This document shows positions 1-45,899 of a stretch of DNA of 45,899 nt, in pieces (within the stretch, counting starts at the first letter, position 1; every line of letters starts with the position of its first letter). The position numbers were made by a program, and so were the translations under genes. The notes beneath the pieces were generated by a model. The model saw nothing but the letters and a program-made list of their open reading frames with translations. It was not told the DNA's origin and did no database searches. Source of the stretch: a virus. The stretch is taken from the IMG/VR virus record IMGVR_UViG_3300045988_015578, positions 1-45,899 of that record; one strand, written 5' to 3'.

Positions 1-99
1 AAACTTGATGAGGTATGCAGGCAGAATGATGAGGGATTTAAGTATGTGCTGAATGATATTAAATATGGCAACAATATTAGAAAATCCATTGCATATCTG
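1..99. repeat. Exact 99-nt duplicate of 45801..45899, the end overlap of a circular molecule (unique length 45,800 bp)
   Basis: Bases 1-99 are identical to 45801-45899. The helicase reading frame is continuous across the junction. Confidence 0.95.
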
Positions 100-807
100 G
101 AGAATAATGAATCAGACAAGGTTATACCAGAAGCACCATTTCTGGTCGGAACAAATGCTGAAGCTGATCGGATTAATAATACTTTCCTTGGAAAACTAGA
201 TAAAAAGACCGAAAAAGTGTTTCATGCAGCAGTTGACGGAGATCTGACATCTGCCGATATCAAGAACATTGCATTTGCCAGAGAGGACTTAATTCTTAAC
301 ATCGGTGCAAAAGTTATGATTACCGTCAATGATCTGTCCGGAAATTACGTAAATGGAACAATCGGCATTATCCAGAAAATTGTGGACAACGGAGAATTTG
401 AAGAATCTTATCTGGTCATCAAGACTGATAAGGATAAAACAGTTAACTTGTACAGATACAGTAAAGACATTGAGAAACAGGTTATTGAGGAATCCGAACA
501 AGAAAAGGACGGTCAGAAGATCGTGAAAGAGAAGATTGTACGTAAGAAAGTTGGATCATTCTCTCAGTTCCCGGTAAAACTTGCCTGGGCAATCAGTATT
601 CATAAATCACAGGGACAGACATTTGAAAAGATTAATATTGATCCTTGCTGTTGGGATCCTGGACAGTTCTACGTGGCTGTTTCCCGAGCGAAATCCGCTA
701 ATGGAATACATTTTATCAGACCGATAAAACAGAGCTATATAAAGGCGTTTAGCAAGGATAACGAGCGACTTCTTGAGCAGAGTTTTGAGGTAGAAAAGGG
801 TGTATAA
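1..807 (+). CDS. PIF1/RecD-like SF1 DNA helicase, 3' portion (5' portion is 45207..45899; about 466 aa across the junction)
   Basis: Position 1 begins a codon in the same frame as 45207. C-terminal motifs such as AWAISIHKSQGQTF and VAVSRAK are typical of PIF1/RecD helicases. Confidence 0.85.
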   Translation, partial: KLDEVCRQNDEGFKYVLNDIKYGNNIRKSIAYLENNESDKVIPEAPFLVGTNAEADRINNTFLGKLDKKTEKVFHAAVDGDLTSADIKNIAFAREDLILNIGAKVMITVNDLSGNYVNGTIGIIQKIVDNGEFEESYLVIKTDKDKTVNLYRYSKDIEKQVIEESEQEKDGQKIVKEKIVRKKVGSFSQFPVKLAWAISIHKSQGQTFEKINIDPCCWDPGQFYVAVSRAKSANGIHFIRPIKQSYIKAFSKDNERLLEQSFEVEKGV

Positions 808-809
808 GC

Positions 810-1079
810 ATGAGAGTGACGCACGAACAGATACCGAATACGATAAAATTTTTACAGATTGACTTCCCGGCACTGGTCCTCCAGACTGCCGGAATAGAAG
901 AAAATGATGAATACTGGCAGCAGGTGACAGAACAGATTCATATCATGTCAGAAAAATATCGAAAAAACGGGTTTGTGGACCACATGCTGTTAGCTTATGC
1001 AGACTATCTTGAAAAAATGTTCAAAAGATCGCAGAAGATGAAAGAGGAGCGTGAGAAGAATGTACAAACAGAAATATAA
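810..1079 (+). CDS. hypothetical early protein (89 aa)
   Basis: ORF packed tightly behind the helicase stop with a weak purine-rich RBS. Confidence 0.55.
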   Translation: MRVTHEQIPNTIKFLQIDFPALVLQTAGIEENDEYWQQVTEQIHIMSEKYRKNGFVDHMLLAYADYLEKMFKRSQKMKEEREKNVQTEI

Positions 1080-1326
1080 AGAAGGTCAGCAGATCCACAA
1101 AGACATATATCTGTACATCTGCCGGTATATCAAAGAACATCGGTACGCACCGTCTTACAAAGAGATTGCTGACGGGGTTGGCGTGTCAAATGCCACGGTA
1201 CTTCGCCACATGGATATGCTGCGGACAGATGGACTGATTGAAACGGATCACCCGAAGACACCGAGAGCATTCCGGCTGACAGGATATGAGTTCGTGACAA
1301 GGAGGAAGAAGCATGAAACTGTATGA
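1060..1326 (+). CDS. LexA-N-terminal-like winged-helix DNA-binding protein
   Basis: The motif SYKEIADGVGVSNATVLRHMDMLRTDGLIE resembles the LexA DNA-binding domain. GAGGAG lies 10 nt upstream of ATG 1060; the track start 1051 is less likely. Confidence 0.65.
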   Translation: MYKQKYKEGQQIHKDIYLYICRYIKEHRYAPSYKEIADGVGVSNATVLRHMDMLRTDGLIETDHPKTPRAFRLTGYEFVTRRKKHETV

Positions 1327-1564
1327 GCTGTTCAAAGGTGCTGAGTACATTGGAGAGTTTACTCTTGATGAGATCATAAGCATCACGGGAGCACATCGGA
1401 GTGCACTACTCAACAGTGTGGCACATGGCGTCCTCGTAAATGACTTGTGGGACGTCTCTCCGGCTTATGACAGGACTTTAAACCGAAATGACGACAATTC
1501 ATTGCTTAAGCAGTTTGAGGCCGTTACAAGGCAAATTAGGAGGTGTGTGAAGCGTGAGCAGTAA
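1313..1564 (+). CDS. hypothetical protein (83 aa)
   Basis: Co-directional ORF overlapping its neighbours. Confidence 0.5.
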   Translation: MKLYELFKGAEYIGEFTLDEIISITGAHRSALLNSVAHGVLVNDLWDVSPAYDRTLNRNDDNSLLKQFEAVTRQIRRCVKREQ

Positions 1565-1940
1565 ACTTAAAGCAAAGCCACGAAAGCAGAGACTTCCTCT
1601 AGCTCAGCCCAATCAGGCAGCACAGGCATTTGGGCGAGCAATGATTAACTGCCATAGTCAGATTAAAAGTATGGAGAAAGAAGCTTACGAAAACGGATTC
1701 AACGATGGAGAAGATTGGGCTGATACGATTAACGTCGTTACAACGATGATGGCCCTGAGACGCTTATATGGCTTTTCTACAAAACGCTTGCTCACAGTCA
1801 TGCAGACTGCCAACGAGTACGTTAAAATGGCAAACAGGGGAGAAATGAGCGTTCTGAGTATGATACAGGACATTGAAGAGAACACAGATGTAAGGTTTGA
1901 TGAGATGAATAAGAATCTGGTTAAGAAGATGGGAGTATAA
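1554..1940 (+). CDS. hypothetical protein (128 aa)
   Basis: GTG start downstream of AGGAGG; co-directional packing. Confidence 0.55.
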   Translation: MSSKLKAKPRKQRLPLAQPNQAAQAFGRAMINCHSQIKSMEKEAYENGFNDGEDWADTINVVTTMMALRRLYGFSTKRLLTVMQTANEYVKMANRGEMSVLSMIQDIEENTDVRFDEMNKNLVKKMGV

Positions 1941-1994
1941 AATCATGGAGGACTGCACAATAGCGTGTCAGTTGCTTACATGGGGAAAGTGAGG

Positions 1995-2198
1995 ATGGAA
2001 ATGACGCAATTAAAACCTTGTCCGTTTTGCGGAGGGAAAGCAGAAATGCTGATTAGTGAATATGAAGATTCAAGAAAAGAATATCTTGTAGCTTGCACAG
2101 AATGTGACGGAATGGTGGAACGTTGGAGAAAAACGGAGAAAGAAGCGATAGAGCAGTGGAACAGGAGGGTAAATAATGAGCGAGATCAAATTCAGTGA
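1995..2198 (+). CDS. Lar-family restriction-alleviation-like zinc-ribbon protein
   Basis: LKPCPFCGG...CTECDG...EAIEQWNRR is the characteristic Lar-family pattern. The start is uncertain (1965, 1995 or 2001). Confidence 0.7.
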   Translation: MEMTQLKPCPFCGGKAEMLISEYEDSRKEYLVACTECDGMVERWRKTEKEAIEQWNRRVNNERDQIQ

Positions 2199-2739
2199 CG
2201 GAATGCCGGTAAGAGAAAGACGTTCTGGCACAAGCATTTATCCAGAAGAATTACTGGATAAAAAATGTGGTGGTTGTATGAGATGCCAGTCAAGAAAAAG
2301 AAAGGGCGAAACAGGCTATCATTGCACAACACAGCCGTACACCAAAGACATTTCACCAGAAGACAAAGCTTGTGTTATTTACTGGGACAAAGAAGAGGAA
2401 GAGAAGTACAAGGCTTTAATAGCGCAAGACGAAGAAAACCGCAGAAAAGAACTCTGGAATATCTATTCAAAGCGAGAGCCGATAAAACTCCCAATCATAA
2501 ATGATGGTTACGGAATAATTCCAGAATGTCCTATTTGTGGAGAGATGCCGTACAGCACTAAGCAGTGCCACTGGTGCGGTCAGAGATTCATTCAAGATAA
2601 AGAAGTAGAAGAATACGAAAAGCCGCTGACAAAAGAGGTAACTTGCTTTTCATGTGGCAGAAAGGTGATAGCAAATGTAAGCAAGTATAACGGACATATT
2701 AGTTATCATTGTCAATGCGGAACAAATTTTATCGAATAA
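2176..2739 (+). CDS. multi-zinc-ribbon protein of unknown function (187 aa)
   Basis: At least three CxxC...CxxC pairs; overlaps the upstream stop. Confidence 0.6.
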   Translation: MSEIKFSDGMPVRERRSGTSIYPEELLDKKCGGCMRCQSRKRKGETGYHCTTQPYTKDISPEDKACVIYWDKEEEEKYKALIAQDEENRRKELWNIYSKREPIKLPIINDGYGIIPECPICGEMPYSTKQCHWCGQRFIQDKEVEEYEKPLTKEVTCFSCGRKVIANVSKYNGHISYHCQCGTNFIE

Positions 2740-2750
2740 GGAGGGCGAAA

Positions 2751-2915
2751 ATGAGTTACTGTGACGGAACCTGTAAGTATCTGAATACAAGAAAACACAA
2801 ATGCGAATTAACAGGAGAAAAACTCGCATACATGAAACAGAGTTGTGGAATCGAGTATTCAGTGCATGAACACAGAGGATTCTGTGAGAAAGATAAGGAG
2901 GACACAAAATGTTAA
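2751..2915 (+). CDS. small Cys-rich protein (54 aa)
   Basis: GGAGG lies 6 nt upstream of ATG 2751. The track start 2709 has no RBS. Confidence 0.5.
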   Translation: MSYCDGTCKYLNTRKHKCELTGEKLAYMKQSCGIEYSVHEHRGFCEKDKEDTKC

Positions 2916-3175
2916 TCAGAAGTCAGAATAAGGAAGTTTTAGCTACACTTGAACTTTTATTCGATATCGAAGTTTCGGGTGGAGTAATAAGTGCAAGAAG
3001 AGATATGAGTTGGTGCTGCTTGCTCGGAGAATATTCCACCAAAGCAAAAGCCATGAAGGTACTGGATATGATTCAGGAAGCCTATGAGGAATATGAAACT
3101 GAAAGAATCTATAAAGAGGGCGTATTCAAGATCAGGACGTTTCAGATGCCAGAAGATTCGGAGGTGGAAGTATGA
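2909..3175 (+). CDS. hypothetical protein (88 aa)
   Basis: ORF with an overlapping start and stop. Confidence 0.5.
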   Translation: MLIRSQNKEVLATLELLFDIEVSGGVISARRDMSWCCLLGEYSTKAKAMKVLDMIQEAYEEYETERIYKEGVFKIRTFQMPEDSEVEV

Positions 3176-3477
3176 AATACAGAAAGAAACCAGTTGTAAT
3201 TGATGCAGTACAGTGGACTGGTACAAATAAGCAAGAAATATTTGATTTTCTGACAAATGGCAATTGTCCAGAGGAGTATATGACATCTGATTTTCCGATT
3301 GTATCCGATAACTTCTATATCGACAAATGGAAGGTTCCGGGTGGTCTGATTATTAAGACACTTGAGGGCGAACATCTGGCGAATATTGGTGATTATATCA
3401 TCCGCGGTGTTCGCGGTGAATTTTATCCGTGTAAGCCAGATATATTCAGAGAAACTTATGAGGAGGTGGAAGTATGA
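3172..3477 (+). CDS. PGDYG-like small phage protein
   Basis: MKYRKKPVVIDAVQW at the N-terminus and IGDYII...FYPCKPDIFRETYE near the C-terminus are typical of this phage family. Confidence 0.6.
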   Translation: MKYRKKPVVIDAVQWTGTNKQEIFDFLTNGNCPEEYMTSDFPIVSDNFYIDKWKVPGGLIIKTLEGEHLANIGDYIIRGVRGEFYPCKPDIFRETYEEVEV

Positions 3478-3827
3478 GCCATATCAAAGACAGATTATCG
3501 GATTATCATGATTTCATGAAGAAACTTGTGGATGACCACCAGATGGTTTTAGCAAGTGATGTTCTGGAAATGATAGAACAGATTAAGGATGATCTGGAAC
3601 AGGACGAGAAAGAAAATGGTTGGATTCCTGTCAGTGAGAGATTACCGGAAGAATCCGATTACTATATGGCATGCATTCATAATGAAATTTTAAATAAATA
3701 CTACTGCCGAAGTGAGTGGTTCTCTATTAACAATAATTATTATGGCGAATTAGTGTGGATTGATTTGAAATCATATGAAAAAGTTGTGGCATGGAGGTCA
3801 CTTCCAGAACCATATAAGGAGGACTGA
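3474..3827 (+). CDS. DUF551-like phage protein
   Basis: The GWIPVSERLPEE motif is characteristic of DUF551-type proteins. Confidence 0.55.
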   Translation: MSHIKDRLSDYHDFMKKLVDDHQMVLASDVLEMIEQIKDDLEQDEKENGWIPVSERLPEESDYYMACIHNEILNKYYCRSEWFSINNNYYGELVWIDLKSYEKVVAWRSLPEPYKED

Positions 3828-3829
3828 CC

Positions 3830-3931
3830 ATGATTGCGTTATTATGCGGAATATTTATCGGACTTAATGTTGGTGCATGGGGAGTGATTATACTCGCCAT
3901 ACTGTACGATAAGCACCATCCAGGCGAATAG
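3830..3931 (+). CDS. small membrane peptide (33 aa; below the ORF-track cutoff)
   Basis: ATG 3830 directly follows the upstream stop. The peptide MIALLCGIFIGLNVGAWGVIILAILY is a single hydrophobic helix. Confidence 0.4.
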   Translation: MIALLCGIFIGLNVGAWGVIILAILYDKHHPGE

Positions 3932-3944
3932 AAAGGAGAACGGT

Positions 3945-4262
3945 ATGCTGACAAGGAATAAAAAGCTGAAAGACTACGGTATTCCGGCAGAGGACATAGA
4001 AAAACTGAATACGATGCTGAAAGACTTTCCGGCAGAGTACGGAAGCCTGCTTGCCAGTGCTGCCTTGTCAGCTTGTCCGAAAAACACGGTGATAGCGGAT
4101 ATGGTTATTGAGAATATCCTGCACCGGAAAAGTTACAGGAAAATCAGCAGAGAAAGATATATCCCGATGAACCCGAAAGACTTTTACGGCTACAGACGCA
4201 AGACCGTCGCTGTACTGTATGAGAGAATGAGATTGTTGGGAGTGTGGGAAGGAGATGAGTGA
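3945..4262 (+). CDS. hypothetical protein (105 aa)
   Basis: AAAGGAG RBS upstream of the ATG. Confidence 0.55.
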   Translation: MLTRNKKLKDYGIPAEDIEKLNTMLKDFPAEYGSLLASAALSACPKNTVIADMVIENILHRKSYRKISRERYIPMNPKDFYGYRRKTVAVLYERMRLLGVWEGDE

Positions 4263-4578
4263 AATCAAGTCTATTTATCCGAAGGAATATCTTTTAAAAA
4301 ATGGATTGCTTCGATACTATACTGCTCCTGGAAGATACGGATTTGCAATTTACGAAGTGGGCTATCAATTACCCCTACTGCCGCCGTTGGAATATTGTAC
4401 GGAAAATAGTGCGAAACTTGATTGTATAAGATTTAATGCTCTTGGGCCGGAAGAAATCTGGAAAGAATATTGGAGACGTTATGTAATTTCTAAACGACCA
4501 TTAGGTGCGAAAATAGAGACGTTTGCTGAATGGAAAAGCAAAAACGCAAACATGTATGAACGGGAGGATAGAAGATGA
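4255..4578 (+). CDS. hypothetical protein (107 aa)
   Basis: Overlapping co-directional ORF. Confidence 0.5.
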   Translation: MSEIKSIYPKEYLLKNGLLRYYTAPGRYGFAIYEVGYQLPLLPPLEYCTENSAKLDCIRFNALGPEEIWKEYWRRYVISKRPLGAKIETFAEWKSKNANMYEREDRR

Positions 4579-4814
4579 AGTTAATTGATCTAATAGCAGC
4601 AATTGACGACGATCCTGAAAGCGATATAAAAATTCAGATATGTCACCCAGGAAGAAGATGGGGTGATTACGATACATTCAATGCCGGTTCAAAGCTGCTG
4701 AAACCATTTTATGATTTAGAAGTAAGCTGCCTTTCAGCGATAGAGACGGATGTGATCAGAGTTGATTTGGATTTTGACGAGAAAGAGGGAGAAGTAGATG
4801 AGCAGACTGATTGA
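4575..4814 (+). CDS. hypothetical acidic protein (79 aa)
   Basis: ATGA overlap with the upstream stop. Confidence 0.5.
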   Translation: MKLIDLIAAIDDDPESDIKIQICHPGRRWGDYDTFNAGSKLLKPFYDLEVSCLSAIETDVIRVDLDFDEKEGEVDEQTD

Positions 4815-5052
4815 TGCAGACGAATTAATCAAATACATCAAAATTTGGGAAATTGGCACAAGTATTAGTTCTGACCAGAAAGAGTTTATTGATTGTGTTA
4901 ATGAACAGTGGACAGCTTTTGATGTGGATGAAGTTGTTCAACAGTTGGAAATTTTAATCGAAGATAAATGTTCGGAATCAGGTGACGATTGGTATACAGC
5001 CCAATGCTTGAATGAAGCAGTTGAAATTGTAAAAGGTGGTGGAATTGAATGA
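4798..5052 (+). CDS. hypothetical protein (84 aa)
   Basis: Overlapping co-directional ORF. Confidence 0.5.
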   Translation: MSRLIDADELIKYIKIWEIGTSISSDQKEFIDCVNEQWTAFDVDEVVQQLEILIEDKCSESGDDWYTAQCLNEAVEIVKGGGIE

Positions 5053-5459
5053 GAGAGATTCTTTTTAAGGCAAAGCGGATTGATAATGGCGAATGGGTTA
5101 AGGGATGTTTAGTAATAGATCATTCACGATCAAACTTATTTGAATATCGAATGCAACCAGTTGAATCATGCGTTTTATACGCACCACCTATTAATCCAGA
5201 AACCCTCTGCCAGTTCACAGGACTTTGCGACAAGAACGGGAAGAAAATTTGGGAAAATGACATTCTGATGGCACACTTGGACGAATCCTACCCAGAGGAT
5301 GTGACATATGAAACTGTTGAATGGGGCGTTGCTGGATGGGTAGGACACGAAACTGGCAGCACGGATAGAGAATGTCTTAGAGAGTTTGATCTTGAACATT
5401 ATGAAGTAGTTGGCAATATCTTCGACAATAAAGAATTATTACAGGAGGAACACAAATGA
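5049..5459 (+). CDS. YopX-family protein
   Basis: ILFKAKRIDNGEWVKG at the N-terminus and VVGNIFDN near the C-terminus are typical of YopX. Confidence 0.75.
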   Translation: MREILFKAKRIDNGEWVKGCLVIDHSRSNLFEYRMQPVESCVLYAPPINPETLCQFTGLCDKNGKKIWENDILMAHLDESYPEDVTYETVEWGVAGWVGHETGSTDRECLREFDLEHYEVVGNIFDNKELLQEEHK

Positions 5460-5698
5460 GCAGTGCAAGCGTAAGATTCGGGACAAAAGCGTATGTATGC
5501 GCAAGATATTTTCTCAGACCGGGAAAGTGTTTCAAATACATCGACCAGCGTGGCGAAGATGCCACGGAACACGTCTATGAGGTCATGGCGTTATATCCAT
5601 ATTGCGTATTGTTAAGAGATACAAGAAACGGGGTCAGGACTTGTCCGGGGTACAATACTTTAAGTCTGATGCTGAGAGGAAGTGAAACGTATGAGTAA
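5456..5698 (+). CDS. hypothetical protein (80 aa)
   Basis: ATGA overlap; co-directional. Confidence 0.45.
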   Translation: MSSASVRFGTKAYVCARYFLRPGKCFKYIDQRGEDATEHVYEVMALYPYCVLLRDTRNGVRTCPGYNTLSLMLRGSETYE

Positions 5699-5963
5699 AT
5701 CAGTATTAGTGATTGATACGCCAGAACGATGTATAGATTGCGAAATCGGACAGAATTATAGCAATATGTTAGAAACATACATCTCTTGCCCGATTGCAGG
5801 AAAATGCGTGCTCGATAAAGATGCAGAAATGATTCCTGATTGGTGTCCATTTATGGACTTACCAGAAAAAGATAATGGAGACTATCCATCTAATACGTTT
5901 GATGCTGGCTTTGCGGAGGGTTGGAACCAGTGTATTGATGAGATTACAGGAGGAATGGATTAA
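5691..5963 (+). CDS. Cys-rich hypothetical protein
   Basis: Purine-rich RBS before ATG 5691; several Cys pairs. Confidence 0.5.
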   Translation: MSKSVLVIDTPERCIDCEIGQNYSNMLETYISCPIAGKCVLDKDAEMIPDWCPFMDLPEKDNGDYPSNTFDAGFAEGWNQCIDEITGGMD

Positions 5964-6157
5964 TGGCATGTGCAAAGAAATGTGATAGATGTGGAAAACT
6001 GTATGAGCAGTACAATTCTAAAAACGATAGAAAAAATCCTAATGGGATCATGGTATTAAATCTGGATAGTCAGAGAAGATATCTCGCACATAATGCTCTG
6101 GATTTATGTCCTGATTGTATGAAAGGATTTCAGGACTGGTTTGGAGAGGTGAAGTAG
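5963..6157 (+). CDS. small zinc-ribbon protein (64 aa)
   Basis: CDRCG...CPDC motif. Confidence 0.5.
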   Translation: MACAKKCDRCGKLYEQYNSKNDRKNPNGIMVLNLDSQRRYLAHNALDLCPDCMKGFQDWFGEVK

Positions 6158-6553
6158 ATGGAGAGATTAACAGAAAGATATGATATCACGCCAGACGGAG
6201 AATCAGATGTCTGGGTTAAACAGCACGATTACATTTCGGCAGCACGAAAACTCTGCGATTACGAAGACTTAGAAGAACAGGGCTTGCTTGTGAGATTACC
6301 GTGTAAGGTGGGAGATATGCTATGGTATAACATTTTGGGATATACGGAATCATATGAAATAAAAGCATTTTCATATGGATATTGTGACGGTTATATAGAA
6401 GCAGGTGAAGAAATAAAAGATGAAATTATATTTTATTGCGAAAACCATACCGGTTCAATAATAGGATCTTTTCCAATGAGTGGAATTGGTAAAATCGTAT
6501 TCCTCACCCGTGAAGAAGCTGAGAAGAAGTTGGAGGAGATGAAGAAAAAATGA
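6158..6553 (+). CDS. hypothetical phage protein (131 aa)
   Basis: MERLTER...YEDLEEQG...LPCKVGD is a recurrent pattern in Firmicutes phage proteins. Confidence 0.6.
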   Translation: MERLTERYDITPDGESDVWVKQHDYISAARKLCDYEDLEEQGLLVRLPCKVGDMLWYNILGYTESYEIKAFSYGYCDGYIEAGEEIKDEIIFYCENHTGSIIGSFPMSGIGKIVFLTREEAEKKLEEMKKK

Positions 6554-7197
6554 ATTCCATAATTGTTTATTGGGATGATATTATTGATAAGTTTGATACT
6601 TATCAAATAATAGATAAATTTGTTTATGATTCGTTTACGATGCTTCTTAGTCCTAATGAATATGCTCAAACAGGGTTGATTTTTGAAATAGCAACTAATA
6701 ACGGGAATCCTAATGAATGCTATTGCAAAGCCATCTTCGTAGACTTAGAAAAAGAAAAAGAGGTATACATAGGAGAATTTAATTGGAGTGTGCATGGTGA
6801 ATATACTACTGTAGAAATATACGAAAAAGATAGAGAATACGAGGAAGCTTATGCAAACTGGGCGGGTAATATATATGCAATAATGTCTTATATAATGACA
6901 ACTGAAAGAAAAAGAGTGGAAAAGCAAAGACCCATACAAAAGGTAAGCTCGAAAAAGAAATATAAAAATAAAAGTGAAAATAAGAGCATCTATCTTCTTT
7001 CGGAAATTGTGGATTATGTAAATGATAATGGCTTGCTGATAAAACCAAGTGGAAATCACAAAATAACTTGTCCTTGTTGGAGCGTAAGAGGACATTACAG
7101 AACGTACAAGAGCGGTAAGAAAGTATTTGTAAAGTCTTTCGAGAAAGGGAAAGAACGTGGAAAAGTAGCACCAAAACAGCATGTTTATACGATTTGA
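6550..7197 (+). CDS. hypothetical protein in a markedly AT-rich segment, with a basic Cys/His C-terminus (215 aa)
   Basis: Long ORF whose base composition is visibly more AT-rich than its neighbours. C-terminus reads ITCPCWSVRGHYRTYKSGKK. Confidence 0.6.
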   Translation: MNSIIVYWDDIIDKFDTYQIIDKFVYDSFTMLLSPNEYAQTGLIFEIATNNGNPNECYCKAIFVDLEKEKEVYIGEFNWSVHGEYTTVEIYEKDREYEEAYANWAGNIYAIMSYIMTTERKRVEKQRPIQKVSSKKKYKNKSENKSIYLLSEIVDYVNDNGLLIKPSGNHKITCPCWSVRGHYRTYKSGKKVFVKSFEKGKERGKVAPKQHVYTI

Positions 7198-7211
7198 GAG
7201 GAGTGGCAACT

Positions 7212-7406
7212 ATGCCAGACAAGCTTACACCAGAAATAACCCCACAGCTCGCTATATCAGCATTCGCAGTGCTGCATCAATATTGCAGCTCAATCAGTCC
7301 ACATGACTGCATCAGATGCACATTTTACGAACATTGCCCGGAGTGTTTCATGGGGTGTCCGGGAGATCAGGGCGAGACAATCAGAAAATTACAAAGCAAT
7401 GAATAA
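7212..7406 (+). CDS. small Cys-rich protein (64 aa)
   Basis: GAGAGGAG lies 8 nt upstream of ATG 7212. Confidence 0.5.
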   Translation: MPDKLTPEITPQLAISAFAVLHQYCSSISPHDCIRCTFYEHCPECFMGCPGDQGETIRKLQSNE

Positions 7407-7412
7407 AATCAG

Positions 7413-7439
7413 AGAGTCGGTATTTACCGGCTCTTTTTT
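7413..7439 (+). terminator. rho-independent terminator closing the early operon
   Basis: Stem agagtcgg/ccggctct (one G.U pair) followed by a T6 run. Confidence 0.7.
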
Positions 7440-7454
7440 AGTGTAAAATTCCTC

Positions 7455-7494
7455 AAACATGTACCACAACTTTTCTGCTGACCTGTGATAGAAT
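7455..7494 (+). promoter_or_regulatory. late-promoter motif, copy 1
   Basis: The 20-mer AAACATGTACCACAACTTTT is identical to 17722-17741. TGTG plus the -10 hexamer TAGAAT follow at the same 18-nt spacing. There is no TTGACA-like -35. Confidence 0.6.
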
Positions 7495-7544
7495 ATACTC
7501 AGAAGTGTTACTATGGGGTTTTATAGCTAGTTGGAGGTGGTAAT

Positions 7545-7802
7545 ATGGCGAACTTAAAAGCAGCTACAAGAAAACTTCAAAAAGCTATATTGTCCACCGG
7601 ACTAATCATAAAAATTGGAACATCACAATTCTATAGTCATGAACAGGAACGATTAATTACAGTAACGATCATATCAACACCAGTGTTTAGACCAACAAAA
7701 CGTGGCGAATGGAAAGATTGCGATTATGAAATATTACGAGCTGCATCCCAGTATGATGTGGTCATGTGCCTTAAAGAAATATGGGAGGCGGTCAGAAAAT
7801 GA
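7545..7802 (+). CDS. hypothetical protein preceding the terminase (85 aa)
   Basis: GGAGGTGG RBS; first gene after the late-promoter motif. Confidence 0.6.
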   Translation: MANLKAATRKLQKAILSTGLIIKIGTSQFYSHEQERLITVTIISTPVFRPTKRGEWKDCDYEILRAASQYDVVMCLKEIWEAVRK

Positions 7803-7822
7803 GGATAGACAGAGGTGATTAG

Positions 7823-9445
7823 ATGGACTTAACGCCTAAACAGAAAGCGTTTGCAGATGAATATATCAAGAATGGCGGAAATGCATCTGATGCCGCGAGG
7901 AAAGCCGGATACGCACCTAAGAGCGCTGATGTAATAGGGCGCGAGAACTTACGGAAACCTACGATTTCTGCATATATAGCCGAAAAACAGTCTCTCATCG
8001 AAAAACAAAAAGGCACTGACATCATGTCACTGGCAGAAATTCAGCAACGCCGTTCTATGATCGCAAGAGGTGAGCTGACTGATTCATTCGGATTCGCCCC
8101 GGACTTCTCCGACCAGCTGAAATCTATGAATGATCTGGAAAAGGCATTAAAAATTAAACAAGAGCAGGAAGAAAAGAAAGCAGCAGAGGAAGCTGCTAGA
8201 AATGCGAAGCCGTACCACATGGACCTGTACAACATTCCTGATTGCTTTCACCGGGCTATTAGAGATATTCGAGATAAGGAACATCTGGAGTATGTATTTA
8301 AGGGCGGACGTGGCTCCACGAAATCAACCACTGTTGGAATGACAATTGTGGAGCTGATGAAAAACAACCATGATATTCATGCAGTTGTTTGCCGTAAGGT
8401 CGGGAACACCATTAAAGATTCTGTGTATAACAAAATCAAATGGGCTATTGGAAAGCAGGAATTTACAGAAGAATTCGATTCTAAGTTATCACCTATGGAG
8501 ATTACGCTAAAAGCAACCGGACAAAAGATATACTTCCGTGGTGCTGATGACCCTGACAAAATTAAATCTATCAACCCTGAGTTCGGCTATATCGGCATTC
8601 TCTGGTTCGAGGAATTAGATCAGTTCGCAGGTACTGAGGAAATTCGTAAGATTGAGCAGTCTGCGATTCGTGGCGGCAACCTTGCATGGATATTTAAGAG
8701 CTTCAATCCGCCAAAAACAATGAATAACTGGGCTAATAAGTATGTTCTTGAACCGAAAGAGAACAGAATAGTTCATTCATCAACTTACTTGGACGTGCCA
8801 AAAGGATGGCTGGGGCAGCCATTTATTGACGAAGCAGAGCATCTGAAAGAAGTCAATCCAAACGCTTACGAACATGAATATATGGGAATTGCGAATGGAA
8901 ACGGCGGTAATGTATTTGAATATTTGGAAATCAGAGATATTACAGATGAAGAAATCAGTCACATGGACAAAATATTTCAGGGGTGTGACTGGGGATTTTT
9001 CCCTGATCCGTATGCTTTTATTCGTTTGTATTACAATCATAACACTGAAAAGATATATCTCATTGATGAAATTTACGAAAATAAATGGAGTAATAGGAAA
9101 TCAGCAGACGAGATTCTAAAAAGAAAATATGATGATTATACTATTACTTGCGATTCTGCGGAACCTAAATCAATCAATGATTATAGAGACTTTGGACTTC
9201 CAGCAAGGGGCGCAATAAAAGGGCCTGGAAGTGTGGAGTATTCTATGAAATGGCTTCAGACAAGGACTATCGTTATTGACCCCAAAAGAACGCCTAATGC
9301 TTACAAAGAGTTTTCAGAGTACGAATATGAAAGAGACAAAGATGGAAACGTTATAAGTGGATATCCTGACGAGAACAACCATTTAGTCGATGCCTGCAGA
9401 TACGCAACAGAATCATTGTGGAGAAGAAGGGGTAACAATGCATAA
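7823..9445 (+). CDS. terL: terminase: small-subunit-like HTH domain fused to a PBSX-type large subunit
   Basis: The N-terminal ~130 aa (LTPKQKAFADEYIKNGGNASDAARKAGY) look like a Terminase_2-type TerS. The rest has Walker A GGRGSTKS and PBSX-like TerL motifs. There is no stop between the two parts. Confidence 0.85.
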   Translation: MDLTPKQKAFADEYIKNGGNASDAARKAGYAPKSADVIGRENLRKPTISAYIAEKQSLIEKQKGTDIMSLAEIQQRRSMIARGELTDSFGFAPDFSDQLKSMNDLEKALKIKQEQEEKKAAEEAARNAKPYHMDLYNIPDCFHRAIRDIRDKEHLEYVFKGGRGSTKSTTVGMTIVELMKNNHDIHAVVCRKVGNTIKDSVYNKIKWAIGKQEFTEEFDSKLSPMEITLKATGQKIYFRGADDPDKIKSINPEFGYIGILWFEELDQFAGTEEIRKIEQSAIRGGNLAWIFKSFNPPKTMNNWANKYVLEPKENRIVHSSTYLDVPKGWLGQPFIDEAEHLKEVNPNAYEHEYMGIANGNGGNVFEYLEIRDITDEEISHMDKIFQGCDWGFFPDPYAFIRLYYNHNTEKIYLIDEIYENKWSNRKSADEILKRKYDDYTITCDSAEPKSINDYRDFGLPARGAIKGPGSVEYSMKWLQTRTIVIDPKRTPNAYKEFSEYEYERDKDGNVISGYPDENNHLVDACRYATESLWRRRGNNA

Positions 9446-10890
9446 TGGGACTTATAACAACACTAAAAAGGTGGTTTAACATGATATTCAAAAAACAAGC
9501 CGAAGAGGACTTCAACATCCAGGCAGCAGAATTTCCAGAGATGGAATCACTGATTAACCGGTGCGCGAACATCTACAGAGGTATGCCGGAATGGTTAGAT
9601 GATAAGAATAATATCAAGACGATTAATTTTGCTAAATCTGTCTGCTCAGAGACAGCTCGGCTCGCAACACTGGCGATCGGAATTCAGATTGACGGCTCTG
9701 CAAGGGCAGCATGGCTACAGGAGCAGATCGATAAAGTATATTTCCAGATTCGGCACTGGGTGGAATATGGCTGCGCTTACGGAACGGTGTTCATTAAGCC
9801 GAACGGCGAGAGCCTTGACGTATTCACTCCGGCAGATGTGATTATTGTTGATTACGATAATCAGGAAATCAAAGGGATTATATTTAAAGATTCGTATACA
9901 GTTGGACGAAAATACTACACACGGCTTGAATATCATAGATTTGCTGAGATTACAATAGATGGCGTAACAACTTATCCGTACTATGTTTCCAACAGAGCTT
10001 ATGTATCAAAATCTCCTCAAAGCATCGGAAACAAGATTGACCTTAAACAGACCAAATGGGCTGAACTCATGGCAGACACGCCGCCGATTCTCAAGGCAAA
10101 CGGTGAGAAACTGGACGGACCTCTGTACGGAGTACTGCGGACACCACAGGCGAATAACGTGGATATCAGTACACCACTTGGACTTCCAATATTCGCAGAA
10201 GCTATCGAAGAGCTGAAAGATCTCGACATTGCATATAGCCGTAATGCCGGAGAGATTTTCGATTCTCAGAAGATTGTCCTGGCAGATGATAGACTGCTGA
10301 TGCCAAGCGGTGCACCTGTATCAGCTATGTCGCCACAGGGTATGGAGAACAGACGTAATGAGATGAACTTACCGCACTTTGTCAAGAATGTATTCGGACA
10401 GGTTGAGAAAGAGTTCTATCAGGAAATCAATCCGGTTCTCAACACAGATACCCGTATAAGCGGCATAAATGCCCTTTTAAGCCAGTTAGGGTACAAGATT
10501 GGATTCTCCAACGGGTACTTTGTTTTTAACGAATCTAGCGGCATTCAGACAGCTACAGGAGTAGAAGCAGAACAGCAGAGGACAGTGCAGTTCGTCAAGG
10601 ATGTAAGGGATAAGTTGGAGTCTTGCCTAGATGAAGTTATTTACGCATTGAACGTTTACGCTGATCTGTACGGGCTTGCACCGGTTGGGGCTTATGAAGT
10701 AAATTACGACTTTGGCGATATCCTATATGTGCGTGAAAACGACCGTGCAAGATGGTGGCAGTATGTGACGACTGGAAAGGTTCCGGCATGGATGTACTTC
10801 GTGAAATTCGAGGGAATGACCGAGGAAGAAGCTAAGGCAATGGTTGAAGAAGCCCAGCCAGACGAACCAAAACTGTTTGGAGATGAGTAA
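9445..10890 (+). CDS. portal protein (SPP1 gp6-like)
   Basis: 481 aa, immediately after the terminase, with the acidic C-terminus typical of portals. Confidence 0.8.
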   Translation: MGLITTLKRWFNMIFKKQAEEDFNIQAAEFPEMESLINRCANIYRGMPEWLDDKNNIKTINFAKSVCSETARLATLAIGIQIDGSARAAWLQEQIDKVYFQIRHWVEYGCAYGTVFIKPNGESLDVFTPADVIIVDYDNQEIKGIIFKDSYTVGRKYYTRLEYHRFAEITIDGVTTYPYYVSNRAYVSKSPQSIGNKIDLKQTKWAELMADTPPILKANGEKLDGPLYGVLRTPQANNVDISTPLGLPIFAEAIEELKDLDIAYSRNAGEIFDSQKIVLADDRLLMPSGAPVSAMSPQGMENRRNEMNLPHFVKNVFGQVEKEFYQEINPVLNTDTRISGINALLSQLGYKIGFSNGYFVFNESSGIQTATGVEAEQQRTVQFVKDVRDKLESCLDEVIYALNVYADLYGLAPVGAYEVNYDFGDILYVRENDRARWWQYVTTGKVPAWMYFVKFEGMTEEEAKAMVEEAQPDEPKLFGDE

Positions 10891-10892
10891 TT

Positions 10893-12122
10893 ATGTTAAG
10901 CCCAGAATATTTACGCCGGATAACAGAGGGCAGTGAACAGATTGCGGAAGAACTGCATCAGTATATCATATCCGAGATCGTGTCTCGAATGATGGCAAGA
11001 ATCGGCAGAGGTGAGGATTATATTCTGACCAATGCTGATGCATGGAGAATCAGAACACTACAGGAATCCGGTGAGTTGCTAGAGGATATTCTGGCAGAAT
11101 TATCCAAATACACCAAACGCGAACAGCAAGAACTTCTTGAAGCGTTTGAAGATGCTGGAATCACTGCAATGAACTATGATGATAAAGTATACAAGGCGGC
11201 AGGATTAAGCCCTGTGCCGCTCGAACAGTCTCCAGCTATGATAAGGCTCATGGAACGGAATATGCTTGCGACCATGGGTGAGTGGAAGAACTTTACACGA
11301 ACCACCGCAAGTGCCGCTCAGAGGCTCTATATTGAGCAATGCGACCTTGCCTATAATCATGTAATGACTGGGGCGGTTGGGTATACACAAGCCATCAAAG
11401 AGGCGGTTAATAACGTTGTGAGTGATGGTGTTACGGTCACATATCCATCCGGCAGGCGTGACACTATCGAAACAGCAGTCGCACGTTCTGTCAGAACTGG
11501 AGTGGCACAGGCTACAGGAGATATATCCCTAAAACGCATGGAAGAAATGGACTGGGATTTAGTTCTAGTCAGTGCCCACATGGGAGCCAGAACGGGCGAT
11601 GGCGGCGAGAATCCGGGTAATCACTCATGGTGGCAAGGCAAGATATACTCTCGTTCTGGCAAGAGTAAGAAATTTCCACCGTTCTCATTGACCGGATATG
11701 GAACGGCAAGCGGACTATCAGGTGTAAACTGTCGACATAGCTTTGGAGCCAGTGACGGAGAATTTAATCCTTATGCGGAATTGTCAGCGCAGGATAAAGC
11801 CAACAAAGGTAAACAATACGAAAAAGAACAGCGGCAACGCACTTATGAGCGAAGAATCCGCAAGACGAAGCGTGAAGTTCTCGGAATGCAAGCGGCGGTT
11901 GATAACTGTAAGGACGAACAGACAAGATTTGTACTCCAACAAGACCTTGACCGGAAGTCTTATCTTTTGCAGAAACAAAATGCTGTATACAAAGATTACT
12001 GCAAAGACAATGATCTAAGAGAACTGCAAGACCGGCTCATGATAGCCAAGTGGAATCGTCAGAACGCCGCAAAAGCCAGAGGAGCGGCAAAACGATATAA
12101 GACAGCAAAGGGGATTGACTGA
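10893..12122 (+). CDS. minor head / head-morphogenesis protein (Mu F / SPP1 gp7 family)
   Basis: Its position after the portal and the motifs SAHMGARTGDGGENPGNHSWWQGK and NCRHSF. Confidence 0.8.
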   Translation: MLSPEYLRRITEGSEQIAEELHQYIISEIVSRMMARIGRGEDYILTNADAWRIRTLQESGELLEDILAELSKYTKREQQELLEAFEDAGITAMNYDDKVYKAAGLSPVPLEQSPAMIRLMERNMLATMGEWKNFTRTTASAAQRLYIEQCDLAYNHVMTGAVGYTQAIKEAVNNVVSDGVTVTYPSGRRDTIETAVARSVRTGVAQATGDISLKRMEEMDWDLVLVSAHMGARTGDGGENPGNHSWWQGKIYSRSGKSKKFPPFSLTGYGTASGLSGVNCRHSFGASDGEFNPYAELSAQDKANKGKQYEKEQRQRTYERRIRKTKREVLGMQAAVDNCKDEQTRFVLQQDLDRKSYLLQKQNAVYKDYCKDNDLRELQDRLMIAKWNRQNAAKARGAAKRYKTAKGID

Positions 12123-12505
12123 TGGACAGATGGGAATATTATAATCCGAATCCTGCTGGGAATCGAGTCGGAGATTGTGCTGTCCGGGCAATATGCAAAG
12201 CAACCGGCTTTGATTGGGAAACGGTATTTACCGGACTGATGGTGCAGGCGTGCGCGCTGTCAGATATGCCGAGTGCAAATTATGTCTGGGGAGCGTATCT
12301 CTACAAGCATGGATACAGGCGCAAACTGATAGAACAGTCAGAACGATATATCTATACAGTCAACGACTTTTGCACAGACCATCCGACAGGCACGTACATT
12401 CTCTGCATAGATGGCCATGTGGTGACAGTACAAGATGGTAAATATTATGATACATGGAATAGCGGAAACGAAATACCGATTTATTATTGGGAAAAAAATG
12501 GATAA
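12122..12505 (+). CDS. conserved phage protein, possible papain-like Cys/His peptidase fold
   Basis: The pattern GDCAVRAI...GHVVTV...DTWNSG suggests a Cys-His-Asp/Asn arrangement. The fold assignment is inference. Confidence 0.55.
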   Translation: MDRWEYYNPNPAGNRVGDCAVRAICKATGFDWETVFTGLMVQACALSDMPSANYVWGAYLYKHGYRRKLIEQSERYIYTVNDFCTDHPTGTYILCIDGHVVTVQDGKYYDTWNSGNEIPIYYWEKNG

Positions 12506-12515
12506 ATATCCACTA

Positions 12516-13070
12516 TTATGTTTTATTGTATTTCCACACAAAACCTTTGTGAGTTCGACGTTCACCACGACAGCAACGACTGATGCTATCTTTTCGACCG
12601 TTTACGTGGTCTGCGGCATCTTCTGCGCAACTCCACTCAGCGATAAAATGATTGTTTAAGTCATATTGATAAACAACTTTTGCTCTTGGACTGTTTCCTC
12701 TCTTATAATTTCCATGAGGAGGGACAGAAGCGGAGCGCAATCCTGTATTTATTGCATGAAAAGTGTTTTCTTGTTTCGTGACCCATTCAAGATTATCAAC
12801 AGTATTGTTTTTCTTGTTCCCGTCAATATGATTCACTACTTCTTTTTGTTCCACGTTCGGAATAAATGCCTCTGCAACAAGGCGGTGAACGAGATAGTTC
12901 TTACGTTTGTAATTAACAACAAGTGTTACTCTATCGTAACCATCGTTTTCAAAAGGAGTCAAATACTTGCATCCTTTATTGTAATTTCTCCTTGCACTAA
13001 TAATATTGCCAAGATTGCTTATTTTGTATAATCCTTCATAACCGACAACATCTTTCCAAATTTCTTGCAT
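12516..13070 (-). CDS. HNH homing endonuclease (NUMOD4 + HNH_3 type)
   Basis: WKDVVGYEGLYKISNLGNI is NUMOD4-like and VNHIDGNKKNNTVDNLEW is an HNH motif. The gene is free-standing on the opposite strand. Confidence 0.85.
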   Translation of the reverse strand: MQEIWKDVVGYEGLYKISNLGNIISARRNYNKGCKYLTPFENDGYDRVTLVVNYKRKNYLVHRLVAEAFIPNVEQKEVVNHIDGNKKNNTVDNLEWVTKQENTFHAINTGLRSASVPPHGNYKRGNSPRAKVVYQYDLNNHFIAEWSCAEDAADHVNGRKDSISRCCRGERRTHKGFVWKYNKT

Positions 13071-13213
13071 AAAAATAACACCTGTCCTTTCAGTGTGCGT
13101 GTCCTATTGATAAATGTACGGAAATCTCTAGGACATGAGACTTTCGGGAGCTACCCTATCCGTACACAAATATTATATCACAAATCAATGAAATATTAAA
13201 GAGGTATATCAAT

Positions 13214-13519
13214 ATGCATATTATTGAAGCAATACAAACAATTCTATCAATTTGTGGTGGCATTTCTATCATAGGAGGGGCAGCAGCTGTAATCCTTAAG
13301 TGGATTGCTCCGGCATTCCGACTCAACAAGCGAGTTGAGACACTGGAAGAACATGATAAGCGAGATTACGAGAGCCTTCAGAGGATTGCAGAGCGTGATT
13401 CATTGATTCTGGAAGTGTTGTCAACCATGTTAGACAGCCAGATCAGTGGGAATAATGTTGAGGAATTAAAAAAAACAAAACAGAAGCTTACAAATTATCT
13501 TGCGCAGAATCAACGTTAG
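13214..13519 (+). CDS. single-pass membrane protein with a coiled coil (BhlA/UviB-like architecture)
   Basis: An N-terminal TM helix (ILSICGGISIIGGAAAVILKWI) is followed by a charged helical region. Confidence 0.55.
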   Translation: MHIIEAIQTILSICGGISIIGGAAAVILKWIAPAFRLNKRVETLEEHDKRDYESLQRIAERDSLILEVLSTMLDSQISGNNVEELKKTKQKLTNYLAQNQR

Positions 13520-13539
13520 CATTAATAAGGGGTATGCTC

Positions 13540-13740
13540 ATGAAATTATATGTGTTCACAAAGAAAGATATAGACAGGTTCTTGATAGAGTGTAATTTCA
13601 CACCAGACGAAGAAAGACTGTTCCGGTTGAGATGCCAGGAGCGCACTCTTGAATACTGCGCTGAACAGATGAACGTGAGTATATCCACGGCGAAACGATT
13701 AAGCCGGAGGGTGAACAATAAAATAATCAAAGTGTGCTAA
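13540..13740 (+). CDS. small sigma-70 region-4-like HTH protein
   Basis: LFRLRCQERTLEYCAEQMNVSISTAKRLSRRVNNKI matches the sigma region-4 HTH pattern. The AAGGGG RBS favours ATG 13540. Confidence 0.55.
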   Translation: MKLYVFTKKDIDRFLIECNFTPDEERLFRLRCQERTLEYCAEQMNVSISTAKRLSRRVNNKIIKVC

Positions 13741-13770
13741 AAGGAGAGGCAATTTGCCCCTCCTTCTTTT
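13741..13770. terminator. bidirectional terminator between convergent genes
   Basis: Stem aaggagaggc/gcccctcctt (one mismatch) with T-runs on both strands. Confidence 0.65.
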
Positions 13771-14503
13771 ATACAAAATCTTCTTTTACAACTCTCTCGA
13801 GAAGATTGACTACATACTCTGGAGGATTGCGTTTACCACCCTCCCAGTTCTCAATACTCCTTTTAGGAATACCATATTTTTCAGAAAAAGCTTGCTGTGT
13901 AAGTCCAGATAACGTTCTGATTTTGTGAAAATCAAGAGGATCTGAAGAAACTTTTTTAGGAAACACATCCTCTTCCTTTACCTGATATGTGAAGAATCCC
14001 ATCGAGGATGGAAAAATTCTAAAATAAAATTTTTCATCGTCATCTTCTTCTATCCAGGTTTGCTGTAAAAATATTTTCGGACACCATTCATCTAATGCAA
14101 ACTTTTCATCTGAATCAGAGTAAACAACATAAGAACATAAATTTCCCGTATCTGATTTCATTCTCTTCATTTCGTTATAGATGAATCTAGTCCTGGCATA
14201 TCTGACTATGCTATACGCTTGTTCTGTTCTGAGTTCTGGGAATAAAGCTTCGATTTGTTTATAAATCTTATTCCACAGACATGCATGGTGTTTACTATCT
14301 AATTCAACTGGTATGTCGATATAACCGCTGCTACGAACTGACAAAAATCGGTACACTACATCAATTATCTCCTGATTTCTAACCGGAGGAATTAATTCTG
14401 TATCATCTGGAAAATCAAATGGCAAAAGGTTTGATTTTTCCTGATTCTCGAGATCATGTTTTACCATGCTCAAGAACTCCTTATATCCGTATTCTTTCAG
14501 CAT
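13769..14503 (-). CDS. protein with a C-terminal XRE-type HTH and an unknown ~190-aa N-terminal domain
   Basis: C-terminus reads IRTLSGLTQQAFSEKYGIPKRSIENWEGGKRNPPEYVVNLL. A GGAGGT RBS inside the upstream gene indicates translational coupling. Confidence 0.75.
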   Translation of the reverse strand: MLKEYGYKEFLSMVKHDLENQEKSNLLPFDFPDDTELIPPVRNQEIIDVVYRFLSVRSSGYIDIPVELDSKHHACLWNKIYKQIEALFPELRTEQAYSIVRYARTRFIYNEMKRMKSDTGNLCSYVVYSDSDEKFALDEWCPKIFLQQTWIEEDDDEKFYFRIFPSSMGFFTYQVKEEDVFPKKVSSDPLDFHKIRTLSGLTQQAFSEKYGIPKRSIENWEGGKRNPPEYVVNLLERVVKEDFV

Positions 14504-14504
14504 C

Positions 14505-14948
14505 TTATTTTACCTCCATCTTTTCTTTGTAATCATTCAGAGCTTCCTTGAATTTTCTTTCGCAAATATTGTTTTCACAATCAATATCACTATTTAACTC
14601 AACGTCTAATTCTCTTGGACTGTAAGCACGATAACGGTTTTCAATAAACCATTTTGCTTCTTTGATCTCATAAATAGTTTCCATGGCTTTTTTCATGCGC
14701 TCCGGCATTTTTTTTCTGCCTTTAGATTCATGAAAATTAATGCAACTGTTTCCATACTCGATCATCTTCTTACGGATATCCTCAGCCCAGGCAATCTGTT
14801 TTGGGCTGCCAACCAGTTCTGGTAATTCTTTACACATATCTTTTGCTTCCTTCCATGCTTTCTTGAGACCGGAGGAAATTGTCATTGCAGATTTCTTAAC
14901 CAGCTCCCATGCTCTTTTCATTATTACTGATAAATTATATTTCTTCAT
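14505..14948 (-). CDS. helical K/E-rich protein of unknown function (147 aa)
   Basis: AAGGAGG lies 7 nt upstream of ATG 14948. The track start 15113 runs into the promoter region. Confidence 0.7.
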   Translation of the reverse strand: MKKYNLSVIMKRAWELVKKSAMTISSGLKKAWKEAKDMCKELPELVGSPKQIAWAEDIRKKMIEYGNSCINFHESKGRKKMPERMKKAMETIYEIKEAKWFIENRYRAYSPRELDVELNSDIDCENNICERKFKEALNDYKEKMEVK

Positions 14949-14990
14949 GTCTTTTTCCTCCTTAGATTCCTTGTTCCTCTTTCTGATATT

Positions 14991-15019
14991 ATAATACCAC
15001 TCAACGGGTGATATGTCAA
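14991..15019 (-). promoter_or_regulatory. near-consensus sigma-A promoter for the antisense two-gene operon
   Basis: On the - strand: TTGACA, a 17-nt spacer, then TATTAT. Two CAAAAAAGT repeats lie upstream. Confidence 0.7.
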
Positions 15020-15096
15020 CACTTTTTTGATACTTTTTTGAACTTCTTGGATTAATACTTATGTGTAAAAATATAATCAGAAAGGTGGTGTGTAAG

Positions 15097-15567
15097 ATGG
15101 CATTATATAACAATCCTTATCAATATAGTTTTGGTGTTCCGGGACAGATGAATCAATTTCAGCAACAGCCTGTCCAGATGCCAGCTCAACCAGTGCAGCA
15201 ACCCCAGCAAAATAATAATGGTATCCTGTGGGTCTCCGGTGAAGTAGGCGCAAAATCCTATCTGGTAGCACCTGGAACAAGTGTTTTACTGATGGATTCA
15301 GAGAGTGAAAAGTTCTACATAAAATCCACAGATGTTTCTGGTATGCCACAGCCGTTACGGACGTTTGAGTATCATGAAGTAGGCACTCAGATGCCGCCTA
15401 AACAGCCTGTTCAGAACATGGACAGTAAATACGTCACCAGACAGGAATACGACGATTTAAAGGGCAAATACGAAGCTATCATAAACCGATTAAATTCTTT
15501 TTCTGAGCCTGTTAGGGCTAATACCGCACAGGAATCAGCGACCAAGGGAGGAAACGCAGATGAGTAA
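15097..15567 (+). CDS. Q/P/N-rich N-terminus plus a conserved beta-rich core; unknown function (cassette gene A)
   Basis: AAAGGTGG RBS. N-terminus reads NNPYQYSFGVPGQMNQFQQQPVQMPAQPVQQPQQNNN. Confidence 0.7.
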   Translation: MALYNNPYQYSFGVPGQMNQFQQQPVQMPAQPVQQPQQNNNGILWVSGEVGAKSYLVAPGTSVLLMDSESEKFYIKSTDVSGMPQPLRTFEYHEVGTQMPPKQPVQNMDSKYVTRQEYDDLKGKYEAIINRLNSFSEPVRANTAQESATKGGNADE

Positions 15568-15781
15568 TCCATTATTTAACGCGCTTGGCGGTGGGATGCC
15601 GCAGGGAAATGGGCCAATGCAGATGATACAACAATTTATGCAGTTTAAACAGAATTTTAAGGGAGACCCGAAAGCAGAAGTTGAGAAGATGTTACAATCT
15701 GGGAAGATTTCCCAACAGCAGCTTAACCAGGTTCAGCAAATGGCAGGGCAATTCCAGCACATGCTGAAAGGAATGAAATAG
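15560..15781 (+). CDS. small Q-rich protein (cassette gene B)
   Basis: Its ATG overlaps the stop of gene A. Sequence includes MQMIQQFMQFKQNF...QQQLNQVQQMAGQFQ. Confidence 0.65.
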   Translation: MSNPLFNALGGGMPQGNGPMQMIQQFMQFKQNFKGDPKAEVEKMLQSGKISQQQLNQVQQMAGQFQHMLKGMK

Positions 15782-15834
15782 TACATTACAATCTGGCCAG
15801 ATTGATGTAAATATACAAAAAGGAGATTATAACT

Positions 15835-16614
15835 ATGGATGGAAATTATAGTTTAGCAGATATTGCCGCTGCTACTGGAAACGGTAGAAATAATGACGGC
15901 ATGTTTGGTGGAGATGGTAGCTGGTGGATTATTGTTTTATTCATTTTTGCTTTCTTCGGATGGGGAAACAACGGCTGGGGCAATAATGGAAACGGCGGCG
16001 GATATGTAGCCACAGCAGCTACTCAGGCAGACATTCAGAGAGGATTTGACAACTCCGCAGTGATCAGCAAGCTTGACGGAATCAATAGTGGTCTGTGTGA
16101 TGGCTTCTATGCCATGAATAATGGTATGCTTACCGGATTCAATGGAATCAACACAAACATCATGCAGACTGGCTTCGGTATCCAGCAGGCTATTAATGCT
16201 GACACTGTAGCTAATATGCAGAATACCAATGCGCTCCAGGCACAGCTTGCAAACTGCTGCTGTGAAACAAGGGAAGCAATCCAGGGTGTAAACTACAATA
16301 TGGCACAGAATACCTGTGCATTGCAGAACACCATGAACAGCAACACAAGAGATATTATCGACAGCCAGAATGCAGGGACAAGAGCGATTCTTGACTATCT
16401 CTGCAATGAAAAGATTTCTAACTTGCAGGCTGAAAACAATGACCTCAGACGTGCTGCATCTCAGGATCGCCAGAGTGCACTTCTCACAACTGCAATGGCT
16501 TCACAGACACAGCAGCTTATTAATGCGATTAATCCGGCACCGATTCCGGCATATCAGGTTCCTAACCCGAACACATATTACGGATGCGGATGCAACACCG
16601 GATGTAATTGTTAA
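15835..16614 (+). CDS. G/N/W-rich membrane-anchored protein with a Cys-rich C-terminus (cassette gene C)
   Basis: AAAGGAG RBS. Features: a WWIIVLFIFAFFGWGNNGWGNNGNGGG segment, an internal CCCE, and the C-terminus YYGCGCNTGCNC. Confidence 0.7.
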   Translation: MDGNYSLADIAAATGNGRNNDGMFGGDGSWWIIVLFIFAFFGWGNNGWGNNGNGGGYVATAATQADIQRGFDNSAVISKLDGINSGLCDGFYAMNNGMLTGFNGINTNIMQTGFGIQQAINADTVANMQNTNALQAQLANCCCETREAIQGVNYNMAQNTCALQNTMNSNTRDIIDSQNAGTRAILDYLCNEKISNLQAENNDLRRAASQDRQSALLTTAMASQTQQLINAINPAPIPAYQVPNPNTYYGCGCNTGCNC

Positions 16615-16678
16615 CAACTTCATATCGAGAGTATCTTTCGATTGATTTCGGATGTCGGCTTATGCCGTATTACACAGA

Positions 16679-16703
16679 GGGGCAGGCTGAGACCTGTCCT
16701 TTT
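16679..16703 (+). terminator. rho-independent terminator after cassette gene C
   Basis: Stem gggcagg/cctgtcc (one G.U pair) followed by TTTT. Confidence 0.55.
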
Positions 16704-16725
16704 GTGATATGAAAGGAGTATTTTT

Positions 16726-17148
16726 ATGGCAGAATTCACAAATGTAGCTGCTCAGACTGTAGCAGCAAATGGAAACGTAGTATTTTCAAACACAGCAGTT
16801 AAAGGTTCTAACTGTATTCAGCACAGAGAGGGAAGCGGAATTATTACGCTGAGAGGACTGACTAATCAGTGCAAAGCGAGATTCTTCGTGGATTTTTCTG
16901 GCAATATCGCAATTCCAGCAGGCGGCACTGCCGGAGCTATTTCTCTGGCTATTGCAATCTCTGGCGAACCTGTATTATCTTCACAGATGATTTCCACACC
17001 GACAGCAGTAGACCAGTATAACAATGTGTCCTCTGGTATCTATATTGATGTACCACGCGGATGTTGCGTTAATATTGCAGTAGAGAATACCAGTGATCAG
17101 GCTATTTCTGTTGCAAATGCGAACATTGTTGTAACCAGAGAAGCATAG
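16726..17148 (+). CDS. small beta-rich protein resembling BclA-C-terminal / C1q-TNF-like domains (cassette gene D)
   Basis: AAAGGAG RBS. The sequence alternates hydrophobic residues in a beta-strand pattern (for example GAISLAIAISGEPV and NANIVVTR). The fold assignment is inference. Confidence 0.65.
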   Translation: MAEFTNVAAQTVAANGNVVFSNTAVKGSNCIQHREGSGIITLRGLTNQCKARFFVDFSGNIAIPAGGTAGAISLAIAISGEPVLSSQMISTPTAVDQYNNVSSGIYIDVPRGCCVNIAVENTSDQAISVANANIVVTREA

Positions 17149-17159
17149 GAGGTGTGATT

Positions 17160-17714
17160 ATGAGAGACATTAAAGACTTATGCGCAAGAATCGAAGATGA
17201 GCTTTCCAAAATCGCTGATAATGGACTGACCACCGGAAATCTGGAAATGACATACAAGTTGATTGACATGTACAAAGATATCAAGAATACGCAGTACTGG
17301 GATAAGAAAGTAGAGTATTACAACGCTGTCCTTGATGAAATGCGTAGTGGATACAATGACGATTACAGCGAGCGCGGAAGAAAACGCGACAGTATGGGGA
17401 GATACAGCTCAAATGACGGCAGAATGATGCCGGATTACGATCGGGGCAGTTCTTATGCCAGACGTGGGGAACATTACGTCAGAGGGCATTACAGCCGTTC
17501 TGATGGACGGGATGCTTATGACGATTACATGACGCAGAAGCAAAGCTATCGTTCCGGCAAGTCTGAAGACTGCAAGAGGAAGATGCTTGCCGCTCTGGAA
17601 GAACATCTGGACGAACTTACAACAGAAATGAGCGATATGTCCAAGGATGCAGAGTGCCGGGAAGAACGTGATCTTGTCAAGAGATACGTGGAAAAGCTCC
17701 GGGATATGCTCTAA
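17160..17714 (+). CDS. helical protein with an R/D/Y/S-rich disordered centre (cassette gene E)
   Basis: AGGAGG lies 7 nt upstream of ATG 17160. The centre reads RGRKRDSMGRYSSNDGRMMPDYDRGSSYARRGEHYVRGHYSRSDGRDAYDDY. Confidence 0.7.
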   Translation: MRDIKDLCARIEDELSKIADNGLTTGNLEMTYKLIDMYKDIKNTQYWDKKVEYYNAVLDEMRSGYNDDYSERGRKRDSMGRYSSNDGRMMPDYDRGSSYARRGEHYVRGHYSRSDGRDAYDDYMTQKQSYRSGKSEDCKRKMLAALEEHLDELTTEMSDMSKDAECREERDLVKRYVEKLRDML

Positions 17715-17721
17715 TTAGCTA

Positions 17722-17761
17722 AAACATGTACCACAACTTTTTGGATACTTTGTGGTAAAAT
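17722..17761 (+). promoter_or_regulatory. late-promoter motif, copy 2
   Basis: The same 20-mer as 7455-7474, followed at identical spacing by TGTGG and the -10 hexamer TAAAAT. Confidence 0.6.
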
Positions 17762-18062
17762 ATATTCATAGGGAAGATTCGGAAGATTCGTAAGTGGTTG
17801 ACGCCACTTGACATAGACATTTTTTCATTGATTCCTCCTTTCTTGGGTACGTGTCCTTAACAGAAACAGGTTCGGGCGGAATCTGGAGGTTGAAAAGCGG
17901 ATGCAATTTCCGACACGTATCATTACTGTCTATATGACTTGCTCGCTCGCATAGGCAGTACGCACCTCCTTGTAAAAGGTAAATGGGCGGACGGATGCCC
18001 GAAACAACTCGTGGCAGGCATGACACGTTAAACACCTTGCTAACCCGGGAATCCGGGTTATG

Positions 18063-18131
18063 TGGAATGTACGCTAGTGGAAAACTGACAGAGTCGCGCT
18101 CTGGTCTCCGGTTCGATTCCGGGCGTTCCGC
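18063..18131 (+). tRNA. tRNA-like element 1 (non-canonical; probably not a decoding tRNA)
   Basis: Acceptor tggaatg/cgttccg (two G.U pairs), a D-loop AGTGG, and a T-arm tccgg-TTCGATT-ccggg. The anticodon arm is cagag-tcgcg-ctctg, with only a 5-nt loop. Total length is 69 nt. Confidence 0.5.
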
Positions 18132-18422
18132 TTTAATCCGCTTAGAGTTAAGCTGTTTGTATACAGGCGGTCTATGTCTCAGGTGGATTTACGCATGAGC
18201 GTAAACGTACAACTCACTAGGCGTTTGCGTAAAAAACTTTTTAGAGAGATGAGACCACGGGCCGTGAGAAGTGATAGTCGGCAATTCTAAAAGAACCATC
18301 TAGTTCATGTGTTTTACGATGGAAAGGTTAATGCTTATCTGGATATTTTCATCCGGTCCGAAAGCATGTGATGTGGGAATCAACCCAGTTTCTTTTCAGA
18401 GAACTGGCCGTTATAGGCGGTA

Positions 18423-18490
18423 CGGAATGTAGCTCAGTGGTAGATCGCACTGTAAATGTGAGGTCGCAGGTTCGATTCCTGCCTTTCCGA
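18423..18490 (+). tRNA. tRNA-like element 2 (short anticodon arm; the best loop reading, CU-GUA-AA, would be Tyr)
   Basis: Acceptor cggaatg/ctttccg (one T-T mismatch), TAGCTCAGTGGTAGATCG D-arm, and a perfect T-arm gcagg-TTCGATT-cctgc. The region between the D- and T-arms is 4 nt shorter than in a standard tRNA. Confidence 0.6.
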
Positions 18491-18568
18491 TTACCTTGCC
18501 AGTGGTCTAACTGGCTTAATCCATTTACCTGCGGCGGCAGGTCAATAAACACGACCAGGAGGATGTAT

Positions 18569-19201
18569 ATGCAGAAACTTATTGACACACTTAAATCATT
18601 TGGAATTGAAATCCCGGAGGACAAGCAGGCAGATGTGAAGAAAGCACTCTCTGAGCATTACAAGAATGCCAAAGAAGTAGCGAAAACCCTGTCAAAAGTT
18701 GAGGGAGAACGTGACGACTGGAAAGAACGCGCCGAGACAGCAGAAGAAACCTTGAAAGGGTTTGACGGTATCGACCCGGCAAATATCCAGACAGAGCTTG
18801 CCGGATGGAAGAAAAAAGCCGAGGATGCAGAGAAAGAATTCAATGCAAAAATCTACGACCGCGATTTTTCAGATGCGCTTAAAACAGCACTTGATGATGT
18901 TAAGTTTTCCAGTGAAGCTGCAAAGAAATCTGTTATGGCAGACATCAAGGAAGCAGGATTGAAGCTGAAAGACGGTAAAATCCTTGGACTGAATGATTTG
19001 ATTGAGCAGATGAAGCAGTCTGACGCATCCGCTTTTGTAGATGAATCTCAGCAACAGGCTCAGCAGAATCAGGCAAGGTTTACTACTCATGTTGGACAGC
19101 AGCAGACACCGGGGAACATGACAAAGAAAGATATCGAAGCAATCAAAGACCCGTCCGAGAGACAGGCAGCAATTGCTCAGAATATCCAGTTATTCCAGTG
19201 A
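18569..19201 (+). CDS. scaffolding protein (phage GP20-like)
   Basis: AGGAGG lies 6 nt upstream of ATG 18569. The protein is helical and E/K-rich and sits before the capsid gene. The track start 18368 runs into the tRNA-like element. Confidence 0.8.
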   Translation: MQKLIDTLKSFGIEIPEDKQADVKKALSEHYKNAKEVAKTLSKVEGERDDWKERAETAEETLKGFDGIDPANIQTELAGWKKKAEDAEKEFNAKIYDRDFSDALKTALDDVKFSSEAAKKSVMADIKEAGLKLKDGKILGLNDLIEQMKQSDASAFVDESQQQAQQNQARFTTHVGQQQTPGNMTKKDIEAIKDPSERQAAIAQNIQLFQ

Positions 19202-19212
19202 TTTTTTACACC

Positions 19213-19278
19213 GACTATATGCCAGAGTATAGCCGCTAACCCAACGCCTTAATAGTTATGGGTAGAAAGGATTTTTTT
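19213..19278 (+). promoter_or_regulatory. conserved 5' leader element, copy 1 (upstream of the major capsid gene)
   Basis: A hairpin whose 3' arm is TATAGCC, then GCTAACC...GCCTT...AGTTA..GG.AGAAAGGA...TATG. It shares the 13-mer ATAGCCGCTAACC with 22795-22807. Confidence 0.6.
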
Positions 19279-20445
19279 ATGCCAGCAAAAACAAATCTTA
19301 TTATGACTAATGATATTCATGTCACAGCACGTGAGATTGATTTTGTTACCAGATTCGAAAGAAACTGGGAACACTTACGTGAAATCCTTGGTATCATGCG
19401 TCCTATCAAAAAACAGCCGGGTGCTGTACTGAAATCTAAGTACGCAGAGGGTACTTTACAGAGTGGACTTGTTGGTGAGGGTGAGGAAATCCCTTACAGC
19501 AAGTTTACTGTAAAAGAAAAGAACTATGCGGAAATGACTATCGAAAAGTACGCAAAGGCTGTATCTATCGAAGCAATCAAGGATCACGGTTATGAGAACG
19601 CTGTTCAGATGACTGATGACGAATTCCTTTTCCAGCTTCAGACTGATGTTACCGGCAGATTCTATGACTATCTGAAAACCGGTACGCTTACTTCCACAGA
19701 AACTACATTCCAGATGGCTCTGGCAATGGCTAAAGGCCGTGTTGAGAACAAATTCAAACAAATGCACAGAAACGTGACTGGCGTTGTTGGATTCGTGAAC
19801 ATTCTGGACGTATATGAATATCTCGGAGCAGCTGAGATCACCATTCAGAACCAGTTCGGATTCCAGTACATGAAGGACTTTATGGGATTTAATACAATCT
19901 TCTTACTGTCCGACAGCGAGATTCCAAGAGGGCAGGTTATCGCTACTCCTGTCGAGAACATCGTTCTGTACTATGTTGACCCGAACGAATCTGACTTCGC
20001 AAGAGCAGGTCTTGTATACACCGTATCTGGTGAGACAAACCTGATCGGATTCCATACGCAGGGCAACTACCACACAGCAGTGTCTGAGGCGTTCGCGGTT
20101 ATGGGACTTACTCTTTTTGCGGAGTACATTGATGCAATTGCAGTAATTACCATTGATGAGACACCAGCACTTGGCACTCTGGTAGTAACATCTGCGGAAG
20201 GAACAGCAACTGGTGATACAAAAATCACTGTAAATCCGGCTAAGGAAAATGCCGGCAATGTGTATAAATACAAAGTTGCAGCAGAAGCAGTAGCTGTTGG
20301 ATATGGACAGAATCTCAGAAACTGGAGTACTTGGGATGGAAAAGCCGATATCACAGCAGCAACCGGACAGAAGATCACAGTGGTTGAGTGTGATGGAACA
20401 TACAAAGCACTGAATGCCGGAAGTGCAAGCGTGACAGCAAAATGA
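19279..20445 (+). CDS. major capsid protein with a C-terminal Ig-like domain
   Basis: Follows the scaffold gene. The GAAAGGA RBS favours ATG 19279. The C-terminal ~90 aa are beta-rich and Big-like. Confidence 0.8.
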   Translation: MPAKTNLIMTNDIHVTAREIDFVTRFERNWEHLREILGIMRPIKKQPGAVLKSKYAEGTLQSGLVGEGEEIPYSKFTVKEKNYAEMTIEKYAKAVSIEAIKDHGYENAVQMTDDEFLFQLQTDVTGRFYDYLKTGTLTSTETTFQMALAMAKGRVENKFKQMHRNVTGVVGFVNILDVYEYLGAAEITIQNQFGFQYMKDFMGFNTIFLLSDSEIPRGQVIATPVENIVLYYVDPNESDFARAGLVYTVSGETNLIGFHTQGNYHTAVSEAFAVMGLTLFAEYIDAIAVITIDETPALGTLVVTSAEGTATGDTKITVNPAKENAGNVYKYKVAAEAVAVGYGQNLRNWSTWDGKADITAATGQKITVVECDGTYKALNAGSASVTAK

Positions 20446-20466
20446 TGATCGCAGGAGGTAACTGGC

Positions 20467-20958
20467 ATGGCTTATGCAGATTATAAATTCTATACAGAAT
20501 CATTCGGCAATGTCGTGCCAGAAACCGACTTTCCACGACTGGCAGAAAGAGCCAGTGATTTCGTGGACACAATGACATTTGACAGACTGGTGGATGGACT
20601 GCCGACAAATGAACGCTCACAGAAACGCATCAAAAAGGCGGTCTGTTCATTGGCTGAATTAATGTATCAGATTGAGCTTGCTGAAAAGAATGCAATCAGT
20701 CAAGCGTCTGCAAATGTAACCGACATAAATGTCGGGAACATCTCAACAGGCATCGTAACATCTGTATCTTCTGGCAGTGAATCCATCTCTTACGCCACAC
20801 CACAGCAGATTGGGGCAAGTGCAAAGGAATGGAGTGCGGTGTATGCCGCCGCCGGAGATGTGCAGAAAACGAACGACTTGCTTCTTAAGACAGCTTTGCC
20901 GCTTCTGATGGGAGTGAGGACGGATGATGGCATACCGATATTGTATGCGGGATTATAA
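20467..20958 (+). CDS. head-tail connector/adaptor (gp6-like)
   Basis: MAYADYKFYTESFG...DFPRLAERASDFVD is a typical connector N-terminus, and the position fits. Confidence 0.65.
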   Translation: MAYADYKFYTESFGNVVPETDFPRLAERASDFVDTMTFDRLVDGLPTNERSQKRIKKAVCSLAELMYQIELAEKNAISQASANVTDINVGNISTGIVTSVSSGSESISYATPQQIGASAKEWSAVYAAAGDVQKTNDLLLKTALPLLMGVRTDDGIPILYAGL

Positions 20959-20970
20959 AAGGAGGCAAAG

Positions 20971-21306
20971 ATGGAAGCATTATTTACAAATGTAACTCTG
21001 ATTCTGGCAGTAATCAGTGTTTTGGCGTTTTGCGTGTCTGTGATTACACAGGTGATTAAAAATGTTGGGTTCCTGTCGAAAATTCCGACAGATGCCTTGG
21101 TACTTGTACTGTCTATCGGAATTACTGTAGCCGCTTTTGTGGCGTATATGCAGTATATCCACGTGACAATATTGTGGTACATGATTTTAGCAGCTATCAT
21201 GGCTGGGTTTATTGTGGCGTTTATTTCCATGTTCGGATGGGAGAAAATTACGGAATTGTGGAAGCGAACGTCCAAGGTTGACGTGGATAAGCTGAAAAAT
21301 AAATGA
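20971..21306 (+). CDS. holin-like protein with three TM helices
   Basis: Three hydrophobic helices and a charged C-terminus (WEKITELWKRTSKVDVDKLKNK); 111 aa. Confidence 0.6.
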   Translation: MEALFTNVTLILAVISVLAFCVSVITQVIKNVGFLSKIPTDALVLVLSIGITVAAFVAYMQYIHVTILWYMILAAIMAGFIVAFISMFGWEKITELWKRTSKVDVDKLKNK

Positions 21307-21322
21307 TTAAGGAGAGGATATC

Positions 21323-21784
21323 ATGTACGAAAAAACAGTAACAGTTTTCAACTATTACGAAAGTGCCACAACTGGAGATGCGTACTGGTATCCTCATGTT
21401 TTATCCGGCGTTGACCTTATTACGGATAAAGGGGCAATCCTTAAGAAGTACGGGCCAGACGCAACAGATAACGCACAGTTACACATCCATTATACTGTCC
21501 AGAACGGCGATATAACCATTGCTGATAAAGACGGCAAGATTCTCCCATGGGTGCCAGTTAAAGAGTGGAAAAGGCAGATTAACAACGCTCTGGAAGACAC
21601 TATCACATTCTCAGATGAATCGTTCTTCTGGGAGGGTGAGTGGACTGGTGGAACAGTCACTGAAAGTGATTACCGAAATGGATTCTATCAGTACATGAAT
21701 GAGAATAAGGATAACGTGTTCAAGATTACCAGTGTAGGTGGTCCATATACACTGATTCCGCACTTTGAAATTCTAGGTAAATAA
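21323..21784 (+). CDS. head-closure / head-tail joining protein (putative)
   Basis: Position in the connector module. Confidence 0.5.
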   Translation: MYEKTVTVFNYYESATTGDAYWYPHVLSGVDLITDKGAILKKYGPDATDNAQLHIHYTVQNGDITIADKDGKILPWVPVKEWKRQINNALEDTITFSDESFFWEGEWTGGTVTESDYRNGFYQYMNENKDNVFKITSVGGPYTLIPHFEILGK

Positions 21785-21785
21785 T

Positions 21786-22277
21786 ATGAGCAAAATTCAT
21801 CATTTCAAAGGATTCTCCGTGGTTGACGGAGATATGAAAATCAAACTGAATATGGACAGATTCTCCAGACAGTATCAAGAAGCTCAGTACCTTCTTGATG
21901 GAATAATTATGGACAGTATGGTTCCGTTTATGCCGATGATTACTGGAGATTTTATTAACCGAACAAGAGTTAAAAGCACATCTTTACAAGGCAGTGGAAA
22001 AGTATGTGCGGCGGCGGCTCCTTATGGGCGTTTTCTGTATGAGGGAAAAGGAATGGTTGACGAGGCAACCGGAAGTCCCTACGCAAGACGTGGAGCAAAG
22101 AAAGTCCTCGTCAGTCAGTTCTCTGGTCAGACAGCCGCAAAGGAAAATCTTGAATACACCAGACAGGCTCACCCACGGGCACAGGCAAAATGGTTTGATG
22201 CCGCTAAACGGCAATACGGTGACACATGGATTCGCAAAGTAAAAGCACAGGCAGGAGGTGGCAGACATGGCAGATAA
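21786..22277 (+). CDS. tail-component / minor capsid protein (HK97 gp10-like, putative)
   Basis: Position, plus the motif PYGRFLYEGKGMVD. Confidence 0.55.
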   Translation: MSKIHHFKGFSVVDGDMKIKLNMDRFSRQYQEAQYLLDGIIMDSMVPFMPMITGDFINRTRVKSTSLQGSGKVCAAAAPYGRFLYEGKGMVDEATGSPYARRGAKKVLVSQFSGQTAAKENLEYTRQAHPRAQAKWFDAAKRQYGDTWIRKVKAQAGGGRHGR

Positions 22278-22767
22278 GCCAATTGGCAAAGATGCAACCG
22301 GATATGAGATTCTGACAGATGCCATGAAAGCACTTCTGAACCAGTATCCAGGGCTATACGAAAGTGAAACAATCAAATTTGAGGAACTTGGCAAGGAATC
22401 GGGAATTGCATTCTCAGCAGATAACGGAGCTTTGATCTATTCAGAAAAGGAAGATGTGTGCGGAGTAATGCATCAGGTGTGCCAGTACCCCTTTTATGTG
22501 GTATATCGCACAGCATCTGACAAAGAACGGCAGAAGTTATCTGTTCAGAAATTCCTGGATAATCTCGGTAAATGGATATGTCGAGAACCAGTTATCATAA
22601 ATGGCTCTGAGACGCGTTTAAATACGTTTCCTGAGCTTTCACAGGGACGAGTGATAAAACGCATCACCCGCGACAACTCTTATGGTTTAGAGCCACAGGA
22701 GAGCGGCGTACAGGATTGGTTATTGCCATTGTCAGTGCGCTATGAAAACACATATGAAGTAATATAA
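22267..22767 (+). CDS. tail-completion protein (putative)
   Basis: AGGAGG lies 8 nt upstream of ATG 22267; the gene precedes the tube gene. Confidence 0.55.
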   Translation: MADKPIGKDATGYEILTDAMKALLNQYPGLYESETIKFEELGKESGIAFSADNGALIYSEKEDVCGVMHQVCQYPFYVVYRTASDKERQKLSVQKFLDNLGKWICREPVIINGSETRLNTFPELSQGRVIKRITRDNSYGLEPQESGVQDWLLPLSVRYENTYEVI

Positions 22768-22778
22768 CGAGTAACAAC

Positions 22779-22848
22779 CGGCTATCAATTAGAGATAGCC
22801 GCTAACCTACACAGCCTTTTAAAAGTTACAGGCAGAAAGGACATTTCT
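22779..22848 (+). promoter_or_regulatory. conserved 5' leader element, copy 2 (upstream of the major tail gene)
   Basis: Hairpin ggctatc/gatagcc, then the same GCTAACC...AGAAAGGA...TATG layout as 19213-19278. Confidence 0.6.
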
Positions 22849-23349
22849 ATGGCAGTTACAGGCAAGATTGACCGTAAATATATGGCTCATTACATTGATG
22901 CAGGCTCTCTCTGTGGGGGACTGACACCGAAATATGAGCGTCTTGGAAAAGATCTGGAAGAGTACAATGTCGAACTCAATCCAGATACTGAAACATCTAA
23001 AAACATTCTCGGAGAATCCACATTCAAGCATAACGGCTACGAAGTTTCTTCTGACGCTGATCCGTTCTATGCAGACACTACTTCTGATCTGTTCACAGCA
23101 TTACAGAAAATCGTAGATGGACGCCTCAAAGACGATAATCTCAAGACAAAAGCAGTTGAGGTCCATCTCTGGACAGAAGCTACAGCAGGCAAGTATGAAG
23201 CATATCAGCAGGACTGCTACGTTGTGCCGACAAGCTACGGCGGCGATACATCCGGCTATCAGATTCCATTTACCGTTAACTATGTCGGCGAACGTGTAAA
23301 AGGAAAGTTTGATATCAGTTCCGGTACATTCACAGCCGATAGCGAATAA
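22849..23349 (+). CDS. major tail (tube) protein
   Basis: 166 aa, preceding the chaperone and tape-measure genes. Confidence 0.7.
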   Translation: MAVTGKIDRKYMAHYIDAGSLCGGLTPKYERLGKDLEEYNVELNPDTETSKNILGESTFKHNGYEVSSDADPFYADTTSDLFTALQKIVDGRLKDDNLKTKAVEVHLWTEATAGKYEAYQQDCYVVPTSYGGDTSGYQIPFTVNYVGERVKGKFDISSGTFTADSE

Positions 23350-23375
23350 ACACATATACAAGGAGGGCACGCCAA

Positions 23376-23801
23376 ATGGCAAAAATAATTAACACCAAAA
23401 TTGATGATGGAATTTTTATATTCACATTCACTAACAATGAAGATGAAGTTTTTTCTTCTTTCAAACTGAATCCGACCGATATCAATGTAGCAGCACGTGC
23501 AGAGGAGCTGACAGAATACTTTGAGCAGCTTAAGGATTCTATCCAGAAAGTCACTTCCGGCAAAGAAATGGCTGAACTCAATAAACAGATTGAAGACAAA
23601 ATCAACTATCTGCTCGGATACGAAGCATCTAAGGACCTGTTTAAGGAACCCATTACAGCAACCACCGTGTTCGGAAACGGTCAGGTATTCGCATATATCG
23701 TTCTGGATAAGATCGCAGAAGCAATCGCGCCGGAAATCGAAAAAAGAAAAAAGAAAATGCAGGCAGCAGTCAATAAGTACGTGGAGAAATATACAAAATG
23801 A
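23376..23801 (+). CDS. tail assembly chaperone
   Basis: Acidic helical protein between the tube and tape-measure genes. Confidence 0.6.
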   Translation: MAKIINTKIDDGIFIFTFTNNEDEVFSSFKLNPTDINVAARAEELTEYFEQLKDSIQKVTSGKEMAELNKQIEDKINYLLGYEASKDLFKEPITATTVFGNGQVFAYIVLDKIAEAIAPEIEKRKKKMQAAVNKYVEKYTK

Positions 23802-24370
23802 CCGCCTATGAGCTACCCACCTCACTGAACATAAGTGGGGTGGATTTTTCTATTAGAACCGATTTTCGAGCGATCATTGATATTCTCATAGCCATGAATG
23901 ACCCAGAACTGGACGAGCAGGCGAAAGCAGTTGTTATGTTGCAGATTCTGTTTGAGGACTGGCAAAGCATACCGGCTGAGTGCCTGGACGAAGCTTGTCA
24001 GAAAGCATCGGAATTCATCGACTGTGGACAGTCGGACGATAATCCAAACCGCCCCAAGCCCCGATTAATGGACTGGGAACAGGACGGAGACATAATTGTG
24101 CCGGCTGTAAATAAGGTTGCCGGTAAAGAAATCAGAGCAGTACCTTATATGCACTGGTGGACGTTTTTCGGCTACTTCATGGAATCTGGTGAATGCCTAT
24201 TCAATACAGTTGTTGAAATCCGCTCAAAGAAAGTTCACGGAGAACGCCTGGATAAATGGGAAAAGAAATTCTATCAGGAAAATAAGAACATTATTGATAT
24301 AAAAACACGTCTCAGCGACGAGGAGCAAGCGTACAAAGATGCGCTGAATGAGATGTTGAACCTCAAATAG
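23798..24370 (+). CDS. phage Gp15-family protein (tail assembly)
   Basis: LPTSLNISGVDFSIRTDFRAIIDIL resembles the Gp15 family. It has an ATGA overlap with the upstream gene. Confidence 0.6.
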   Translation: MTAYELPTSLNISGVDFSIRTDFRAIIDILIAMNDPELDEQAKAVVMLQILFEDWQSIPAECLDEACQKASEFIDCGQSDDNPNRPKPRLMDWEQDGDIIVPAVNKVAGKEIRAVPYMHWWTFFGYFMESGECLFNTVVEIRSKKVHGERLDKWEKKFYQENKNIIDIKTRLSDEEQAYKDALNEMLNLK

Positions 24371-24385
24371 TTAGGAGGTGGACAC

Positions 24386-27112
24386 ATGGCTGCTGATGGC
24401 TCAGTCATTATTGATACCAGAATGGACACGTCTGGTGTACAGAACGGCGTGTCAGCAATCAAACAGTCATTTAACGGCCTTGGGAGTGCTGTAAAAAAAA
24501 TCGGTCTGCTGATTGGTGGGGCGTTTGCAGTTGGCAAGTTAGTGCAGTTCGGAAAAGAGTGCGTGGAGCTTGGCTCTGATCTGACAGAAGTACAGAACGT
24601 GGTCGATGTTACATTTACCACCATGTCGGATAAAGTCAATGAATTTGCAAAGAATGCCATGACTTCTGCTGGCCTATCTGAAACTATGGCAAAAAGGTAT
24701 GTCGGCACGTTCGGCGCAATGTCCAAGTCGTTCGGATTCTCCGAAGCGCAGGCTTATGATATGTCAACGGCTTTGACGCAGCTGACTGGTGACGTGGCAT
24801 CATTCTATAACATCAGTCAGGACTTGGCTTATATCAAGCTGAAATCAGTGTTTACGGGCGAAACGGAAACGCTGAAAGATTTGGGCGTGGTCCTTACGCA
24901 AAGCGCACTTGATCAATATGCACTTGCCAATGGCTACGGAAAAACCACATCTGAAATGACAGAACAGGAAAAAGTGGCTCTCCGTCTGGCTTTTGTGCAG
25001 AAGCAGCTATCTGCCGCATCTGGAGACTTCATCCGTACTTCTGACAGCTGGGCAAACCAGGTCAGAGTTATGCAGTTACAGTTACAGTCTCTCAAGGCAA
25101 CAGTTGGGCAGGGATTGATTAATATTTTTACGCCTATACTGAAAGTAATTAATATCTTGCTCGGTAAGCTGGCAACTCTGGCAAATGCCTTCAAAAGTTT
25201 TACAGAACTAATAACCGGCAAGAAATCCTCCGGTCAGACAAGCGGAAGTGGAGCAGGCCTCACAGGCGATGCAAGTGGCGTGCAAGATACGGCAGATGCT
25301 TACGGACAGGCAGCAGACAATGCCGGCAAGTTAGCAGATTCTACAGAAGATGTAGCCGATGCAACAAAAGATGCGGCAAAAGCGGCGAAAGGATATCTTA
25401 GCCCACTTGATGAGATTAATCGGTATTCTACACAGGATATATCATCAACAGCAAGTAAAACTCCGTCGACATCCGGTAGCGGCAGTGGCGGTGTCGGAAC
25501 ATCTCTTCCGAGCGCAGTCAGCAACGTAGATTACGGAAAGGTAGCTGAGGGCGAAACCGCTCTGGATAAGATGAGCAAATCAGCCGAAAAACTTGCAAAG
25601 CTCCTTAAAAAGCTCTGGAAACCATTCCAGGACGCCTGGAAGAAAGAGGGCAAGAACACCATTGACGCGGCAAACATTGCTTTGTCGGGAATCGCAAAGC
25701 TCGCTAAAAGTGTAGGTAAAAGCTTGGTTGAAGTTTGGACAAATGGCACAGGCACAACGATGCTCACAACCATGCTGAGGATTGCTCAGAACGTACTTAA
25801 GACTATCGGTAACATTGCATCCGGTTTCGCAGATGCTTGGAATAAGAACAATGTCGGAACACAGATTATACAGAATATTGCAGATGCTCTTGTGGTAGTT
25901 ATGCAGTTTGTTGAAAAGATTGCAGAGGATACAGCGACATGGGCGGCAAATCTGGACTTCTATCCATTACTGGAATCTATCAGTAATCTGACAGCGACTT
26001 TTGCTCCAATTCTGGAATCCATTGGAAATGTACTTGAATGGATTTACAAAAATATTGTTCTTCCGATGCTAACATGGATTATTGAGGTAGGGCTTCCTGC
26101 AGTAATTAACCTAGTGTCAAAAGTAGCTACGTTTCTCGCCGATCATCAATCAATCGTTGAAGCATTCGGTGCAGCTCTGATTGGGGCGTTCGCGGCAGCA
26201 AAGATTGCAGGATTGGCATCGATAATCATTAAAAACGTGTCTGGAATCGCTATGGCCGCAAAGGGGCTTATCGCACTAATGACTGGTACGGGTGGCATCA
26301 TGGGTGGTATCAAAGCTATTGCAACAGCTATCGGACCAGGTGGAGTCTTTGTCCTTGCAGTCGGCGCATGTATTGCGATTGGCGTTTTGCTGTACAAAAA
26401 CTGGGACAAAATCAAAGAAATGGCTGGAAAGGTATGGGATTGGATTTCTAATAAAACGAGACGTTTTGTTGAGGATATTGGAAATAAACTCAGAGGTCTA
26501 GCTACCAAAATGACGACCATTTGGGGTAACATAAAGGCCAGCGCACATCAGAAATGGAATGCTATATGGTCTACCGTTAGTGGTTTTGCTGAAAGAATCA
26601 AGAACGCTATTGTTGATAAATTCACATCCGCTAAAAACACTGTAGTCAATGTATTTGATGGAATGAGAGATGCCATTAGGTCTGTTCTGAACAATATCAT
26701 AAGTGTTGTAAACGGTGCCATCAGTAAAGTGAATGGGGCTATTAGCGCAGTTGAATCGGCATTCTCATTCGGGCCATGGAAAGTGCCAACGCCATTCGGC
26801 TCAAAAACTATCGGGTTCAGAGCTACTTTTCCGCGAGTTTCAACAGTCCCGTATCTGGCAAAAGGTGCAGTTATCCCACCAAGAAGCGAGTTCCTTGCGG
26901 TTCTGGGCGATCAGAAGCAAGGCAACAACATCGAGACGCCGGAAGCTCTGCTCAGAAAGATCGTCCGGGAAGAAACAGCAGGACGGCAGACCGGCGGCGG
27001 AAGTTACCGATTTACGGCGCAGATCAATCGCAGAACCCTGTTTGACGAGATGATGAAAGAAGCACAGATGAGACGAGATACAAGCGGTAGAAACCCGTTT
27101 GAGATGGCATAG
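24386..27112 (+). CDS. tape measure protein
   Basis: 908 aa, helical with hydrophobic segments, in the canonical position. Confidence 0.85.
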   Translation: MAADGSVIIDTRMDTSGVQNGVSAIKQSFNGLGSAVKKIGLLIGGAFAVGKLVQFGKECVELGSDLTEVQNVVDVTFTTMSDKVNEFAKNAMTSAGLSETMAKRYVGTFGAMSKSFGFSEAQAYDMSTALTQLTGDVASFYNISQDLAYIKLKSVFTGETETLKDLGVVLTQSALDQYALANGYGKTTSEMTEQEKVALRLAFVQKQLSAASGDFIRTSDSWANQVRVMQLQLQSLKATVGQGLINIFTPILKVINILLGKLATLANAFKSFTELITGKKSSGQTSGSGAGLTGDASGVQDTADAYGQAADNAGKLADSTEDVADATKDAAKAAKGYLSPLDEINRYSTQDISSTASKTPSTSGSGSGGVGTSLPSAVSNVDYGKVAEGETALDKMSKSAEKLAKLLKKLWKPFQDAWKKEGKNTIDAANIALSGIAKLAKSVGKSLVEVWTNGTGTTMLTTMLRIAQNVLKTIGNIASGFADAWNKNNVGTQIIQNIADALVVVMQFVEKIAEDTATWAANLDFYPLLESISNLTATFAPILESIGNVLEWIYKNIVLPMLTWIIEVGLPAVINLVSKVATFLADHQSIVEAFGAALIGAFAAAKIAGLASIIIKNVSGIAMAAKGLIALMTGTGGIMGGIKAIATAIGPGGVFVLAVGACIAIGVLLYKNWDKIKEMAGKVWDWISNKTRRFVEDIGNKLRGLATKMTTIWGNIKASAHQKWNAIWSTVSGFAERIKNAIVDKFTSAKNTVVNVFDGMRDAIRSVLNNIISVVNGAISKVNGAISAVESAFSFGPWKVPTPFGSKTIGFRATFPRVSTVPYLAKGAVIPPRSEFLAVLGDQKQGNNIETPEALLRKIVREETAGRQTGGGSYRFTAQINRRTLFDEMMKEAQMRRDTSGRNPFEMA

Positions 27113-27125
27113 AAAGGAGGGCGTT

Positions 27126-27500
27126 ATGGAAAAGTACAAAATCAACGGAACAGTCATTTGGCAACCGGACAAAGACCTTGCGCTCTCCTTTGCCACGACT
27201 TACACGGAATCCAGTCAGAGGACGCAATATGGTGTAGGATACTTTACGCCGATGTTTACAGTTGAACAGTATACATATAAAGCCAGCGACATCCCGATGA
27301 CAGAAGCAACTAAAATTTTGCAGATGGTAGCGAAAGGATATAAATTTACGCTACATTATTTCTCGCCATATTACGGGGCTTGGCGTGATGCACCGTTCTA
27401 TGTGGGGCAGACACAAAACATAGCTATCGGGGAACTGTCGGATGATAGAAAAATACTATCATCACTAGAGTTTAATATGACGGGGGTGAATCCACTGTGA
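27126..27500 (+). CDS. distal tail protein (small Dit-like, putative)
   Basis: AAAGGAGG RBS; follows the tape-measure gene. Confidence 0.55.
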   Translation: MEKYKINGTVIWQPDKDLALSFATTYTESSQRTQYGVGYFTPMFTVEQYTYKASDIPMTEATKILQMVAKGYKFTLHYFSPYYGAWRDAPFYVGQTQNIAIGELSDDRKILSSLEFNMTGVNPL

Positions 27501-30500
27501 TTAACATAAGTAACGCATTTAGAGAAAAGCTTGAAGCTGGTGAGCCAGTCAGAATGGTAGTGGATATCACCTTTCCTGACGGAACAAAAAAGACTATTGA
27601 TAGTGATATCATGAACGGCGACAACGGGTTTTCCGATTGCGCGGAAAGCAGCAGTTTTCCGGTCGGCGCTACTGTCTGTAAAACACTGACGCTGAGTATT
27701 AATAATGATCAGGAGCAGTGGAAGAACTACAACTTCTATGGAGCTAAGATCCACGCTTATCTGAAGCTCCAGACGTCACATGCGGCGCCGGAGTCTGTAA
27801 GTACGCTGTTGGATGAAAGCTACAACCCGATCCTGGACAGCACTGGAGATCCTATCGTTGCGACACAGGCTGCCACGAAAGATATCATTGAAACTATCGA
27901 CAAGGGAGTCTATACAGTCACTACGCCGGAGCAGTACTCGGATATCATCAATGTTACGGCACTGGATGATATGTACAAGGCGAATAAGGTATATACCAGC
28001 GGATTGAAATTACCACAGTCGCTCATCAACCTTGTCAGAGATGCTTGCAAGACTGTCGGCATAGGTATGAATCTAACTATGGACCATGGCGATATTATAA
28101 TAAGAAGTATTCCGGACAGTATGACGTTTCGTCAGTTGTTCGGGTATGCGGCTATGGTTGAGTCTGCGAACGCCCGAATTGATTATTTCGGGAATCTACA
28201 GTTTGTGAAATGGGATTTTGAAAAAATGGAATCTGACAATGCTGCGACCGTGGACGCAGATGGGTTTATTCATTTCGGCGATGCTAGTCCGTCTATTGAT
28301 ACCAACGGCTTTGCTTCTCTGCCAGGATGGACTATTAATGCAGAGGGGTTCCTGGCTCTCACATCCGGCCCAGGTAGTGACGTTCAGAGACTGATGGCTT
28401 ACGCGAACCCACCTGCACTTTCCAGTGATGATATTGTTATTACCGGGATTCGATTGAAAAACGGAGAAACGGACAACAATACTGACACAGATTATTCTGG
28501 CATGTACGGAGAAGAGGGATATGTCCTCGAGCTTGAGAACGAGCTGATTGATACCGATCAGCTTCAGACAGTAGCGAATATCATCGGAGAACAGATTGTA
28601 GGGGCACGATTCCGGAATCTTGAGGGTGATCTGGTGTACAACCCGCTCGTCGAGTTTGGCGACATGGTGTACACTTACGACCGATTAGGGAACAAGTATC
28701 TTACTCCTCTGACAGACGTTTCCGGAAATGTAGGCGGTCTGACTACAGTTAAGACACAGGCCGATGATCCGATCAGGGGAAGCAGCGACTTTTACGGAAA
28801 CAGCACAAAGGCTATAGTTGCGGCACGTCAGATGGTGCAAAAAGAAACATCCGCAAGAGAAGAGGCTATACGGAGATTAGCTGAAACACTCAATTCCTCG
28901 AGCGGTCTGTATATGACACAGGAGCCGCAGCAGGACGGTAGTATCATATACTATATGCACAACAAAGCAACCATGGCAGAATCCAACATAATCTGGAAAC
29001 TGACAGCGGAAGCGTTTGCAGTGTCAGTTGACGGTGGAAAGACGTATCCTTACGGTTTTGCGGTGACTGGTGAATTAATAACCAGACTGCTCTATGCAGA
29101 GGGCATCAATGCCGATTATATTAACGCAGGAACGCTCATCGTAAGAGACAAAAGTGGAAATGCGATATTTGAAGCAGACATGGATACCGGATCAGTTACC
29201 CTTGACGGAAGTTATGTGACGATCGGCGGTAAACCACTTAATGAAAAGATTGAAGATGTTGAGAACATGGCAGCTCTGGCTAGAAACATGACCATGCAGC
29301 TCGACAACGACTATCAGGGAATCCCGGTTGATAGCGACGGCAACTATACGGAGTTCCCGGAGTGCACCACAACAGCGACCGTCATGTACGGCACACAGGA
29401 TATCACGGATAACTGTACGTATACGATTACGACATCCCGGAATATACAGGGAAGTTGGGACAAGGAAAACAAAACCTACATTGTCACCGGCTTGACCGCA
29501 GACAGCGGATGGGTGAATATCAAAGCCACATATCTGAATAACCTTGTCGTATCGAAACAGTTTTCGCTTGCGAAACAGTACGCCGGCAAAGACGGAGCGA
29601 ACGGCATCCCGGGAAAAGACGGTAAAGACGGAAAGACACAGTACACGCACCTTGCTTATGCCAACAGTGCGGATGGAACGAAAGACTTTTCGGTATCTGA
29701 CGGAAATCGTGAGTATATCGGCATGTACGTGGATTTCGTGGAAGCTGACAGCACTGACCCGGCGAAATACACATGGTCACTGATTAAGGGAGCGGATGGT
29801 GCACAGGGTGTACCGGGAACACCAGGAACGGACGGAAAGACACCGTACTTCCACATCGCATATGCAAATAGCGCTGATGGTAGAACAGGTTTTTCCGTAG
29901 ATGATAGCGTCAATAAGCTGTATATCGGGCAGTATACCGATTACACACCGGATGATAGCACAGACCCAACAAAGTATAGTTGGACAAAAATTAAAGGCGA
30001 GCAGGGAAATGCCGGAAGGACTTACTTCTTCCAGAGTAATGCAGATGTGTTACTGATGGGGGCAGATAAGAGAATAACACCGGCGCCGCTCATTGTGGAT
30101 TCTTTCTACAGGGATGGAAACGGCGAGATTGCACAGTCACAAAAAGGTTGGTGGAAACTTGAAAAATCCACCGACAACGGCGCTACATGGTCAGCGCTCA
30201 CGGTATCGCAGACTGCGGCACTTGACCGGTTGAGTATTAACGTCAATAACCTGTCGCTCAAGGCTCACAATATGCTCAAGGTTTCGCTGTATTTTGACCA
30301 GGCAAAAACGAAGCTTGCGGACTATCAGACGTTTTCCGTGGCGGTTGATGTGGCATCACTGACACAGGAACAGATAGTTGATATCCTATCAGACGGCGGA
30401 AAGTTCAAGGGTCTGTATTATGGCAAGGATGAGAGTGGAAACACGACACTGTATATATCTTTCAATGCCATGAAAGGTGGTGTTATCAGTCTTGGCGGCA

Positions 30501-31477
30501 TGAATAACGGAAACGGTCAGCTGAAGATTTACGATGCTGACGGAAATCAGATATCGAGATTAGGATATACCGGATATGTCGTACTTAACAAGAACACCGG
30601 AAACCCGATGGTATCTCTTAACACTGCCGGATTGCGATTGTATACGGACTACACAGATGCAGACAACTACAATGCGCTGATGCTTGGAAAATATGGACTG
30701 TATGCACAGAAAGTCCAAAATAAAGTGCTTGAACTCTGGATGGAAGGTGATACGAGCAAAAAATGGGAAGGCTATATTGTTCGCTATCTGAACAACAAAG
30801 TTCGAATAAATACGAACTCACTTTTTACGGACGGATGCGAACTTGGAGCAAACATTTTGACAAAAGGAAGTCTCACTGTTGAGAGGGCCGCTGGATTGAA
30901 AGGCGGCGCTTATGTACAGGGAAGTTTCTCTTTCGAGGACTCGGAGCAAACCGATGAAAGAAGCCCTGTCAGAAGAAGACCTATAGCTACACTGGGAACT
31001 GTTGGAAAAAAGGTGGCGTTTATCGGATGCGGTCAAACACAGACTGGAGGCACCGACATTGGAGCTAGCTATAAAAACTATATCGAAGTTAGAGGACAGT
31101 TTACTGGTGCTAAAAATTTTGTAACAAGTAAATTCTATTCCGGTTCAGCCCCGTCAGACATCCGCCTAAAAGAAAACATCGAAAACAGTGAAACAGACGC
31201 CCTCGAAACGGTCAATCGCATGAAAGTCCGTCAATTCGACTGGAAAGAGCGGATGGGCGGATGGCATCAGGATATCGGTTTCGTGGCGGACGAGCTGGAA
31301 GAAATCGACCCGAACTTGGCACTGGGCGGCGGATATGACGAAAACGGCGAGATGGACATTAAGCAGATTAACAGTCCGTACTTGCTGAACTACGCAATCA
31401 AAGCGATACAGGAACTTAATGCAAAGGTTGACGAGCAAGAGAAACGTATCAAGGAATTAGAAAGGAGATTACAGTAA
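27497..31477 (+). CDS. tail-associated fibre protein with collagen-like repeats and a C-terminal S74 intramolecular-chaperone domain
   Basis: Two G-x-y stretches are each followed by Y(T/F)H(L/I)AYANSADG...DSTDP.KY.W. The C-terminus (SDIRLKENIE...QFDWK...GFVADELEEI) is typical of the peptidase S74 chaperone. Confidence 0.8.
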   Translation: MINISNAFREKLEAGEPVRMVVDITFPDGTKKTIDSDIMNGDNGFSDCAESSSFPVGATVCKTLTLSINNDQEQWKNYNFYGAKIHAYLKLQTSHAAPESVSTLLDESYNPILDSTGDPIVATQAATKDIIETIDKGVYTVTTPEQYSDIINVTALDDMYKANKVYTSGLKLPQSLINLVRDACKTVGIGMNLTMDHGDIIIRSIPDSMTFRQLFGYAAMVESANARIDYFGNLQFVKWDFEKMESDNAATVDADGFIHFGDASPSIDTNGFASLPGWTINAEGFLALTSGPGSDVQRLMAYANPPALSSDDIVITGIRLKNGETDNNTDTDYSGMYGEEGYVLELENELIDTDQLQTVANIIGEQIVGARFRNLEGDLVYNPLVEFGDMVYTYDRLGNKYLTPLTDVSGNVGGLTTVKTQADDPIRGSSDFYGNSTKAIVAARQMVQKETSAREEAIRRLAETLNSSSGLYMTQEPQQDGSIIYYMHNKATMAESNIIWKLTAEAFAVSVDGGKTYPYGFAVTGELITRLLYAEGINADYINAGTLIVRDKSGNAIFEADMDTGSVTLDGSYVTIGGKPLNEKIEDVENMAALARNMTMQLDNDYQGIPVDSDGNYTEFPECTTTATVMYGTQDITDNCTYTITTSRNIQGSWDKENKTYIVTGLTADSGWVNIKATYLNNLVVSKQFSLAKQYAGKDGANGIPGKDGKDGKTQYTHLAYANSADGTKDFSVSDGNREYIGMYVDFVEADSTDPAKYTWSLIKGADGAQGVPGTPGTDGKTPYFHIAYANSADGRTGFSVDDSVNKLYIGQYTDYTPDDSTDPTKYSWTKIKGEQGNAGRTYFFQSNADVLLMGADKRITPAPLIVDSFYRDGNGEIAQSQKGWWKLEKSTDNGATWSALTVSQTAALDRLSINVNNLSLKAHNMLKVSLYFDQAKTKLADYQTFSVAVDVASLTQEQIVDILSDGGKFKGLYYGKDESGNTTLYISFNAMKGGVISLGGMNNGNGQLKIYDADGNQISRLGYTGYVVLNKNTGNPMVSLNTAGLRLYTDYTDADNYNALMLGKYGLYAQKVQNKVLELWMEGDTSKKWEGYIVRYLNNKVRINTNSLFTDGCELGANILTKGSLTVERAAGLKGGAYVQGSFSFEDSEQTDERSPVRRRPIATLGTVGKKVAFIGCGQTQTGGTDIGASYKNYIEVRGQFTGAKNFVTSKFYSGSAPSDIRLKENIENSETDALETVNRMKVRQFDWKERMGGWHQDIGFVADELEEIDPNLALGGGYDENGEMDIKQINSPYLLNYAIKAIQELNAKVDEQEKRIKELERRLQ

Positions 31478-31959
31478 TGGGTAAATTTAACGAGTACACA
31501 CAGAAAGCGACACCGGCGGACAACGACACACTGATGATTTACGACGCAACGTCGAAGGCAAACAAGCTTTCGCCATTCAGCGGAATCTGGAACTGGATTG
31601 TCGGTAAATTGACCAATGCGGTCATCAGCAACTTGCAGACATCGAACAAAAGTGTTATCGGGGCGCTTAATGAATTAAATAGTAAGGCAGTGACAGGTAA
31701 AATTCCGCAGTTCTACAGCAATATTGATAAAATAAATGGTGCCTCAATTATAGTTGCAACAGCACGAAGTGACGGCACTCTTCCTAAAAAAATAGGAGGA
31801 AACAGGTACATGATAATTACAGATGCTAGTTTTAGCGAAAGTGGACTGACATATGCAGTTCAATTTGCTATCGGCTTCGGATCATCTACTATCGCAATTA
31901 GGAATTGCAATTATACAGCTGCTGGAAACGGAAAGTATAGCGAATGGAGATATATTTAA
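31477..31959 (+). CDS. tail-fibre / receptor-binding protein with a knob-like C-terminus (putative)
   Basis: Its start overlaps the upstream stop. The N-terminus MGKFNEYTQKATPADNDTLMIYD is a recurrent fibre N-terminus, and the protein ends ...SEWRYI. Confidence 0.55.
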   Translation: MGKFNEYTQKATPADNDTLMIYDATSKANKLSPFSGIWNWIVGKLTNAVISNLQTSNKSVIGALNELNSKAVTGKIPQFYSNIDKINGASIIVATARSDGTLPKKIGGNRYMIITDASFSESGLTYAVQFAIGFGSSTIAIRNCNYTAAGNGKYSEWRYI

Positions 31960-32027
31960 TTTCATAATCACTTTACGATTCCAAATTAAATAGTAACCCT
32001 CTGAGCATATTAACTAGAAGTGCCATT

Positions 32028-32270
32028 TTGCTTGAACAGGCGTTTGATTATAATGAATTAAAAACCACTGGAGCGTATTATTTAACAGGTTCCGACCCCG
32101 CTTTAGCAAAAAACAGACCAGCTGATTGTACAAATTGCTATATACTGGTTTTTGCATTCATACCAACTAGAGTTTGCCAAATAATACTGCCAGGTAATGA
32201 TGATCGTGCATGGATAAGGTCAACAGTGACTGATAGTAGTGAGTGGCGATCATGGGTAGCAATTTTTTAA
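32028..32270 (+). pseudogene. orphan knob-like cassette lacking a convincing start (alternative receptor-binding-protein C-terminus or a remnant)
   Basis: The frame is open from 31968 with no ATG or RBS. It ends ...SSEWRSWVAIF, resembling the C-terminus of the upstream gene. Confidence 0.4.
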
Positions 32271-32386
32271 TTCGTAAAAATTCCCACTTCCCATTTAGTT
32301 CATTAAAAATTTCATAAAAAGCTACCAATGGAGTGTGCGTTCTCCACGCAGAAACGTGGATTAAAATGTGAAAGGAGTTGACAGAA

Positions 32387-34033
32387 TTGGAGATTAAAGG
32401 AATTGACGTATCATCCAATCAAGGAAAACCGGACTGGTCGAAAGTGGCCAAATCCGGCATTAAATTCGCAATCTTGAGAGTACACCAGAAAACCGGTATT
32501 GATGGCTCGTTCGAGTATAACTACAAGGGATGCAAGAGCAACGGAATCCTTATCGGCGGGTACAAGTATTCATATGCCCTGACGCCGGCACAGGCTATTG
32601 ACGAAGCAGAGGATGTGATTGCCGCGCTCAACGGACGCGGACTGGACTTTCCAGTGTTCTATGACCTTGAGTGGACTAATCAGCGGAAACTCGGCAAGCA
32701 GGCTATTGAGAACATTGCAGTTTCATTCTTGACCAGAATGAAAAAAGCAGGATATAAGGTTGGCATCTATTGCAATTATGACTGGTACAAGAATTACTTG
32801 ACAGACGCTTTGAAGCAGTACGACTGTTGGATTGCGAATTATCCCAAAAAAGAGCTGGATAACGGAACATTACAGGAAAGGCTGAGAGTTCCGGTCGGTG
32901 TAGGCTGGCAGTATTCAGAACATGGAAAAGTATCCGGAATCAGCGGAAATGTTGATATGGACGTGTTCTACAAGGACTATAGAGGAACGACACAGAAAGG
33001 AGAAACAAAAATGAGCAAAACAAAATTACAAAAATTCACAGAACTTGGTGATTATTACGCATCAAACGGCGGATACCTGGAAAAGAAAAGTAATGCTTAT
33101 CTGGATGATTTTAAGAAAAATGCTGGATACAACAACTACACCAGATTTGCTCGTGATGTAAATTCCTGGGGACAGCCGGGCTGCCAGGCTCAGCCATGGT
33201 GTGCAGAGTATCAGTTCTGGAAACTGGTTAATGTTCTGGGAATCACAAGAGCATTGCAGATTATGGGCGGTGGATTCTATAACTGCAAGAGCATCACCAA
33301 TCACGCCAAGAGCAATGGAACATGGCATAAATCACCAAAAGTAGGTGCGTTGATTATATTCCGTAACGGTTCCCATGTTGGTTCTGTTCGCAGCTTCAAT
33401 GGTAGTGTCGTATATACCAACGAGGGGAACACTTCCAGTGCTGCCGGCGTGGTAGCAAATGGCGGAGCTGTACGCAACAAATCCTACACTATCAACGATT
33501 CTGCAATTGACGGATATGTTTGGATTGACTGGGGAAACGAGGGGCAGACTGCGGCTTGGAAAGCGACTGGCACAGCCACTTCCGCAACAGACGATTTGTA
33601 TGTCCGCGAAAGCCCGAACGGATATGTTCTCGGAAAAATCAACAAAGGAAACCGTGTTGAGATCAACGGAGAAAAGTCCGGCGCGTGGACTAGAATCAAG
33701 GTAGCCGGAATTGGAATCGGTTGGGCCGCTACCAAGTACCTTGCTGTTGACGGAGTAAAAAACACGGCCGCAACTGCGACAGTAATCGCCAAAAAGCAAG
33801 ACAAAAATCAGAGGTTGTACACTGGACAGGTCACAGCTTCTAGCCTTAATGTCCGCACATGGGCCGGAGCAGAATATCCGAACATTAAAAAGTATCCGAC
33901 ATTAAGCAAAGGGAACAAGGTTGATGTTATGAATTTCACTCAAAAGGCAAGTGACGGTAGTTCCTGGTACTACATCCGCATTGCCGGAAAGTATTTTGGA
34001 TTTGTTTCCGCAAAATACATCAAAAAAGTGTAA
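32387..34033 (+). CDS. endolysin: GH25 muramidase + CHAP/NlpC-like domain + two SH3 domains
   Basis: GIDVSSNQG...FYDLEW...WQYS are GH25 motifs. PWCAEY...GSHVG is CHAP-like. There are two SH3b-like repeats. The probable start is TTG 32387, 9 nt after AAAGGAG. Confidence 0.85.
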   Translation: MEIKGIDVSSNQGKPDWSKVAKSGIKFAILRVHQKTGIDGSFEYNYKGCKSNGILIGGYKYSYALTPAQAIDEAEDVIAALNGRGLDFPVFYDLEWTNQRKLGKQAIENIAVSFLTRMKKAGYKVGIYCNYDWYKNYLTDALKQYDCWIANYPKKELDNGTLQERLRVPVGVGWQYSEHGKVSGISGNVDMDVFYKDYRGTTQKGETKMSKTKLQKFTELGDYYASNGGYLEKKSNAYLDDFKKNAGYNNYTRFARDVNSWGQPGCQAQPWCAEYQFWKLVNVLGITRALQIMGGGFYNCKSITNHAKSNGTWHKSPKVGALIIFRNGSHVGSVRSFNGSVVYTNEGNTSSAAGVVANGGAVRNKSYTINDSAIDGYVWIDWGNEGQTAAWKATGTATSATDDLYVRESPNGYVLGKINKGNRVEINGEKSGAWTRIKVAGIGIGWAATKYLAVDGVKNTAATATVIAKKQDKNQRLYTGQVTASSLNVRTWAGAEYPNIKKYPTLSKGNKVDVMNFTQKASDGSSWYYIRIAGKYFGFVSAKYIKKV

Positions 34034-34088
34034 GAATTAAGCCTCTTGGAATTAATCTTTGGGGCTTTTGCACCAAATAATGTTCTGA

Positions 34089-34117
34089 TTGATTTTTCCT
34101 TCAAAACAGGTTATACT
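34089..34117 (+). promoter_or_regulatory. sigma-A-type promoter in the lysin-integrase gap
   Basis: TTGATT, a 17-nt spacer, then TATACT. Confidence 0.6.
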
Positions 34118-34123
34118 ATCAAT

Positions 34124-34305
34124 AGTCACGCAGGGATTGAACTTATGATGTATAACACCCTGTGTGGCTAGCACAAGTTGAGAGTGCAGACTAATTCCGA
34201 CGTGCATGAACGGAAGAGCTGTATGTTCCTGATAGGAGCTGTTAGCAGCGGTACGAGCGGACAGTCAAAGAAAGAGTTGGGCATAAAAACCCGACTCTTT
34301 TTTTT
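34124..34305 (+). ncRNA. candidate small RNA of about 180 nt
   Basis: Bounded by the promoter and a strong terminator. It contains no ORF longer than 10 codons and has a 9-bp stem (34127-35/34158-66). Confidence 0.45.
34273..34305 (+). terminator. rho-independent terminator
   Basis: Stem agagttggg/cccgactct (one G.U pair) followed by a T8 run. Confidence 0.8.
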
Positions 34306-34344
34306 ACGTCAAATTGCGATGTTTTAATTAGATATAGATTTGCA

Positions 34345-34369
34345 CGGTTAGTCACAAATTAGTCACAAA
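34345..34369. repeat. arm-type-site candidate: tandem TTAGTCACA x2 (GGTTAGTCACAAATTAGTCACAAAC)
   Basis: Near-identical to 34544-34567. Confidence 0.6.
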
Positions 34370-34543
34370 CAAAGTCTGAAATACCGCATAAACAAAGGAT
34401 TCTTGAAGATTTTCATTAAAATTAGATTAAAGAAAATGTTTTTGCGGAATCCCTTGTAAAATGCGGGAAAGCCAGTAAAATCAATACTTTACAGGCTTTT
34501 GTTAGAGTAATTAAGACAGTTTAAAAAAGATAAAAATAGGAAC

Positions 34544-34567
34544 GGTTAGTCACAGTTAGTCACAAAC
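34544..34567. repeat. arm-type-site candidate: tandem TTAGTCACA x2, overlapping the integrase stop codon
   Basis: GGTTAGTCACAGTTAGTCACAAAC also encodes the integrase C-terminus ...FVTNCD*. Confidence 0.6.
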
Positions 34568-35721
34568 GGAACTTTTATTTTCTCTATTTCTTCCCGGAGT
34601 TCTTTCAGGGTTCTATGACCGTACACAGCGTTCGTAACATCGTTCCCGAACGAATGACCCAGCATCCTCTTCCGGTCGTTCTCCCGGACGCCGTATTTTT
34701 CGCACAGGGTAGAAAAGGTGTGCCGGCAATCGTGCGGCGTGTGCTTCGGGTTGCCGATTATCCCTAATCGTTCTAGTGTAGGGTAGAACAGGGCGTTTCG
34801 GTGTTGCGTCTGGGAATAGATACAGAGCTTGCCGTTTTGCGTCAGGACTTTGTTCTTCGCAAACTCGTATATGGCCGAGTGGATTGGAACAATTCTGTCT
34901 TTTCCGGCTGCGGTCTTAATGCCGCCTTGAAAGTATTTTTCTTCGAGATTAGTCGTAAGCTTCAGAACTTCGCCGATTCTCCAGCCGGAGTAGCACATGA
35001 TCAGAATGAGCTGTACTTCTGGATCGTCGGCGTTCTGCCAGAGGACCCGAAGCTCCAAATCAGAAAACGGTGTCCCGTGCTCGACGTCATCTTTTGTTTT
35101 GACAGAAACATACAGCGCCTTGTTTTCCGTGACTATCTCTGAGTAGATTGCGAATTTATACATCTGCTTAAAAAGCATCAGAATCGTGTTTAAACTCTGC
35201 GTTTTGAGCGGGCAGTCATCAATAACCTTTTGCAGGTCCGGTGCTTTCAAGTCTTCAAATGCACGATTATGCAAAGGCTTGCTGTTAAGATACCCGCAGT
35301 GATATGCGTTCTTTGAAGACTTCGACAGATTAGTGTCTTCCGGAAACTTCCATGATATGAATTTTTCATATACTTCTGAGAACGTCAATTTGTGCGTTTC
35401 CGGGTGCTTTTCCTCTGTGCCCTTAAATGTATTGTAGTCCGACAAAATACGGCTTATAAGGGCATCTGCGTCCGTTGTGGGGGCAATCTCAAGTTCTTTT
35501 TCCATACCCGGCTTGTACGTCCCGGCTTTGTATGCTGTGAGAACAGCGAATCCTTTCAGATAGTCGTCAACGTAGCAGATCGCAGGCGGACGAACTGCTT
35601 TTCCTGTTGCGTCCAGCGTTGCCGGTGGGTGCACTGCATAGCAGTTTCTTCGACCCTTGCCGAGATAGCGGATAGACCCGAAGCTATTCGGCAATTTTGG
35701 GTACTTCTTTCTTTTTGCCAT
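34546..35721 (-). CDS. int: tyrosine integrase
   Basis: The catalytic pattern ...WRIGE...HDCRHTF...LGHS...Y, plus a basic N-terminal arm-binding-like domain. Confidence 0.9.
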   Translation of the reverse strand: MAKRKKYPKLPNSFGSIRYLGKGRRNCYAVHPPATLDATGKAVRPPAICYVDDYLKGFAVLTAYKAGTYKPGMEKELEIAPTTDADALISRILSDYNTFKGTEEKHPETHKLTFSEVYEKFISWKFPEDTNLSKSSKNAYHCGYLNSKPLHNRAFEDLKAPDLQKVIDDCPLKTQSLNTILMLFKQMYKFAIYSEIVTENKALYVSVKTKDDVEHGTPFSDLELRVLWQNADDPEVQLILIMCYSGWRIGEVLKLTTNLEEKYFQGGIKTAAGKDRIVPIHSAIYEFAKNKVLTQNGKLCIYSQTQHRNALFYPTLERLGIIGNPKHTPHDCRHTFSTLCEKYGVRENDRKRMLGHSFGNDVTNAVYGHRTLKELREEIEKIKVPFVTNCD

Positions 35722-35776
35722 GATTTTCCTCCTTGTATAAAAACAGCCCCTGCCGTTAAGCAGGAGCTAGTCTGGT

Positions 35777-36346
35777 TTACTCAATCTCGTCAATGTCAAA
35801 AGAATATCCAAGGACTTCTCCAACATCTGTGCATTTTCCTTTTAATGTTACTTTATCGCCTTTGGTAAGAGATGCTACCTTTGATTTTTGCTCGTCATTT
35901 TTGATATTACACTGTACGCCAATGATTTCAAAGTCGCCGTCGGCTGTGAGACTGATGTATTTTCCGGAAGCGTCAATGTTACTGAGATTTCCGGTGATTT
36001 CGAGATATTTGCCTTTGTATTTATCAGATGCGCCCATTGCATTACTATCAAGATCGGACATCATATCGTTAACGGAAACGGCAGTGTACTCGATCGGAGC
36101 AGCTTCTTCTTTTGATTTAGCAGCAGTTTCTTTCTTTTCTGAAGAAGTAGCGGTTGCTGCGCTTTTATCTGATTCTGAATCACTTTCGCCAGCTACAGCT
36201 CCGATGATGGCTCCGACAAGGATTATCAGCACAACCCATTTGAACTTTCCACCTTTTAATTTCTTCCGGCACTGCGGGCAGACTTTAGCATCTGCCGGAA
36301 TCTCTGTTTTACAATATTTGCATTTCTTTGTTTTCTCTTCGCTCAT
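35777..36346 (-). CDS. zinc-ribbon / single-TM / extracytoplasmic OB-fold-like protein
   Basis: CKYC...CPQC, a TM helix WVVLIILVGAIIGAVAG, and a C-terminal beta-rich domain. Its GGAGGG RBS lies inside the last codons of the LytTR gene. Confidence 0.75.
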   Translation of the reverse strand: MSEEKTKKCKYCKTEIPADAKVCPQCRKKLKGGKFKWVVLIILVGAIIGAVAGESDSESDKSAATATSSEKKETAAKSKEEAAPIEYTAVSVNDMMSDLDSNAMGASDKYKGKYLEITGNLSNIDASGKYISLTADGDFEIIGVQCNIKNDEQKSKVASLTKGDKVTLKGKCTDVGEVLGYSFDIDEIE

Positions 36347-36349
36347 GCT

Positions 36350-37054
36350 TTATTTCCCTCCAATGACGTAGTTTTCATATTTTTCTCTTATTTTCGCAAG
36401 TTCTCTTTGCCTGATCGGGACGATCGCGCCAGATACCATCGTAAAAAAATAGCTTACTTCGCTTACCTCGTCCATATTAACTATATAGCTCTGGTGGCAG
36501 CGCAAAAATCTTCCGTCAAGACTCTTTTCGATATCGTTGAGCTTTCCTCGTTCCTTGTGTGATATTCCGCACGTGCAATGGATCATTATGTATTTGTTCT
36601 GGCTTTCGATGTATTCAATATGCCGGAATTCAGCTCTGTGAAAGTAGTCCTTGTTCTTGATAGTAAGCGTTTTTTCACGGATATTTTCAAGAGTTTGCTC
36701 AACAACTGAATACATTCTTCCATGCTCAGATCCTTTAATGATATAATGAACCGGTAGCACATCAAGTGCATCAAATACATATTCTTTGCGTTCTGTCCAA
36801 AAAGTGATATTTCCATAGTATCCGATTTTTCTTAATTTTTTGGCAATCTCTATGCCATTTTCTCCGTTAATGGAGACATCAAGAATTATTATGTCATACC
36901 ATTCACCATCTGAAACATCGTCAATCAAAGGCTTTCCGCTGGTGTAGGTAGTTAATGTATATCCACCATCACCATGCTCTTTTAAATATCGGTCAATGCT
37001 ACTTTTGAAAATCTCAATTCGTAAATTATCATCGTCACAAATCGCAATTTTCAT
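36350..37054 (-). CDS. LytR/AlgR-family response regulator (receiver + LytTR DNA-binding domain)
   Basis: MKIAICDDD...IIILDV...YIIKG is a receiver domain. The C-terminal half is LytTR-like (...IEYIES....I...). Confidence 0.85.
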   Translation of the reverse strand: MKIAICDDDNLRIEIFKSSIDRYLKEHGDGGYTLTTYTSGKPLIDDVSDGEWYDIIILDVSINGENGIEIAKKLRKIGYYGNITFWTERKEYVFDALDVLPVHYIIKGSEHGRMYSVVEQTLENIREKTLTIKNKDYFHRAEFRHIEYIESQNKYIMIHCTCGISHKERGKLNDIEKSLDGRFLRCHQSYIVNMDEVSEVSYFFTMVSGAIVPIRQRELAKIREKYENYVIGGK

Positions 37055-37176
37055 TCAAATCATTCCCTTATGGGCGTTGTTTTCGCCATTTGCAAAAAAA
37101 AGTGTTTAAATATGTTATTTTTATTATAGCATCGTTAAATTTAGTTGTAAATAGACATTTTTAGGTGATTTGTAAA

Positions 37177-37644
37177 ATGAAAATAATCAAAAATATACTA
37201 ATTATAATAGGAGCTGTGCTTTTGCTTAATTACATTGTTTGTTTACCAATGTGCGTAGACGATTATATCCGCGAAGAGTCAGAAGTGTATTCTGTCCAAA
37301 ATGCGTACAGATCTTCTACCCTACATAAGAATAGCGCCCATGAAATAAAGCAGACCATGCCGCCGTTTTTATTCGCCCTGCCACTAAACAGAAAAGACTA
37401 TATCTTTGATGTTACGAATAATTTCTATGCAATCATAAACATATCGGTGTATATCTGGCAGTTTCCAAGGGCGAACATTAGTGGTATAATAGCAAAAAAA
37501 AGTGAACTAATGTTCGGTTCTATTTCCCACAAACCGGGCATATACTGTAATGTAGGTGGTAGTTGCGACAGGGAGGGTTATTTATGGATTATAAAAAGGA
37601 AATTATTGAGATGGTTGAAAAATGCACGAATAATCATTGGATAG
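37177..37644 (+). CDS. membrane/secreted protein of unknown function
   Basis: AGGTGA RBS and an N-terminal hydrophobic helix. Confidence 0.5.
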   Translation: MKIIKNILIIIGAVLLLNYIVCLPMCVDDYIREESEVYSVQNAYRSSTLHKNSAHEIKQTMPPFLFALPLNRKDYIFDVTNNFYAIINISVYIWQFPRANISGIIAKKSELMFGSISHKPGIYCNVGGSCDREGYLWIIKRKLLRWLKNARIIIG

Positions 37645-37682
37645 AAGTGATTTATATATTTGTGAAAAGGCTAATCGGATAA
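37584..37682 (+). CDS. small ORF (32 aa; below the track cutoff)
   Basis: GGGAGGG lies 6 nt upstream of the ATG. The product is MDYKKEIIEMVEKCTNNHWIEVIYIFVKRLIG. It overlaps the 3' end of the previous ORF. Confidence 0.4.
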   Translation: MDYKKEIIEMVEKCTNNHWIEVIYIFVKRLIG

Positions 37683-37691
37683 CATTAAAAA

Positions 37692-37720
37692 AGACAAGGG
37701 TTTGTGCATTGCCCTTGTCT
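37692..37720. terminator. bidirectional terminator
   Basis: A 9-bp stem agacaaggg/cccttgtct flanked by A- and T-runs. Confidence 0.75.
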
Positions 37721-37726
37721 TTCTTT

Positions 37727-38089
37727 TTACTTATTAGAAATCATGTCAATAAGTTTTTCTAAATTGTCCCATCCCTCATCATCCAATCTGGCTAATGCAG
37801 ACACGAGACGGTGTCGGAAAGAATCTTCTCCAGATTTCATTACGTCTGCAAGCATGGCAGAAATTTGTTTGTCTTTAATTCCGGGTACAAACATATTTCC
37901 TTTTCCTGTTCTGAGCCATTCTTCACTCACTCCAAACTCTCTGCATATAGATTTGATAACAGCATCTGTTGGATTTCTTAAACCAGTTTCATAATTAGTA
38001 ATGGTATTTCCCTTTACTCCAATTATGTCTCCAAATGCTGTCTGAGTGAGATTCTGGGATTTGCGCACTTGTTTGATTCTGTCTTTCAC
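37727..38089 (-). CDS. CI-like XRE-family repressor
   Basis: IKQVRKSQNLTQTAFGDIIGVKGNTITNYETGLRNP is an HTH. GTG start after GGAGGTGAGG; divergent from the early promoter. Confidence 0.85.
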   Translation of the reverse strand: MKDRIKQVRKSQNLTQTAFGDIIGVKGNTITNYETGLRNPTDAVIKSICREFGVSEEWLRTGKGNMFVPGIKDKQISAMLADVMKSGEDSFRHRLVSALARLDDEGWDNLEKLIDMISNK

Positions 38090-38109
38090 TTTTCCTCACC
38101 TCCAATGAT

Positions 38110-38188
38110 AATATATCATAAAAAACTCACAAAGTCAATATTTAGTGTTGACATATAACTCACGTCGTGATATTATAAACTCACAAAG
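38110..38188. promoter_or_regulatory. genetic switch: divergent promoters and three operator-like repeats
   Basis: Rightward promoter: TTGACA (38148-53), 17-nt spacer, TATTAT (38171-76). Leftward promoter: TTGACT, 17-nt spacer, TATATT. AAACTCACAAAG occurs at 38123-34 and 38177-88, with a variant AACTCACGTCG at 38157-67. Confidence 0.75.
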
Positions 38189-38203
38189 CAAGGAGGTGAA
38201 AAC

Positions 38204-38557
38204 ATGAAATACAGTCCGCTCGGCAGTAAAAAAATGATATCTCAAACTTTCAATGGTGATTGCTTGAAAACCACTTTTGAAAGAGAGAACGAATTGAAGT
38301 CCGAATATGAAATTTATGTAAACTGGATGAATCCGGATCAGTTAGCAGAAGTTTCATTTCAGTTGCCATTCCACGATTGGCAGACACTTGAAAAGTCTGA
38401 GGTTTGGAAAAATCTGGATGAATTTCTTTCGGAAGTTCAAATCGAATATATTCCGAAGTACCGCCAAGTCCAACCAATTGTAGCGGAAAAGGTTGTGTAT
38501 AGAAGTCTGTTAGGTTCTTTAATTGCATTCTTTCGTGATAAATTGACTCGCCAATAG
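38204..38557 (+). CDS. first ORF of the early rightward transcript (117 aa, no HTH); overlaps an antisense ORF
   Basis: AGGAGGTG lies 5 nt upstream of the ATG, directly after the rightward promoter. About 300 nt overlap 38250..38843 (-). Confidence 0.45.
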   Translation: MKYSPLGSKKMISQTFNGDCLKTTFERENELKSEYEIYVNWMNPDQLAEVSFQLPFHDWQTLEKSEVWKNLDEFLSEVQIEYIPKYRQVQPIVAEKVVYRSLLGSLIAFFRDKLTRQ

Positions 38558-38843
38558 CACGCCCTTTTAAGCATGAATAATGGGTTCCGCTATACACATA
38601 AGAAATATTTACGATTGATATGGCAACTCTGGAATGATTGATGATTTCAAAATGAACAATCAGTTCATTATTATCTTTCAACTTGAAACCAATAGGAATA
38701 AACTCTATCTTTTTTCGAGATTGGAATAAGTTCCATGCAGTTCCAGCAGACCCTATTAACCCAAGCATAAAGGAAACATTTTCAAACGTAATGATTTCTT
38801 TAGCCGATTTTAAAATTGAAACAATTTGATTTATTTTAATCAC
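38250..38843 (-). CDS. membrane-anchored beta-rich protein (197 aa), antisense to the early transcript
   Basis: A long ORF that fills an otherwise gene-free 330 nt. It has a TM helix (VSFMLGLIGSAGTAW) and an upstream extended -10 (TGTGATATACT). The GTG start overlaps its own SD, so initiation is doubtful. Confidence 0.5.
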   Translation of the reverse strand: MIKINQIVSILKSAKEIITFENVSFMLGLIGSAGTAWNLFQSRKKIEFIPIGFKLKDNNELIVHFEIINHSRVAISIVNISYVYSGTHYSCLKGRAIGESIYHERMQLKNLTDFYTQPFPLQLVGLGGTSEYIRFELPKEIHPDFSKPQTFQVSANRGMATEMKLLLTDPDSSSLHKFHIRTSIRSLFQKWFSSNHH

Positions 38844-38886
38844 CTCCCATATACAGGGAGTATATCACAAGAAAAGAGGTGAGTAT

Positions 38887-39042
38887 ATGTCTGAAAAAGA
38901 AAAAAGAATCATTGAAAAGCTGAAAGAAGCGATTCCTAATATGTCAGAGTTTGACAAGGGATACATTCTTGGTAAGACGGAAAGTTTTTCTGAGAATAAG
39001 CCAGATGATTCTGACCAGAAAGAAAGTAAGAAAGGAGCATGA
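38887..39042 (+). CDS. small ORF (51 aa; below the track cutoff)
   Basis: AGAGGTGAG RBS. The product begins MSEKEKRIIEKLKEAIPNMSEFDKGYILGK... Confidence 0.5.
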   Translation: MSEKEKRIIEKLKEAIPNMSEFDKGYILGKTESFSENKPDDSDQKESKKGA

Positions 39043-39043
39043 A

Positions 39044-39373
39044 ATGAGCGAAGTTGATACTTACATCAAAGAAAGCGCAGAAGTCCATCAATTTGCCGAA
39101 GAAGTCGCGAGAATCATTTCCGGCATTCCACAGATGCCAGAGTTCTCATCAGAGAGTATGAGCGTATCTGATGCGAGTCAACTGATCGGACTTCCTGTAA
39201 CATCAATTAGAGCAGGAATTGTGTACGGATGGTTGCCGATCGGCGTAGCTGTGCAGAATAACAAGCCAGCAAAAAGCCTTTCCGGTGGCCGAATCACCTA
39301 CATCATAAGCCCTAGGAAAGTCTATGAAGTGACCGGACACGTCTGGAAAGGCAAAGAGGCTCTCAATAAGTGA
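39044..39373 (+). CDS. putative DNA-binding (excisionase/MerR-like HTH) protein
   Basis: AAAGGAG RBS before ATG 39044. The motif SVSDASQLIGLPVTSIRAGIVYGWLP looks like an HTH. Confidence 0.5.
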   Translation: MSEVDTYIKESAEVHQFAEEVARIISGIPQMPEFSSESMSVSDASQLIGLPVTSIRAGIVYGWLPIGVAVQNNKPAKSLSGGRITYIISPRKVYEVTGHVWKGKEALNK

Positions 39374-39509
39374 GTGCCCCGGAGGGAGCTAGCACCTCCA
39401 CCCCGGAGCTTTGCACCCACTAAAGTACCTTAGTGGATAGATACATTATAGTTCTCTATCTGCTAATTGTAAAGACAAATAAGAAAAAATAAGGAGAAAT
39501 TAGCACGAT

Positions 39510-39689
39510 ATGAGTGAAATTAAAAACGAAAATCAGCCAACATGGGCTGACATCGAAGTAGCACTTGCTACTGAAATTGTCGAAGAAAGTAAAAAAAAGT
39601 CAAAAAGATGGTTCACGGTATGGATTGTGACAGCCGCCGCACTTGTGGCGAGCAACCTTGCGTGGATCATAGGAGGTATCAGTGAATAA
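39510..39689 (+). CDS. small membrane protein (59 aa)
   Basis: C-terminal TM helix WFTVWIVTAAALVASNLAWIIGG. Confidence 0.45.
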   Translation: MSEIKNENQPTWADIEVALATEIVEESKKKSKRWFTVWIVTAAALVASNLAWIIGGISE

Positions 39690-39864
39690 CTTGAAAAATA
39701 TCATCTGTGCCGCACTGATCGGGAGCTTTTCCACGTTCCTTCCGTTCTGGCAATGGGGCGGATCGGGCAGACAGCTTTTTGCGGCGGTGATGAATACAAC
39801 AATCGTATATGGAATTCTCTGGGATATTGATACGCCAGAGAGAAAGGGGAATGGAAATGTTTGA
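39682..39864 (+). CDS. small membrane protein (60 aa)
   Basis: GTG start after AGGAGG; hydrophobic sequence. Confidence 0.45.
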   Translation: MNNLKNIICAALIGSFSTFLPFWQWGGSGRQLFAAVMNTTIVYGILWDIDTPERKGNGNV

Positions 39865-40228
39865 GAAAGAAATCAAAGAGCTTTTTGAGTTAGCGTGGAG
39901 AGTAATGAATGAAACAGATTTTTACGTTTCGTTCCGTATCGGCGCACATGTTCATTTTTGTGACATTGATGTCATGAACTCAAAATGGGAGCCAGAAAAG
40001 AAACCGGACGCTAATTACACTATATATACTGACAGCGAACTGCTTAAAGAGGAATCAGCTGAGCAGTGCAACCTTGCAAAAGCACATCTTCTTAGACTCT
40101 TAATAGATAGGAGGTGTCCGTTAAATGCTGAATCAGATGGAGCTGAAGCTTCTGCCGACAATGGAACTGATAACGACAGCGAACGAGCTTTTGGAGGAGC
40201 TGAACAGGCGGAAAGCGTACATTCTTGA
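39851..40228 (+). CDS. hypothetical protein
   Basis: AAAGGGGA RBS. The 3' end overlaps the next ORF by about 100 nt. Confidence 0.45.
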   Translation: MEMFEKEIKELFELAWRVMNETDFYVSFRIGAHVHFCDIDVMNSKWEPEKKPDANYTIYTDSELLKEESAEQCNLAKAHLLRLLIDRRCPLNAESDGAEASADNGTDNDSERAFGGAEQAESVHS

Positions 40229-40382
40229 CTGGGAGAACCCGGACATGTATCTGAATCATCTTGAGTATCATTGCGCTGGTGGAATCTTTCCAAATGGCGA
40301 GCAGAATCCGGCACGGGGAGATGGTTCTGACAATGTTTACTGTTTCTTTAGCGAGGTGAGAAAAGATGCAGGAGAGAATTGA
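40125..40382 (+). CDS. hypothetical protein (85 aa)
   Basis: AGGAGGTG RBS. Confidence 0.5.
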   Translation: MLNQMELKLLPTMELITTANELLEELNRRKAYILDWENPDMYLNHLEYHCAGGIFPNGEQNPARGDGSDNVYCFFSEVRKDAGEN

Positions 40383-40539
40383 CGAAATCCTTGGTCTGAT
40401 AGACGAGCAGCTTTCCATTGTAGCTGATAACTACATTGAAAGTTCGTACAAGGCAAGAACGCTTGCAAGCTATGTACAGGTTCTAAATGGGCTTTTAACG
40501 GCTCAAAAATCGTATAAGGAGGAAAATATCGGTGAGTGA
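40366..40539 (+). CDS. small helical protein (57 aa; below the track cutoff)
   Basis: GAGGTG lies 6 nt upstream of ATG 40366. Confidence 0.45.
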   Translation: MQERIDEILGLIDEQLSIVADNYIESSYKARTLASYVQVLNGLLTAQKSYKEENIGE

Positions 40540-40732
40540 ATTTGAAATCCGTATTCCGGCAAGAAAGAAGCAGCCTGCAACTGATAAGGATAACCCGGTC
40601 GTGAAAGTATCAACAGTTGCATACAACGCACTGGTTGAAATCTATAACGAATCAACCTTATCAATGAAAGATATTGCAAGTTTGTTGATCGTTGAGGGAA
40701 GCAAACATGTGGTTTATGACAAGGAGGAATAG
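40532..40732 (+). CDS. hypothetical protein (66 aa)
   Basis: GTG start after AAGGAGG. Confidence 0.5.
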   Translation: MSEFEIRIPARKKQPATDKDNPVVKVSTVAYNALVEIYNESTLSMKDIASLLIVEGSKHVVYDKEE

Positions 40733-40734
40733 CA

Positions 40735-41385
40735 ATGGCAACACCAGTATTAATTATTGGAAAATCTGGTTCCGGCAAGAGTACCAGTCTTAGAAACTGC
40801 CAGAATGAACACTGGAACCTTATTAGAGTATTAAATAAGCCACTTCCGTTTAAAGGCAAGATTGACGGATGGTTTACAGATGATTACCAGCAGGTAATGA
40901 AGTGCCTGATCGCATCAAAAGCGGAGTCAATCGTAATTGATGATGCAGGTTATCTTATTACGAATCATTTCATGAAGGGACACGCTTCTGCTGGAAAAGG
41001 CAATGCAGTGTTCGCTCTGTACAATGATATCGGAGACTATTTCTGGAATCTTATCCAGTTCATTGTAACAAAAGTACCGCAGAATAAAATTGTTTACCTC
41101 ATGATGCATGAAGAAAAAGACGATTCCGGGGAAGTAAAACCTAAGACAATTGGTAAGCTTCTGGACGAAAAAGTTTGCATCGAGGGCATGTTTACCATCG
41201 TTCTTCGCTGCATCGAAGAGAGCGGGAAACACTTATTTGTCACCCAGTCCAGTCAGGGAGCAGTAAGCAAGTCCCCGATCGGGATGTTTGACACGTTGAC
41301 TATTGATAACGACCTTGCAGAAGTTGACAAGGTTATCAGAGATTATTATGAATTAGGAGGAACAGGCAATGCAGAAACCAAATAA
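40735..41385 (+). CDS. AAA_24 / Sak4-like ATPase (recombination/annealing)
   Basis: Walker A IIGKSGSGKST and Walker B IVIDDAG; about 216 aa. Confidence 0.75.
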   Translation: MATPVLIIGKSGSGKSTSLRNCQNEHWNLIRVLNKPLPFKGKIDGWFTDDYQQVMKCLIASKAESIVIDDAGYLITNHFMKGHASAGKGNAVFALYNDIGDYFWNLIQFIVTKVPQNKIVYLMMHEEKDDSGEVKPKTIGKLLDEKVCIEGMFTIVLRCIEESGKHLFVTQSSQGAVSKSPIGMFDTLTIDNDLAEVDKVIRDYYELGGTGNAETK

Positions 41386-41977
41386 TTACGATACTACACA
41401 GGCAGCAGGAGAATTTGAACCAATTAAGCTTGGTGGTCATAAGATGGTAATTAAGCAGGTATCAGAGAAAAAATCCCAGGGTGGACTTGATATGCTTGTT
41501 ATCTTGTTTGATTTCGCAGAAGGAGACGAACAGGCGGGTTATTTTATGAAGCAGTTTGAAAATGACATTCGTCCAGACAAGAAATATCCGAACGCCGGCA
41601 CTAACTATATGGTCATTGACGAGAGTGTAGATTATGGCGTCCGTAACCTTAAAACATTTATCACATGCGTAGAAAAGTCAAATCCGGGATTTGCCGTTAA
41701 GTGGGGCGATAATTTCGGGCAGCAGTTTAAGGGAAAACTGATCGGCGGCATCTTCCGTCTGGAGAGAGACTGGTACGACAATAAAGAAGTGAAACGTCAC
41801 AAGCTTGCATGGTTCCGCAGTATTGAAGGAATTAAGGATGTAGATATCCCAGAAGAGCGCGCCACGAGAGCCTATGACGATCATCTGAAAGAAGAAGCTA
41901 TCATGGGAGCGAATCCGGTAGGTACGGACTTTATGAGTATTCCAGACAGCGTACAGGAAGAACTTCCGTTCAATTAA
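41369..41977 (+). CDS. DUF669-like phage ssDNA-binding protein
   Basis: Adjacent to the AAA_24 gene, the usual pairing. It has an acidic C-terminal tail ending EELPFN. Confidence 0.6.
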   Translation: MQKPNNYDTTQAAGEFEPIKLGGHKMVIKQVSEKKSQGGLDMLVILFDFAEGDEQAGYFMKQFENDIRPDKKYPNAGTNYMVIDESVDYGVRNLKTFITCVEKSNPGFAVKWGDNFGQQFKGKLIGGIFRLERDWYDNKEVKRHKLAWFRSIEGIKDVDIPEERATRAYDDHLKEEAIMGANPVGTDFMSIPDSVQEELPFN

Positions 41978-41983
41978 AAGGAT

Positions 41984-42490
41984 GTGTTTTTAATGGTTAT
42001 ACAAGTGGACACAAGGGAACATAAATCAGAATGGGAACGGATTCAGAGTCAGTTTGATAACATTGGAGTGCAGTATTTTCGCTCGAAATTGTATTGTGGT
42101 GATTATCAATCATTAGACAATGCAAAGCTCTGTATTGATCGTAAAAAGGATTTACAGGAGTTATGTGGAAATGTCTGCCAGCAGCACGAAAGGTTCAAAG
42201 CGGAGCTGATTAGGGCACGTGAAGCAGGCATACAGTTAATTATCCTATGTGAGCATGGACCAGATATTAAATCAGTTGGCGATGTATATTTCTGGGAGAA
42301 TCCCCGAAAACATAAAGTTATCTGGAGGACGGTAAACGGCAAAAAGGTAAAGACTGTAATTTCTGACAAGGCTGTTGATGGCTGCCAGTTATATAAATCT
42401 CTATGCACAATCAGGGATAGATACGGAGTTCGATTTGAATTCTGTACAAAAGAAGAAACTGGTAAGAGAATCGTGAAGTTGCTGACATGA
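41984..42490 (+). CDS. ERCC4/Mus81-type nuclease
   Basis: The motifs VDTREH...GDY...IDRKKDLQEL. The start is uncertain (GTG 41984 or ATG 41993). Confidence 0.65.
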   Translation: MFLMVIQVDTREHKSEWERIQSQFDNIGVQYFRSKLYCGDYQSLDNAKLCIDRKKDLQELCGNVCQQHERFKAELIRAREAGIQLIILCEHGPDIKSVGDVYFWENPRKHKVIWRTVNGKKVKTVISDKAVDGCQLYKSLCTIRDRYGVRFEFCTKEETGKRIVKLLT

Positions 42491-42984
42491 CGAAAGAAGA
42501 AATTAAACAGTCAGTGAAAATGTCGGAGATCCTTTCCAGGTACGGACTAAAGCCGAATAGAGCAGGATTTATATGTTGTCCTTTTCACAAGGAAAAATCA
42601 GCATCCTGCAAAATCTACGATGATTCCTTTTACTGCTTCGGCTGCGGAACCGGTGGCGATGTGTTTGATTTCGTGATGCAATACGAATCCGTCCCTTTTA
42701 GTACTGCATTTATCGAGCTGGGCGGTACTTATATTTCAAAAAAAGGTAAAAGTCGTAACCAGATCAGACATGAAATGCGAGATATTAAATCAAAAAAATG
42801 CAATCCTGATCAGGTCCCAAACGAGCTTGAGCAGGTAGAAAAGAACATACTTATGTACGAAACAGCACTAAAAACGTTCCCTCCTGATTCAGAAGAGTGG
42901 TATATGTGCCAATTCAATCTCGAGAAAGAAAAAAGCAGACATGAATTGCTGTCTGTTAAGTCAGGAGGTGAGGAAAATTCTTGA
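42487..42984 (+). CDS. CHC2 zinc-finger primase-like protein
   Basis: CCPFHKEKSASCKIY...FYCFGCGTGGDVFDF is the DnaG-type zinc finger. Confidence 0.75.
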   Translation: MTKEEIKQSVKMSEILSRYGLKPNRAGFICCPFHKEKSASCKIYDDSFYCFGCGTGGDVFDFVMQYESVPFSTAFIELGGTYISKKGKSRNQIRHEMRDIKSKKCNPDQVPNELEQVEKNILMYETALKTFPPDSEEWYMCQFNLEKEKSRHELLSVKSGGEENS

Positions 42985-44899
42985 AAATATTGGAAATTTA
43001 CAAGCACAAGACTTTATGGAAAAGCAACTGTATGAAGAACTTTTTGCGATAAAAAGTAAAATCGATCGTTCCGAAATCAAATTTAAACTGATGGACCGGG
43101 CAAAAAGTGTGAAAGCGAAACATATAGCAGAAGAGTTCATAAAGGAATTTCAGAAAGCAGAGCAGGAAAAGGAAAAAGAAGAAAAAGCAAATCGTTCTAT
43201 GCAGTTGGTTGAAAACATCACAAATTTCTATCCTGATTCTGTTGATAAGGAATATCCTAACATGGCTTGTGGCAGCTGGATAGCTACAGAGAACGGAATA
43301 TTTTCCTCTGAAACATCTAAGGCAAGAGAACTTGTATGTCACCACCCGATCATGCCGATACGTCGGCTAAAAAACATCGAGACAGGAGAAGAACAGATCA
43401 CTGTAGCATTTAAGAGAGATGGCTACTGGACAGAAATAACTGTTCCAAAAATTGACATTGTGACTTCCAGAGCAATAACTAATCTTGCAAGGTTCGGGGT
43501 GCAGGTCAACTCAGAGAATGCAAGGCTTCTCGTAAAGTATCTGGCGGATGTTGAAATGTACAATGCCGATATGATCGACATACAGCACTCTACAAGCAAG
43601 TTAGGGTGGCATGGCAATGTATTTGTGCCTTACGACCTTTCAATTGTTTTTGATGGCGAATACCGCTTTAAAACACTATTCCAAAGCATACAGGAAAATG
43701 GAGATTACTTCAAATGGGTAACTCTAGCTAAACAGCTGCGGTCGTGCGGACGATTAGAGCCACGAATAGCACTGGCGGCATCTTTTGCAAGTGTGCTTGT
43801 ACAGCCGCTTGATGTATTACCGTTCATCGTAGATTTCTACGGACAGACAGGTGGTGGAAAGACAGTAACGATCAATATAGCGGCATCAGTTTGGGGAAAT
43901 CCTGCGCCGGGAGCTTACGTTGGAAACTTTCGATCAACAGATACATCATTAGAGACCAGGGCAGATATGCTTAATAACTTCCCGATGATTCTGGACGACT
44001 CAAAGAACGCTTCTCAGTATATCCGGGATAACTACGAAACACTTATATACAATCTATGCTCAGGAAAAGGAAAAGGAAGATCTAACAAGGACCTTGGCGC
44101 TGCAAAAGAGAACACTTGGAGCAATGTCACCATCTGCAATGGTGAGAATCCTATTTCTGAGTTTGCAGATTCTGGAGGAGCAATCAACAGAATTATTGAG
44201 ATTGAGTGTTGCGAGGATATTTACGAGAATCCAGCAGAGATTAACGGCATTGTCGTGAAGAACTACGGCTTTGCCGGAAGAGTGTTCGTTGGAAATCTCA
44301 AACAGTTCGCATCGGACGATCTGAAAGAAATGAAAGCCGAAATTGAGAAAGGTTTTGACGGATATGACTTTCCAGCCAAACAGGTAATGGCTATATCTAC
44401 ACTTCTGCTAGCTGACAAATTAGCTACAGATTTCATATTTAAGGACGGACGTGAGCTGACGATTGAGGACGTTGTGGATATACCTACACGCAAGAAAGAT
44501 GTATCAGAAGGTCAGAGATGCTATGAATTCATTCTTGAAAGTCTTTCCGTGTACGGGCAACACTTTGATGCACAATTCAGCTGTGATCAATGGGGCTTCA
44601 AGGAAACTCCAGATGAGTATGGAGACGTATATGTATACTTTTATCCGAAACCTCTTGAAAACCTTTTGAAAAACAATGGATTCTCTAGGAAAGCCTTTTC
44701 AGCTTGGGCGATTAATCGAGAGCTAATTAAGCATACAGGAAAGAGAGACACGGTATTAAAAAGAGATGGAGGAAGTGTGATGAGGCTTATCGCAGTAAAA
44801 ATTATTGATATAAAAAGCCTCGAAAATGAACAAGAAAATGAGGTTATTGAAACTGGTTTTCTGCCAACTAATGCCAAAACAAATGTTCCGTTTTCGTAA
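42941..44899 (+). CDS. DUF927/P4-type replicative helicase (primase-associated)
   Basis: Walker A GQTGGGKT and Walker B MILDD; large N-terminal domain. The start is uncertain (42941, 42968 or 43016). Confidence 0.7.
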   Translation: MNCCLLSQEVRKILENIGNLQAQDFMEKQLYEELFAIKSKIDRSEIKFKLMDRAKSVKAKHIAEEFIKEFQKAEQEKEKEEKANRSMQLVENITNFYPDSVDKEYPNMACGSWIATENGIFSSETSKARELVCHHPIMPIRRLKNIETGEEQITVAFKRDGYWTEITVPKIDIVTSRAITNLARFGVQVNSENARLLVKYLADVEMYNADMIDIQHSTSKLGWHGNVFVPYDLSIVFDGEYRFKTLFQSIQENGDYFKWVTLAKQLRSCGRLEPRIALAASFASVLVQPLDVLPFIVDFYGQTGGGKTVTINIAASVWGNPAPGAYVGNFRSTDTSLETRADMLNNFPMILDDSKNASQYIRDNYETLIYNLCSGKGKGRSNKDLGAAKENTWSNVTICNGENPISEFADSGGAINRIIEIECCEDIYENPAEINGIVVKNYGFAGRVFVGNLKQFASDDLKEMKAEIEKGFDGYDFPAKQVMAISTLLLADKLATDFIFKDGRELTIEDVVDIPTRKKDVSEGQRCYEFILESLSVYGQHFDAQFSCDQWGFKETPDEYGDVYVYFYPKPLENLLKNNGFSRKAFSAWAINRELIKHTGKRDTVLKRDGGSVMRLIAVKIIDIKSLENEQENEVIETGFLPTNAKTNVPFS

Positions 44900-44901
44900 T
44901 T

Positions 44902-45204
44902 TGTAACCATGTAACCGCTGTAACACGAAAAAAAGCGTCCTATAGGAGGAAATTTGAGAGTGTATAAAAAACATATACTCTAGTGATTCTCCTATATGAA
45001 AACCTTGGTTACATTGGTTACACGGTTACATACCTCTGAAACCCGCATAAAATAAGGGCTTTTGGCGTAACCAATAGATTGAAAAAGTCGGTTACACATG
45101 GGTTACAAAATTAAAAAATATATACAATTAGATTTATTATAACAAAATTAATTGAATATTGCAAAAATATTTAGTTGACATAATTATCACAAGGAGTGGT
45201 TACA
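44902..45204. repeat. iteron array plus AT-rich tract: putative replication origin
   Basis: Ten GGTTACA/TGTAACC heptamers lie at 44902, 44910, 44919, 45007, 45016, 45024, 45067, 45090, 45101 and 45198. An imperfect palindrome spans 44939-44996 and an AT-rich tract spans 45108-45175. Confidence 0.65.
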
Positions 45205-45206
45205 AA

Positions 45207-45899
45207 ATGAAAAAAGACGATCTCAATAAAAAGCAGAGATATGCATTAGACACGATGCTGTCTGGTAGTAATGTTTTTCTGACAGGTGATGCAGGAACAG
45301 GCAAGACAACGGTTATTCAGACATTCATTGATGAGGCGGAAAAAGCTGGTAAAAGCATTCTGGTATCTGCCACTACTGGAATAGCTGCGGATAATATCGG
45401 GTATGGAGCGACCACCGTGCATCGCGCGTTAAATATCTCAATTAAGTTTGAGGATTATAAGAAAAAAGTGAAATCCAGATCTGAACTGCTGAAGGAAGCA
45501 GATATCCTTATTATTGACGAGATCAGTATGTGCCGGTTCGACCTGTTTAATATGATTGCAAAGACAATCATCACGGAGAATGAAGAGAGAGCCGTTGACA
45601 GACTTTTGAACGGAGAGGATAAAGAAGATATTCAGCTAATCGTAATCGGGGATTTCTACCAGCTTCCACCAGTTATCACGACAGATGATCGTAAAATCCT
45701 CTGCCGGATGTATGGATCTAATTATGGAAAAGGCGGAAAGTACGAACACGGATATGCTTTCATGTCTGAATACTGGAAAGAAATGGGGTTTGAATATATT
45801 AAACTTGATGAGGTATGCAGGCAGAATGATGAGGGATTTAAGTATGTGCTGAATGATATTAAATATGGCAACAATATTAGAAAATCCATTGCATATCTG
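45207..45899 (+). CDS. PIF1/RecD-like SF1 DNA helicase, 5' portion (continues at position 1)
   Basis: AAGGAG RBS. Walker A GDAGTGKTT, Walker B IIDEISM, and GDFYQLPPV. Confidence 0.85.
   Translation, partial: MKKDDLNKKQRYALDTMLSGSNVFLTGDAGTGKTTVIQTFIDEAEKAGKSILVSATTGIAADNIGYGATTVHRALNISIKFEDYKKKVKSRSELLKEADILIIDEISMCRFDLFNMIAKTIITENEERAVDRLLNGEDKEDIQLIVIGDFYQLPPVITTDDRKILCRMYGSNYGKGGKYEHGYAFMSEYWKEMGFEYIKLDEVCRQNDEGFKYVLNDIKYGNNIRKSIAYL

Follow-up and report, generated by a model that had tools for sequence, protein, structure and literature searches.

The minus-strand operon at 13739–15063 of the window (the whole 45,899-nucleotide stretch of viral DNA analysed here) is best read as a mobile anti-defence cassette of the acr-aca type that regulates itself and lies antisense in a hotspot among the head genes, with a probability of slightly under 0.6. 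Its regulation is arranged as in an anti-CRISPR operon, and its first gene product is distantly related to AcrIE7, which together make it a credible candidate anti-defence locus. That the locus is an autoregulated accessory cassette is highly likely, and that it has an anti-defence role is rather likely, while a specific function as a type I anti-CRISPR is possible but falls short of an even chance. The operon is probably of the acr-aca type with an effector-regulator fusion, and its target would probably be the type I-C CRISPR system of Blautia, the human gut genus that hosts this temperate phage of about 46 kb. The features of the cassette are as follows.

13739–15063, minus strand: inserted cassette as a whole, bounded by comparison with the relative L001 (MT835739.1), which has 57 bp there (blastn of the window against L001–L004, and junction sequences)
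15021–15040, minus strand: pair of phased CAAAAAAGT A-tracts preceding the -35 element (copies at 15040–15032 and 15029–15021)
14991–15019, minus strand: sigma-70-type promoter, TTGACA, 17 nt, TATTAT, with a TG extension (11/12 in the promoter scan; kept in 83 copies)
14995–15013, minus strand: 19-bp palindromic operator TATCACCCGTTGAGTGGTA, which occupies the spacer and reaches into the -10 element; putative dimer site of the gene 2 helix-turn-helix (HTH)
14957–14963, minus strand: ribosome-binding site of gene 1, AAGGAGG, in a 5'UTR conserved across loci
14505–14948, minus strand: gene 1, 147 aa, basic (pI 9.2), predicted all-helical (about 525 homologues)
14838–14948, minus strand: gene 1 N-module, aa 1–37, MKKYNLSVIMKRAWELVKK...AWKEAK, a separable helical hairpin common to other cargo proteins
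14619–14816, minus strand: gene 1 AcrIE7-N-like domain, aa 45–110, GSPKQIAWAEDIR ... EAKWFIENR (PDB hmmsearch, hhalign)
14503–13769, minus strand: gene 2, 244 aa, starting 1 nt past the gene 1 stop (TAAgATG), with GGAGG inside the end of gene 1
13946–14503, minus strand: gene 2 N-terminal domain, aa 1–186, acidic (pI 4.9), orphan alpha/beta, with natural 186-aa forms that lack the HTH
13769–13945, minus strand: gene 2 C-terminal XRE/YiaG-type HTH, aa 187–244 and stop, a putative Aca-like autorepressor module
13739–13767, either strand: 13-bp GC-rich hairpin, predicted by RNA folding to terminate both the cassette and the convergent plus-strand gene at 13534–13740

Comparison with close relatives agrees with the original prediction that an accessory cassette, transcribed from a promoter of its own and antisense to the late genes, has been inserted into the head-gene region. 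The stretch 13739–15063 is replaced by 57 bp in L001, and the relative L002 carries at the identical site a different cargo of 1.5 kb under the same promoter and with the same HTH (blastn of the window against L001–L004). In Blautia/Lachnospiraceae phages of about 45 kb, this hotspot is flanked by a sigma-r4-like gene and a phrog_21718 gene. In Mu-like Pseudomonas phages, acr-aca operons likewise lie in the structural-gene region. The pair formed by gene 1 and gene 2 occurs in three contexts, namely the hotspot, a prophage end and a long array of small genes, and the core of gene 1 is found with 100% identity in an element of Ruminococcus sp. AM36-2AA that is unrelated. Among species-representative genomes, the gene 2 profile locates a single locus and the promoter/operator pattern has 0 matches.

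The promoter lies where it had originally been proposed, with the near-consensus -35 (TTGACA, 15019–15014) and -10 (TATTAT, 14996–14991) elements separated by a 17-nt spacer and preceded by two repeats. Its score of 11/12 is the highest between 12 and 16.5 kb; a scan of the whole window returns four such matches, the other three falling in the lysogeny/early region at 37–39.5 kb. The CAAAAAAGT repeats are kept in the main group of hotspot loci and, because diverged loci carry other A/T tracts in the same place, they can be read from their sequence as A-tracts that probably constitute an UP-like element; a role as a specific regulator site was rejected, given that the diverged loci retain the A/T tracts and not the sequence. 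The operator is conserved in 83 promoter copies, with symmetric covariation across 47 distinct regions, an invariant CAC/GTG and positions 7 and 13 that are exclusively G-C in 9 of 9 regions; it is a perfect palindrome in L005, and the palindrome is kept even where the flanks and the 5'UTR can no longer be aligned. An identical copy of the 30-bp promoter/operator is present in 67 viral contigs, the operator is missing upstream of those gene pairs that have no HTH, and the 45.9-kb window contains a single copy (0 of 100 shuffles gave two matches).

This conserved spacer palindrome substantiates the proposed resemblance of the locus to an effector gene followed by an HTH autoregulator, as in acr-aca operons. 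Like acrIF1-aca1 of JBD30, acrIF11-aca7 and acrIIA25.1-aca11, the cassette combines a strong constitutive promoter with a conserved HTH gene downstream of small effector genes that vary, and places an inverted repeat over the core promoter. Aca7 likewise recognises an inverted repeat of 19 bp that overlaps both the -35 and the -10 of a promoter whose spacing is 17 nt (PMC12658196). A further likeness is the use of a single regulator for duplicated neighbouring promoters, as seen for Aca11, which controls two of them (PMC12658196). On the other hand, the HTH of the window is not sequence-related to any solved Aca, it is fused C-terminally to an orphan domain of 186 aa, and the cassette runs antisense to late genes; its repression and anti-CRISPR activity are predictions.

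The sister loci show one regulator accompanied by widely varying cargo. The 83 promoter copies, about 62 of which lie in the same phage hotspot, drive at least eight cargo architectures made of different sets of small genes, including sets of three and four genes. A member of the HTH family is present in cis in 66 of the 83, and each remaining copy is either truncated by the end of its contig or is the second of a tandem whose neighbouring cassette bears an HTH. In these loci the HTH is standalone or fused, and the standalone forms of 55–59 aa hold the same position at the end of the operon. Proteins of the AcrIC5 family (PF22147), the fusion protein P0048 included, are encoded under this promoter and operator together with this HTH family; they score 81.5, 35.2 and 30.6 bits, with a gathering score of 27 bits, although the window itself carries no AcrIC5 gene. 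AcrIC5 is the sole curated family that could be assigned to any cargo protein; several of the others are very acidic and resemble DNA mimics. Hypervariable cargo under a conserved regulator is a signature of conflict genes. Guilt by association carries a known false-positive rate. AcrIC5 orthologues occur in Firmicutes (PMC7913775), and AcaFinder reported, from gut phage data, that AcrIC5 co-localizes with 10 newly predicted Aca families (PMC9765179). The loci described here resemble the AcrIC5 loci of gut Firmicutes and Actinobacteria phages.

The sister loci and the operator also bear on the notion that the cassette is an accessory regulatory or host-modulating moron acting outside defence conflicts, for instance as a DNA-binding pair adjusting transcription in the phage or the host. 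The HTH of gene 2 and the putative nucleic-acid-binding domain of gene 1 would suit such a function, but the single operator copy in the 45.9-kb window leaves no other phage promoter as an evident target, close relatives do without the cassette, and the strongly varying cargo beside a constant regulator is characteristic of conflict genes; this explanation is very unlikely.

Gene 1 and gene 2 are real genes, as judged by their homologue counts, with about 525 homologues for gene 1 and 40 full-length or N-domain homologues, at 53–100% identity, for gene 2. Gene 1 is an open reading frame of 147 codons on 14948–14505, and AlphaFold2 models its product as all-helical (pLDDT 83.6), as anticipated. 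A longer, 202-aa version initiating at a TTG was discarded because it would overlap the promoter and the 5'UTR; the consensus ribosome-binding site serves the ATG at 14948, and homologues begin there or at Met38. The N-module is lacking in natural homologues that consist of the core only, and shows weak similarity to the N-terminus of the AcrIIA3 family, whose model NF033948 is matched by 10 of 65 members (best E=8e-5). The curated cut-off of that model is 70 bits over the whole protein; gene 1 itself matches it at E=0.97 and its relatives at no more than 21.7 bits over the N-terminal 50 or so positions only, and an assignment to AcrIIA3 was rejected. Neither gene 1 nor gene 2 has a Pfam match to AcrIC5 (PF22147), which was likewise rejected for both, and both fall below the threshold of every curated Acr family.

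The central domain of gene 1, which the original prediction had left as part of an unknown protein, is homologous to the N-terminal half of AcrIE7 from Pseudomonas aeruginosa (PDB 9KJB, 9N3X, 9L2Q, 9LA6). When the profile of this domain is searched against the whole PDB with hmmsearch, the sole significant matches are four AcrIE7 sequences (E=1.3e-6), and hhalign pairs gene 1 aa 45–110 with AcrIE7 aa 1–53 at 96.8% (E=2.6e-10), with GS-x-KQ-x-x-WA and A-x-x-x-I-x-NR common to both proteins. K50 and R105 of gene 1 align with K6 and R49 of AcrIE7, either of which abolishes ssDNA binding when mutated (PMC12002350); K50 is near-invariant in the gene 1 family and R105 lies within a conserved FIxNR motif. 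The homology is limited to this half, since the alignment covers 53 of the 106 residues of AcrIE7 and finds no counterpart for its C-terminal half, and gene 1 further differs in a helical insert longer by 12 to 15 aa, a different C-terminus and the extra N-module of 37 aa. AcrIE7 folds as a seven-helix bundle and gene 1 is modelled as all-helical, but a Foldseek search of the gene 1 model against the PDB does not recover AcrIE7 and returns no match below E=2; AlphaFold models of AcrIE7 deviate from its crystal structure, according to the authors of that structure (PMC12002350). The same search against BFVD is uninformative, the top match being an uncharacterised homologue. Within PHROGs, gene 1 and the cargo fall exclusively in families of unknown function, and AcrIE7 itself has no match, so that no bridge between AcrIE7 and gene 1 can be drawn through PHROGs. 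The AcrIE7 peptide had no match in the phage collection either, and its sequence was obtained from a Pseudomonas plasmid instead. The hosts of the two proteins belong to different phyla, and the system faced by the Blautia phage is probably type I-C rather than type I-E.

The AcrIE7-N-like domain is basic (pI 9.6), occurs widely in small proteins of phages, and may bind nucleic acids generically. Another explanation is an anti-defence cassette aimed at a non-CRISPR target, such as a restriction-modification or other nuclease system, in which gene 1 would shield ssDNA or another nucleic-acid intermediate generally. This explanation shares its entire architecture with the acr-aca reading, draws on the in vitro binding of free ssDNA by AcrIE7 irrespective of sequence or Cas proteins (PMC12002350), and would account for the very acidic sister cargo through a property common to anti-restriction proteins. 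It is nonetheless considered fairly unlikely, in that the only curated cargo family is AcrIC5 and the only gene 1 homologue of known function is an anti-CRISPR.

Gene 2 conforms to the original description of a translationally coupled 244-aa protein with an XRE-type HTH at its end, as shown by the TAAgATG junction and by a Pfam HTH_3 match at aa 194–238 that exceeds the gathering score (E=1.1e-5) and lies at the 3' end of the operon. Structure prediction of its N-terminal domain yields a low-confidence model (pLDDT 67), and a Foldseek search of the gene 2 model against the PDB matches the HTH alone. The N-terminal domain has no match in Pfam, the PDB or Foldseek, and an exhaustive HMM search of 1.84 billion proteins identified 15 representatives, none of them with a known domain; it is a candidate second effector or partner of gene 1. 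The HTH family comprises more than 2000 relatives, mostly standalone proteins of 55–70 aa on phage contigs of about 45 kb, and is nearest to XRE/YiaG HTHs and to antitoxin HTHs of the HigA2/MqsA type. Foldseek superimposes the HTH on HigA2, XRE and ImmR HTH domains (rmsd 1.6–2.2), and its profile retrieves Atu1735, DBP48, Orf20, HigA2 and the 434 repressor from the PDB, with no chain named as an Aca among the matches listed below E=0.1 and no similarity to the solved Aca1, 2, 7, 10 and 11. In PADLOC, generic HTH matches are obtained and no other defence-system component.

These affinities speak for a toxin-antitoxin, abortive-infection or superinfection-exclusion module that favours the lysogen, with gene 1 as a basic nucleic-acid-binding toxin and gene 2 as an acidic, autoregulating antitoxin, in the toxin-first order of MqsRA and HigBA. 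As in the type II systems MqsRA and HigBA2, a small upstream protein is coupled to a downstream protein with a C-terminal XRE-type HTH and an operator in the promoter, and the MqsA and HigA2 antitoxins are among the best family-level matches of the HTH. The pI of 9.2 for gene 1 against 4.9 for the gene 2 N-domain has the expected polarity, the two genes always occur together in close relatives (23 of 23), and in Blautia massiliensis the pair sits at a prophage end, adjoining lysis genes and host genes. A prophage end beside host genes is a typical moron position. A C-terminal HTH and an operator are common to Aca and type II antitoxins, and therefore do not discriminate between them. Against this explanation, gene 1 matches no toxin family or defence system in Pfam, NCBIfam or PADLOC and no toxin fold or family was found; the same promoter, operator and HTH govern variable cargo that includes AcrIC5 homologues and sets of more than two genes, which is unlike a toxin-antitoxin system; the pair is also known without the HTH inside long operons; remote homologues of gene 1 stand without gene 2, and those of the gene 2 N-domain without gene 1; and the homologue of the gene 1 domain, an anti-CRISPR, is not toxic. 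The original view that such a module would be equally likely was hence too generous: it is a possible but weaker explanation, and an unlikely one.

Under the acr-aca reading, the promoter would fire at once upon infection and yield a burst of both proteins, after which the C-terminal HTH of gene 2 would dimerise on the palindrome separating the -35 from the -10 element and bring the promoter down to a low level, which would persist in the lysogen and limit antisense interference with late transcription. Gene 1 would be the candidate inhibitor: with a central domain resembling the ssDNA-binding half of AcrIE7 and both binding residues kept, its ligand is probably a nucleic-acid intermediate, for example the non-target strand of the R-loop, and it probably blocks a nuclease such as Cas3 in type I-C systems, which are common in Blautia. 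For the acidic domain of gene 2 there are two options: it would act as a partner of gene 1, or as a second inhibitor joined to the regulator that controls it. In AcrIIA1, an effector domain is fused to an HTH that represses its own promoter. AcrIF24 combines an effector and a repressing HTH in the same manner (PMC9001735), and within the HTH family studied here comparable fusions join the HTH to a 97-aa cargo family (P0041) and to AcrIC5 (P0048; its HTH and the gene 2 HTH share 63% identity). The predicted role of gene 2 matches these Acr-Aca fusions, with the order of AcrIIA1 reversed, the putative effector being N-terminal and the HTH C-terminal.

Hardly any anti-CRISPRs are known that act on the type I-C systems of dominant gut Firmicutes. 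Type I-C CRISPR occurs in Blautia, according to literature at the level of the genus rather than the actual host genome (PMC7708048), and genomes of this genus hold up to 162 spacers against their own prophages, the figure for B. producta, with no recognisable Acr (PMC7708048). A bolder version of the acr-aca reading takes the whole hotspot as an anti-CRISPR island, with one Aca-like HTH/operator and about ten new Acr families, and the window pair as a two-component type I-C inhibitor formed by an AcrIE7-like ssDNA/R-loop binder and an orphan acidic domain borne on the regulator. This version is doubtful; if true, the two-component inhibitor could explain how Blautia tolerates massive self-targeting of prophages without a known Acr. 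The signature TTGACW-TAYCACNCATTGNGTGRTA-TTATAAT together with an IPKRSIENWExGKRxPPxYV HTH retrieves 83 cassettes with about ten cargo families, which, should the anti-CRISPR reading hold, would yield new inhibitors of type I-C systems and an anchor for guilt-by-association searches for anti-defence genes in gut phages. The relationship described here is the first link of the ssDNA-binding N-terminal domain of AcrIE7 to a large Firmicutes phage protein family, and the HTH family offers a natural series of effector-regulator fusions. Were the anti-CRISPR reading to fail, the locus would still be a clean case of a hypervariable, autoregulated moron hotspot in a structural operon.

The bidirectional terminator first proposed at the end of the operon is upheld in part. 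The hairpin at 13739–13767 escaped a simple terminator scan because its minus-strand U-run is short, and bidirectional termination is plausible, with the plus strand better supported. The hairpin is strong on both strands, with minus- and plus-strand folding energies of -19.7 and -16.8 kcal/mol (z = -4.8 and -3.9), and on either strand 0 of 200 shuffles fold as well.

Most likely, the minus-strand cassette is an anti-defence operon that regulates itself, a reading drawn from its point-by-point agreement with the architecture of acr-aca operons. Sequence comparison identifies it as an insertion within a hotspot of variable content: L001 (MT835739.1), a related contig from a human-gut phage, shows 84-87% identity on either flank and has 57 bp where the window has 13739-15063, and in another relative, L002, this site is occupied by 1.5 kb of other cargo. 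The flanking plus-strand genes encode terminase, portal, minor capsid protein 2, scaffold and major capsid protein. The features concerned are:

12516-13070, minus strand: HNH/NUMOD homing endonuclease, a second, independent insertion
13534-13740, plus strand: 68-aa sigma-70 region 4-like protein among the head genes (phrog_1190, 'RNA polymerase sigma factor')
13739-13767, both strands: 13-bp hairpin (RNA folding)
14503-13769, minus strand: gene 2, 244 aa, starting one base past the gene 1 stop
14948-14505, minus strand: gene 1, 147 aa, with an AAGGAGG ribosome-binding site
14996-14991, minus strand: -10 hexamer TATTAT, preceded by TG
15019-15014, minus strand: -35 hexamer TTGACA, followed by a 17-nt spacer
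34546-35721: integrase

The integrase shows the phage to be temperate. The homing endonuclease is absent from L001, L002 and a further relative, L003, which have about 40 bp where the window has 12496-13242. On its left the hotspot is bordered by the conserved sigma-like gene, whose product may be a late-transcription factor. Elsewhere, the terminase ORF (7823-9445, plus strand) encodes a single polypeptide in which a Terminase_2 domain of the small-subunit type (aa 3-110) is combined with the large-subunit domains Terminase_3 and Terminase_3C; 15835-16614 (plus strand, head region) encodes a 259-aa Gly/Asn/Cys-rich protein with the C-terminal end GCGCNTGCNC and no Pfam family match; and 35777-37054 (minus strand), beside the integrase, encodes a zinc-ribbon/OB-fold (tRNA_anti-like) protein and a LytTR-type response regulator, each of them unusual as prophage cargo.

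The original prediction, for the minus strand of 13741-15045, of a near-consensus promoter with two upstream repeats driving a 147-aa gene and a coupled 244-aa gene was borne out in each of these elements. The promoter matches the consensus at 11/12 positions, the top match within 12-16.5 kb in a promoter scan, and two CAAAAAAGT copies lie immediately upstream on the minus strand. Only four 11/12 matches occur in the whole window and, since the other three all fall at 37-39.5 kb, in the lysogeny/early control region, this is the sole strong sigma-70-type promoter in the structural module. Alignment of upstream regions revealed that its spacer coincides with a 19-bp palindrome of consensus TAYCACNC-ATT-GNGTGRTA, perfect in the Blautia massiliensis prophage locus L005 (TACCACGC ATT GCGTGGTA), found in all HTH-bearing loci and missing upstream of HTH-less pairs. 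The window holds one copy of this operator, and two matches arose in 0/100 shuffles. The exact promoter/operator pattern occurs on 67 viral contigs, with 83 copies in total across the sequences examined. Among 47 distinct regions its CAC/GTG is invariant, and positions 7 and 13 become G and C jointly (9/9 cases), never singly; furthermore, the 30-bp core is kept in loci with unalignable flanks and 5'UTRs. Diverged loci carry different A/T tracts in place of the CAAAAAAGT repeats, which are hence read as an UP-like element; their candidacy as a specific binding site was dropped on the same grounds. The empty site of L001 (7000-7030) retains 'GATACTTTTTGGATAC', resembling this A-tract region, which may be a deletion scar. 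The terminator expected at the operon end corresponds to the hairpin, whose folding energy is -19.7 kcal/mol for the minus strand and -16.8 for the plus strand, values matched by 0/200 shuffles; a consensus terminator scan did not flag it, owing to the short U-run on the minus strand.

At least eight gene sets lie downstream of the 83 promoter copies:

gene 1 followed by gene 2, an N-domain-HTH fusion (window type)
119 aa followed by a 55-59 aa HTH
N-module-106 aa followed by 97 aa
89 aa followed by an HTH protein of 125 aa
73 or 88 aa followed by an HTH protein of 110 or 128 aa
185 aa followed by an HTH protein of 112 aa
98 aa, 179 aa and 97 aa followed by an HTH
66 aa followed by an HTH protein of 115 aa

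The HTH family is present in cis for 66/83 copies; for the others, contig ends intervene or the copy is a tandem second promoter beside an HTH-bearing cassette. About 62/83 lie in the hotspot between the sigma-like gene and a phrog_21718 gene. The HTH module (IPKRSIENWExGKRxPPxYV) has >2000 relatives, mostly standalone proteins of 55-70 aa on ~45-kb phage contigs, and occurs besides in fusions with several cargo families, either before or after the partner. Tandem second promoter/operator copies (L002 2467-3195; L015, L016, L029, L030, L055, L079) precede the N-module-106-aa and 97-aa genes, neither with its own HTH, implying regulation in trans by the HTH of the neighbouring cassette. Very acidic first genes under the same promoter (89 aa in L018, L024, L044 and others; 73 aa in L019) have no family match in Pfam or NCBIfam, and PHROGs, scanned for the 89-aa protein, gave nothing beyond families of unknown function; their products look like DNA mimics.

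In one sister architecture the first gene, of 66 aa, is homologous to AcrIC5 over its full length (PF22147, 81.5 bits with the cut-off at 27, E=4.8e-23). A 67-aa sister cargo scores 35.2 bits against the same family, and in the protein P0048 AcrIC5 is fused to an HTH that shares 63% identity with the gene 2 HTH. These sister loci and the diversity of cargo argue against the main rival, a toxin-antitoxin or exclusion module, for which no toxin signature was found, although the MqsA/HigA2-like HTH, the pairing of a basic with an acidic protein and the gene order would all fit it. The anticipated acr/aca-like accessory locus is supported by its absence from L001, its replacement in L002, its palindromic operator and its AcrIC5-bearing sisters, and the cassette most likely belongs to this known kind of system.

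Aca proteins are HTH dimers acting on inverted repeats that overlap the -35 and -10. The Aca7 site is a 19-bp repeat with a promoter spacing of 17 nt, and Aca11 governs a duplicated pair of adjacent promoters (PMC12658196); the tandem copies in sister loci would call for the same. Effector-regulator fusions are known, such as AcrIF24 (PMC9001735), and in gut phages AcaFinder places AcrIC5 beside many predicted Aca families (PMC9765179). AcrIC5 has orthologues in Firmicutes and acts broadly on type I-C systems (PMC7913775); type I-C CRISPR is present in Blautia, and in B. producta 162 self-targeting spacers match its own prophages while no Acr is known (PMC7708048; PMC11737165).

The sole PDB match of the gene 1 profile is AcrIE7 (E about 0.003), whose full sequence was obtained from a Pseudomonas plasmid, adjoining acrF1. 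A domain-only profile built from 25 diverse family members matches AcrIE7 aa 2-53 at E=1.3e-6, and hhalign gives 96.8% probability (E=2.6e-10). Gene 1 K50 and R105 align with AcrIE7 K6 and R49; AcrIE7 mutated at either residue no longer binds ssDNA or protects from Cas3 (PMC12002350). The homology ends mid-AcrIE7 and Foldseek found no structural match, so that gene 1, by these comparisons, has a domain in common with AcrIE7 yet lies outside its family; it is a candidate nucleic-acid-binding inhibitor. Its first 37 aa, the N-module, are separable, several natural homologues lacking them, and weakly resemble the AcrIIA3-family N-terminus (10/65 members at E<=0.01, far under the cut-off), which is only a lead.

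The GGAGG of gene 2 sits within the end of gene 1, and the C-terminal HTH foreseen there was recovered as Pfam HTH_3 (aa 194-238, E=1.1e-5, over the gathering score). The family is narrow (48 matches, with source names indicating B. massiliensis) and includes several 186-aa proteins without the HTH. The acidic N-domain (pI 4.9) has no match in Pfam, PDB or Foldseek and 15 representatives among 1.84 billion proteins; one remote member also ends in the same HTH, and the others lack it. Gene 2 is a putative effector-regulator fusion. A remote N-domain homologue at 3001-3624 of L087 and L088, a 74-kb plasmid-like contig, closely follows ParA, ParB and a RelB/RHH-like gene, so the orphan domain is not confined to phages. 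The cassette offers a Firmicutes phage protein family with a distant AcrIE7 domain, an Aca-like HTH fused to an orphan domain, and a regulator/operator signature usable for mining anti-defence genes in gut phages.

In every context, a gene 1 homologue lies directly upstream of a gene 2 family member (L005-13): in the same head-region hotspot (L011-13), at a B. massiliensis prophage end beside holin/amidase and host genes (L005-7), and, without the HTH, within an extended array of small genes that all read in one direction (L008-10). The isolate Ruminococcus sp. AM36-2AA has the array-type context, with a gene 1 core 100% identical to window aa 38-147. From these distributions, the pair is mobile. 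Pairing is strict in close relatives (23/23) but not obligate, since remote gene 2 N-domain members have no gene 1-like neighbour and remote gene 1 relatives no gene 2. At the P0112 locus (L092 and L093), between integrase and lysis genes, a four-gene operon begins with a distant member of the gene 1 family and ends in a 59-aa MazE/AbrB-like DNA-binding protein; it may represent a similar cassette built on another regulator fold.

Follow-up and report, generated by a model that had tools for sequence, protein, structure and literature searches.

The described systems closest to the locus analysed here come from bacterial spore surfaces, from viral lysis and fusion machinery and from the accessory genes of prophages. 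C1q-like domains in F-ENA form trimers displayed at the fibre tips, ExsF trimers bind the terminal peptide of a fibre, and CC motifs mark the ENA connectors (PMC12357932). Our module has predicted C1q-like tip proteins in common with ENA fibres and, as these do, it encodes small beta-rich subunits with conserved cysteines, namely protein D with an invariant CC pair and protein D2 with an N-terminal CxxxCxxC, but the candidate stalk here, protein C, is predicted to be alpha-helical and not a beta-sandwich polymer or collagen. The comparison extends to the C-terminal domains (CTD) of BclA and F-BclA and to ExsFA/BxpB of B. cereus-group spores, with which D shares a predicted all-beta jelly roll; D equals the stand-alone ExsFA/BxpB in size and, as they do, lacks a signal peptide and has genes for Cys-rich proteins next to its own. 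D differs from BclA, F-BclA and ExsFA in that its sequence identity to them is only 12-15% with no Pfam BclA_C or C1q match, it lacks the collagen-like stalk and the exosporium leader of BclA, and its gene is carried by phages, some of which infect hosts not known to sporulate.

Two further comparisons concern protein C and the module as a whole. C shares with Rz-type i-spanins and class I viral fusion proteins an N-proximal hydrophobic segment, two long predicted helices and conserved cysteines; it often adjoins lysis genes and its homologues in crAss-like phages are labelled spike/glycoprotein-like. Unlike those proteins, C has no family match, its hydrophobic core of about 14 residues is flanked by acidic residues, it has neither a lipoprotein partner nor a C-terminal anchor and its hosts are mostly monoderm, the likeness being architectural only. 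Similarly to the morons or conversion cassettes found at the lysis-integrase end of Gram-positive prophages, the module often follows the endolysin gene and lies next to the integrase or the host junction, and it is optional and mosaic. It is nevertheless much larger than these (seven to eight genes), is conserved across host phyla and also occurs inside structural operons and in crAss-like genomes.

Gene content and spread of the module

The window, which is the whole stretch of viral DNA that we analysed (45,899 nucleotides, IMG/VR record IMGVR_UViG_3300045988_015578), carries five co-directional genes on the plus strand at 15097-17714, with the open reading frames exactly where the first-pass annotation had placed them. 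Gene A (15097-15567) encodes 156 amino acids with a Q/N/P/Y-rich N-terminus at residues 1-45 (12 Q, 6 N and 6 P, in agreement with the Q/N/P-richness noted earlier), a conserved core of about 55 amino acids and a C-terminal helix-like segment. The start of gene B (15560-15781) overlaps the end of A, and its small product of 73 amino acids is indeed Gln-rich (21% Q) and also Met-rich (12% M). Gene C (15835-16614) encodes the core protein of the module, of 259 amino acids, and gene D (16726-17148) a predicted stand-alone C1q/TNF-like jelly roll of 140 amino acids. Gene E (17154-17714), which starts with GTG, encodes 186 amino acids in which conserved N- and C-terminal segments surround an R/S/Y/D/G-rich low-complexity centre; residues 60-135 contain 13 R, 11 S, 10 Y and 11 D, as its earlier description as R/S/Y/D-rich would require, and the centre holds a conserved RRDSMGRYS-type motif.

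Each of the five proteins matches a PHROG family without known function (E 4e-27 to 2e-63), and the window proteins fall in PHROGs 21718 (A, E 3.9e-39), 22984 (B, E 4.7e-27), 16490 (C, E 4.7e-58), 28802 (E, E 2e-63), 20016 and 3754, none of them with a known function. The A family comprised 77 open reading frames adjoining B and C, the B family 81 that lay between A and C every time, and the E family 69, each following D or D2. By these family matches, A to E are real genes. The statement that none resembles a standard virion or replication protein was borne out in Pfam, NCBIfam, PHROGs, PADLOC and PDB sequences, where A to E had no such match. By contrast, the supposed resemblances of C to YjcZ-like peptides and of E to CotG found no support in the Pfam and NCBIfam family searches, in which none of A to E matched the Cot, Exs, Cde, GerQ, YjcZ, CotG or Bcl families at E <= 1. 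GXX repeats were sought in A to E and none was found, A, B, D and E contain no lipobox, and sequence inspection revealed neither a signal peptide nor a lipobox in any module protein of the window. An anti-phage defence system was also considered and rejected, no known or candidate defence model being matched in PADLOC; the only hit was an insignificant match of C to the tail of ZorA (E 0.007, 13 bits).

The five genes do belong together, as the first-pass annotation had proposed, but the unit is larger than it supposed: they are the core of a module of seven to eight genes that comprises u127, sig68, A, B, C, D or D2, E or DUF7841, and F, no component of which matches a family of known function. 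Gene u127 (12122-12505, plus strand, 127 amino acids) is separated from the rest of the module by inserted genes in the window, while in each of 42 other loci it immediately precedes A or immediately follows E, and it was found in 66 of 67 close relatives. Its product (PHROG 3754) had no Pfam match and no PDB sequence match; in 29 diverse sequences, which are 24-62% identical to the window protein, C19, H99 and D110 are invariant in that order, as are N8, N10, D18, R22 and W123. The protein is thus predicted to be a papain-like Cys-His-Asp enzyme, either a peptidase or transglutaminase-like. Gene sig68 (13534-13740, plus strand, 68 amino acids) usually precedes A and encodes a putative helix-turn-helix of the sigma-70 region 4 or GerE-like type: its Pfam Sigma70_r4 match stays under the cut-off (E 0.006, 16.5 bits against 24.1), PHROG 1190 (sigma factor) is matched with E 6.6e-6, and a homologue in the locus L250 has a weak precomputed GerE match. 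In 56 of 85 loci it comes before A, and it does so again in 66/67 and 70/70 independently retrieved loci. F is a small HExxH protein with weak metallopeptidase matches that many relatives carry. Some cassettes of the D2 type have a DUF7841 protein (PF25223, a family of unknown function) in the position of E, and in crAss-like phages such proteins occur together with C; E of the window is not a member, since it had no Pfam match to DUF7841 and the hhalign profile-profile probability was 0.4%, and on this sequence evidence the two are unrelated.

The order (sig)-A-B-C-D/D2-E-(F) was kept in essentially all of about 80 diverse genome loci anchored on C. An independent check set of 137 viral contigs, retrieved through D or D2, gave the same picture: the D-anchored contigs contained C and E in 67/67 and A, B, sig68 and u127 in 66/67, and the D2-anchored ones sig-A-B-C-D2-E-F in 70/70. 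The co-occurrence of A to E therefore extends well outside this genome, whereas its absence there would, by the terms of the first-pass annotation, have refuted the proposal. The module passes as one block among thousands of gut phages. In phages whose head genes are unrelated, C and D show much stronger conservation than A, B and E, with C 73-85% identical. Carriers include phages of Butyrivibrio (Butyrivibrio virus Ceridwen), of C. perfringens and of Bacteroides-type hosts; C homologues also occur in crAss-like phages and in genomes labelled Faecalibacterium (metagenome-assembled genomes, MAGs), Subdoligranulum and Anaerovibrio. Most hosts are Bacillota, and the heavily sampled Bacillus phages gave no match at all. 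The crAss-like phage cr116_1 has the module, which is absent from the scanned 50-kb part of the related crAss001, a part that includes the structural and lysis genes of that phage.

Protein D and the spore-surface likeness

The AF2 model of D (pLDDT 90.2, pTM 0.82) bears out the suggestion that D resembles the BclA C-terminal or C1q-like domains. Its best structural match in the PDB (Foldseek) was the F-BclA CTD (9h38, E 9e-8, TM 0.75), followed by ExsFA (7r1m), BxpB (8d02), the BclA CTD (1wck), 9h3d and 1rj7, and then by the TNF and C1q families; over these six structures the values ranged from E 9e-8 to 1e-5 and from TM 0.67 to 0.77. In BFVD, stand-alone phage proteins matched D at TM 0.80-0.88. 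D is therefore predicted with high confidence, from the model, to be a C1q/TNF jelly roll. At E <= 1 its sequence had no match to any family in Pfam (BclA_C and C1q included) or NCBIfam, its profile had no match among PDB sequences, and the profiles of D and D2 found there neither an ENA protein nor any other relative. Relatives of D in the database numbered 2,966 at E <= 0.001. Its invariant residues are CC 113-114 and H33. D2 is a Cys-rich protein that occupies the slot of D in other phages; no relationship was detectable among D, D2 and the crAss proteins of the same slot. We rejected D as an exosporium glycoprotein of the BclA type, given that it has 140 amino acids, its domain spans residues 1-140, and it has neither leader nor GXX stalk.

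This fold is also an argument for the role that the first-pass annotation had considered, in which the proteins would be made in a sporulating lysogen and deposited on the spore surface as a modification of the coat or exosporium. The structures nearest to D are exosporium and appendage proteins (F-BclA, ExsFA/BxpB and BclA), the module proteins are Cys-rich and without signal peptides as many spore-surface proteins are, and many hosts are Clostridia. There are some loose analogies as well: the putative helix-turn-helix of sig68 would be of GerE size, A may have a GerQ-like layout, and the predicted papain-like u127 recalls the transglutaminase Tgl. The distribution of the module nonetheless contradicts a spore-specific role. 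Butyrivibrio fibrisolvens, the Faecalibacterium- and Subdoligranulum-labelled hosts, a Negativicute and the Bacteroidales hosts of crAss-like phages are not known to sporulate. Phages of these hosts carry the module or its core, as Butyrivibrio virus Ceridwen, the Faecalibacterium-labelled MAGs and the crAss-like phages with true C homologues attest. Besides, no sequence match to the Cot, Exs, Cde, Bcl, YjcZ or GerQ families, no collagen-like region, no exosporium leader and no match among the Bacillus phages were obtained. A spore function, already weakened on these grounds, is in our judgement very improbable.

Protein C, the place of the module in phage genomes and its possible role

C consists of an acidic N-terminal tail, a Trp-flanked hydrophobic segment of about 14 residues (residues 30-43; hydrophobic sequence WWIIVLFIFAFFGW) with Gly/Asn/Trp repeats on either side, a Gly/Asn/Trp linker, a pair of long helices predicted at 74-138 and at 146-232, and the C-terminal sequence GCGCNTGCNC, a CxCxxxCxC tail. 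It has 10 cysteines in total, including an invariant CCC at 141-143, and bears a PIPAYxVPNPN motif. Besides its invariant Cys clusters, C has a conserved hydrophobic segment. The hydrophobic stretch, internal CCC and C-terminal sequence reported earlier are real, but the supposed anchor has only about 14 hydrophobic residues and both its flanks are acidic. Because of this short stretch and because a basic flank was absent on either side in 193 homologues, conventional membrane insertion of C is doubtful. The helix at 74-138 is amphipathic (z 6.3), no significant periodicity was obtained for 146-232, and the AF2 model of C was poor (pLDDT 47). Of the 8,000 candidates scored for C, 7,997 passed E <= 0.001, which gives C at least that many relatives in the database. 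At this threshold they fall into 2,127 representative clusters (50% identity). When clustered at 90% identity, a single cluster can contain thousands of sequences, the sources being gut samples of humans, rodents, lemurs, rabbits and ruminants. The homologues in crAss-like phages are true ones (E 1e-34), and their depositors labelled them spike/fibre-like or spike/glycoprotein-like.

The location of the module varies, and the head-module setting described for the window proved to be specific to its lineage: a minor head protein lay upstream in only 7 of 62 loci and a scaffold downstream in only 6 of 62. A role as head decoration or head-module protein is accordingly not supported in general, the constant linkage to capsid genes being absent and other loci bordering endolysin, tail-fibre and integrase genes. 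The module usually follows tail-fibre or endolysin genes, often at a prophage edge; it comes after an endolysin in about 16-18 of 62 loci, others being after tail-fibre-like genes or before integrases, and the upstream neighbours are on the same strand in 58 of 68. In L250 it occupies the prophage/host junction, in the C. perfringens phage XP41-N3 it lies between lysis and replication genes, and in crAss-like phages it adjoins holin and lysis genes. The module is hence portable and its genomic position variable; where it lies at the end of a prophage, a set of lysogenic-conversion genes would explain this just as well as the reading preferred below.

The prophage would express such a gene set under the control of the set's own helix-turn-helix protein, with C and its partners at the lysogen envelope altering the surface or excluding superinfecting phages. 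The sites occupied (after the endolysin, next to the integrase, at the host junction) are typical for Gram-positive prophages, the module brings its own small helix-turn-helix protein and is optional among close relatives, and the cassette of the window comes after an inserted regulator of the XRE type that has a near-consensus promoter. Against conversion or exclusion, no integrase was nearby in the annotated stretches examined of crAss-like and C. perfringens phages, seven to eight genes are many for an exclusion system, PADLOC gave no match, the window already has a Sie-like gene adjoining its integrase, and a plus-strand promoter for the cassette was not detected; we regard this role as rather unlikely.

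We also weighed an accessory function in lysis, where C would be a holin- or spanin-like membrane disruptor that the other proteins regulate and the module would complement the endolysin. The module often adjoins endolysin or holin genes in Bacillota and crAss-like phages, the window endolysin has no recognisable holin beside it, and C, in which a hydrophobic segment near the N-terminus is combined with long predicted helices and conserved cysteines, resembles the i-spanin Rz in layout. However, monoderm bacteria, which most hosts are, require no spanin, module-bearing phages often have an annotated holin too, C is much more conserved than is usual for holins, its hydrophobic core is short and has no basic flank, a lipoprotein partner is absent, and no holin or spanin family was matched. 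As specific candidates, we rejected C both as a holin (259 amino acids, a 14-residue hydrophobic core without basic flanks, no holin family in Pfam or PHROGs) and as a two-component i-spanin (acidic flanks, A, B, D and E lacking a lipobox, hosts mostly Bacillota). A lysis accessory appears decidedly unlikely.

An optional appendage of the virion is somewhat less improbable than that, and still unlikely. C would then form helical stalks that become Cys-cross-linked on meeting oxygen, D or D2 would be the distal C1q-like, adhesive or receptor-binding heads, and the other proteins would serve as chaperones of assembly and as a maturation protease, the whole resembling the hairy nap or fibre tips of spores but placed on capsids or tails. 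The module always lies within or beside late or structural genes on the same strand, C1q/TNF domains are common at the fibre tips of phages and giant viruses, the depositors' labels for crAss C homologues are spike/fibre-like, signal peptides are absent, and the carriers are only phages of strict anaerobes, where cross-linking triggered by oxygen would make sense. Yet C remains 73-85% identical across unrelated head genes and occurs in podovirus-like crAss phages as well, which makes a specific attachment site on the particle implausible; crAss001, in whose scanned 50 kb the module is absent, builds complete virions, in XP41-N3 the module is distant from the structural genes, and it is hard to see what the hydrophobic segment would do in a fibre.

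Taking the gene content, order, spread and variable position of the module together with the modelled fold of D and the sequence features of C and u127, the reading that we tentatively prefer, while giving it well short of even chances, is a late-made multi-protein assembly around C, with D docked on it, that acts at a membrane. The physical interactions, oligomeric state, timing, location and purpose of the proteins are what we infer here. The module would be expressed late in infection by tailed phages of gut anaerobes, with sig68 as its DNA-binding regulator. C would be a long, mainly helical protein whose short Trp/Gly-flanked hydrophobic segment inserts into a membrane or is buried against it, and whose CCC and CxCxxxCxC would staple oligomers through disulfides or metal. 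A C1q/TNF-like trimer of D would dock on C, and in other phages the unrelated Cys-rich D2 would do so; by analogy, this docking may parallel the way in which C1q domains of the ExsF/BclA type cap or anchor Bacillus spore fibres. A docking mode on C common to D, D2 and the crAss proteins of that slot is an assumption, given that no relationship among them was detectable. A and B, which are rich in Gln and Met, and E, which is rich in Arg and Tyr, may be chaperone or matrix components, and u127, as a Cys-His-Asp enzyme, and F, as a zincin, may process or cross-link the other components. Since the module proteins of the window lack signal peptide and lipobox, the partners must meet C in the cytoplasm, and the site of action would most likely be the envelope of the producing cell near lysis, or else a target membrane. 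That the module moves as a conserved block of seven to eight genes points to one coherent function.

A more specific and more speculative possibility, which we consider fairly improbable, is that the module is an undescribed portable and self-contained machine of Bacillota and Bacteroidota gut phages, made of a Cys-stapled helical C with a fusion-peptide-like segment and interchangeable beta-rich heads, C1q-like in this phage. The Gln-rich prion-like and Arg/Tyr-rich partners, the Cys-His-Asp enzyme and the zincin would assemble C and these heads. Were this so, the machine would do for phages what the exosporium nap or a class I fusion apparatus does elsewhere; its target would be a membrane, or it would yield a coat, hardened by oxygen, that helps phages of strict anaerobes to be transmitted. 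The predicted structure of D would extend the stand-alone fold of the C1q/ExsF type from spore surfaces to phages. The module is abundant in gut phages (about 2,100 clusters of C at 50% identity), its host range spans Bacillota and Bacteroidota, the deepest divide among gut phage hosts, and all its parts are annotated as hypothetical; the coherent function that the block implies has no name in current phage biology. Because cultured carriers exist (C. perfringens phages, Butyrivibrio virus Ceridwen and, with a C homologue, a B. uniformis crAss-like phage, to which an Anaerobutyricum prophage can be added), the function of the module is directly testable.

Transcription signals around the cassette

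The cassette had been credited with its own -10 element, a palindrome of 16 bp and an internal terminator. The TATAAT is present at 15073-15078, together with a ribosome-binding site GAAAGGTGG, but no promoter on the plus strand passed the scan. Between 13000 and 19300, a scan for sigma-70-type promoters and for terminators gave 9 promoter-like sites against 14.1 expected from shuffles and 4 terminator-like sites against 5.0, with no excess of either, and neither a promoter nor a terminator for the cassette passed on the plus strand. The sole near-consensus promoter (11/12) is on the minus strand at 15019-14991 and is directed away from the cassette. These weak signals leave a separate regulation of the cassette neither supported nor excluded.

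The palindrome (CAATCTGG/CCAGATTG) is perfect over its 16 bp at 15789-15804, between B and C, and as RNA it would form a weak hairpin (-7 kcal/mol, z -3.0). As to the internal terminator, a stable plus-strand RNA hairpin does lie between C and D at 16675-16704 (MFE -17.7 kcal/mol, z -3.6; 0 of 200 shuffles equally stable), but part of its U-run falls inside the stem, and it was not among the terminators called by the scan; the hairpin is possibly an attenuator or an element for RNA processing or stability.

Gene content and conservation of the module

Our analysis established that genes A-E are the core of a conserved, mobile and optional module of seven to eight genes in phages of gut anaerobes, that this module is embedded in or appended to the late genes, and that its own core consists of C, a cysteine-rich protein of 259 amino acids predicted to be mostly helical, and a beta-rich partner. 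The five genes described in the first-pass annotation are present exactly at 15097-15567 (A), 15560-15781 (B), 15835-16614 (C), 16726-17148 (D) and 17154-17714 (E), and composition counts bear out the unusual make-up ascribed to their products. Each matches function-less PHROG families (E-values of 4e-27 to 2e-63) and none has a significant match in Pfam, NCBIfam or PADLOC, the last of these scans being that on which the cassette was rejected as a defence system.

In the window, which represents a temperate siphophage genome or prophage, we identified a large terminase (7823-9445), portal (9445-10890), minor head protein (10893-12122), scaffold (about 18560-19201), major head protein (19258-20445), tape measure protein (24386-27112), tail protein (27497-31477), GH25-type endolysin (32378-34033) and integrase (34546-35721, minus strand). 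The integrase is adjoined by a Sie-like superinfection-exclusion gene (35777-36346, minus strand; PHROG 8545, E = 2.6e-19), which gives the prophage a conventional candidate for exclusion apart from the module; a primase/helicase lies further along. About 6 kb of non-standard content, containing A-E, separates the minor head protein from the scaffold. Because a protein identical to B is encoded in Anaerobutyricum hallii genomes, sequence identity suggests this species as the host of the phage.

Linkage of the genes was examined in 80 loci fetched with a C profile from GTDB species genomes, using iterative local HMMs seeded by the window and its first relatives. Their labels include Lachnospiraceae, Oscillospiraceae, Bacilli and Erysipelotrichaceae but are unreliable as host assignments. 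Many of the loci are evidently phage contigs within metagenome-assembled genomes. In essentially all of them the gene order is (sig)-A-B-C-(D or D2)-E-(F), where sig is a sigma-region-4/GerE-like helix-turn-helix protein of 65-90 amino acids, D2 is a cysteine-rich protein of about 130 amino acids unrelated to D (hhalign probability 0.4%) and F is a small HExxH protein. A further member of the module, the 127-residue u127 (12122-12505 in the window), was found in 42 other loci, invariably immediately before A or immediately after E. Dulem virus 35, a diverged relative, carries the same five genes at the same location as the window.

Loci retrieved independently of C gave the same picture. Those anchored on D contained C and E in 67 of 67 cases and A, B, sig and u127 in 66, whereas those anchored on D2 had the order sig-A-B-C-D2-E-F in all 70; both sets are phylogenetically narrow, and the D-anchored one, composed of near-identical relatives only, carries little information on diversity. 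At least 589 IMG/VR stretches encode a protein related to D of the window (E ≤ 1e-3), the best 80 being 95-98% identical to it, and among the 67 near-identical relatives 11 have an F gene after E, of which there is no trace in the window, including the gap between E and the scaffold. A-E therefore clearly co-occur beyond this genome, contrary to the absence of co-occurrence that the first-pass annotation had named as a refutation. Two fusion proteins, P0248 (C tail plus D) and P0446 (N-terminal half of C plus a GDSL-type domain), seem to stem from read-through or chimeric assembly and were excluded as evidence.

Genomic position, mosaicism and spread

The location of the cassette in the head module, as first described, proved to be lineage-specific. 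The minor head protein is the nearest large upstream gene in only 7 of 62 loci compared, this place being taken in others by cell-wall hydrolases (about 16-18, an approximate figure combining family counts with manual reading of clusters), tail-fibre-like genes (about 11) and some holins, so that A-E were rejected as fixed head-module genes. By family, the hydrolases are Amidase_2 (8), M23, CHAP and NlpC/P60 (2 each) and Amidase_3 and GH25 (1 each). In Butyrivibrio virus Ceridwen the module follows the endolysin, and in the Clostridium perfringens phage XP41-N3 it is flanked by the lysis genes and an antirepressor on one side and the Gam/Erf replication genes on the other. Such neighbours would agree with an accessory of lysis in the strict sense, a role that we regard as improbable; C itself was rejected as the holin of the phage. 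In the window, the region around the endolysin (31959-34545 was covered) contains no holin-like open reading frame beside that gene.

The nearest genes downstream include integrases (8) and scaffolds (6), as well as a family of 11 members that comes after D2 and corresponds to Pfam DUF7841. In one bacterial contig, of 107 kb, the module closes the phage part, ahead of the host genes. This position at the edge of a prophage is what a role in lysogenic conversion or exclusion would lead one to expect; we consider such a role unlikely.

True homologues of C were also found in crAss-like phages (hmmsearch E-values of 1e-34 to 2e-35), sharing the hydrophobic segment, the CCC motif and the C-terminal cysteine tail. 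They adjoin holin/lysis genes, a DUF7841 protein, small HExxH proteins and unrelated proteins of 136-187 amino acids. The block lies between an L,D-carboxypeptidase and the capsid genes in cr116_1 and was not found in the 50 kb of the related crAss001 that bear its structural and lysis genes; the module is hence optional and portable. The depositors annotated these homologues as spike protein/glycoprotein, in keeping with an optional virion fibre, a role that we find rather unlikely.

In several phages C and D are 73-85% and 59-81% identical to those of the window, yet A, B and E only 20-30%, and Dulem virus 35 has the reverse pattern. These differences, drawn from loci L002, L003, L005, L007 and L009 as against L001, indicate that the halves of the module have recombined with one another. 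With a cut-off of E ≤ 0.001, the C family takes in 2,127 representative clusters, and among 50,697 phage records it was matched only in gut or rumen phages, with no match in phages of Bacillus, Staphylococcus, Streptococcus, Listeria or Lactococcus.

Protein C, its partners and a possible assembly

The AlphaFold2 monomer model of C was poor (pLDDT 47, too low for a fold search); in it the hydrophobic segment forms a short helix and residues 74-138 and 146-232 form long ones, with strong amphipathicity in the former (period 3.6-3.7, z = 6.3) but not in the latter. In a set of 193 homologues the hydrophobic core, flanked by Trp, is 14 residues long at the median. The N-terminal tail is acidic in 186 of these homologues, and the downstream flank in 126; a basic downstream flank occurs in only 9. 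Such a segment is not a textbook signal-anchor; its likeness to a fusion peptide, or to a buried oligomerisation plug, is at least as great. A check of eight proteins between 12122 and 17714 showed strong hydrophobicity in C and in a 101-residue protein (13214-13519) with an N-terminal transmembrane segment and a coiled coil. No signal peptide or lipobox was detected in the module proteins of the window. In u127, Cys19, His99 and Asp110 are invariant and no family or PDB match was found, and F gave weak metallopeptidase matches.

The AlphaFold2 model of D, built from a 44-sequence alignment, is all beta (pLDDT 90.2, pTM 0.82), and the protein carries an invariant CC at 113-114. Its best Foldseek match in the PDB is the C-terminal domain of F-BclA (9h38; E = 9e-8, TM 0.75), followed by ExsFA (7r1m), BxpB (8d02), ExsF (9h3d), EDA-A1, the BclA C-terminal domain (1wck, 2z5w), 4-1BBL and C1q-type domains, so that the likeness to BclA-C-terminal/C1q-like domains noticed earlier holds for the predicted fold. 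Against viral models the best matches are stand-alone phage proteins of 130-142 amino acids (TM 0.80-0.88) and then giant-virus C1q/collagen proteins. No sequence-family match, collagen stalk or exosporium leader was found in D. The spore-surface role proposed for the cassette is favoured by this exosporium-like fold but weakened by module hosts that include non-sporulators and by the crAss-like homologues of C, and we hold it to be very improbable.

PDB searches with single sequences or profiles for C, D, D2, E, u127 and the DUF7841-type protein gave no match, and hhalign comparisons of D with D2, of E with the DUF7841 type and of the crAss 136- and 146-residue proteins with D or D2 all gave probabilities below 1%. 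In 11 Bacillota loci (L008 11150-11797 and 10 similar ones) a DUF7841 protein, formed by a conserved DGTxGPHW domain and an Arg/Tyr/Glu-rich tail, stands in place of E after D2; it has in common with E an Arg/Tyr/Asp-rich low-complexity stretch and nothing more. The cr53_1 protein annotated as RNA polymerase sigma factor/ubiquitin-like (L087 3000-3635) belongs to the same family.

DUF7841 is the sole curated family touching the module, all parts of which are hypothetical in the sources, with protein-cluster names uniformly "hypothetical protein". Literature on DUF7841, C. perfringens phage virion proteomics and the crAss "spike protein" held nothing relevant, the crAss paper found dealing with tail spikes and not with C, and no published description of the module was found. 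On the features examined, the module matches none of the kinds considered (head decoration, holin/spanin lysis, defence, spore coat), and we therefore place it outside the known ones.

Tentatively, we propose that the module proteins may form one assembly around C. The hydrophobic segment of C would engage a membrane and its cysteine clusters would staple oligomers, while a C1q-like trimer of D might dock on C by analogy with ENA fibres, in which ExsF binds the fibre terminus, C1q domains sit at the tips and CC motifs mark connectors (PMC12357932). A, B and E could act as chaperone or matrix, and u127 and F as enzymes of processing or cross-linking. If a membrane is indeed the target, this would explain both the portability of the module across unrelated virion types and host phyla and its frequent proximity to lysis genes.

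DNA and RNA elements of the window

The cassette had been credited with its own -10 element, a palindrome and an internal terminator. TATAAT at 15073 and the palindrome at 15789-15804 were found, as was a strong hairpin in the C-D interval, but promoter- and terminator-like sites are no more frequent than in shuffled sequences, and the sole near-consensus promoter (TTGACA-17-TATTAT, 15019-14991, minus strand) points away from the cassette. This site drives a reverse-strand pair encoding an HTH_3 (XRE-type) protein and an unknown protein (13769-14503 and 14505-15113, minus strand), which, like an HNH/NUMOD-type homing endonuclease gene (12516-13070, minus strand), is an insertion inside the module. 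Both insertions are missing in the close relative MT835739, and they split u127 and the sig gene of the window (sig68, 13534-13740) from A-E.

A RAGATH-21 RNA (Rfam RF03097; 17846-17921, plus strand; score 90 bits, gathering threshold 70) is located in the 850-nt non-coding gap between E and the scaffold, and two relatives have it at the corresponding position (L001 10502-10578 and L004 11784-11868). Other module-bearing phages have a Hammerhead_II ribozyme (L007 5310-5378, minus strand) and a RAGATH-18 RNA (Ceridwen, L086 341-413). Immediately upstream of the scaffold gene lies a tRNA-Tyr (18423-18490), and some 300 nt before it a tRNA-like T-arm (GGTTCGATTCCGGGCG, about 18100-18125), not called by ARAGORN, is possibly a decayed tRNA.

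What the first reader, a model, noticed from the sequence alone, without database searches (positions are those of the whole stretch)
17722..18568. An ~800-nt ORF-poor, hairpin-dense RNA region behind a late promoter: candidate large phage ncRNA
About 800 nt separate late-promoter copy 2 from the scaffold RBS, and no ORF in it has an RBS. The ORFs in the track here are Arg/Gly/Cys-rich shadows.

The region is more GC-rich than its flanks and contains many perfect stems:
- 17792-97/17804-09
- 18041-48/18053-60 (8 bp)
- 18387-92/18404-09
- 18498-503/18510-15
- 18528-33/18538-43

It also has a tandem 9-mer (gaagattcg x2, 17773-90) and two tRNA-like modules. The two halves share a layout of about 290 nt followed by a hairpin with GGAAUC in or near the loop and then a tRNA-like element. 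They also share short strings (CCGAAA..GTG), which hints at a tandem duplication.

Large ornate RNAs of the ROOL and GOLLD classes are known to reside in Firmicutes prophages, often next to or containing tRNAs. This region fits that context, but it could also be a new RNA class or a processed structured leader for the capsid operon.
Basis: partly seen in the sequence, partly recalled or inferred. Interest (0 to 1): 0.85.

Follow-up and report, generated by a model that had tools for sequence, protein, structure and literature searches.

The report
Capsid-operon leader with RAGATH-21 and tRNA-like RNAs
The 850-base "gene-free" stretch is not one giant RNA: it is the long leader of a gut phage's capsid operon, made of a known small structured RNA (RAGATH-21), two tRNA-shaped elements that cannot decode, and two conserved hairpins, at a site where related phages carry ordinary tRNAs or even a ROOL RNA.

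Summary
The non-coding gap is real: 17715-18568, between a gene of unknown function and the head scaffolding gene.

It is a mosaic of separable modules, not one large ornate RNA:
- a promoter-like repeat (17719-17768);
- a full-length RAGATH-21 motif (17846-17921, 90.1 bits against a cut-off of 70.3);
- a conserved pre-tRNA segment ending in an 8-bp hairpin;
- tRNA-like element 1 (18062-18132), whose stems covary but whose "anticodon" loop has only 5 nt;
- a 290-nt spacer;
- tRNA-like element 2 (18423-18490, 68 nt, shortened anticodon arm);
- two covarying hairpins just before the scaffold ribosome-binding site.

ROOL and GOLLD models do not match the window.

In more than 100 related phages of Lachnospiraceae, RAGATH-21 lies upstream of a GP20-type scaffolding gene wherever that gene could be identified. 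The space between the two holds a variable cargo: canonical tRNAs (Met, Tyr, Ile and others), tRNA-likes, skipping-rope RNA and, in four relatives, a true ROOL RNA.

The block 18008-18492 is also shared at 92-95% identity with an unrelated ~75-kb phage. There it sits in a tRNA island and ends at a terminator.

My best reading is a co-transcribed leader that host RNase P and RNase Z cut at the tRNA-shaped elements. This is a new instance of known kinds and is moderately interesting.

The parts
17719..17768 (+). Promoter-like 50-nt repeat (copy 2), with an extended -10 TGGTAAAAT at 17752-17760 and an upstream conserved box AAACATGTACCACAACTTTT
   Evidence: Direct repeat of 7452-7501, which lies ahead of the terminase operon, at 78% identity. 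The strict -35/-10 scan does not call it. Function as a late promoter is inferred.
17773..17809 (+). 5' leader: tandem 9-mer (17773-17790) and a 6-bp hairpin (17792-17809)
   Evidence: Read from the sequence. The 9-mer is single-copy in relatives.
17820..17845 (+). U-run followed by a pyrimidine tract, GAUUCCUCCUUUCUU. CCUCC is at 17834-17838. The tract resembles the anti-Shine-Dalgarno 3' end of 16S rRNA.
   Evidence: CCTCC lies within ~45 nt 5' of RAGATH-21 in 92 of 99 unique loci and in 0 of 99 control windows. It is also kept in the alternative leaders that lack RAGATH-21.
17846..17921 (+). RAGATH-21 RNA motif (Rfam RF03097), full length
   Evidence: 90.1 bits against a gathering score of 70.3, E = 1.5e-16, model positions 1-76, no non-canonical pairs. 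MFE z = -3.45.
17925..17969 (+). Hairpin (17925-33 with 17951-59) followed by a second anti-SD-like CACCUCC (CCUCC at 17965-17969)
   Evidence: A hairpin of different sequence followed by (A)CACCUCCUU is present in all three leader subtypes and in the alternative leader.
18008..18060 (+). Conserved pre-tRNA segment ending in the 8-bp hairpin UAACCCGG-GAAU-CCGGGUUA (18041-18060)
   Evidence: Nearly invariant in 55 unique leaders. It is the 5' boundary of the block shared with the ~75-kb phage.
18062..18132 (+). tRNA-like element 1: acceptor stem, T arm with GGUUCGAUUCC, a weak D arm, and an 'anticodon' arm of 5 bp with a 5-nt loop. No encoded CCA.
   Evidence: Not called by ARAGORN or by the Rfam tRNA model. 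Across 11 distinct homologues, 92% of cells are paired, 8 of 17 pairs carry compensatory changes and 0 of 500 shuffles reach this. The MFE fold is a cloverleaf.
18133..18422 (+). Inter-tRNA spacer. 18133-18199 is the shared trailer of tRNA-like 1, ~18217-18379 is an orphan segment, and 18380-18422 is the leader of tRNA-like 2.
   Evidence: The orphan part is absent from all viral loci fetched. It is present at more than 95% identity in 25 metagenome contigs. z = -1.12 and there is no double-sided covariation.
18423..18490 (+). tRNA-like element 2: 68 nt, shortened anticodon arm, no long variable arm, no encoded CCA
   Evidence: Rfam tRNA 47.3 bits, with 4 anticodon-stem positions deleted. ARAGORN calls it 'tRNA-Tyr gta' at 68 nt. 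The homologous position in the ~75-kb phage holds a canonical 72-nt tRNA-Thr(UGU) scoring 73.1 bits.
18498..18542 (+). Two conserved hairpins of the scaffold 5' UTR: HP1 18498-18515 and HP2 18527-18542, joined by UUAAUCCAUUUA
   Evidence: In 37 distinct sequences, 99.1% of cells are paired, 7 of 12 pairs carry compensatory changes and 0 of 500 shuffles reach this. No Rfam family matches.
18557..19201 (+). Shine-Dalgarno AGGAGG (18557-18562) and the head scaffolding gene (18569-19201). The major head protein gene follows at 19258-20445.
   Evidence: phrog_194 head scaffolding protein, E = 5.7e-22, and phrog_544 major head protein. Homologues carry PF06810 Phage_GP20.

Best explanation
The region is the long 5' leader of the late scaffold and capsid operon of a ~45.8-kb temperate phage of Lachnospiraceae. 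It also serves as a slot for non-coding RNA cargo.

Proposed course of events:
1. Transcription starts at the promoter-like repeat (17719-17768).
2. It runs through an anti-SD-like pyrimidine tract, RAGATH-21, a hairpin with a second anti-SD-like tract, tRNA-like element 1, a 290-nt spacer and tRNA-like element 2.
3. It continues without a predicted terminator into the scaffolding and major head genes.

The two tRNA-shaped elements keep the acceptor and T-arm features that RNase P, RNase Z and the CCA-adding enzyme read. Their anticodon arms cannot decode. I infer that they act mainly as processing signals, in the manner of 'tRNA punctuation'.

Host RNase P and RNase Z would cut at their ends. 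That would release a ~290-nt 5' RNA carrying RAGATH-21, the tRNA-likes themselves and the spacer RNA. It would leave the capsid mRNA with a new 5' end at about 18491, directly in front of two conserved hairpins that could shield it from 5' exonuclease.

Shown here: the identity and boundaries of the modules, their independent gain and loss, and the covariation of tRNA-like 1 and of HP1/HP2.

Inferred: co-transcription, cleavage by RNase P and RNase Z, a stabilising role for HP1/HP2, and any role of RAGATH-21 or the CCUCC tracts.
For: Modules of the window:
- RAGATH-21 scores 90.1 bits.
- tRNA-like 1 keeps its acceptor, 'anticodon' and T stems through compensatory changes (8 of 17 pairs, 0 of 500 shuffles). 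Its loop is only 5 nt, and ARAGORN and Rfam reject it as a tRNA.
- tRNA-like 2 has a truncated anticodon arm.

The leader-to-mRNA junction:
- Whatever tRNA occupies the last slot, its 3' end is followed by the same (A/U)UUACC, then HP1, HP2 and the SD.
- HP1 and HP2 covary.
- No + strand terminator-like site or second promoter-like site lies between 17768 and 18569.

Survey of relatives:
- In 105 unique viral loci and 12 genome loci, RAGATH-21 lies 80-950 nt upstream of a GP20-type scaffolding gene in every locus where the downstream gene could be identified. 81 of the 105 have at least one tRNA in between.
- The same holds in Dulem virus 35, which was retrieved through the protein and not through the RNA.
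- tRNAs are inserted at different points of an otherwise identical leader (L010 against L099).
- The slot also holds ROOL, skipping-rope and GP20-b in relatives.
- In about 30 sister phages RAGATH-21 is replaced, in the same frame of flanking elements, by a 49-nt element made of an acceptor stem, a small hairpin and a T arm. This suggests that the two elements do the same job.

Established knowledge: tRNAs embedded in longer transcripts are excised by RNase P and RNase Z. Examples are the phage T4 tRNA cluster, mitochondrial transcripts and MALAT1/mascRNA.
Against: - There are no transcript data, so the start site, co-transcription and cleavage are all unproven.
- tRNA-like 2 looks like a damaged copy of a normal tRNA: a canonical tRNA-Thr sits at the same place in the ~75-kb phage. 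It could simply be a pseudogene.
- Some relatives have no tRNA at all between RAGATH-21 and the scaffold gene (the MKTEEL group, 93 nt). Processing at tRNAs therefore cannot be essential to the leader.
- L184 lacks the central element entirely.
- In the ~75-kb phage the same cassette ends at a terminator and is not an mRNA leader. The cassette therefore has a life of its own.
- The function of RAGATH-21 is unknown. No paper in the library mentions it.
- The RAGATH-21 survey was seeded with an exact core pattern, which biases it toward close variants.
Confidence: 0.55

Rival explanations
1. The region is an ordinary phage tRNA island that happens to lie in the capsid leader. The tRNAs serve decoding or counter-defence by replacing host tRNAs cut by anticodon nucleases. 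In this particular phage both copies are decaying pseudogenes and the spacer is junk.
For: - Relatives carry canonical tRNA-Met(CAU), Tyr(GUA), Ile(UAU), Asn, Gln, Thr and Val in the same slots.
- tRNA-like 2 aligns to a canonical tRNA-Thr(UGU) in the ~75-kb phage.
- In that phage the cassette lies in a tRNA island next to Tad2-like (Thoeris anti-defence), Bro-N/ANT and RtcB tRNA-ligase genes.
- The spacer shows no structural signal.
Against: - tRNA-like 1 is not decaying at random. Its three stems are kept by compensatory changes, and the 5-nt loop is kept in two unrelated phage lineages.
- Short-anticodon-arm variants of 68-69 nt recur with different stem sequences: CAC/GUG in the window and L006, and GCU/AGC in L020, L109 and L115.
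- The spacer is more than 95% conserved across lineages whose flanks are unrelated.
Confidence: 0.25
2. RAGATH-21 with its two flanking CCUCC tracts is a cis-acting regulatory leader of the scaffold and capsid operon. It could work by masking the downstream Shine-Dalgarno sequence with the anti-SD-like tracts, or by processive antitermination. On this reading the tRNAs are passengers.
For: - RAGATH-21 is invariably placed in the 5' leader of GP20 scaffolding genes, even at 29% protein identity.
- CCUCC lies 5' of the motif in 92 of 99 loci against 0 of 99 controls, and a second CACCUCCUU follows a covarying hairpin.
- The MFE fold pairs 17833-17839 with the scaffold SD at 18558-18564.
- A curated cis-regulatory motif, GP20-b, occupies the same UTR in relatives.
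- A terminator-like hairpin plus U-run precedes the CCUCC in divergent groups.
Against: - CCUCC and GGAGG never vary, so no pairing can be tested by covariation.
- About 730 nt and two tRNA-like elements separate the tract from the SD here.
- RAGATH-21 is dispensable in sister phages that have the same scaffold gene.
- Rfam classes RAGATH-21 as a gene (sRNA), not as cis-regulatory.
Confidence: 0.12
3. The whole ~800 nt, or its 290-nt spacer, is a single large structured ncRNA. This would be a ROOL- or GOLLD-like RNA or a new class.
For: - The slot does host ROOL in four relatives.
- The spacer lies between two tRNA-like elements, as ROOL does.
- The spacer is more than 95% conserved in 25 contigs of two phage types.
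- Hairpins are enriched in the region.
Against: - There is no ROOL, GOLLD or other large-RNA hit in the window at E <= 10, and no BLAST similarity to the relatives' ROOL.
- Modules are gained and lost independently.
- The spacer's z-score is -1.12 and it has no double-sided compensatory changes.
- Relatives such as L149 lack ~165 nt of the spacer.
Confidence: 0.06
4. The region encodes small proteins: a leader peptide MQFP... that starts inside RAGATH-21, a 20-aa minus-strand ORF with a perfect RBS at 17828-17766, or the 38-71-aa ORFs.
For: - GGAGG-N11-AUG/GUG is invariant inside RAGATH-21.
- The minus strand reads GAAAGGAGGAAUCA-AUG at 17842-17826.
Against: - The MQFP ORF varies from 11 to 50 codons with unrelated sequence after codon 4.
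- The minus-strand ORF has no start codon in the L099 group, although the CCUCC is kept there.
- The other ORFs overlap tRNA-like elements and are broken by indels in relatives.
Confidence: 0.02

Closest known systems
RAGATH-21 RNA motif (Rfam RF03097; found by the Breaker laboratory in a search for RNAs near genes associated with twister and hammerhead ribozymes)
   Same: 17846-17921 matches the whole model well above its cut-off. All four helices are present, and so are the conserved CCUUAA.AGAAAC and GGAGGUUGAAAAGCGGAUGCAAUUUCCG strings. It lies in a phage late region.
   Different: Nothing differs in the motif itself. The surroundings are new description: conserved CCUCC tracts on both sides, constant position in the leader of GP20 scaffolding genes, and replacement by a minimal tRNA-like element in sister phages. 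Its function remains unknown.
ROOL and GOLLD RNAs in phage and prophage tRNA islands
   Same: The genomic niche is the same: a prophage of Firmicutes, next to tRNAs. ROOL occupies this very slot in L201, L064, L059 and L086.
   Different: The window has no ROOL or GOLLD match. The longest unexplained piece is 290 nt against ~580 nt for ROOL, and it has no supported structure.
Phage tRNA gene clusters with extra stable tRNA-like RNAs (T4 tRNA region with RNAs C and D); tRNA punctuation of mitochondrial transcripts; MALAT1/mascRNA
   Same: tRNA-shaped elements embedded in a longer transcript, which RNase P and RNase Z can excise. Some of them do not decode. This comparison rests on my own knowledge and on inference.
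   Different: Here the elements lie inside the 5' leader of a capsid mRNA. Processing has not been demonstrated.
GP20-b RNA (Rfam RF03003), a cis-regulatory candidate upstream of Phage_GP20 genes
   Same: It occupies the same UTR, directly before the scaffold SD, in relatives (L099, Ruminococcus phage RG-TP1). Like HP1/HP2 it is two small hairpins followed by an A-rich linker.
   Different: The window's HP1/HP2 gives no GP20-b hit even at E <= 10, and its sequence is different. It appears to be an undescribed analogue.
5' stem-loop and SD-like mRNA stabilisers of Firmicutes (ermC and aprE leaders, cryIIIA STAB-SD, phage SP82 leader)
   Same: Hairpins close to a (processed) 5' end upstream of a strongly expressed gene. 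This comparison is an inference.
   Different: Not tested. Here the 5' end would be made by tRNA processing.

Membership tests
RAGATH-21 (RF03097) | Covariance-model score at or above the curated gathering score (70.3 bits) over the full model | tested here: met
   90.1 bits, model positions 1-76 of 76, E = 1.5e-16.
RAGATH-21 (RF03097) | P1 enclosing three hairpins, with the conserved junction and loop nucleotides | tested here: met
   The alignment shows no non-canonical pair, and all upper-case consensus positions are matched. The MFE fold reproduces P1, P2 and P4.
RAGATH-21 (RF03097) | Location near phage-type genes that are elsewhere associated with twister or hammerhead ribozymes | tested here: inconclusive
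   It lies in a phage late operon upstream of a GP20 scaffolding gene. No twister or hammerhead was found in the window or in the sampled loci.
ROOL (RF03087) | Match to the ~574-position covariance model | tested here: not met
   No hit in the window at the gathering score or at E <= 10 in 17600-18700. The same search finds ROOL at 371-384 bits in L201 and L064. There is no BLAST similarity to the window.
GOLLD | Match to the Rfam GOLLD model; size above 800 nt | tested here: not met
   No hit. No single module exceeds 290 nt.
Canonical (decoding) tRNA - element 2, 18423-18490 | tRNA model and ARAGORN detection | tested here: met
   Rfam tRNA 47.3 bits against a cut-off of 29. ARAGORN calls tRNA-Tyr(gta).
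Canonical (decoding) tRNA - element 2, 18423-18490 | 5-bp anticodon stem with a 7-nt loop that does not clash with the D stem. For a bacterial tRNA-Tyr, also a long variable arm. | tested here: not met
   The element is 68 nt. Four anticodon-stem positions are deleted in the model alignment. The stem is 3 bp (CAC/GUG) if the D stem is kept. There is no long variable arm, whereas true tRNA-Tyr in this slot is 85-92 nt (L004).
Canonical (decoding) tRNA - element 1, 18062-18132 | tRNA model or ARAGORN detection; 7-nt anticodon loop | tested here: not met
   Not reported by either tool. The loop is 5 nt (UCGCG) on a covarying 5-bp stem.
tRNA-like structure (acceptor stem plus T arm fold) | 7-bp acceptor stem stacked on a 5-bp T stem with a UUCGAUU-type loop, conserved by covariation | tested here: met
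   Element 1: acceptor 97% paired, T stem 100% paired with 4 of 5 pairs compensatory. Element 2: acceptor and T arm align to the tRNA model.
tRNA-like processing signal (substrate of RNase P and RNase Z) | Cleavage at the 5' and 3' borders in vivo or in vitro | not testable with these tools
   Needs end-mapping or enzyme assays.
GP20-b (RF03003) | Match to the model in the scaffold 5' UTR | tested here: not met
   No hit at E <= 10 in the window. The model scores 40.9-44.9 bits in L099 and L247.

The most novel reading that the evidence does not exclude
The leader could be a programmed RNA-processing array built from tRNA-derived elements that no longer decode.
- tRNA-like 1 (5-nt loop) and the 68-nt short-arm class would be maintained 'punctuation' or decoy RNAs that spread between unrelated phages as a cassette.
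- RAGATH-21 is 76 nt with a cloverleaf topology (one closing helix, three hairpins, the last abutting the closing helix), and a minimal acceptor/T-arm element can take its place. It would then be a tRNA mimic read by the same host enzymes.
- The excised 5' RNA, with its two 16S-like CCUCC tracts, or the 290-nt spacer, would act as a phage small RNA.
Probability: 0.2. Interest if true: 0.7.

Novelty: new member of a known kind. Interest (0 to 1): 0.4.

Why it matters
RAGATH-21, ROOL and skipping-rope are structured RNAs without a known function.

This locus family shows that they, ordinary tRNAs and non-decoding tRNA look-alikes are interchangeable cargo at one defined place. That place is the leader of the scaffold and capsid operon of very common human-gut Lachnospiraceae phages.

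This gives a concrete and testable setting. Cultured lysogens exist, for example Enterocloster hominis CLA-SR-H021 and Blautia sp. MSJ-19. In them one could ask whether these RNAs are released by tRNA-processing enzymes and what they do late in infection.

For this window alone the result is mostly clarifying. The supposed large RNA dissolves into known and tRNA-related parts.

Tried and rejected
- Rfam scans for ROOL, GOLLD, self-cleaving ribozymes and riboswitches, at the gathering score and at E <= 10. Only RAGATH-21 and one tRNA passed.
- A leader peptide starting at the invariant GGAGG-N11-AUG inside RAGATH-21. Rejected because its length and sequence are not conserved.
- A minus-strand 20-aa ORF with a perfect RBS at 17828-17766. 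Rejected because no start codon exists in the L099 group, where the CCUCC persists.
- Pairing of the flanking CCUCC tracts with the GGAGG inside RAGATH-21. Unlikely, because both tracts persist in alternative leaders whose central element has no GGAGG.
- A sigma-54 or sigma-70 promoter in the conserved 18008-18060 segment. The spacing does not fit (read by eye; one search finds none).
- Structure in the 290-nt spacer. z = -1.12, and only one-sided transitions occur among 20 sequences.
- Similarity of the orphan segment 18217-18379 to anything else in the window, in the viral loci or in the relatives' ROOL. None was found.
- A search for twister or hammerhead in the same slot of more distant scaffold homologues. 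None was found in the few records available, which instead had RAGATH-21, GP20-b or a tRNA.
- Literature on RAGATH-21. No paper in the library mentions it. The supplements of the discovery paper are not held.
Full report
**What the window is**

The window is a complete, circularly permuted phage genome of about 45.8 kb: bases 1-99 repeat at 45801-45899. PHROG scans identify these genes:
- large terminase, 7823-9445;
- portal, 9445-10890;
- minor head protein, 10893-12122;
- head scaffolding protein, 18569-19201 (phrog_194);
- major head protein, 19258-20445 (phrog_544).

Homologues of the scaffold carry Pfam PF06810, Phage_GP20. Between the minor head gene and the scaffold gene lies a 6.4-kb block of genes with no assigned function, some on the minus strand. 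The finding covers the gap between the last of these genes (stop codon at 17714) and the scaffold start codon.

**Check of the observation**

The gap is real, and no ORF in it is conserved.

The 'late promoter copy 2' is one of two copies of a 50-nt motif, at 7452-7501 and 17719-17768. The copies are 78% identical and each has an extended -10. Copy 1 follows a terminator and leads into the terminase operon through a short UTR.

Three of the five listed stems are exact. Two are offset by 1-2 nt. One further 7-bp stem, at 18188-18205, was missed.

Perfect hairpins are enriched: 6 observed against 1.6 +/- 1.25 in shuffles, with 3 of 500 shuffles reaching 6. A coding stretch of the same length can reach the same count.

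The GC excess over the flanks is marginal. The two 'halves' share only their tRNA-like modules.

**What is there**

An Rfam scan of the whole window gives two hits:
- RAGATH-21 at 17846-17921, 90.1 bits against a cut-off of 70.3;
- a tRNA at 18423-18490, 47.3 bits.

A permissive scan of 17600-18700 adds nothing credible. It finds no ROOL, GOLLD or ribozyme. ARAGORN calls only the second element, as a 68-nt 'tRNA-Tyr'.

**Comparative evidence from viral contigs**

Six human-gut phage contigs in GenBank share the region. L001 and L002 lack window 18072-18423.

A scan of viral contigs with the RAGATH-21 core pattern returned 120 loci. In the 105 unique ones, RAGATH-21 lies 93-950 nt upstream of a scaffolding gene in essentially every locus. 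Three scaffold sequence groups occur: MQKLIDTLKSFG..., MKTEELKAQGLTEEQ... and MQNIEQIL.... Of the 105 loci, 81 have at least one ARAGORN tRNA in between: Met-CAU 43, Tyr-GUA 26, Ile-UAU 19, and also Asn, Gln, Thr, Ala, Val and Ser.

The MKTEEL group has no tRNA. L010 has the same leader as that group, with a tRNA-Val inserted 5 nt after RAGATH-21.

Twelve genome contigs place these elements in Enterocloster, Blautia, Faecalimonas, Lachnoclostridium, Mediterraneibacter, Eisenbergiella and Ruminococcus. Where the downstream gene could be called, the arrangement is the same.

Dulem virus 35 was found through its scaffold protein, which is 29% identical, and not through the RNA. It has RAGATH-21 80 nt before the scaffold gene.

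RAGATH-21 is therefore a constant leader element of GP20 scaffolding genes, and the tRNAs are variable insertions.

**The slot carries other RNAs**

Eighty loci were retrieved through near-identical scaffold proteins. About 45 share the window's leader. About 30 carry a different leader of ~265 nt in the same frame. That alternative leader has:
- its own TGnTATAAT promoter;
- a hairpin, a U-rich run and a CCUCC tract;
- a 49-nt element consisting of an acceptor-like stem, a small hairpin and a canonical T arm (Rfam tRNA 19.4 bits, with the anticodon arm deleted);
- a hairpin followed by CACCUCCUU;
- the shared 18000-18060 segment.

L184 lacks the central element altogether.

Four relatives (L201, L064, L059, L086) carry a full-length ROOL RNA of 371-384 bits between tRNAs in this slot. 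L022 carries a skipping-rope RNA. L099 and Ruminococcus phage RG-TP1 carry the GP20-b motif directly before the scaffold gene.

**The tRNA-like elements**

Element 1 (18062-18132) has an acceptor stem, a T arm with GGUUCGAUUCC, a weak D arm and an 'anticodon' arm of 5 bp with a 5-nt loop.
- In 11 distinct homologues, 92% of cells are paired and 8 of 17 pairs carry compensatory changes. The T stem is 100% paired, with 4 of its 5 pairs compensatory. No shuffle out of 500 reaches these values.
- Variants exist that keep only the acceptor stem, one hairpin and the T arm (the L008 type).

Element 2 (18423-18490) keeps a normal acceptor stem, D arm, variable loop and T arm, but its anticodon stem is only 3 bp.
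- The same 68-69-nt design recurs with other stem sequences in L006 and in L020, L109 and L115.
- At the homologous site of another phage there is a canonical 72-nt tRNA-Thr(UGU).

Neither element encodes CCA.

**The cassette moves between phages**

A pattern taken from the segment with no viral homologue (18217-18379) found 25 metagenome contigs.

In 22 of them only window 18008-18492 is shared, at 92-95% identity. These contigs belong to a different phage of about 75 kb. In that phage:
- the block lies in a tRNA island (Gln, Met, element 1, Thr);
- the block is followed by an intrinsic terminator;
- the neighbouring genes are Tad2-like, Bro-N/ANT and RtcB.

The 290-nt spacer is more than 95% conserved. 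It has no structural signal: z = -1.12 and only one-sided changes.

**The junction to the mRNA**

Whatever tRNA comes last, it is followed by UUACC, HP1 (18498-18515), UUAAUCCAUUUA, HP2 (18527-18542), an A-rich linker and the SD. In 37 distinct sequences both hairpins are 99% paired, with 7 of 12 pairs compensatory. No Rfam family covers them.

**Unexplained conserved tracts**

A CCUCC tract that resembles the 3' end of 16S rRNA lies just 5' of RAGATH-21 in 92 of 99 unique loci and in none of the control windows. A second tract follows a covarying hairpin 3' of the motif.

Both tracts persist in leaders that lack RAGATH-21. Their partner is therefore not the GGAGG inside the motif. Pairing with the scaffold SD is predicted by the MFE fold, but it cannot be tested because both sequences are invariant.

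**Interpretation**

The best-supported reading is a co-transcribed, modular leader. Its tRNA-shaped elements would be excised by RNase P and RNase Z, which would free the RAGATH-21-bearing 5' RNA and leave a hairpin-protected capsid mRNA.
- Shown: the identities and boundaries of the modules, and the covariation.
- Inferred: the transcription pattern, the processing and its consequences.

The main rival is a plain tRNA island, with a decoding or counter-defence role, that is decaying in this phage. The reading as a single large ncRNA is not supported for this window, although the niche is right.

**Verdict**

This is a new member of known kinds: a RAGATH-21 instance within a phage tRNA and ncRNA island. 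The side observations are useful, and the interest is moderate.

Noticed in passing
window 1-99 and 45801-45899: An exact 99-nt terminal repeat. The window is a circularly permuted, complete phage genome of ~45.8 kb.
   Followed up: partly
window 7452-7501 and 17719-17768: Two copies of a 50-nt promoter-like motif: the box AAACATGTACCACAACTTTT followed by an extended -10. One copy lies ahead of the terminase operon and one ahead of the capsid leader. This suggests a shared late activator site.
   Followed up: partly
L201 782-1343; L064 8634-9194; L059 ~4220-4771; L086 ~7049-7602: Full-length ROOL RNA (371-384 bits) sits between tRNAs in the same slot upstream of a 97-99% identical scaffold gene. 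In L064 it is downstream of RAGATH-21.
   Followed up: yes
L149 832-1096 (about 30 loci, e.g. L162, L201): An alternative leader in which RAGATH-21 is replaced by a 49-nt tRNA-like element without an anticodon arm (L149 963-1011). The replacement is framed by the same CCUCC tracts and hairpins. The P1 sequences and the CUUUAACGGAAAG string resemble those of RAGATH-21.
   Followed up: partly
window 17834-17838 and 17965-17969: Two CCUCC tracts that resemble the 3' end of 16S rRNA flank RAGATH-21 and are conserved across very divergent leaders. Their partner is unknown.
   Followed up: partly
L233 (oriented copy) 6512-12120; cassette at 7927-8419: In an unrelated ~75-kb gut phage, the block corresponding to window 18008-18492 lies in a tRNA island that ends with a terminator. 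A Tad2-like (Thoeris anti-defence) gene lies upstream, and Bro-N/ANT and RtcB tRNA-ligase genes lie downstream.
   Followed up: partly
L001 1851-1924; L095 and related loci (first tRNA slot): The tRNA-Met(CAU) genes in this slot have A or G instead of the near-universal U at position 33 (anticodon loops CACAUAG and CGCAUAG). This may be anticodon-loop remodelling.
   Followed up: no
L022 10362-10445; L099 6416-6479; L247 1707-1770: A skipping-rope RNA lies between two tRNAs in the slot. The GP20-b motif lies between RAGATH-21 and the scaffold start, and also before the scaffold gene of Ruminococcus phage RG-TP1.
   Followed up: partly
L246 1644-1775 (Dulem virus 35, PP511522.1): The 'hypothetical protein' CDS XCD05100.1 annotated in GenBank coincides with a RAGATH-21 RNA (1645-1721, 83.9 bits). 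It is probably a false gene call.
   Followed up: no
window 12123-17714: A 6.4-kb block splits the head-gene cluster between the minor head and scaffolding genes. It contains three minus-strand ORFs and three conserved PHROG families of unknown function, including a Gly/Asn/Cys-rich 259-aa protein at 15835-16614.
   Followed up: no
window 17842-17766, minus strand: A perfect RBS (GAAAGGAGG) lies 5 nt before an ATG that opens a 20-codon ORF antisense to the leader. It is not conserved outside the close group and is probably a by-product of the CCUCC tract.
   Followed up: yes

What the first reader, a model, noticed from the sequence alone, without database searches (positions are those of the whole stretch)
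18063..18490. Two paralogous tRNA-like elements with defective anticodon arms
Both elements (18063-18131 and 18423-18490) have a 7-bp acceptor stem, a TA spacer, an AGTGG D-loop and a canonical T-arm (GGTTCGATTCC). They also share the strings GGAATGTA and TTCCG. Each is about 4 nt too short.

Element 1 has a 5-bp anticodon stem with only a 5-nt loop (tcgcg). Element 2 has either a 3-bp stem with loop TGTAAAT, or a 5-bp stem with loop CTGTAAA (anticodon GTA, Tyr) that must borrow D-stem bases.

Neither encodes CCA, and both are followed by a (C)TTAATCC string. They may be pseudo-tRNAs, processing signals (RNase P / RNase Z) that cut the long RNA, or decoys or mimics for tRNA-targeting host defences.
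Basis: partly seen in the sequence, partly recalled or inferred. Interest (0 to 1): 0.7.

Follow-up and report, generated by a model that had tools for sequence, protein, structure and literature searches.

The report
Truncated tRNA look-alikes in phage leader
Two tRNA-shaped RNAs that cannot read codons in the normal way sit in a swap-prone tRNA cassette slot just upstream of a gut phage's capsid-scaffold gene, and most likely serve as cut-here signals, possibly also as decoys, rather than as working tRNAs.

Summary
Element 1 (E1, 18063-18131) and Element 2 (E2, 18423-18490) are tRNA-shaped and each is 3-5 nt short between the D stem and the T stem.

ARAGORN and Rfam call E2 a 68-nt tRNA-Tyr(GUA), but only with a crippled D arm or a 3-bp anticodon stem. 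Neither tool calls E1.

E1 is a conserved family found in at least 120 gut-phage contigs and in no representative bacterial genome. Its stems and the 15:48 tertiary pair covary. It has a 5-nt 'anticodon' loop of variable sequence and an invariant G-1:C73 acceptor end, as in tRNA-His.

Both elements belong to a recombining array of tRNA and tRNA-like cassettes. The array lies between a RAGATH-21 RNA and the scaffold-gene leader of a temperate phage whose relatives occur in Lachnospiraceae assemblies. Near-identical phages carry more than 12 different occupants in this slot, including a ROOL RNA. Every leader of the window's type is preceded by a tRNA-shaped element at fixed spacing.

Best reading (about 0.45): these are non-decoding substrates of RNase P and RNase Z that punctuate the late transcript. 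Rival readings are a trans-acting decoy or anti-defence role, relics, and decoding tRNAs.

This is a new variant of a known kind.

The parts
17846..17921 (+). RAGATH-21 RNA (RF03097). It lies upstream of the array. In a sister clade it abuts the scaffold leader directly.
   Evidence: Scores 90.1 bits against a gathering score of 70.3. It is present in many relatives. It is directly followed by GP20-b in L207-type loci.
18008..18059 (+). Conserved left border of the portable array. It includes hairpin D, AACCCGG-GAAU-CCGGGUU (18042-18059).
   Evidence: It travels with E1 both in the scaffold context and in the ~75-kb-phage tRNA islands. The MFE fold forms the hairpin.
18062..18062 (+). G-1 of E1. 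It can pair with discriminator C73 (18131) to give an 8-bp acceptor stem of tRNA-His type.
   Evidence: One search scored G-1 with C73 in 136 of 141 E1 copies. The other 5 are 72-nt-variant copies cut at the 5' edge of the extraction window; full-length copies of that variant also have G-1.
18063..18131 (+). Element 1 (E1), a 69-nt non-decoding tRNA-like RNA. Its parts are: acceptor 18063-69/18124-30; D arm 18072-87; 5-bp stem 18089-93/18099-103 with 5-nt loop UCGCG 18094-98; 3-nt variable region 18104-06; T arm 18107-23; discriminator C 18131.
   Evidence: Not called by ARAGORN or Rfam tRNA. The cloverleaf is 93.7% paired across 27 variants, against 50% or less for slid controls, and 6-7 pairs change on both sides, including 15:48. 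The R1 model scores it 96.3 bits.
18132..18422 (+). A 291-nt spacer between the two elements. It includes a possible decayed tRNA leader plus 5' fragment at about 18353-18388, and the leader hairpin of E2 (GCC-GUUAUA-GGC, 18407-18418).
   Evidence: The same spacer, at 95.5-100% identity, is present in 21 loci. A shorter, ~195-nt version is the commonest form. The resemblance of the relic to leaders of Met-like modules was judged by eye.
18423..18490 (+). Element 2 (E2), a 68-nt truncated tRNA-Tyr(GUA)-type element. In the 5-bp register the loop CUGUAAA is 18450-56, the anticodon GUA is 18452-54, and the stem is 18445-49/18457-61. In the alternative register a 3-bp stem CAC/GUG (18448-50/18458-60) closes loop UGUAAAU.
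   Evidence: ARAGORN calls it tRNA-Tyr. Rfam tRNA scores it 47.3 bits with a 4-nt deletion in the anticodon stem. Canonical relatives on the same chassis score 64-73 bits. The identical sequence occurs in more than 50 arrays.
18491..18568 (+). G-type scaffold leader. It runs: UUACCUU, hairpin GCCAGU-GGUCUA-ACUGGC (18498-18515), UUAAUCC (18516-22), hairpin CCUGC-GGCG-GCAGG (18528-41), and SD AGGAGG (18557-62).
   Evidence: 92-100% identical in relatives. The hairpin is kept through compensatory changes in L205 and L247. It is always preceded by a tRNA-shaped element at fixed spacing.
18569..19201 (+). Head scaffolding protein gene (GP20-like), followed by the major head protein gene at 19258-20445.
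   Evidence: phrog_194 head scaffolding protein, E=5.7e-22; phrog_544 major head protein, E=1.3e-44.

Best explanation
E1 and E2 are genuine tRNA-derived genes that have lost the ability to decode. They belong to a portable, recombining array of tRNA and tRNA-like cassettes. This temperate gut phage carries the array between a RAGATH-21 RNA and the leader of its scaffold-capsid operon. Relatives of the phage occur in Lachnospiraceae assemblies.

Proposed mechanism:
1. The array is transcribed on the + strand together with the late leader (inferred from gene orientation).
2. Each element folds into a tRNA L-shape. For E1 this is shown by covariation of all stems and of the 15:48 tertiary pair.
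3. Host type-B RNase P cuts at the 5' side. For E1 the cut probably leaves G-1, because G-1 pairs with C73.
4. RNase Z cuts after the discriminator, because no CCA is encoded.
5. The RNase Z cut at E2 creates the 5' end of the scaffold-capsid mRNA, 7 nt upstream of a conserved hairpin that could protect that end.
Steps 3-5 are inferred from established Firmicute tRNA processing.

These enzymes need only the acceptor/T-arm minihelix and the elbow. The anticodon arm is therefore unconstrained in this slot. That would explain why near-identical phages carry any of more than 12 tRNAs or tRNA-likes there, and why truncated arms such as E2's persist.

E1 is in addition a selectively maintained mimic with a tRNA-His-type acceptor end. 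It may be CCA-tailed, and even histidylated, without being used in translation. Its trans function, if it has one, is open.
For: **The constraint pattern matches what RNase P and RNase Z need.** Among 32 chassis-sharing modules, the acceptor, D arm and T arm are 84-92% identical pairwise. The segment from position 26 through the anticodon arm and variable loop is 60% identical. At least 5 further short-arm forms exist besides E2 and its GCA variant.

**The slot is hypervariable in near-isogenic phages.** In 80 loci whose scaffold protein is at least 97% identical, the element ending about 78 nt before the start codon varies widely. Occupants seen are:
- Met-like;
- Tyr of 68 nt and Tyr of 92 nt;
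- Asn;
- Thr;
- Val;
- Ile;
- Gln (two kinds);
- Ser;
- Cys;
- Leu-like;
- two non-tRNA cloverleaf types.
The exchange boundaries coincide with tRNA position +1 and the discriminator.

**Position is strictly coupled to the leader.** In 178 of 179 G-type leaders a T-loop motif lies 56-59 nt upstream of the leader core. The one exception, L205, carries a variant tRNA-like. The set spans scaffold proteins of about 70-100% identity.

**Non-decoding occupants can fill the slot alone.** E1-type does so in L055/56/81. The GTGGAACC-type does so in 10 loci.

**The RNAs fit Firmicute CCA-less processing.** No CCA is encoded, and UU follows the discriminator of both window elements and of the relatives read by eye. 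In Firmicutes, CCA-less precursors are cut by RNase Z after RNase P (PMC1874595).

**E1 folds as a tRNA.** 93.7% of cells are paired, against 50% or less for slid controls. The anticodon-like stem shows three pairs with compensatory changes. Position 15:48 is G:C in 16 variants and A:U in 10. Independent metagenome copies add compensatory changes in the acceptor and T stems.

**E1 cannot decode.** Its loop is 5 nt long and varies in sequence: UCGCG, UCGCA, UCGCU, UCGUG, CCGCU, UCACG.
Against: - The array is dispensable in a sister clade. 34 of 80 loci have RAGATH-21 joined directly to a GP20-b leader with no tRNA. tRNA-type processing is therefore not a general requirement for scaffold expression.
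- The same block of E1, spacer and tRNA also occurs in about 75-kb gut phages. There it is part of a Gln-Met-E1-Thr island next to early genes and ends in its own intrinsic terminator. In that setting the RNAs themselves look like the products.
- If E1 were only a cleavage signal, its anticodon-like stem would not need to be maintained by compensatory substitutions.
- Many loci are close relatives, so the counts are not independent events.
- No expression, cleavage or CCA-addition data were available. No sigma-70-like promoter was found in the region.
Confidence: 0.45

Rival explanations
1. The elements are trans-acting anti-defence RNAs. The array is accessory cargo that exploits the strongly expressed late leader. 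Canonical cassettes replenish host tRNAs destroyed by tRNA-targeting defence nucleases. Non-decoding members such as E2 and E1 act as nuclease-insensitive surrogates, decoys or sponges. E2 would offer a Tyr anticodon stem-loop on a body the ribosome cannot use. E1 would offer a tRNA-His-type acceptor end to enzymes that act on the tRNA body or 3' end, or to HisRS.
For: - Occupant identity turns over among near-identical phages, as in accessory or counter-defence hotspots.
- The array is portable between unrelated genomic contexts and is optional in a sister clade.
- Several occupants keep the anticodon but alter the loop around it. Met-like modules on two chassis types (the GGAAUG chassis with two covarying stem versions, and the L011 type) have C-[G/A]CAUA-G with no U33. 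Gln-CUG has G33. The L058-type has UCGUAGA.
- This parallels the anticodon-loop mutations proposed to evade anticodon nucleases (PMC10264068).
- Phage tRNA-Tyr and tRNA-Lys are shown to defeat Retron-Eco7 PtuAB and PrrC (PMC11555353).
- E2's loop CUGUAAA has the canonical features: U33, a GUA anticodon and A37. It matches the loop of the class II 92-nt Tyr tRNAs in sister arrays.
- Irregular G-1 tRNAs are charged by HisRS yet not used in translation (PMC5389517).
Against: - E1's loop is short and variable, so it cannot mimic a specific anticodon loop.
- In the T5-like phage SP15 system, rescue required a decoding-competent tRNA (PMC11555353).
- No tRNA-repair or tRNA-related protein genes were seen among the window genes scanned.
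- Host tRNA sequences and host defence nucleases were not available for comparison.
- This reading does not by itself explain the fixed spacing to the G-type leader.
Confidence: 0.3
2. The elements are neutral relics. E2, and perhaps E1, would be decaying tRNA pseudogenes or by-products of illegitimate recombination between chassis-sharing tRNAs. They would hitch-hike in an abundant, highly recombinogenic phage lineage and have no function of their own.
For: - The window array is a mosaic. Positions 18104-18443 differ from phage L089 at 4 of 340 positions, while both anticodon arms differ heavily. This is as expected from crossovers inside the conserved chassis.
- The phage encodes a Sak4-like annealing protein.
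- A possible tRNA fragment lies in the spacer.
- At least 5 further short-arm variants exist in relatives.
- All E2 copies are essentially identical, so there is no covariation evidence for E2 itself.
- Single-base anticodon variants (TGT/TAT/TGC; GTA/GCA) occur on the same tRNA body, which suggests relaxed selection on decoding.
Against: - Decay is confined to the anticodon arm. The acceptor, D-loop GG, T arm and 15:48 pair stay intact in every variant.
- E1 shows compensatory, not disruptive, substitutions in 6-7 pairs and an invariant G-1:C73.
- E2 persists in several recombinant backgrounds: two spacers, with or without RAGATH-21, and with several E1 variants.
- Every G-type leader keeps a tRNA-shaped element.
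Confidence: 0.15
3. The elements are working, if unusual, decoding tRNAs. E2 would be a structurally reduced tRNA-Tyr, with a D arm shortened as in some organellar tRNAs, that is charged and reads UAY. E1 would be a tRNA with a closed 32-38 pair and a 7-nt loop G-UCGCG-C.
For: - ARAGORN and Rfam both accept E2.
- E2 has A73, the discriminator of bacterial tRNA-Tyr (from my own knowledge), a canonical Tyr anticodon loop and a G15:C48 pair.
- In a 7-nt reading, E1's loop has U33 and a purine at position 37.
Against: - E2 cannot form a 4-bp D stem and a 5-bp anticodon stem at the same time.
- Bacterial tRNA-Tyr is class II, with a long variable arm (from my own knowledge). The array's own 92-nt Tyr cassettes have that form, whereas E2 is class I.
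- No full-length version of E2's anticodon arm exists in IMG/VR.
- E1's putative anticodon is not conserved: CGC, CGU and CAC all occur. Its position-37 base and variable loop also vary.
- The Rfam tRNA model does not report E1.
Confidence: 0.1

Closest known systems
Phage tRNA islands and phage tRNAs that counter tRNA-depleting defences (T5-like phage tRNA-Tyr vs Retron-Eco7; T1/T7 tRNA-Lys vs PrrC170; mycobacteriophage tRNAs with anticodon-loop mutations; PMC11555353, PMC10264068)
   Same: - The elements are phage-encoded, clustered tRNA genes without CCA.
- Content turns over rapidly between relatives.
- Some members have altered anticodon loops.
- E1 lies inside Gln-Met-E1-Thr islands in ~75-kb gut phages.
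   Different: - E1 and E2 lack a normal anticodon arm and are unlikely to decode.
- Here the array sits at a fixed position in the scaffold leader.
- No defence system or rescue has been tested.
Irregular G-1 tRNAs in polycistrons that are charged by HisRS but not used in translation (Mukai et al. 2017, PMC5389517)
   Same: - E1 has the G-1:C73 acceptor end, the main HisRS identity element.
- It has a non-His 'anticodon'.
- It lies in a polycistron of irregular tRNAs.
   Different: - Those RNAs are acidobacterial, often 8/4, have 7-nt loops, and are linked to toxin-antitoxin loci.
- E1 is phage-borne, has a standard 5-bp T stem, and has a 5-nt loop.
- Histidylation of E1 is untested.
tRNA-like 3'-end processing modules such as mascRNA of MALAT1/MEN-beta (recalled from my own knowledge: Wilusz et al. 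2008), and tRNA punctuation of polycistronic transcripts
   Same: - A tRNA-shaped element with a reduced, poorly conserved anticodon arm is recognised by RNase P and RNase Z.
- Its cleavage defines the end of a neighbouring functional RNA.
- The element is not used for decoding.
   Different: - Those examples are eukaryotic or organellar.
- In this phage the element would define an mRNA 5' end, and cleavage is only inferred.
- Rfam's mascRNA family did not match.
tRNA islands associated with ROOL and GOLLD RNAs in phages (PMC5737381, PMC12286853)
   Same: In relative L084 the same slot holds a ROOL RNA (371 bits) between two tRNAs. The window array is therefore part of the same kind of phage ncRNA island.
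   Different: The window has no ROOL or GOLLD match. It has RAGATH-21 instead.
Non-decoding tRNA-like small RNAs of Firmicutes such as B. cereus tRNA-Other (cited within PMC5389517)
   Same: It is a tRNA-derived RNA with an aberrant anticodon arm that has a non-translational role.
   Different: It is chromosomal and charged by LysRS. No sequence relationship to E1 or E2 was tested or seen.

Membership tests
Canonical tRNA (Rfam RF00005 / ARAGORN) | Reaches the curated score or is called by a tRNA finder | tested here: inconclusive
   The two elements give opposite results. E2 meets the test: 47.3 bits against a gathering score of 29, and ARAGORN calls it tRNA-Tyr. E1 does not: ARAGORN makes no call, and Rfam reports no tRNA match at E<=10; the only same-clan hit is a 15-nt T-loop match at 9.5 bits.
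Canonical tRNA (Rfam RF00005 / ARAGORN) | A 4-bp D stem, a 5-bp anticodon stem and a 7-nt loop all at once, with a variable loop of at least 4 nt | tested here: not met
   E2 has either 2-3 D-stem pairs with a 5-bp anticodon stem, or a D stem with a 3-bp anticodon stem. E1 has a 5-nt loop and a 3-nt variable region. The middle segment is 18-19 nt, against 22-23 nt in canonical relatives.
Canonical tRNA (Rfam RF00005 / ARAGORN) | Conserved tertiary-interaction nucleotides: U8, A14, G18G19, R15:Y48, T-loop UUCRAUU, G53-C61 | tested here: met
   All are present in both elements. In E1, position 15:48 covaries: G:C in 16 variants and A:U in 10.
Canonical tRNA (Rfam RF00005 / ARAGORN) | 3' CCA (encoded or added) and aminoacylation | not testable with these tools
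   CCA is not encoded. Its addition and any charging need experiments.
Bacterial tRNA-His | Extra G-1 paired with discriminator C73 | tested here: met
   For E1, G at 18062 pairs with C at 18131. One search scored this in 136 of 141 copies. The remaining 5 are 72-nt-variant copies cut at the extraction edge, and full-length copies of that variant also have G-1. E2 has A-1 and A73.
Bacterial tRNA-His | GUG anticodon in a 7-nt loop | tested here: not met
   The loop is UCGCG in the window. Variants are UCGCA, UCGCU, UCGUG, CCGCU and UCACG.
Phage anti-defence tRNAs (nuclease-evading or replenishing) | Decoding-competent tRNA of the targeted specificity | tested here: inconclusive
   E2 has a canonical Tyr loop on an abnormal body. 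E1 is clearly not decoding-competent.
Phage anti-defence tRNAs (nuclease-evading or replenishing) | Rescue of phage growth from a tRNA-targeting defence, or resistance to cleavage | not testable with these tools
   This needs infection or cleavage assays. No host tRNA or defence-gene set was available.
tRNA-like RNA-processing modules (mascRNA-type / tRNA punctuation) | Acceptor/T-arm minihelix plus elbow retained while the anticodon arm is reduced or unconstrained | tested here: met
   
tRNA-like RNA-processing modules (mascRNA-type / tRNA punctuation) | Fixed position at the boundary of a functional RNA | tested here: met
   E2's discriminator lies 7 nt before the conserved leader hairpin. 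In 178 of 179 G-type leaders a T loop lies 56-59 nt upstream of the leader core. However, 34 of 80 sister-clade loci have no tRNA at all.
tRNA-like RNA-processing modules (mascRNA-type / tRNA punctuation) | Cleavage by RNase P and RNase Z in vivo | not testable with these tools
   No transcript-end data were available.
E1 tRNA-like family (model R1 built here) | Match to the covariance model of 27 E1 variants | tested here: met
   E1 scores 96.3 bits, by construction. E2 scores 41.3 bits (E=6e-10). Nothing else in the window matches. Chassis tRNAs in relatives score 25-51 bits.
ROOL / GOLLD large phage RNAs | Match to RF03087 or the GOLLD model | tested here: not met
   There is no match in the window. 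ROOL is present in the same slot of L084 only.
tmRNA | tRNA-like domain plus tag reading frame | tested here: not met
   ARAGORN finds no tmRNA. The only hit is a 15-nt T-loop match to beta_tmRNA at 9.5 bits.

The most novel reading that the evidence does not exclude
E1 would define a new class of phage-encoded, non-decoding tRNA mimics. It is an L-shaped RNA with a tRNA-His-type G-1:C73 acceptor end and a contracted 5-nt loop, maintained by selection inside mobile phage tRNA islands. After RNase P and RNase Z processing and CCA addition, it would act in trans. It could be a sponge or decoy for host immune enzymes that attack the tRNA body or 3' end. Alternatively it could be a charged but non-translating HisRS substrate. 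E2-type cassettes would be anticodon-loop decoys. The fixed slot in front of the scaffold gene would then be a plug-in site for interchangeable RNA counter-defence cassettes.
Probability: 0.2. Interest if true: 0.8.

Novelty: new variant of a known kind. Interest (0 to 1): 0.6.

Why it matters
What phage tRNAs are for has been debated for decades (PMC10264068). This locus is close to a natural experiment on that question.

Near-isogenic gut phages carry interchangeable cassettes at one fixed slot. The cassettes range from fully canonical tRNAs to elements that plainly cannot decode. The slot always keeps a tRNA shape.

- If the shape alone is what matters, some 'phage tRNA genes' are really RNA-processing or stability signals. 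Counting them as translational capacity is then misleading.
- If the non-decoding forms act in trans, they would be a new kind of RNA counter-defence.

The locus also puts three orphan RNA classes into one testable transcript context: RAGATH-21, GP20-b-type leaders and ROOL. It adds a conserved tRNA-like family, E1, that current tRNA finders and Rfam do not report.

Tried and rejected
- **E1 in bacterial genomes.** A pattern scan of 185,579 representative genomes found no match. E1 is therefore not a recently captured host tRNA, at least among the representatives.
- **A full-length progenitor of E2.** I searched IMG/VR for GAGC, 0-3 nt, then the E2 anticodon stem-loop. There was no match.
- **Wider E1 diversity.** It mostly hit a coding sequence translating to VECTINGLGERAGNA, probably isopropylmalate or homocitrate synthase. 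Only 9 hits were true E1 copies.
- **Promoters and terminators.** The scan of 17500-18700 found no sigma-70-like promoter. The single terminator-like hit is just the E1 anticodon-like hairpin read on the minus strand.
- **Literature on RAGATH-21.** No paper was found.
- **Thermodynamic folding alone.** It is uninformative: z-scores were -1.1 for E1 and -0.8 for E2. The evidence comes from comparative data instead.
- **Rejected: attP or integrase target.** The elements are complete tRNA-shaped units about 16 kb from the integrase gene.
- **Rejected: diversity-generating retroelement.** The arm differences include indels and are explained by crossovers in the conserved chassis.
- **Rejected: coding region.** The ORFs overlapping the elements (17983-18198 on the + strand; 18349-18624 on the - strand) run across conserved RNA structures.
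- **Rejected: known tRNA-like families such as Y-RNA-like, mascRNA and tmRNA.** Rfam gave no match to any of them.
- **Downgraded: TTAATCC as a shared signal.** It is not conserved after E1 in relatives.
Full report
**1. The observation**

The window is a roughly 46-kb temperate siphophage-like genome. It encodes:
- a head scaffold protein (18569-19201) and a major head protein (19258-20445), assigned by PHROGs matches;
- large ORFs at 7823-9445 and 9445-10890, which I took to be the terminase and portal genes from their size and position only;
- an integrase (34546-35721, minus strand) and a Sak4-like annealing protein (40735-41385).

Its closest cellular matches are a Lachnospiraceae MAG, where the match lies on a 323-kb contig and so is probably a prophage, and an 'uncultured Dorea' bin.

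The 855-nt non-coding stretch from 17715 to 18568 lies between the last accessory gene and the scaffold gene. It holds, in order:
- a RAGATH-21 RNA (17846-17921, 90 bits);
- hairpin D (18042-18059);
- Element 1 (E1, 18063-18131);
- a 291-nt spacer;
- Element 2 (E2, 18423-18490);
- a two-hairpin leader with a strong SD.

ARAGORN calls only E2, as a 68-nt tRNA-Tyr(GUA) with a 5-bp anticodon stem, loop CUGUAAA, and a D stem reduced to 2-3 pairs. Rfam's tRNA model accepts E2 at 47.3 bits, but deletes four positions from the anticodon stem. Canonical tRNAs on the same chassis in relatives score 64-73 bits. The MFE fold offers a third arrangement of E2.

ARAGORN does not call E1, and Rfam reports no tRNA match for it even at E<=10. 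The segment between D stem and T stem is 19 nt in E1 and 18 nt in E2, against 22-23 nt in canonical relatives. This confirms 'about 4 nt too short'.

One detail needs correcting. TTAATCC follows E1 directly but follows E2 only after a 26-nt stretch that holds a hairpin. It is also not conserved after E1 in relatives.

**2. E1 is a conserved, structured, non-decoding tRNA-like family**

The hits comprise 28 sequence variants.

On an alignment of 27 variants, the cloverleaf is 93.7% paired, against 50% or less when partners are slid. Six helical pairs show changes on both sides. Three of those are in the anticodon-like stem: CAGAG/CUCUG, CAGGG/CCCUG, CAAAG/CUUUG and UAGG/CCUA.

The tertiary Levitt pair 15:48 is G:C in 16 variants and A:U in 10. 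Nine copies were recovered from metagenomes with a pattern that did not constrain the 3' half. They add compensatory changes in the T stem (U.G to G-C) and in the acceptor stem. These sequences are closely related, so the counts overstate the number of independent events. Even so, the substitutions are consistently structure-preserving.

The loop is 5 nt long and varies in sequence (UCGCG, UCGCA, UCGCU, UCGUG, CCGCU, UCACG). One sub-lineage has a longer arm, UAGG-GACGAGUAA-CCUA. E1 therefore cannot present a conserved anticodon.

In every copy whose 5' flank was read, the base before position 1 is G and the discriminator is C. This gives an eighth acceptor pair, G-1:C73, the hallmark and main HisRS identity element of bacterial tRNA-His (stated in PMC5389517). 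That paper also shows that irregular G-1 tRNAs with non-His anticodons are charged by E. coli HisRS yet not used in translation. It is the closest experimental precedent.

**3. E2 is a short member of the array's common tRNA chassis**

Many cassettes in relatives share these chassis parts:
- the acceptor (U/C)GGAAUG ... (U/A)UUCC(G/A);
- the D arm GCUCAGUGGUAGAGC;
- the T arm GCAGGUUCGAUUCCUGC.

They differ in the anticodon arm. Across 32 distinct modules, the acceptor, D and T parts are 84-92% identical pairwise, while the middle segment is 60% identical. The extraction pattern itself fixes some chassis positions, which inflates that contrast somewhat.

With the same 5' leader and the same body, the loop reads UGU (Thr), UAU (Ile), UGC (Ala), UAC (Val), a Met-like GCAUA, or the short E2 arm with GUA. 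Two contigs have GCA in the short arm. At least five other short-arm forms occur: L002, L017, L020, L021 and L066.

E2 itself is identical in more than 50 arrays, so it provides no covariation information. No full-length version of its anticodon arm exists in IMG/VR.

The E1-derived covariance model scores E2 at 41 bits and finds nothing else in the window. This supports 'paralogous' in the sense of a shared chassis.

**4. The slot is hypervariable and built by recombination**

In 80 loci whose scaffold protein is at least 97% identical to the window's, the element ending about 78 nt before the start codon varies widely. Occupants seen are:
- Met-like;
- Tyr of 68 nt and Tyr of 92 nt;
- Asn;
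- Thr;
- Val;
- Ile;
- Gln-UUG and Gln-CUG;
- Ser;
- Cys-like;
- Leu-like;
- E1-type;
- a second non-tRNA cloverleaf, the GTGGAACC type.

Across 174 arrays there are 83 distinct sequences of 77-950 nt, each with one to three modules. One of them, L084, contains a ROOL RNA at 371 bits. The exchange boundaries fall exactly at tRNA position +1 and the discriminator.

The window's arrangement, E1 then a 291-nt spacer then E2, occurs in 4 identical arrays, and its spacer occurs in 21 loci at 95.5-100% identity. Most of those spacer-sharing loci are ~75-kb phage islands that carry a canonical tRNA in place of E2. The commonest arrangement has a spacer of about 195 nt.

The block of E1, spacer and tRNA also occurs in different, roughly 75-kb gut phages. 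There it forms part of a Gln-Met-E1-Thr island next to anti-repressor and early genes, and it is followed by an intrinsic terminator.

Against one such phage, L089, the window differs at only 4 of 340 positions across 18104-18443. Both anticodon arms, however, are replaced. The window array is therefore a mosaic made by crossovers inside the conserved tRNA chassis. This is plausible for a phage that encodes a Sak4-type annealase.

**5. Coupling to the scaffold leader**

A sister clade, defined by the L206-type scaffold protein, shows the basal layout: RAGATH-21 directly followed by the GP20-b leader and then the scaffold gene. 34 of its 80 loci have no tRNA, and the E1 model also finds nothing in them. 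tRNAs are therefore optional cargo inserted between RAGATH-21 and the leader.

The window's own leader type behaves differently. Its core sequence is CCUGCGGCGGCAGGUCAAUAAACACGACCA. It is preceded by a tRNA-shaped element at fixed spacing in 178 of 179 cases, and the one exception, L205, carries a variant tRNA-like. The set includes scaffold proteins down to about 70% identity and all occupant types.

The discriminator is followed by UUACC, and 7 nt downstream by a hairpin that is kept through compensatory changes.

**6. Mechanism**

In Firmicutes, CCA-less tRNA precursors are cut by RNase P and then, after the discriminator, by RNase Z, after which CCA is added (PMC1874595). Both enzymes recognise the acceptor/T-arm stack and the elbow, not the anticodon arm. 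That last point is established knowledge, not tested here.

The constraint pattern at this slot matches that requirement. The tRNA shape, the elbow nucleotides and the exact spacing to the leader are all kept. Anticodon identity, and even arm length, are free.

I therefore think E2 most likely serves as a tRNA-type processing module. Its excision would create the 5' end of the scaffold-capsid mRNA just upstream of a protective hairpin. E1 would be excised in the same way.

- Shown: the structure, the conservation pattern, the positional coupling, the mosaic origin and the loss of a normal anticodon arm.
- Inferred: transcription, cleavage, CCA addition, and any effect on mRNA stability.

My confidence in this reading is about 0.45. 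Three facts lower it. The sister clade does without tRNAs. The island also exists as a free-standing unit. And E1's arm is maintained beyond what a cleavage signal needs.

**7. Rival explanations**

*A trans-acting counter-defence role (about 0.3).* This fits the cargo-like turnover and the published cases of phage tRNAs defeating tRNA nucleases (PMC11555353, PMC10264068). It also fits the recurrence of loops that keep the anticodon but lose U33: CGCAUAG or CACAUAG on two chassis types, UGCUGAA and UCGUAGA. E1's variable 5-nt loop, however, cannot mimic a particular anticodon loop.

*Neutral relics (about 0.15).* This fits the mosaicism and the invariance of E2. It does not explain the arm-restricted 'decay', E1's covariation, or the universal presence of a tRNA shape before this leader.

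*Genuine decoding (about 0.1, E2 only).* E2 cannot form normal D and anticodon stems at the same time. It also has class I architecture, whereas the array's own 92-nt Tyr cassettes are class II.

**8. Novelty**

Already known are phage tRNA islands, irregular or pseudo-tRNAs, tRNA-like processing signals, and the association of ROOL and GOLLD with tRNAs (PMC5737381, PMC12286853).

I did not find the following described:
- the E1 family, with its tRNA-His-type end and 5-nt loop, which ARAGORN and Rfam do not report;
- the fixed, hypervariable cassette slot between RAGATH-21 and a scaffold leader;
- the fact that non-decoding forms can fill that slot alone.

I rate the finding a new variant of a known kind, with interest 0.6.

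Noticed in passing
window 17846-17921 (+); L207 1322-1477; L247 1197-1348: RAGATH-21, an orphan Rfam motif, sits at the head of the scaffold leader. In a sister clade it is followed within 5 nt by the GP20-b leader motif. In L247 a tRNA follows it within 4 nt. Its four-helix layout, with a long closing stem and three hairpins, is cloverleaf-like.
   Followed up: partly
L025 ~2460-2515 (displayed at 761-812 of the 1330-nt upstream extract): In roughly 40% of the close relatives examined, RAGATH-21 is replaced by a different element. It is an 8-bp stem (UACGCACG/CGUGCGUA) enclosing a 17-nt linker and a perfect T-arm-like hairpin, ACAGG-UUCGAAU-CCUGU. This has the topology of a tRNA minihelix without D and anticodon arms.
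   Followed up: no
window 17832-17844 and 17963-17971 (+): Two motifs resembling the 3' end of 16S rRNA (the anti-Shine-Dalgarno sequence) flank RAGATH-21: UUCCUCCUUUCUU and CACCUCCUU. CCUCC motifs flank RAGATH-21 in L025, L206, L207 and L247 too. They could pair with the scaffold SD (AGGAGG, 18557-62) or with the GGAGG inside RAGATH-21.
   Followed up: no
L084 2282-2843: A ROOL RNA (RF03087, 371 bits) occupies the same cassette slot, between a tRNA-Met and a tRNA-Ser, in a phage whose scaffold protein is 98% identical to the window's.
   Followed up: partly
relatives, e.g. L005 1017-1090, L001 2576-2649, L011, L060: The 'tRNA-Met' cassettes on two chassis types (the GGAAUG chassis with two covarying stem versions, and the L011 type) have loop C-[G/A]CAUA-G. 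They lack U33 and have a conserved C32-G38 closing pair whose stem covaries (GAGAGC/GCUCUU vs GAGGAC/GUCCUU). This amounts to a 6-bp stem with a 5-nt loop. Gln-CUG cassettes have G33.
   Followed up: partly
L104, L107, L164, L089, L019 (slot-2 tRNA): The same tRNA body, behind the same leader, carries anticodons UGU, UAU, UGC or UAC. These differ by one or two bases, so anticodons shift among close relatives. The UGC form lacks the G3:U70 pair that AlaRS needs.
   Followed up: partly
window ~18353-18388 (+): A stretch of the spacer, CCGGUCCGAAAGCAUGUGAUGUGGGAAUCAACCCAG, resembles the leader plus the first ~20 nt of Met-like cassettes in relatives (CCGGUCCGAAAAGCAUAA|UGGAAUGUAGCUCAG). It is probably a recombination scar or a decayed tRNA 5' fragment.
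   Followed up: no
window 17826-17764 (-): A 20-codon minus-strand ORF, MKKCLCQVASTTYESSESSL, has a strong SD (AAAGGAGGAAUCA AUG). The ORF is not conserved in L025 or L207, so the SD-like sequence is more likely a plus-strand RNA feature.
   Followed up: partly
L126 5104-5223 (-), L170 5257-5374, L101 4886-5003: Rfam tRNA matches of 118-120 nt (47-50 bits) lie just downstream of E1 in ~75-kb phages. They may be tRNAs with a ~45-nt insertion or intron. In the same loci, 1.5-2 kb of unexamined sequence separates them from the next tRNA.
   Followed up: no
window 12516-13070 (-): An HNH homing-endonuclease gene (HNH_3, NUMOD4 and NUMOD1 domains) lies on the opposite strand among the head genes. 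An accessory block of unknown-function genes (13769-17714) separates the minor head protein gene from the scaffold gene.
   Followed up: no
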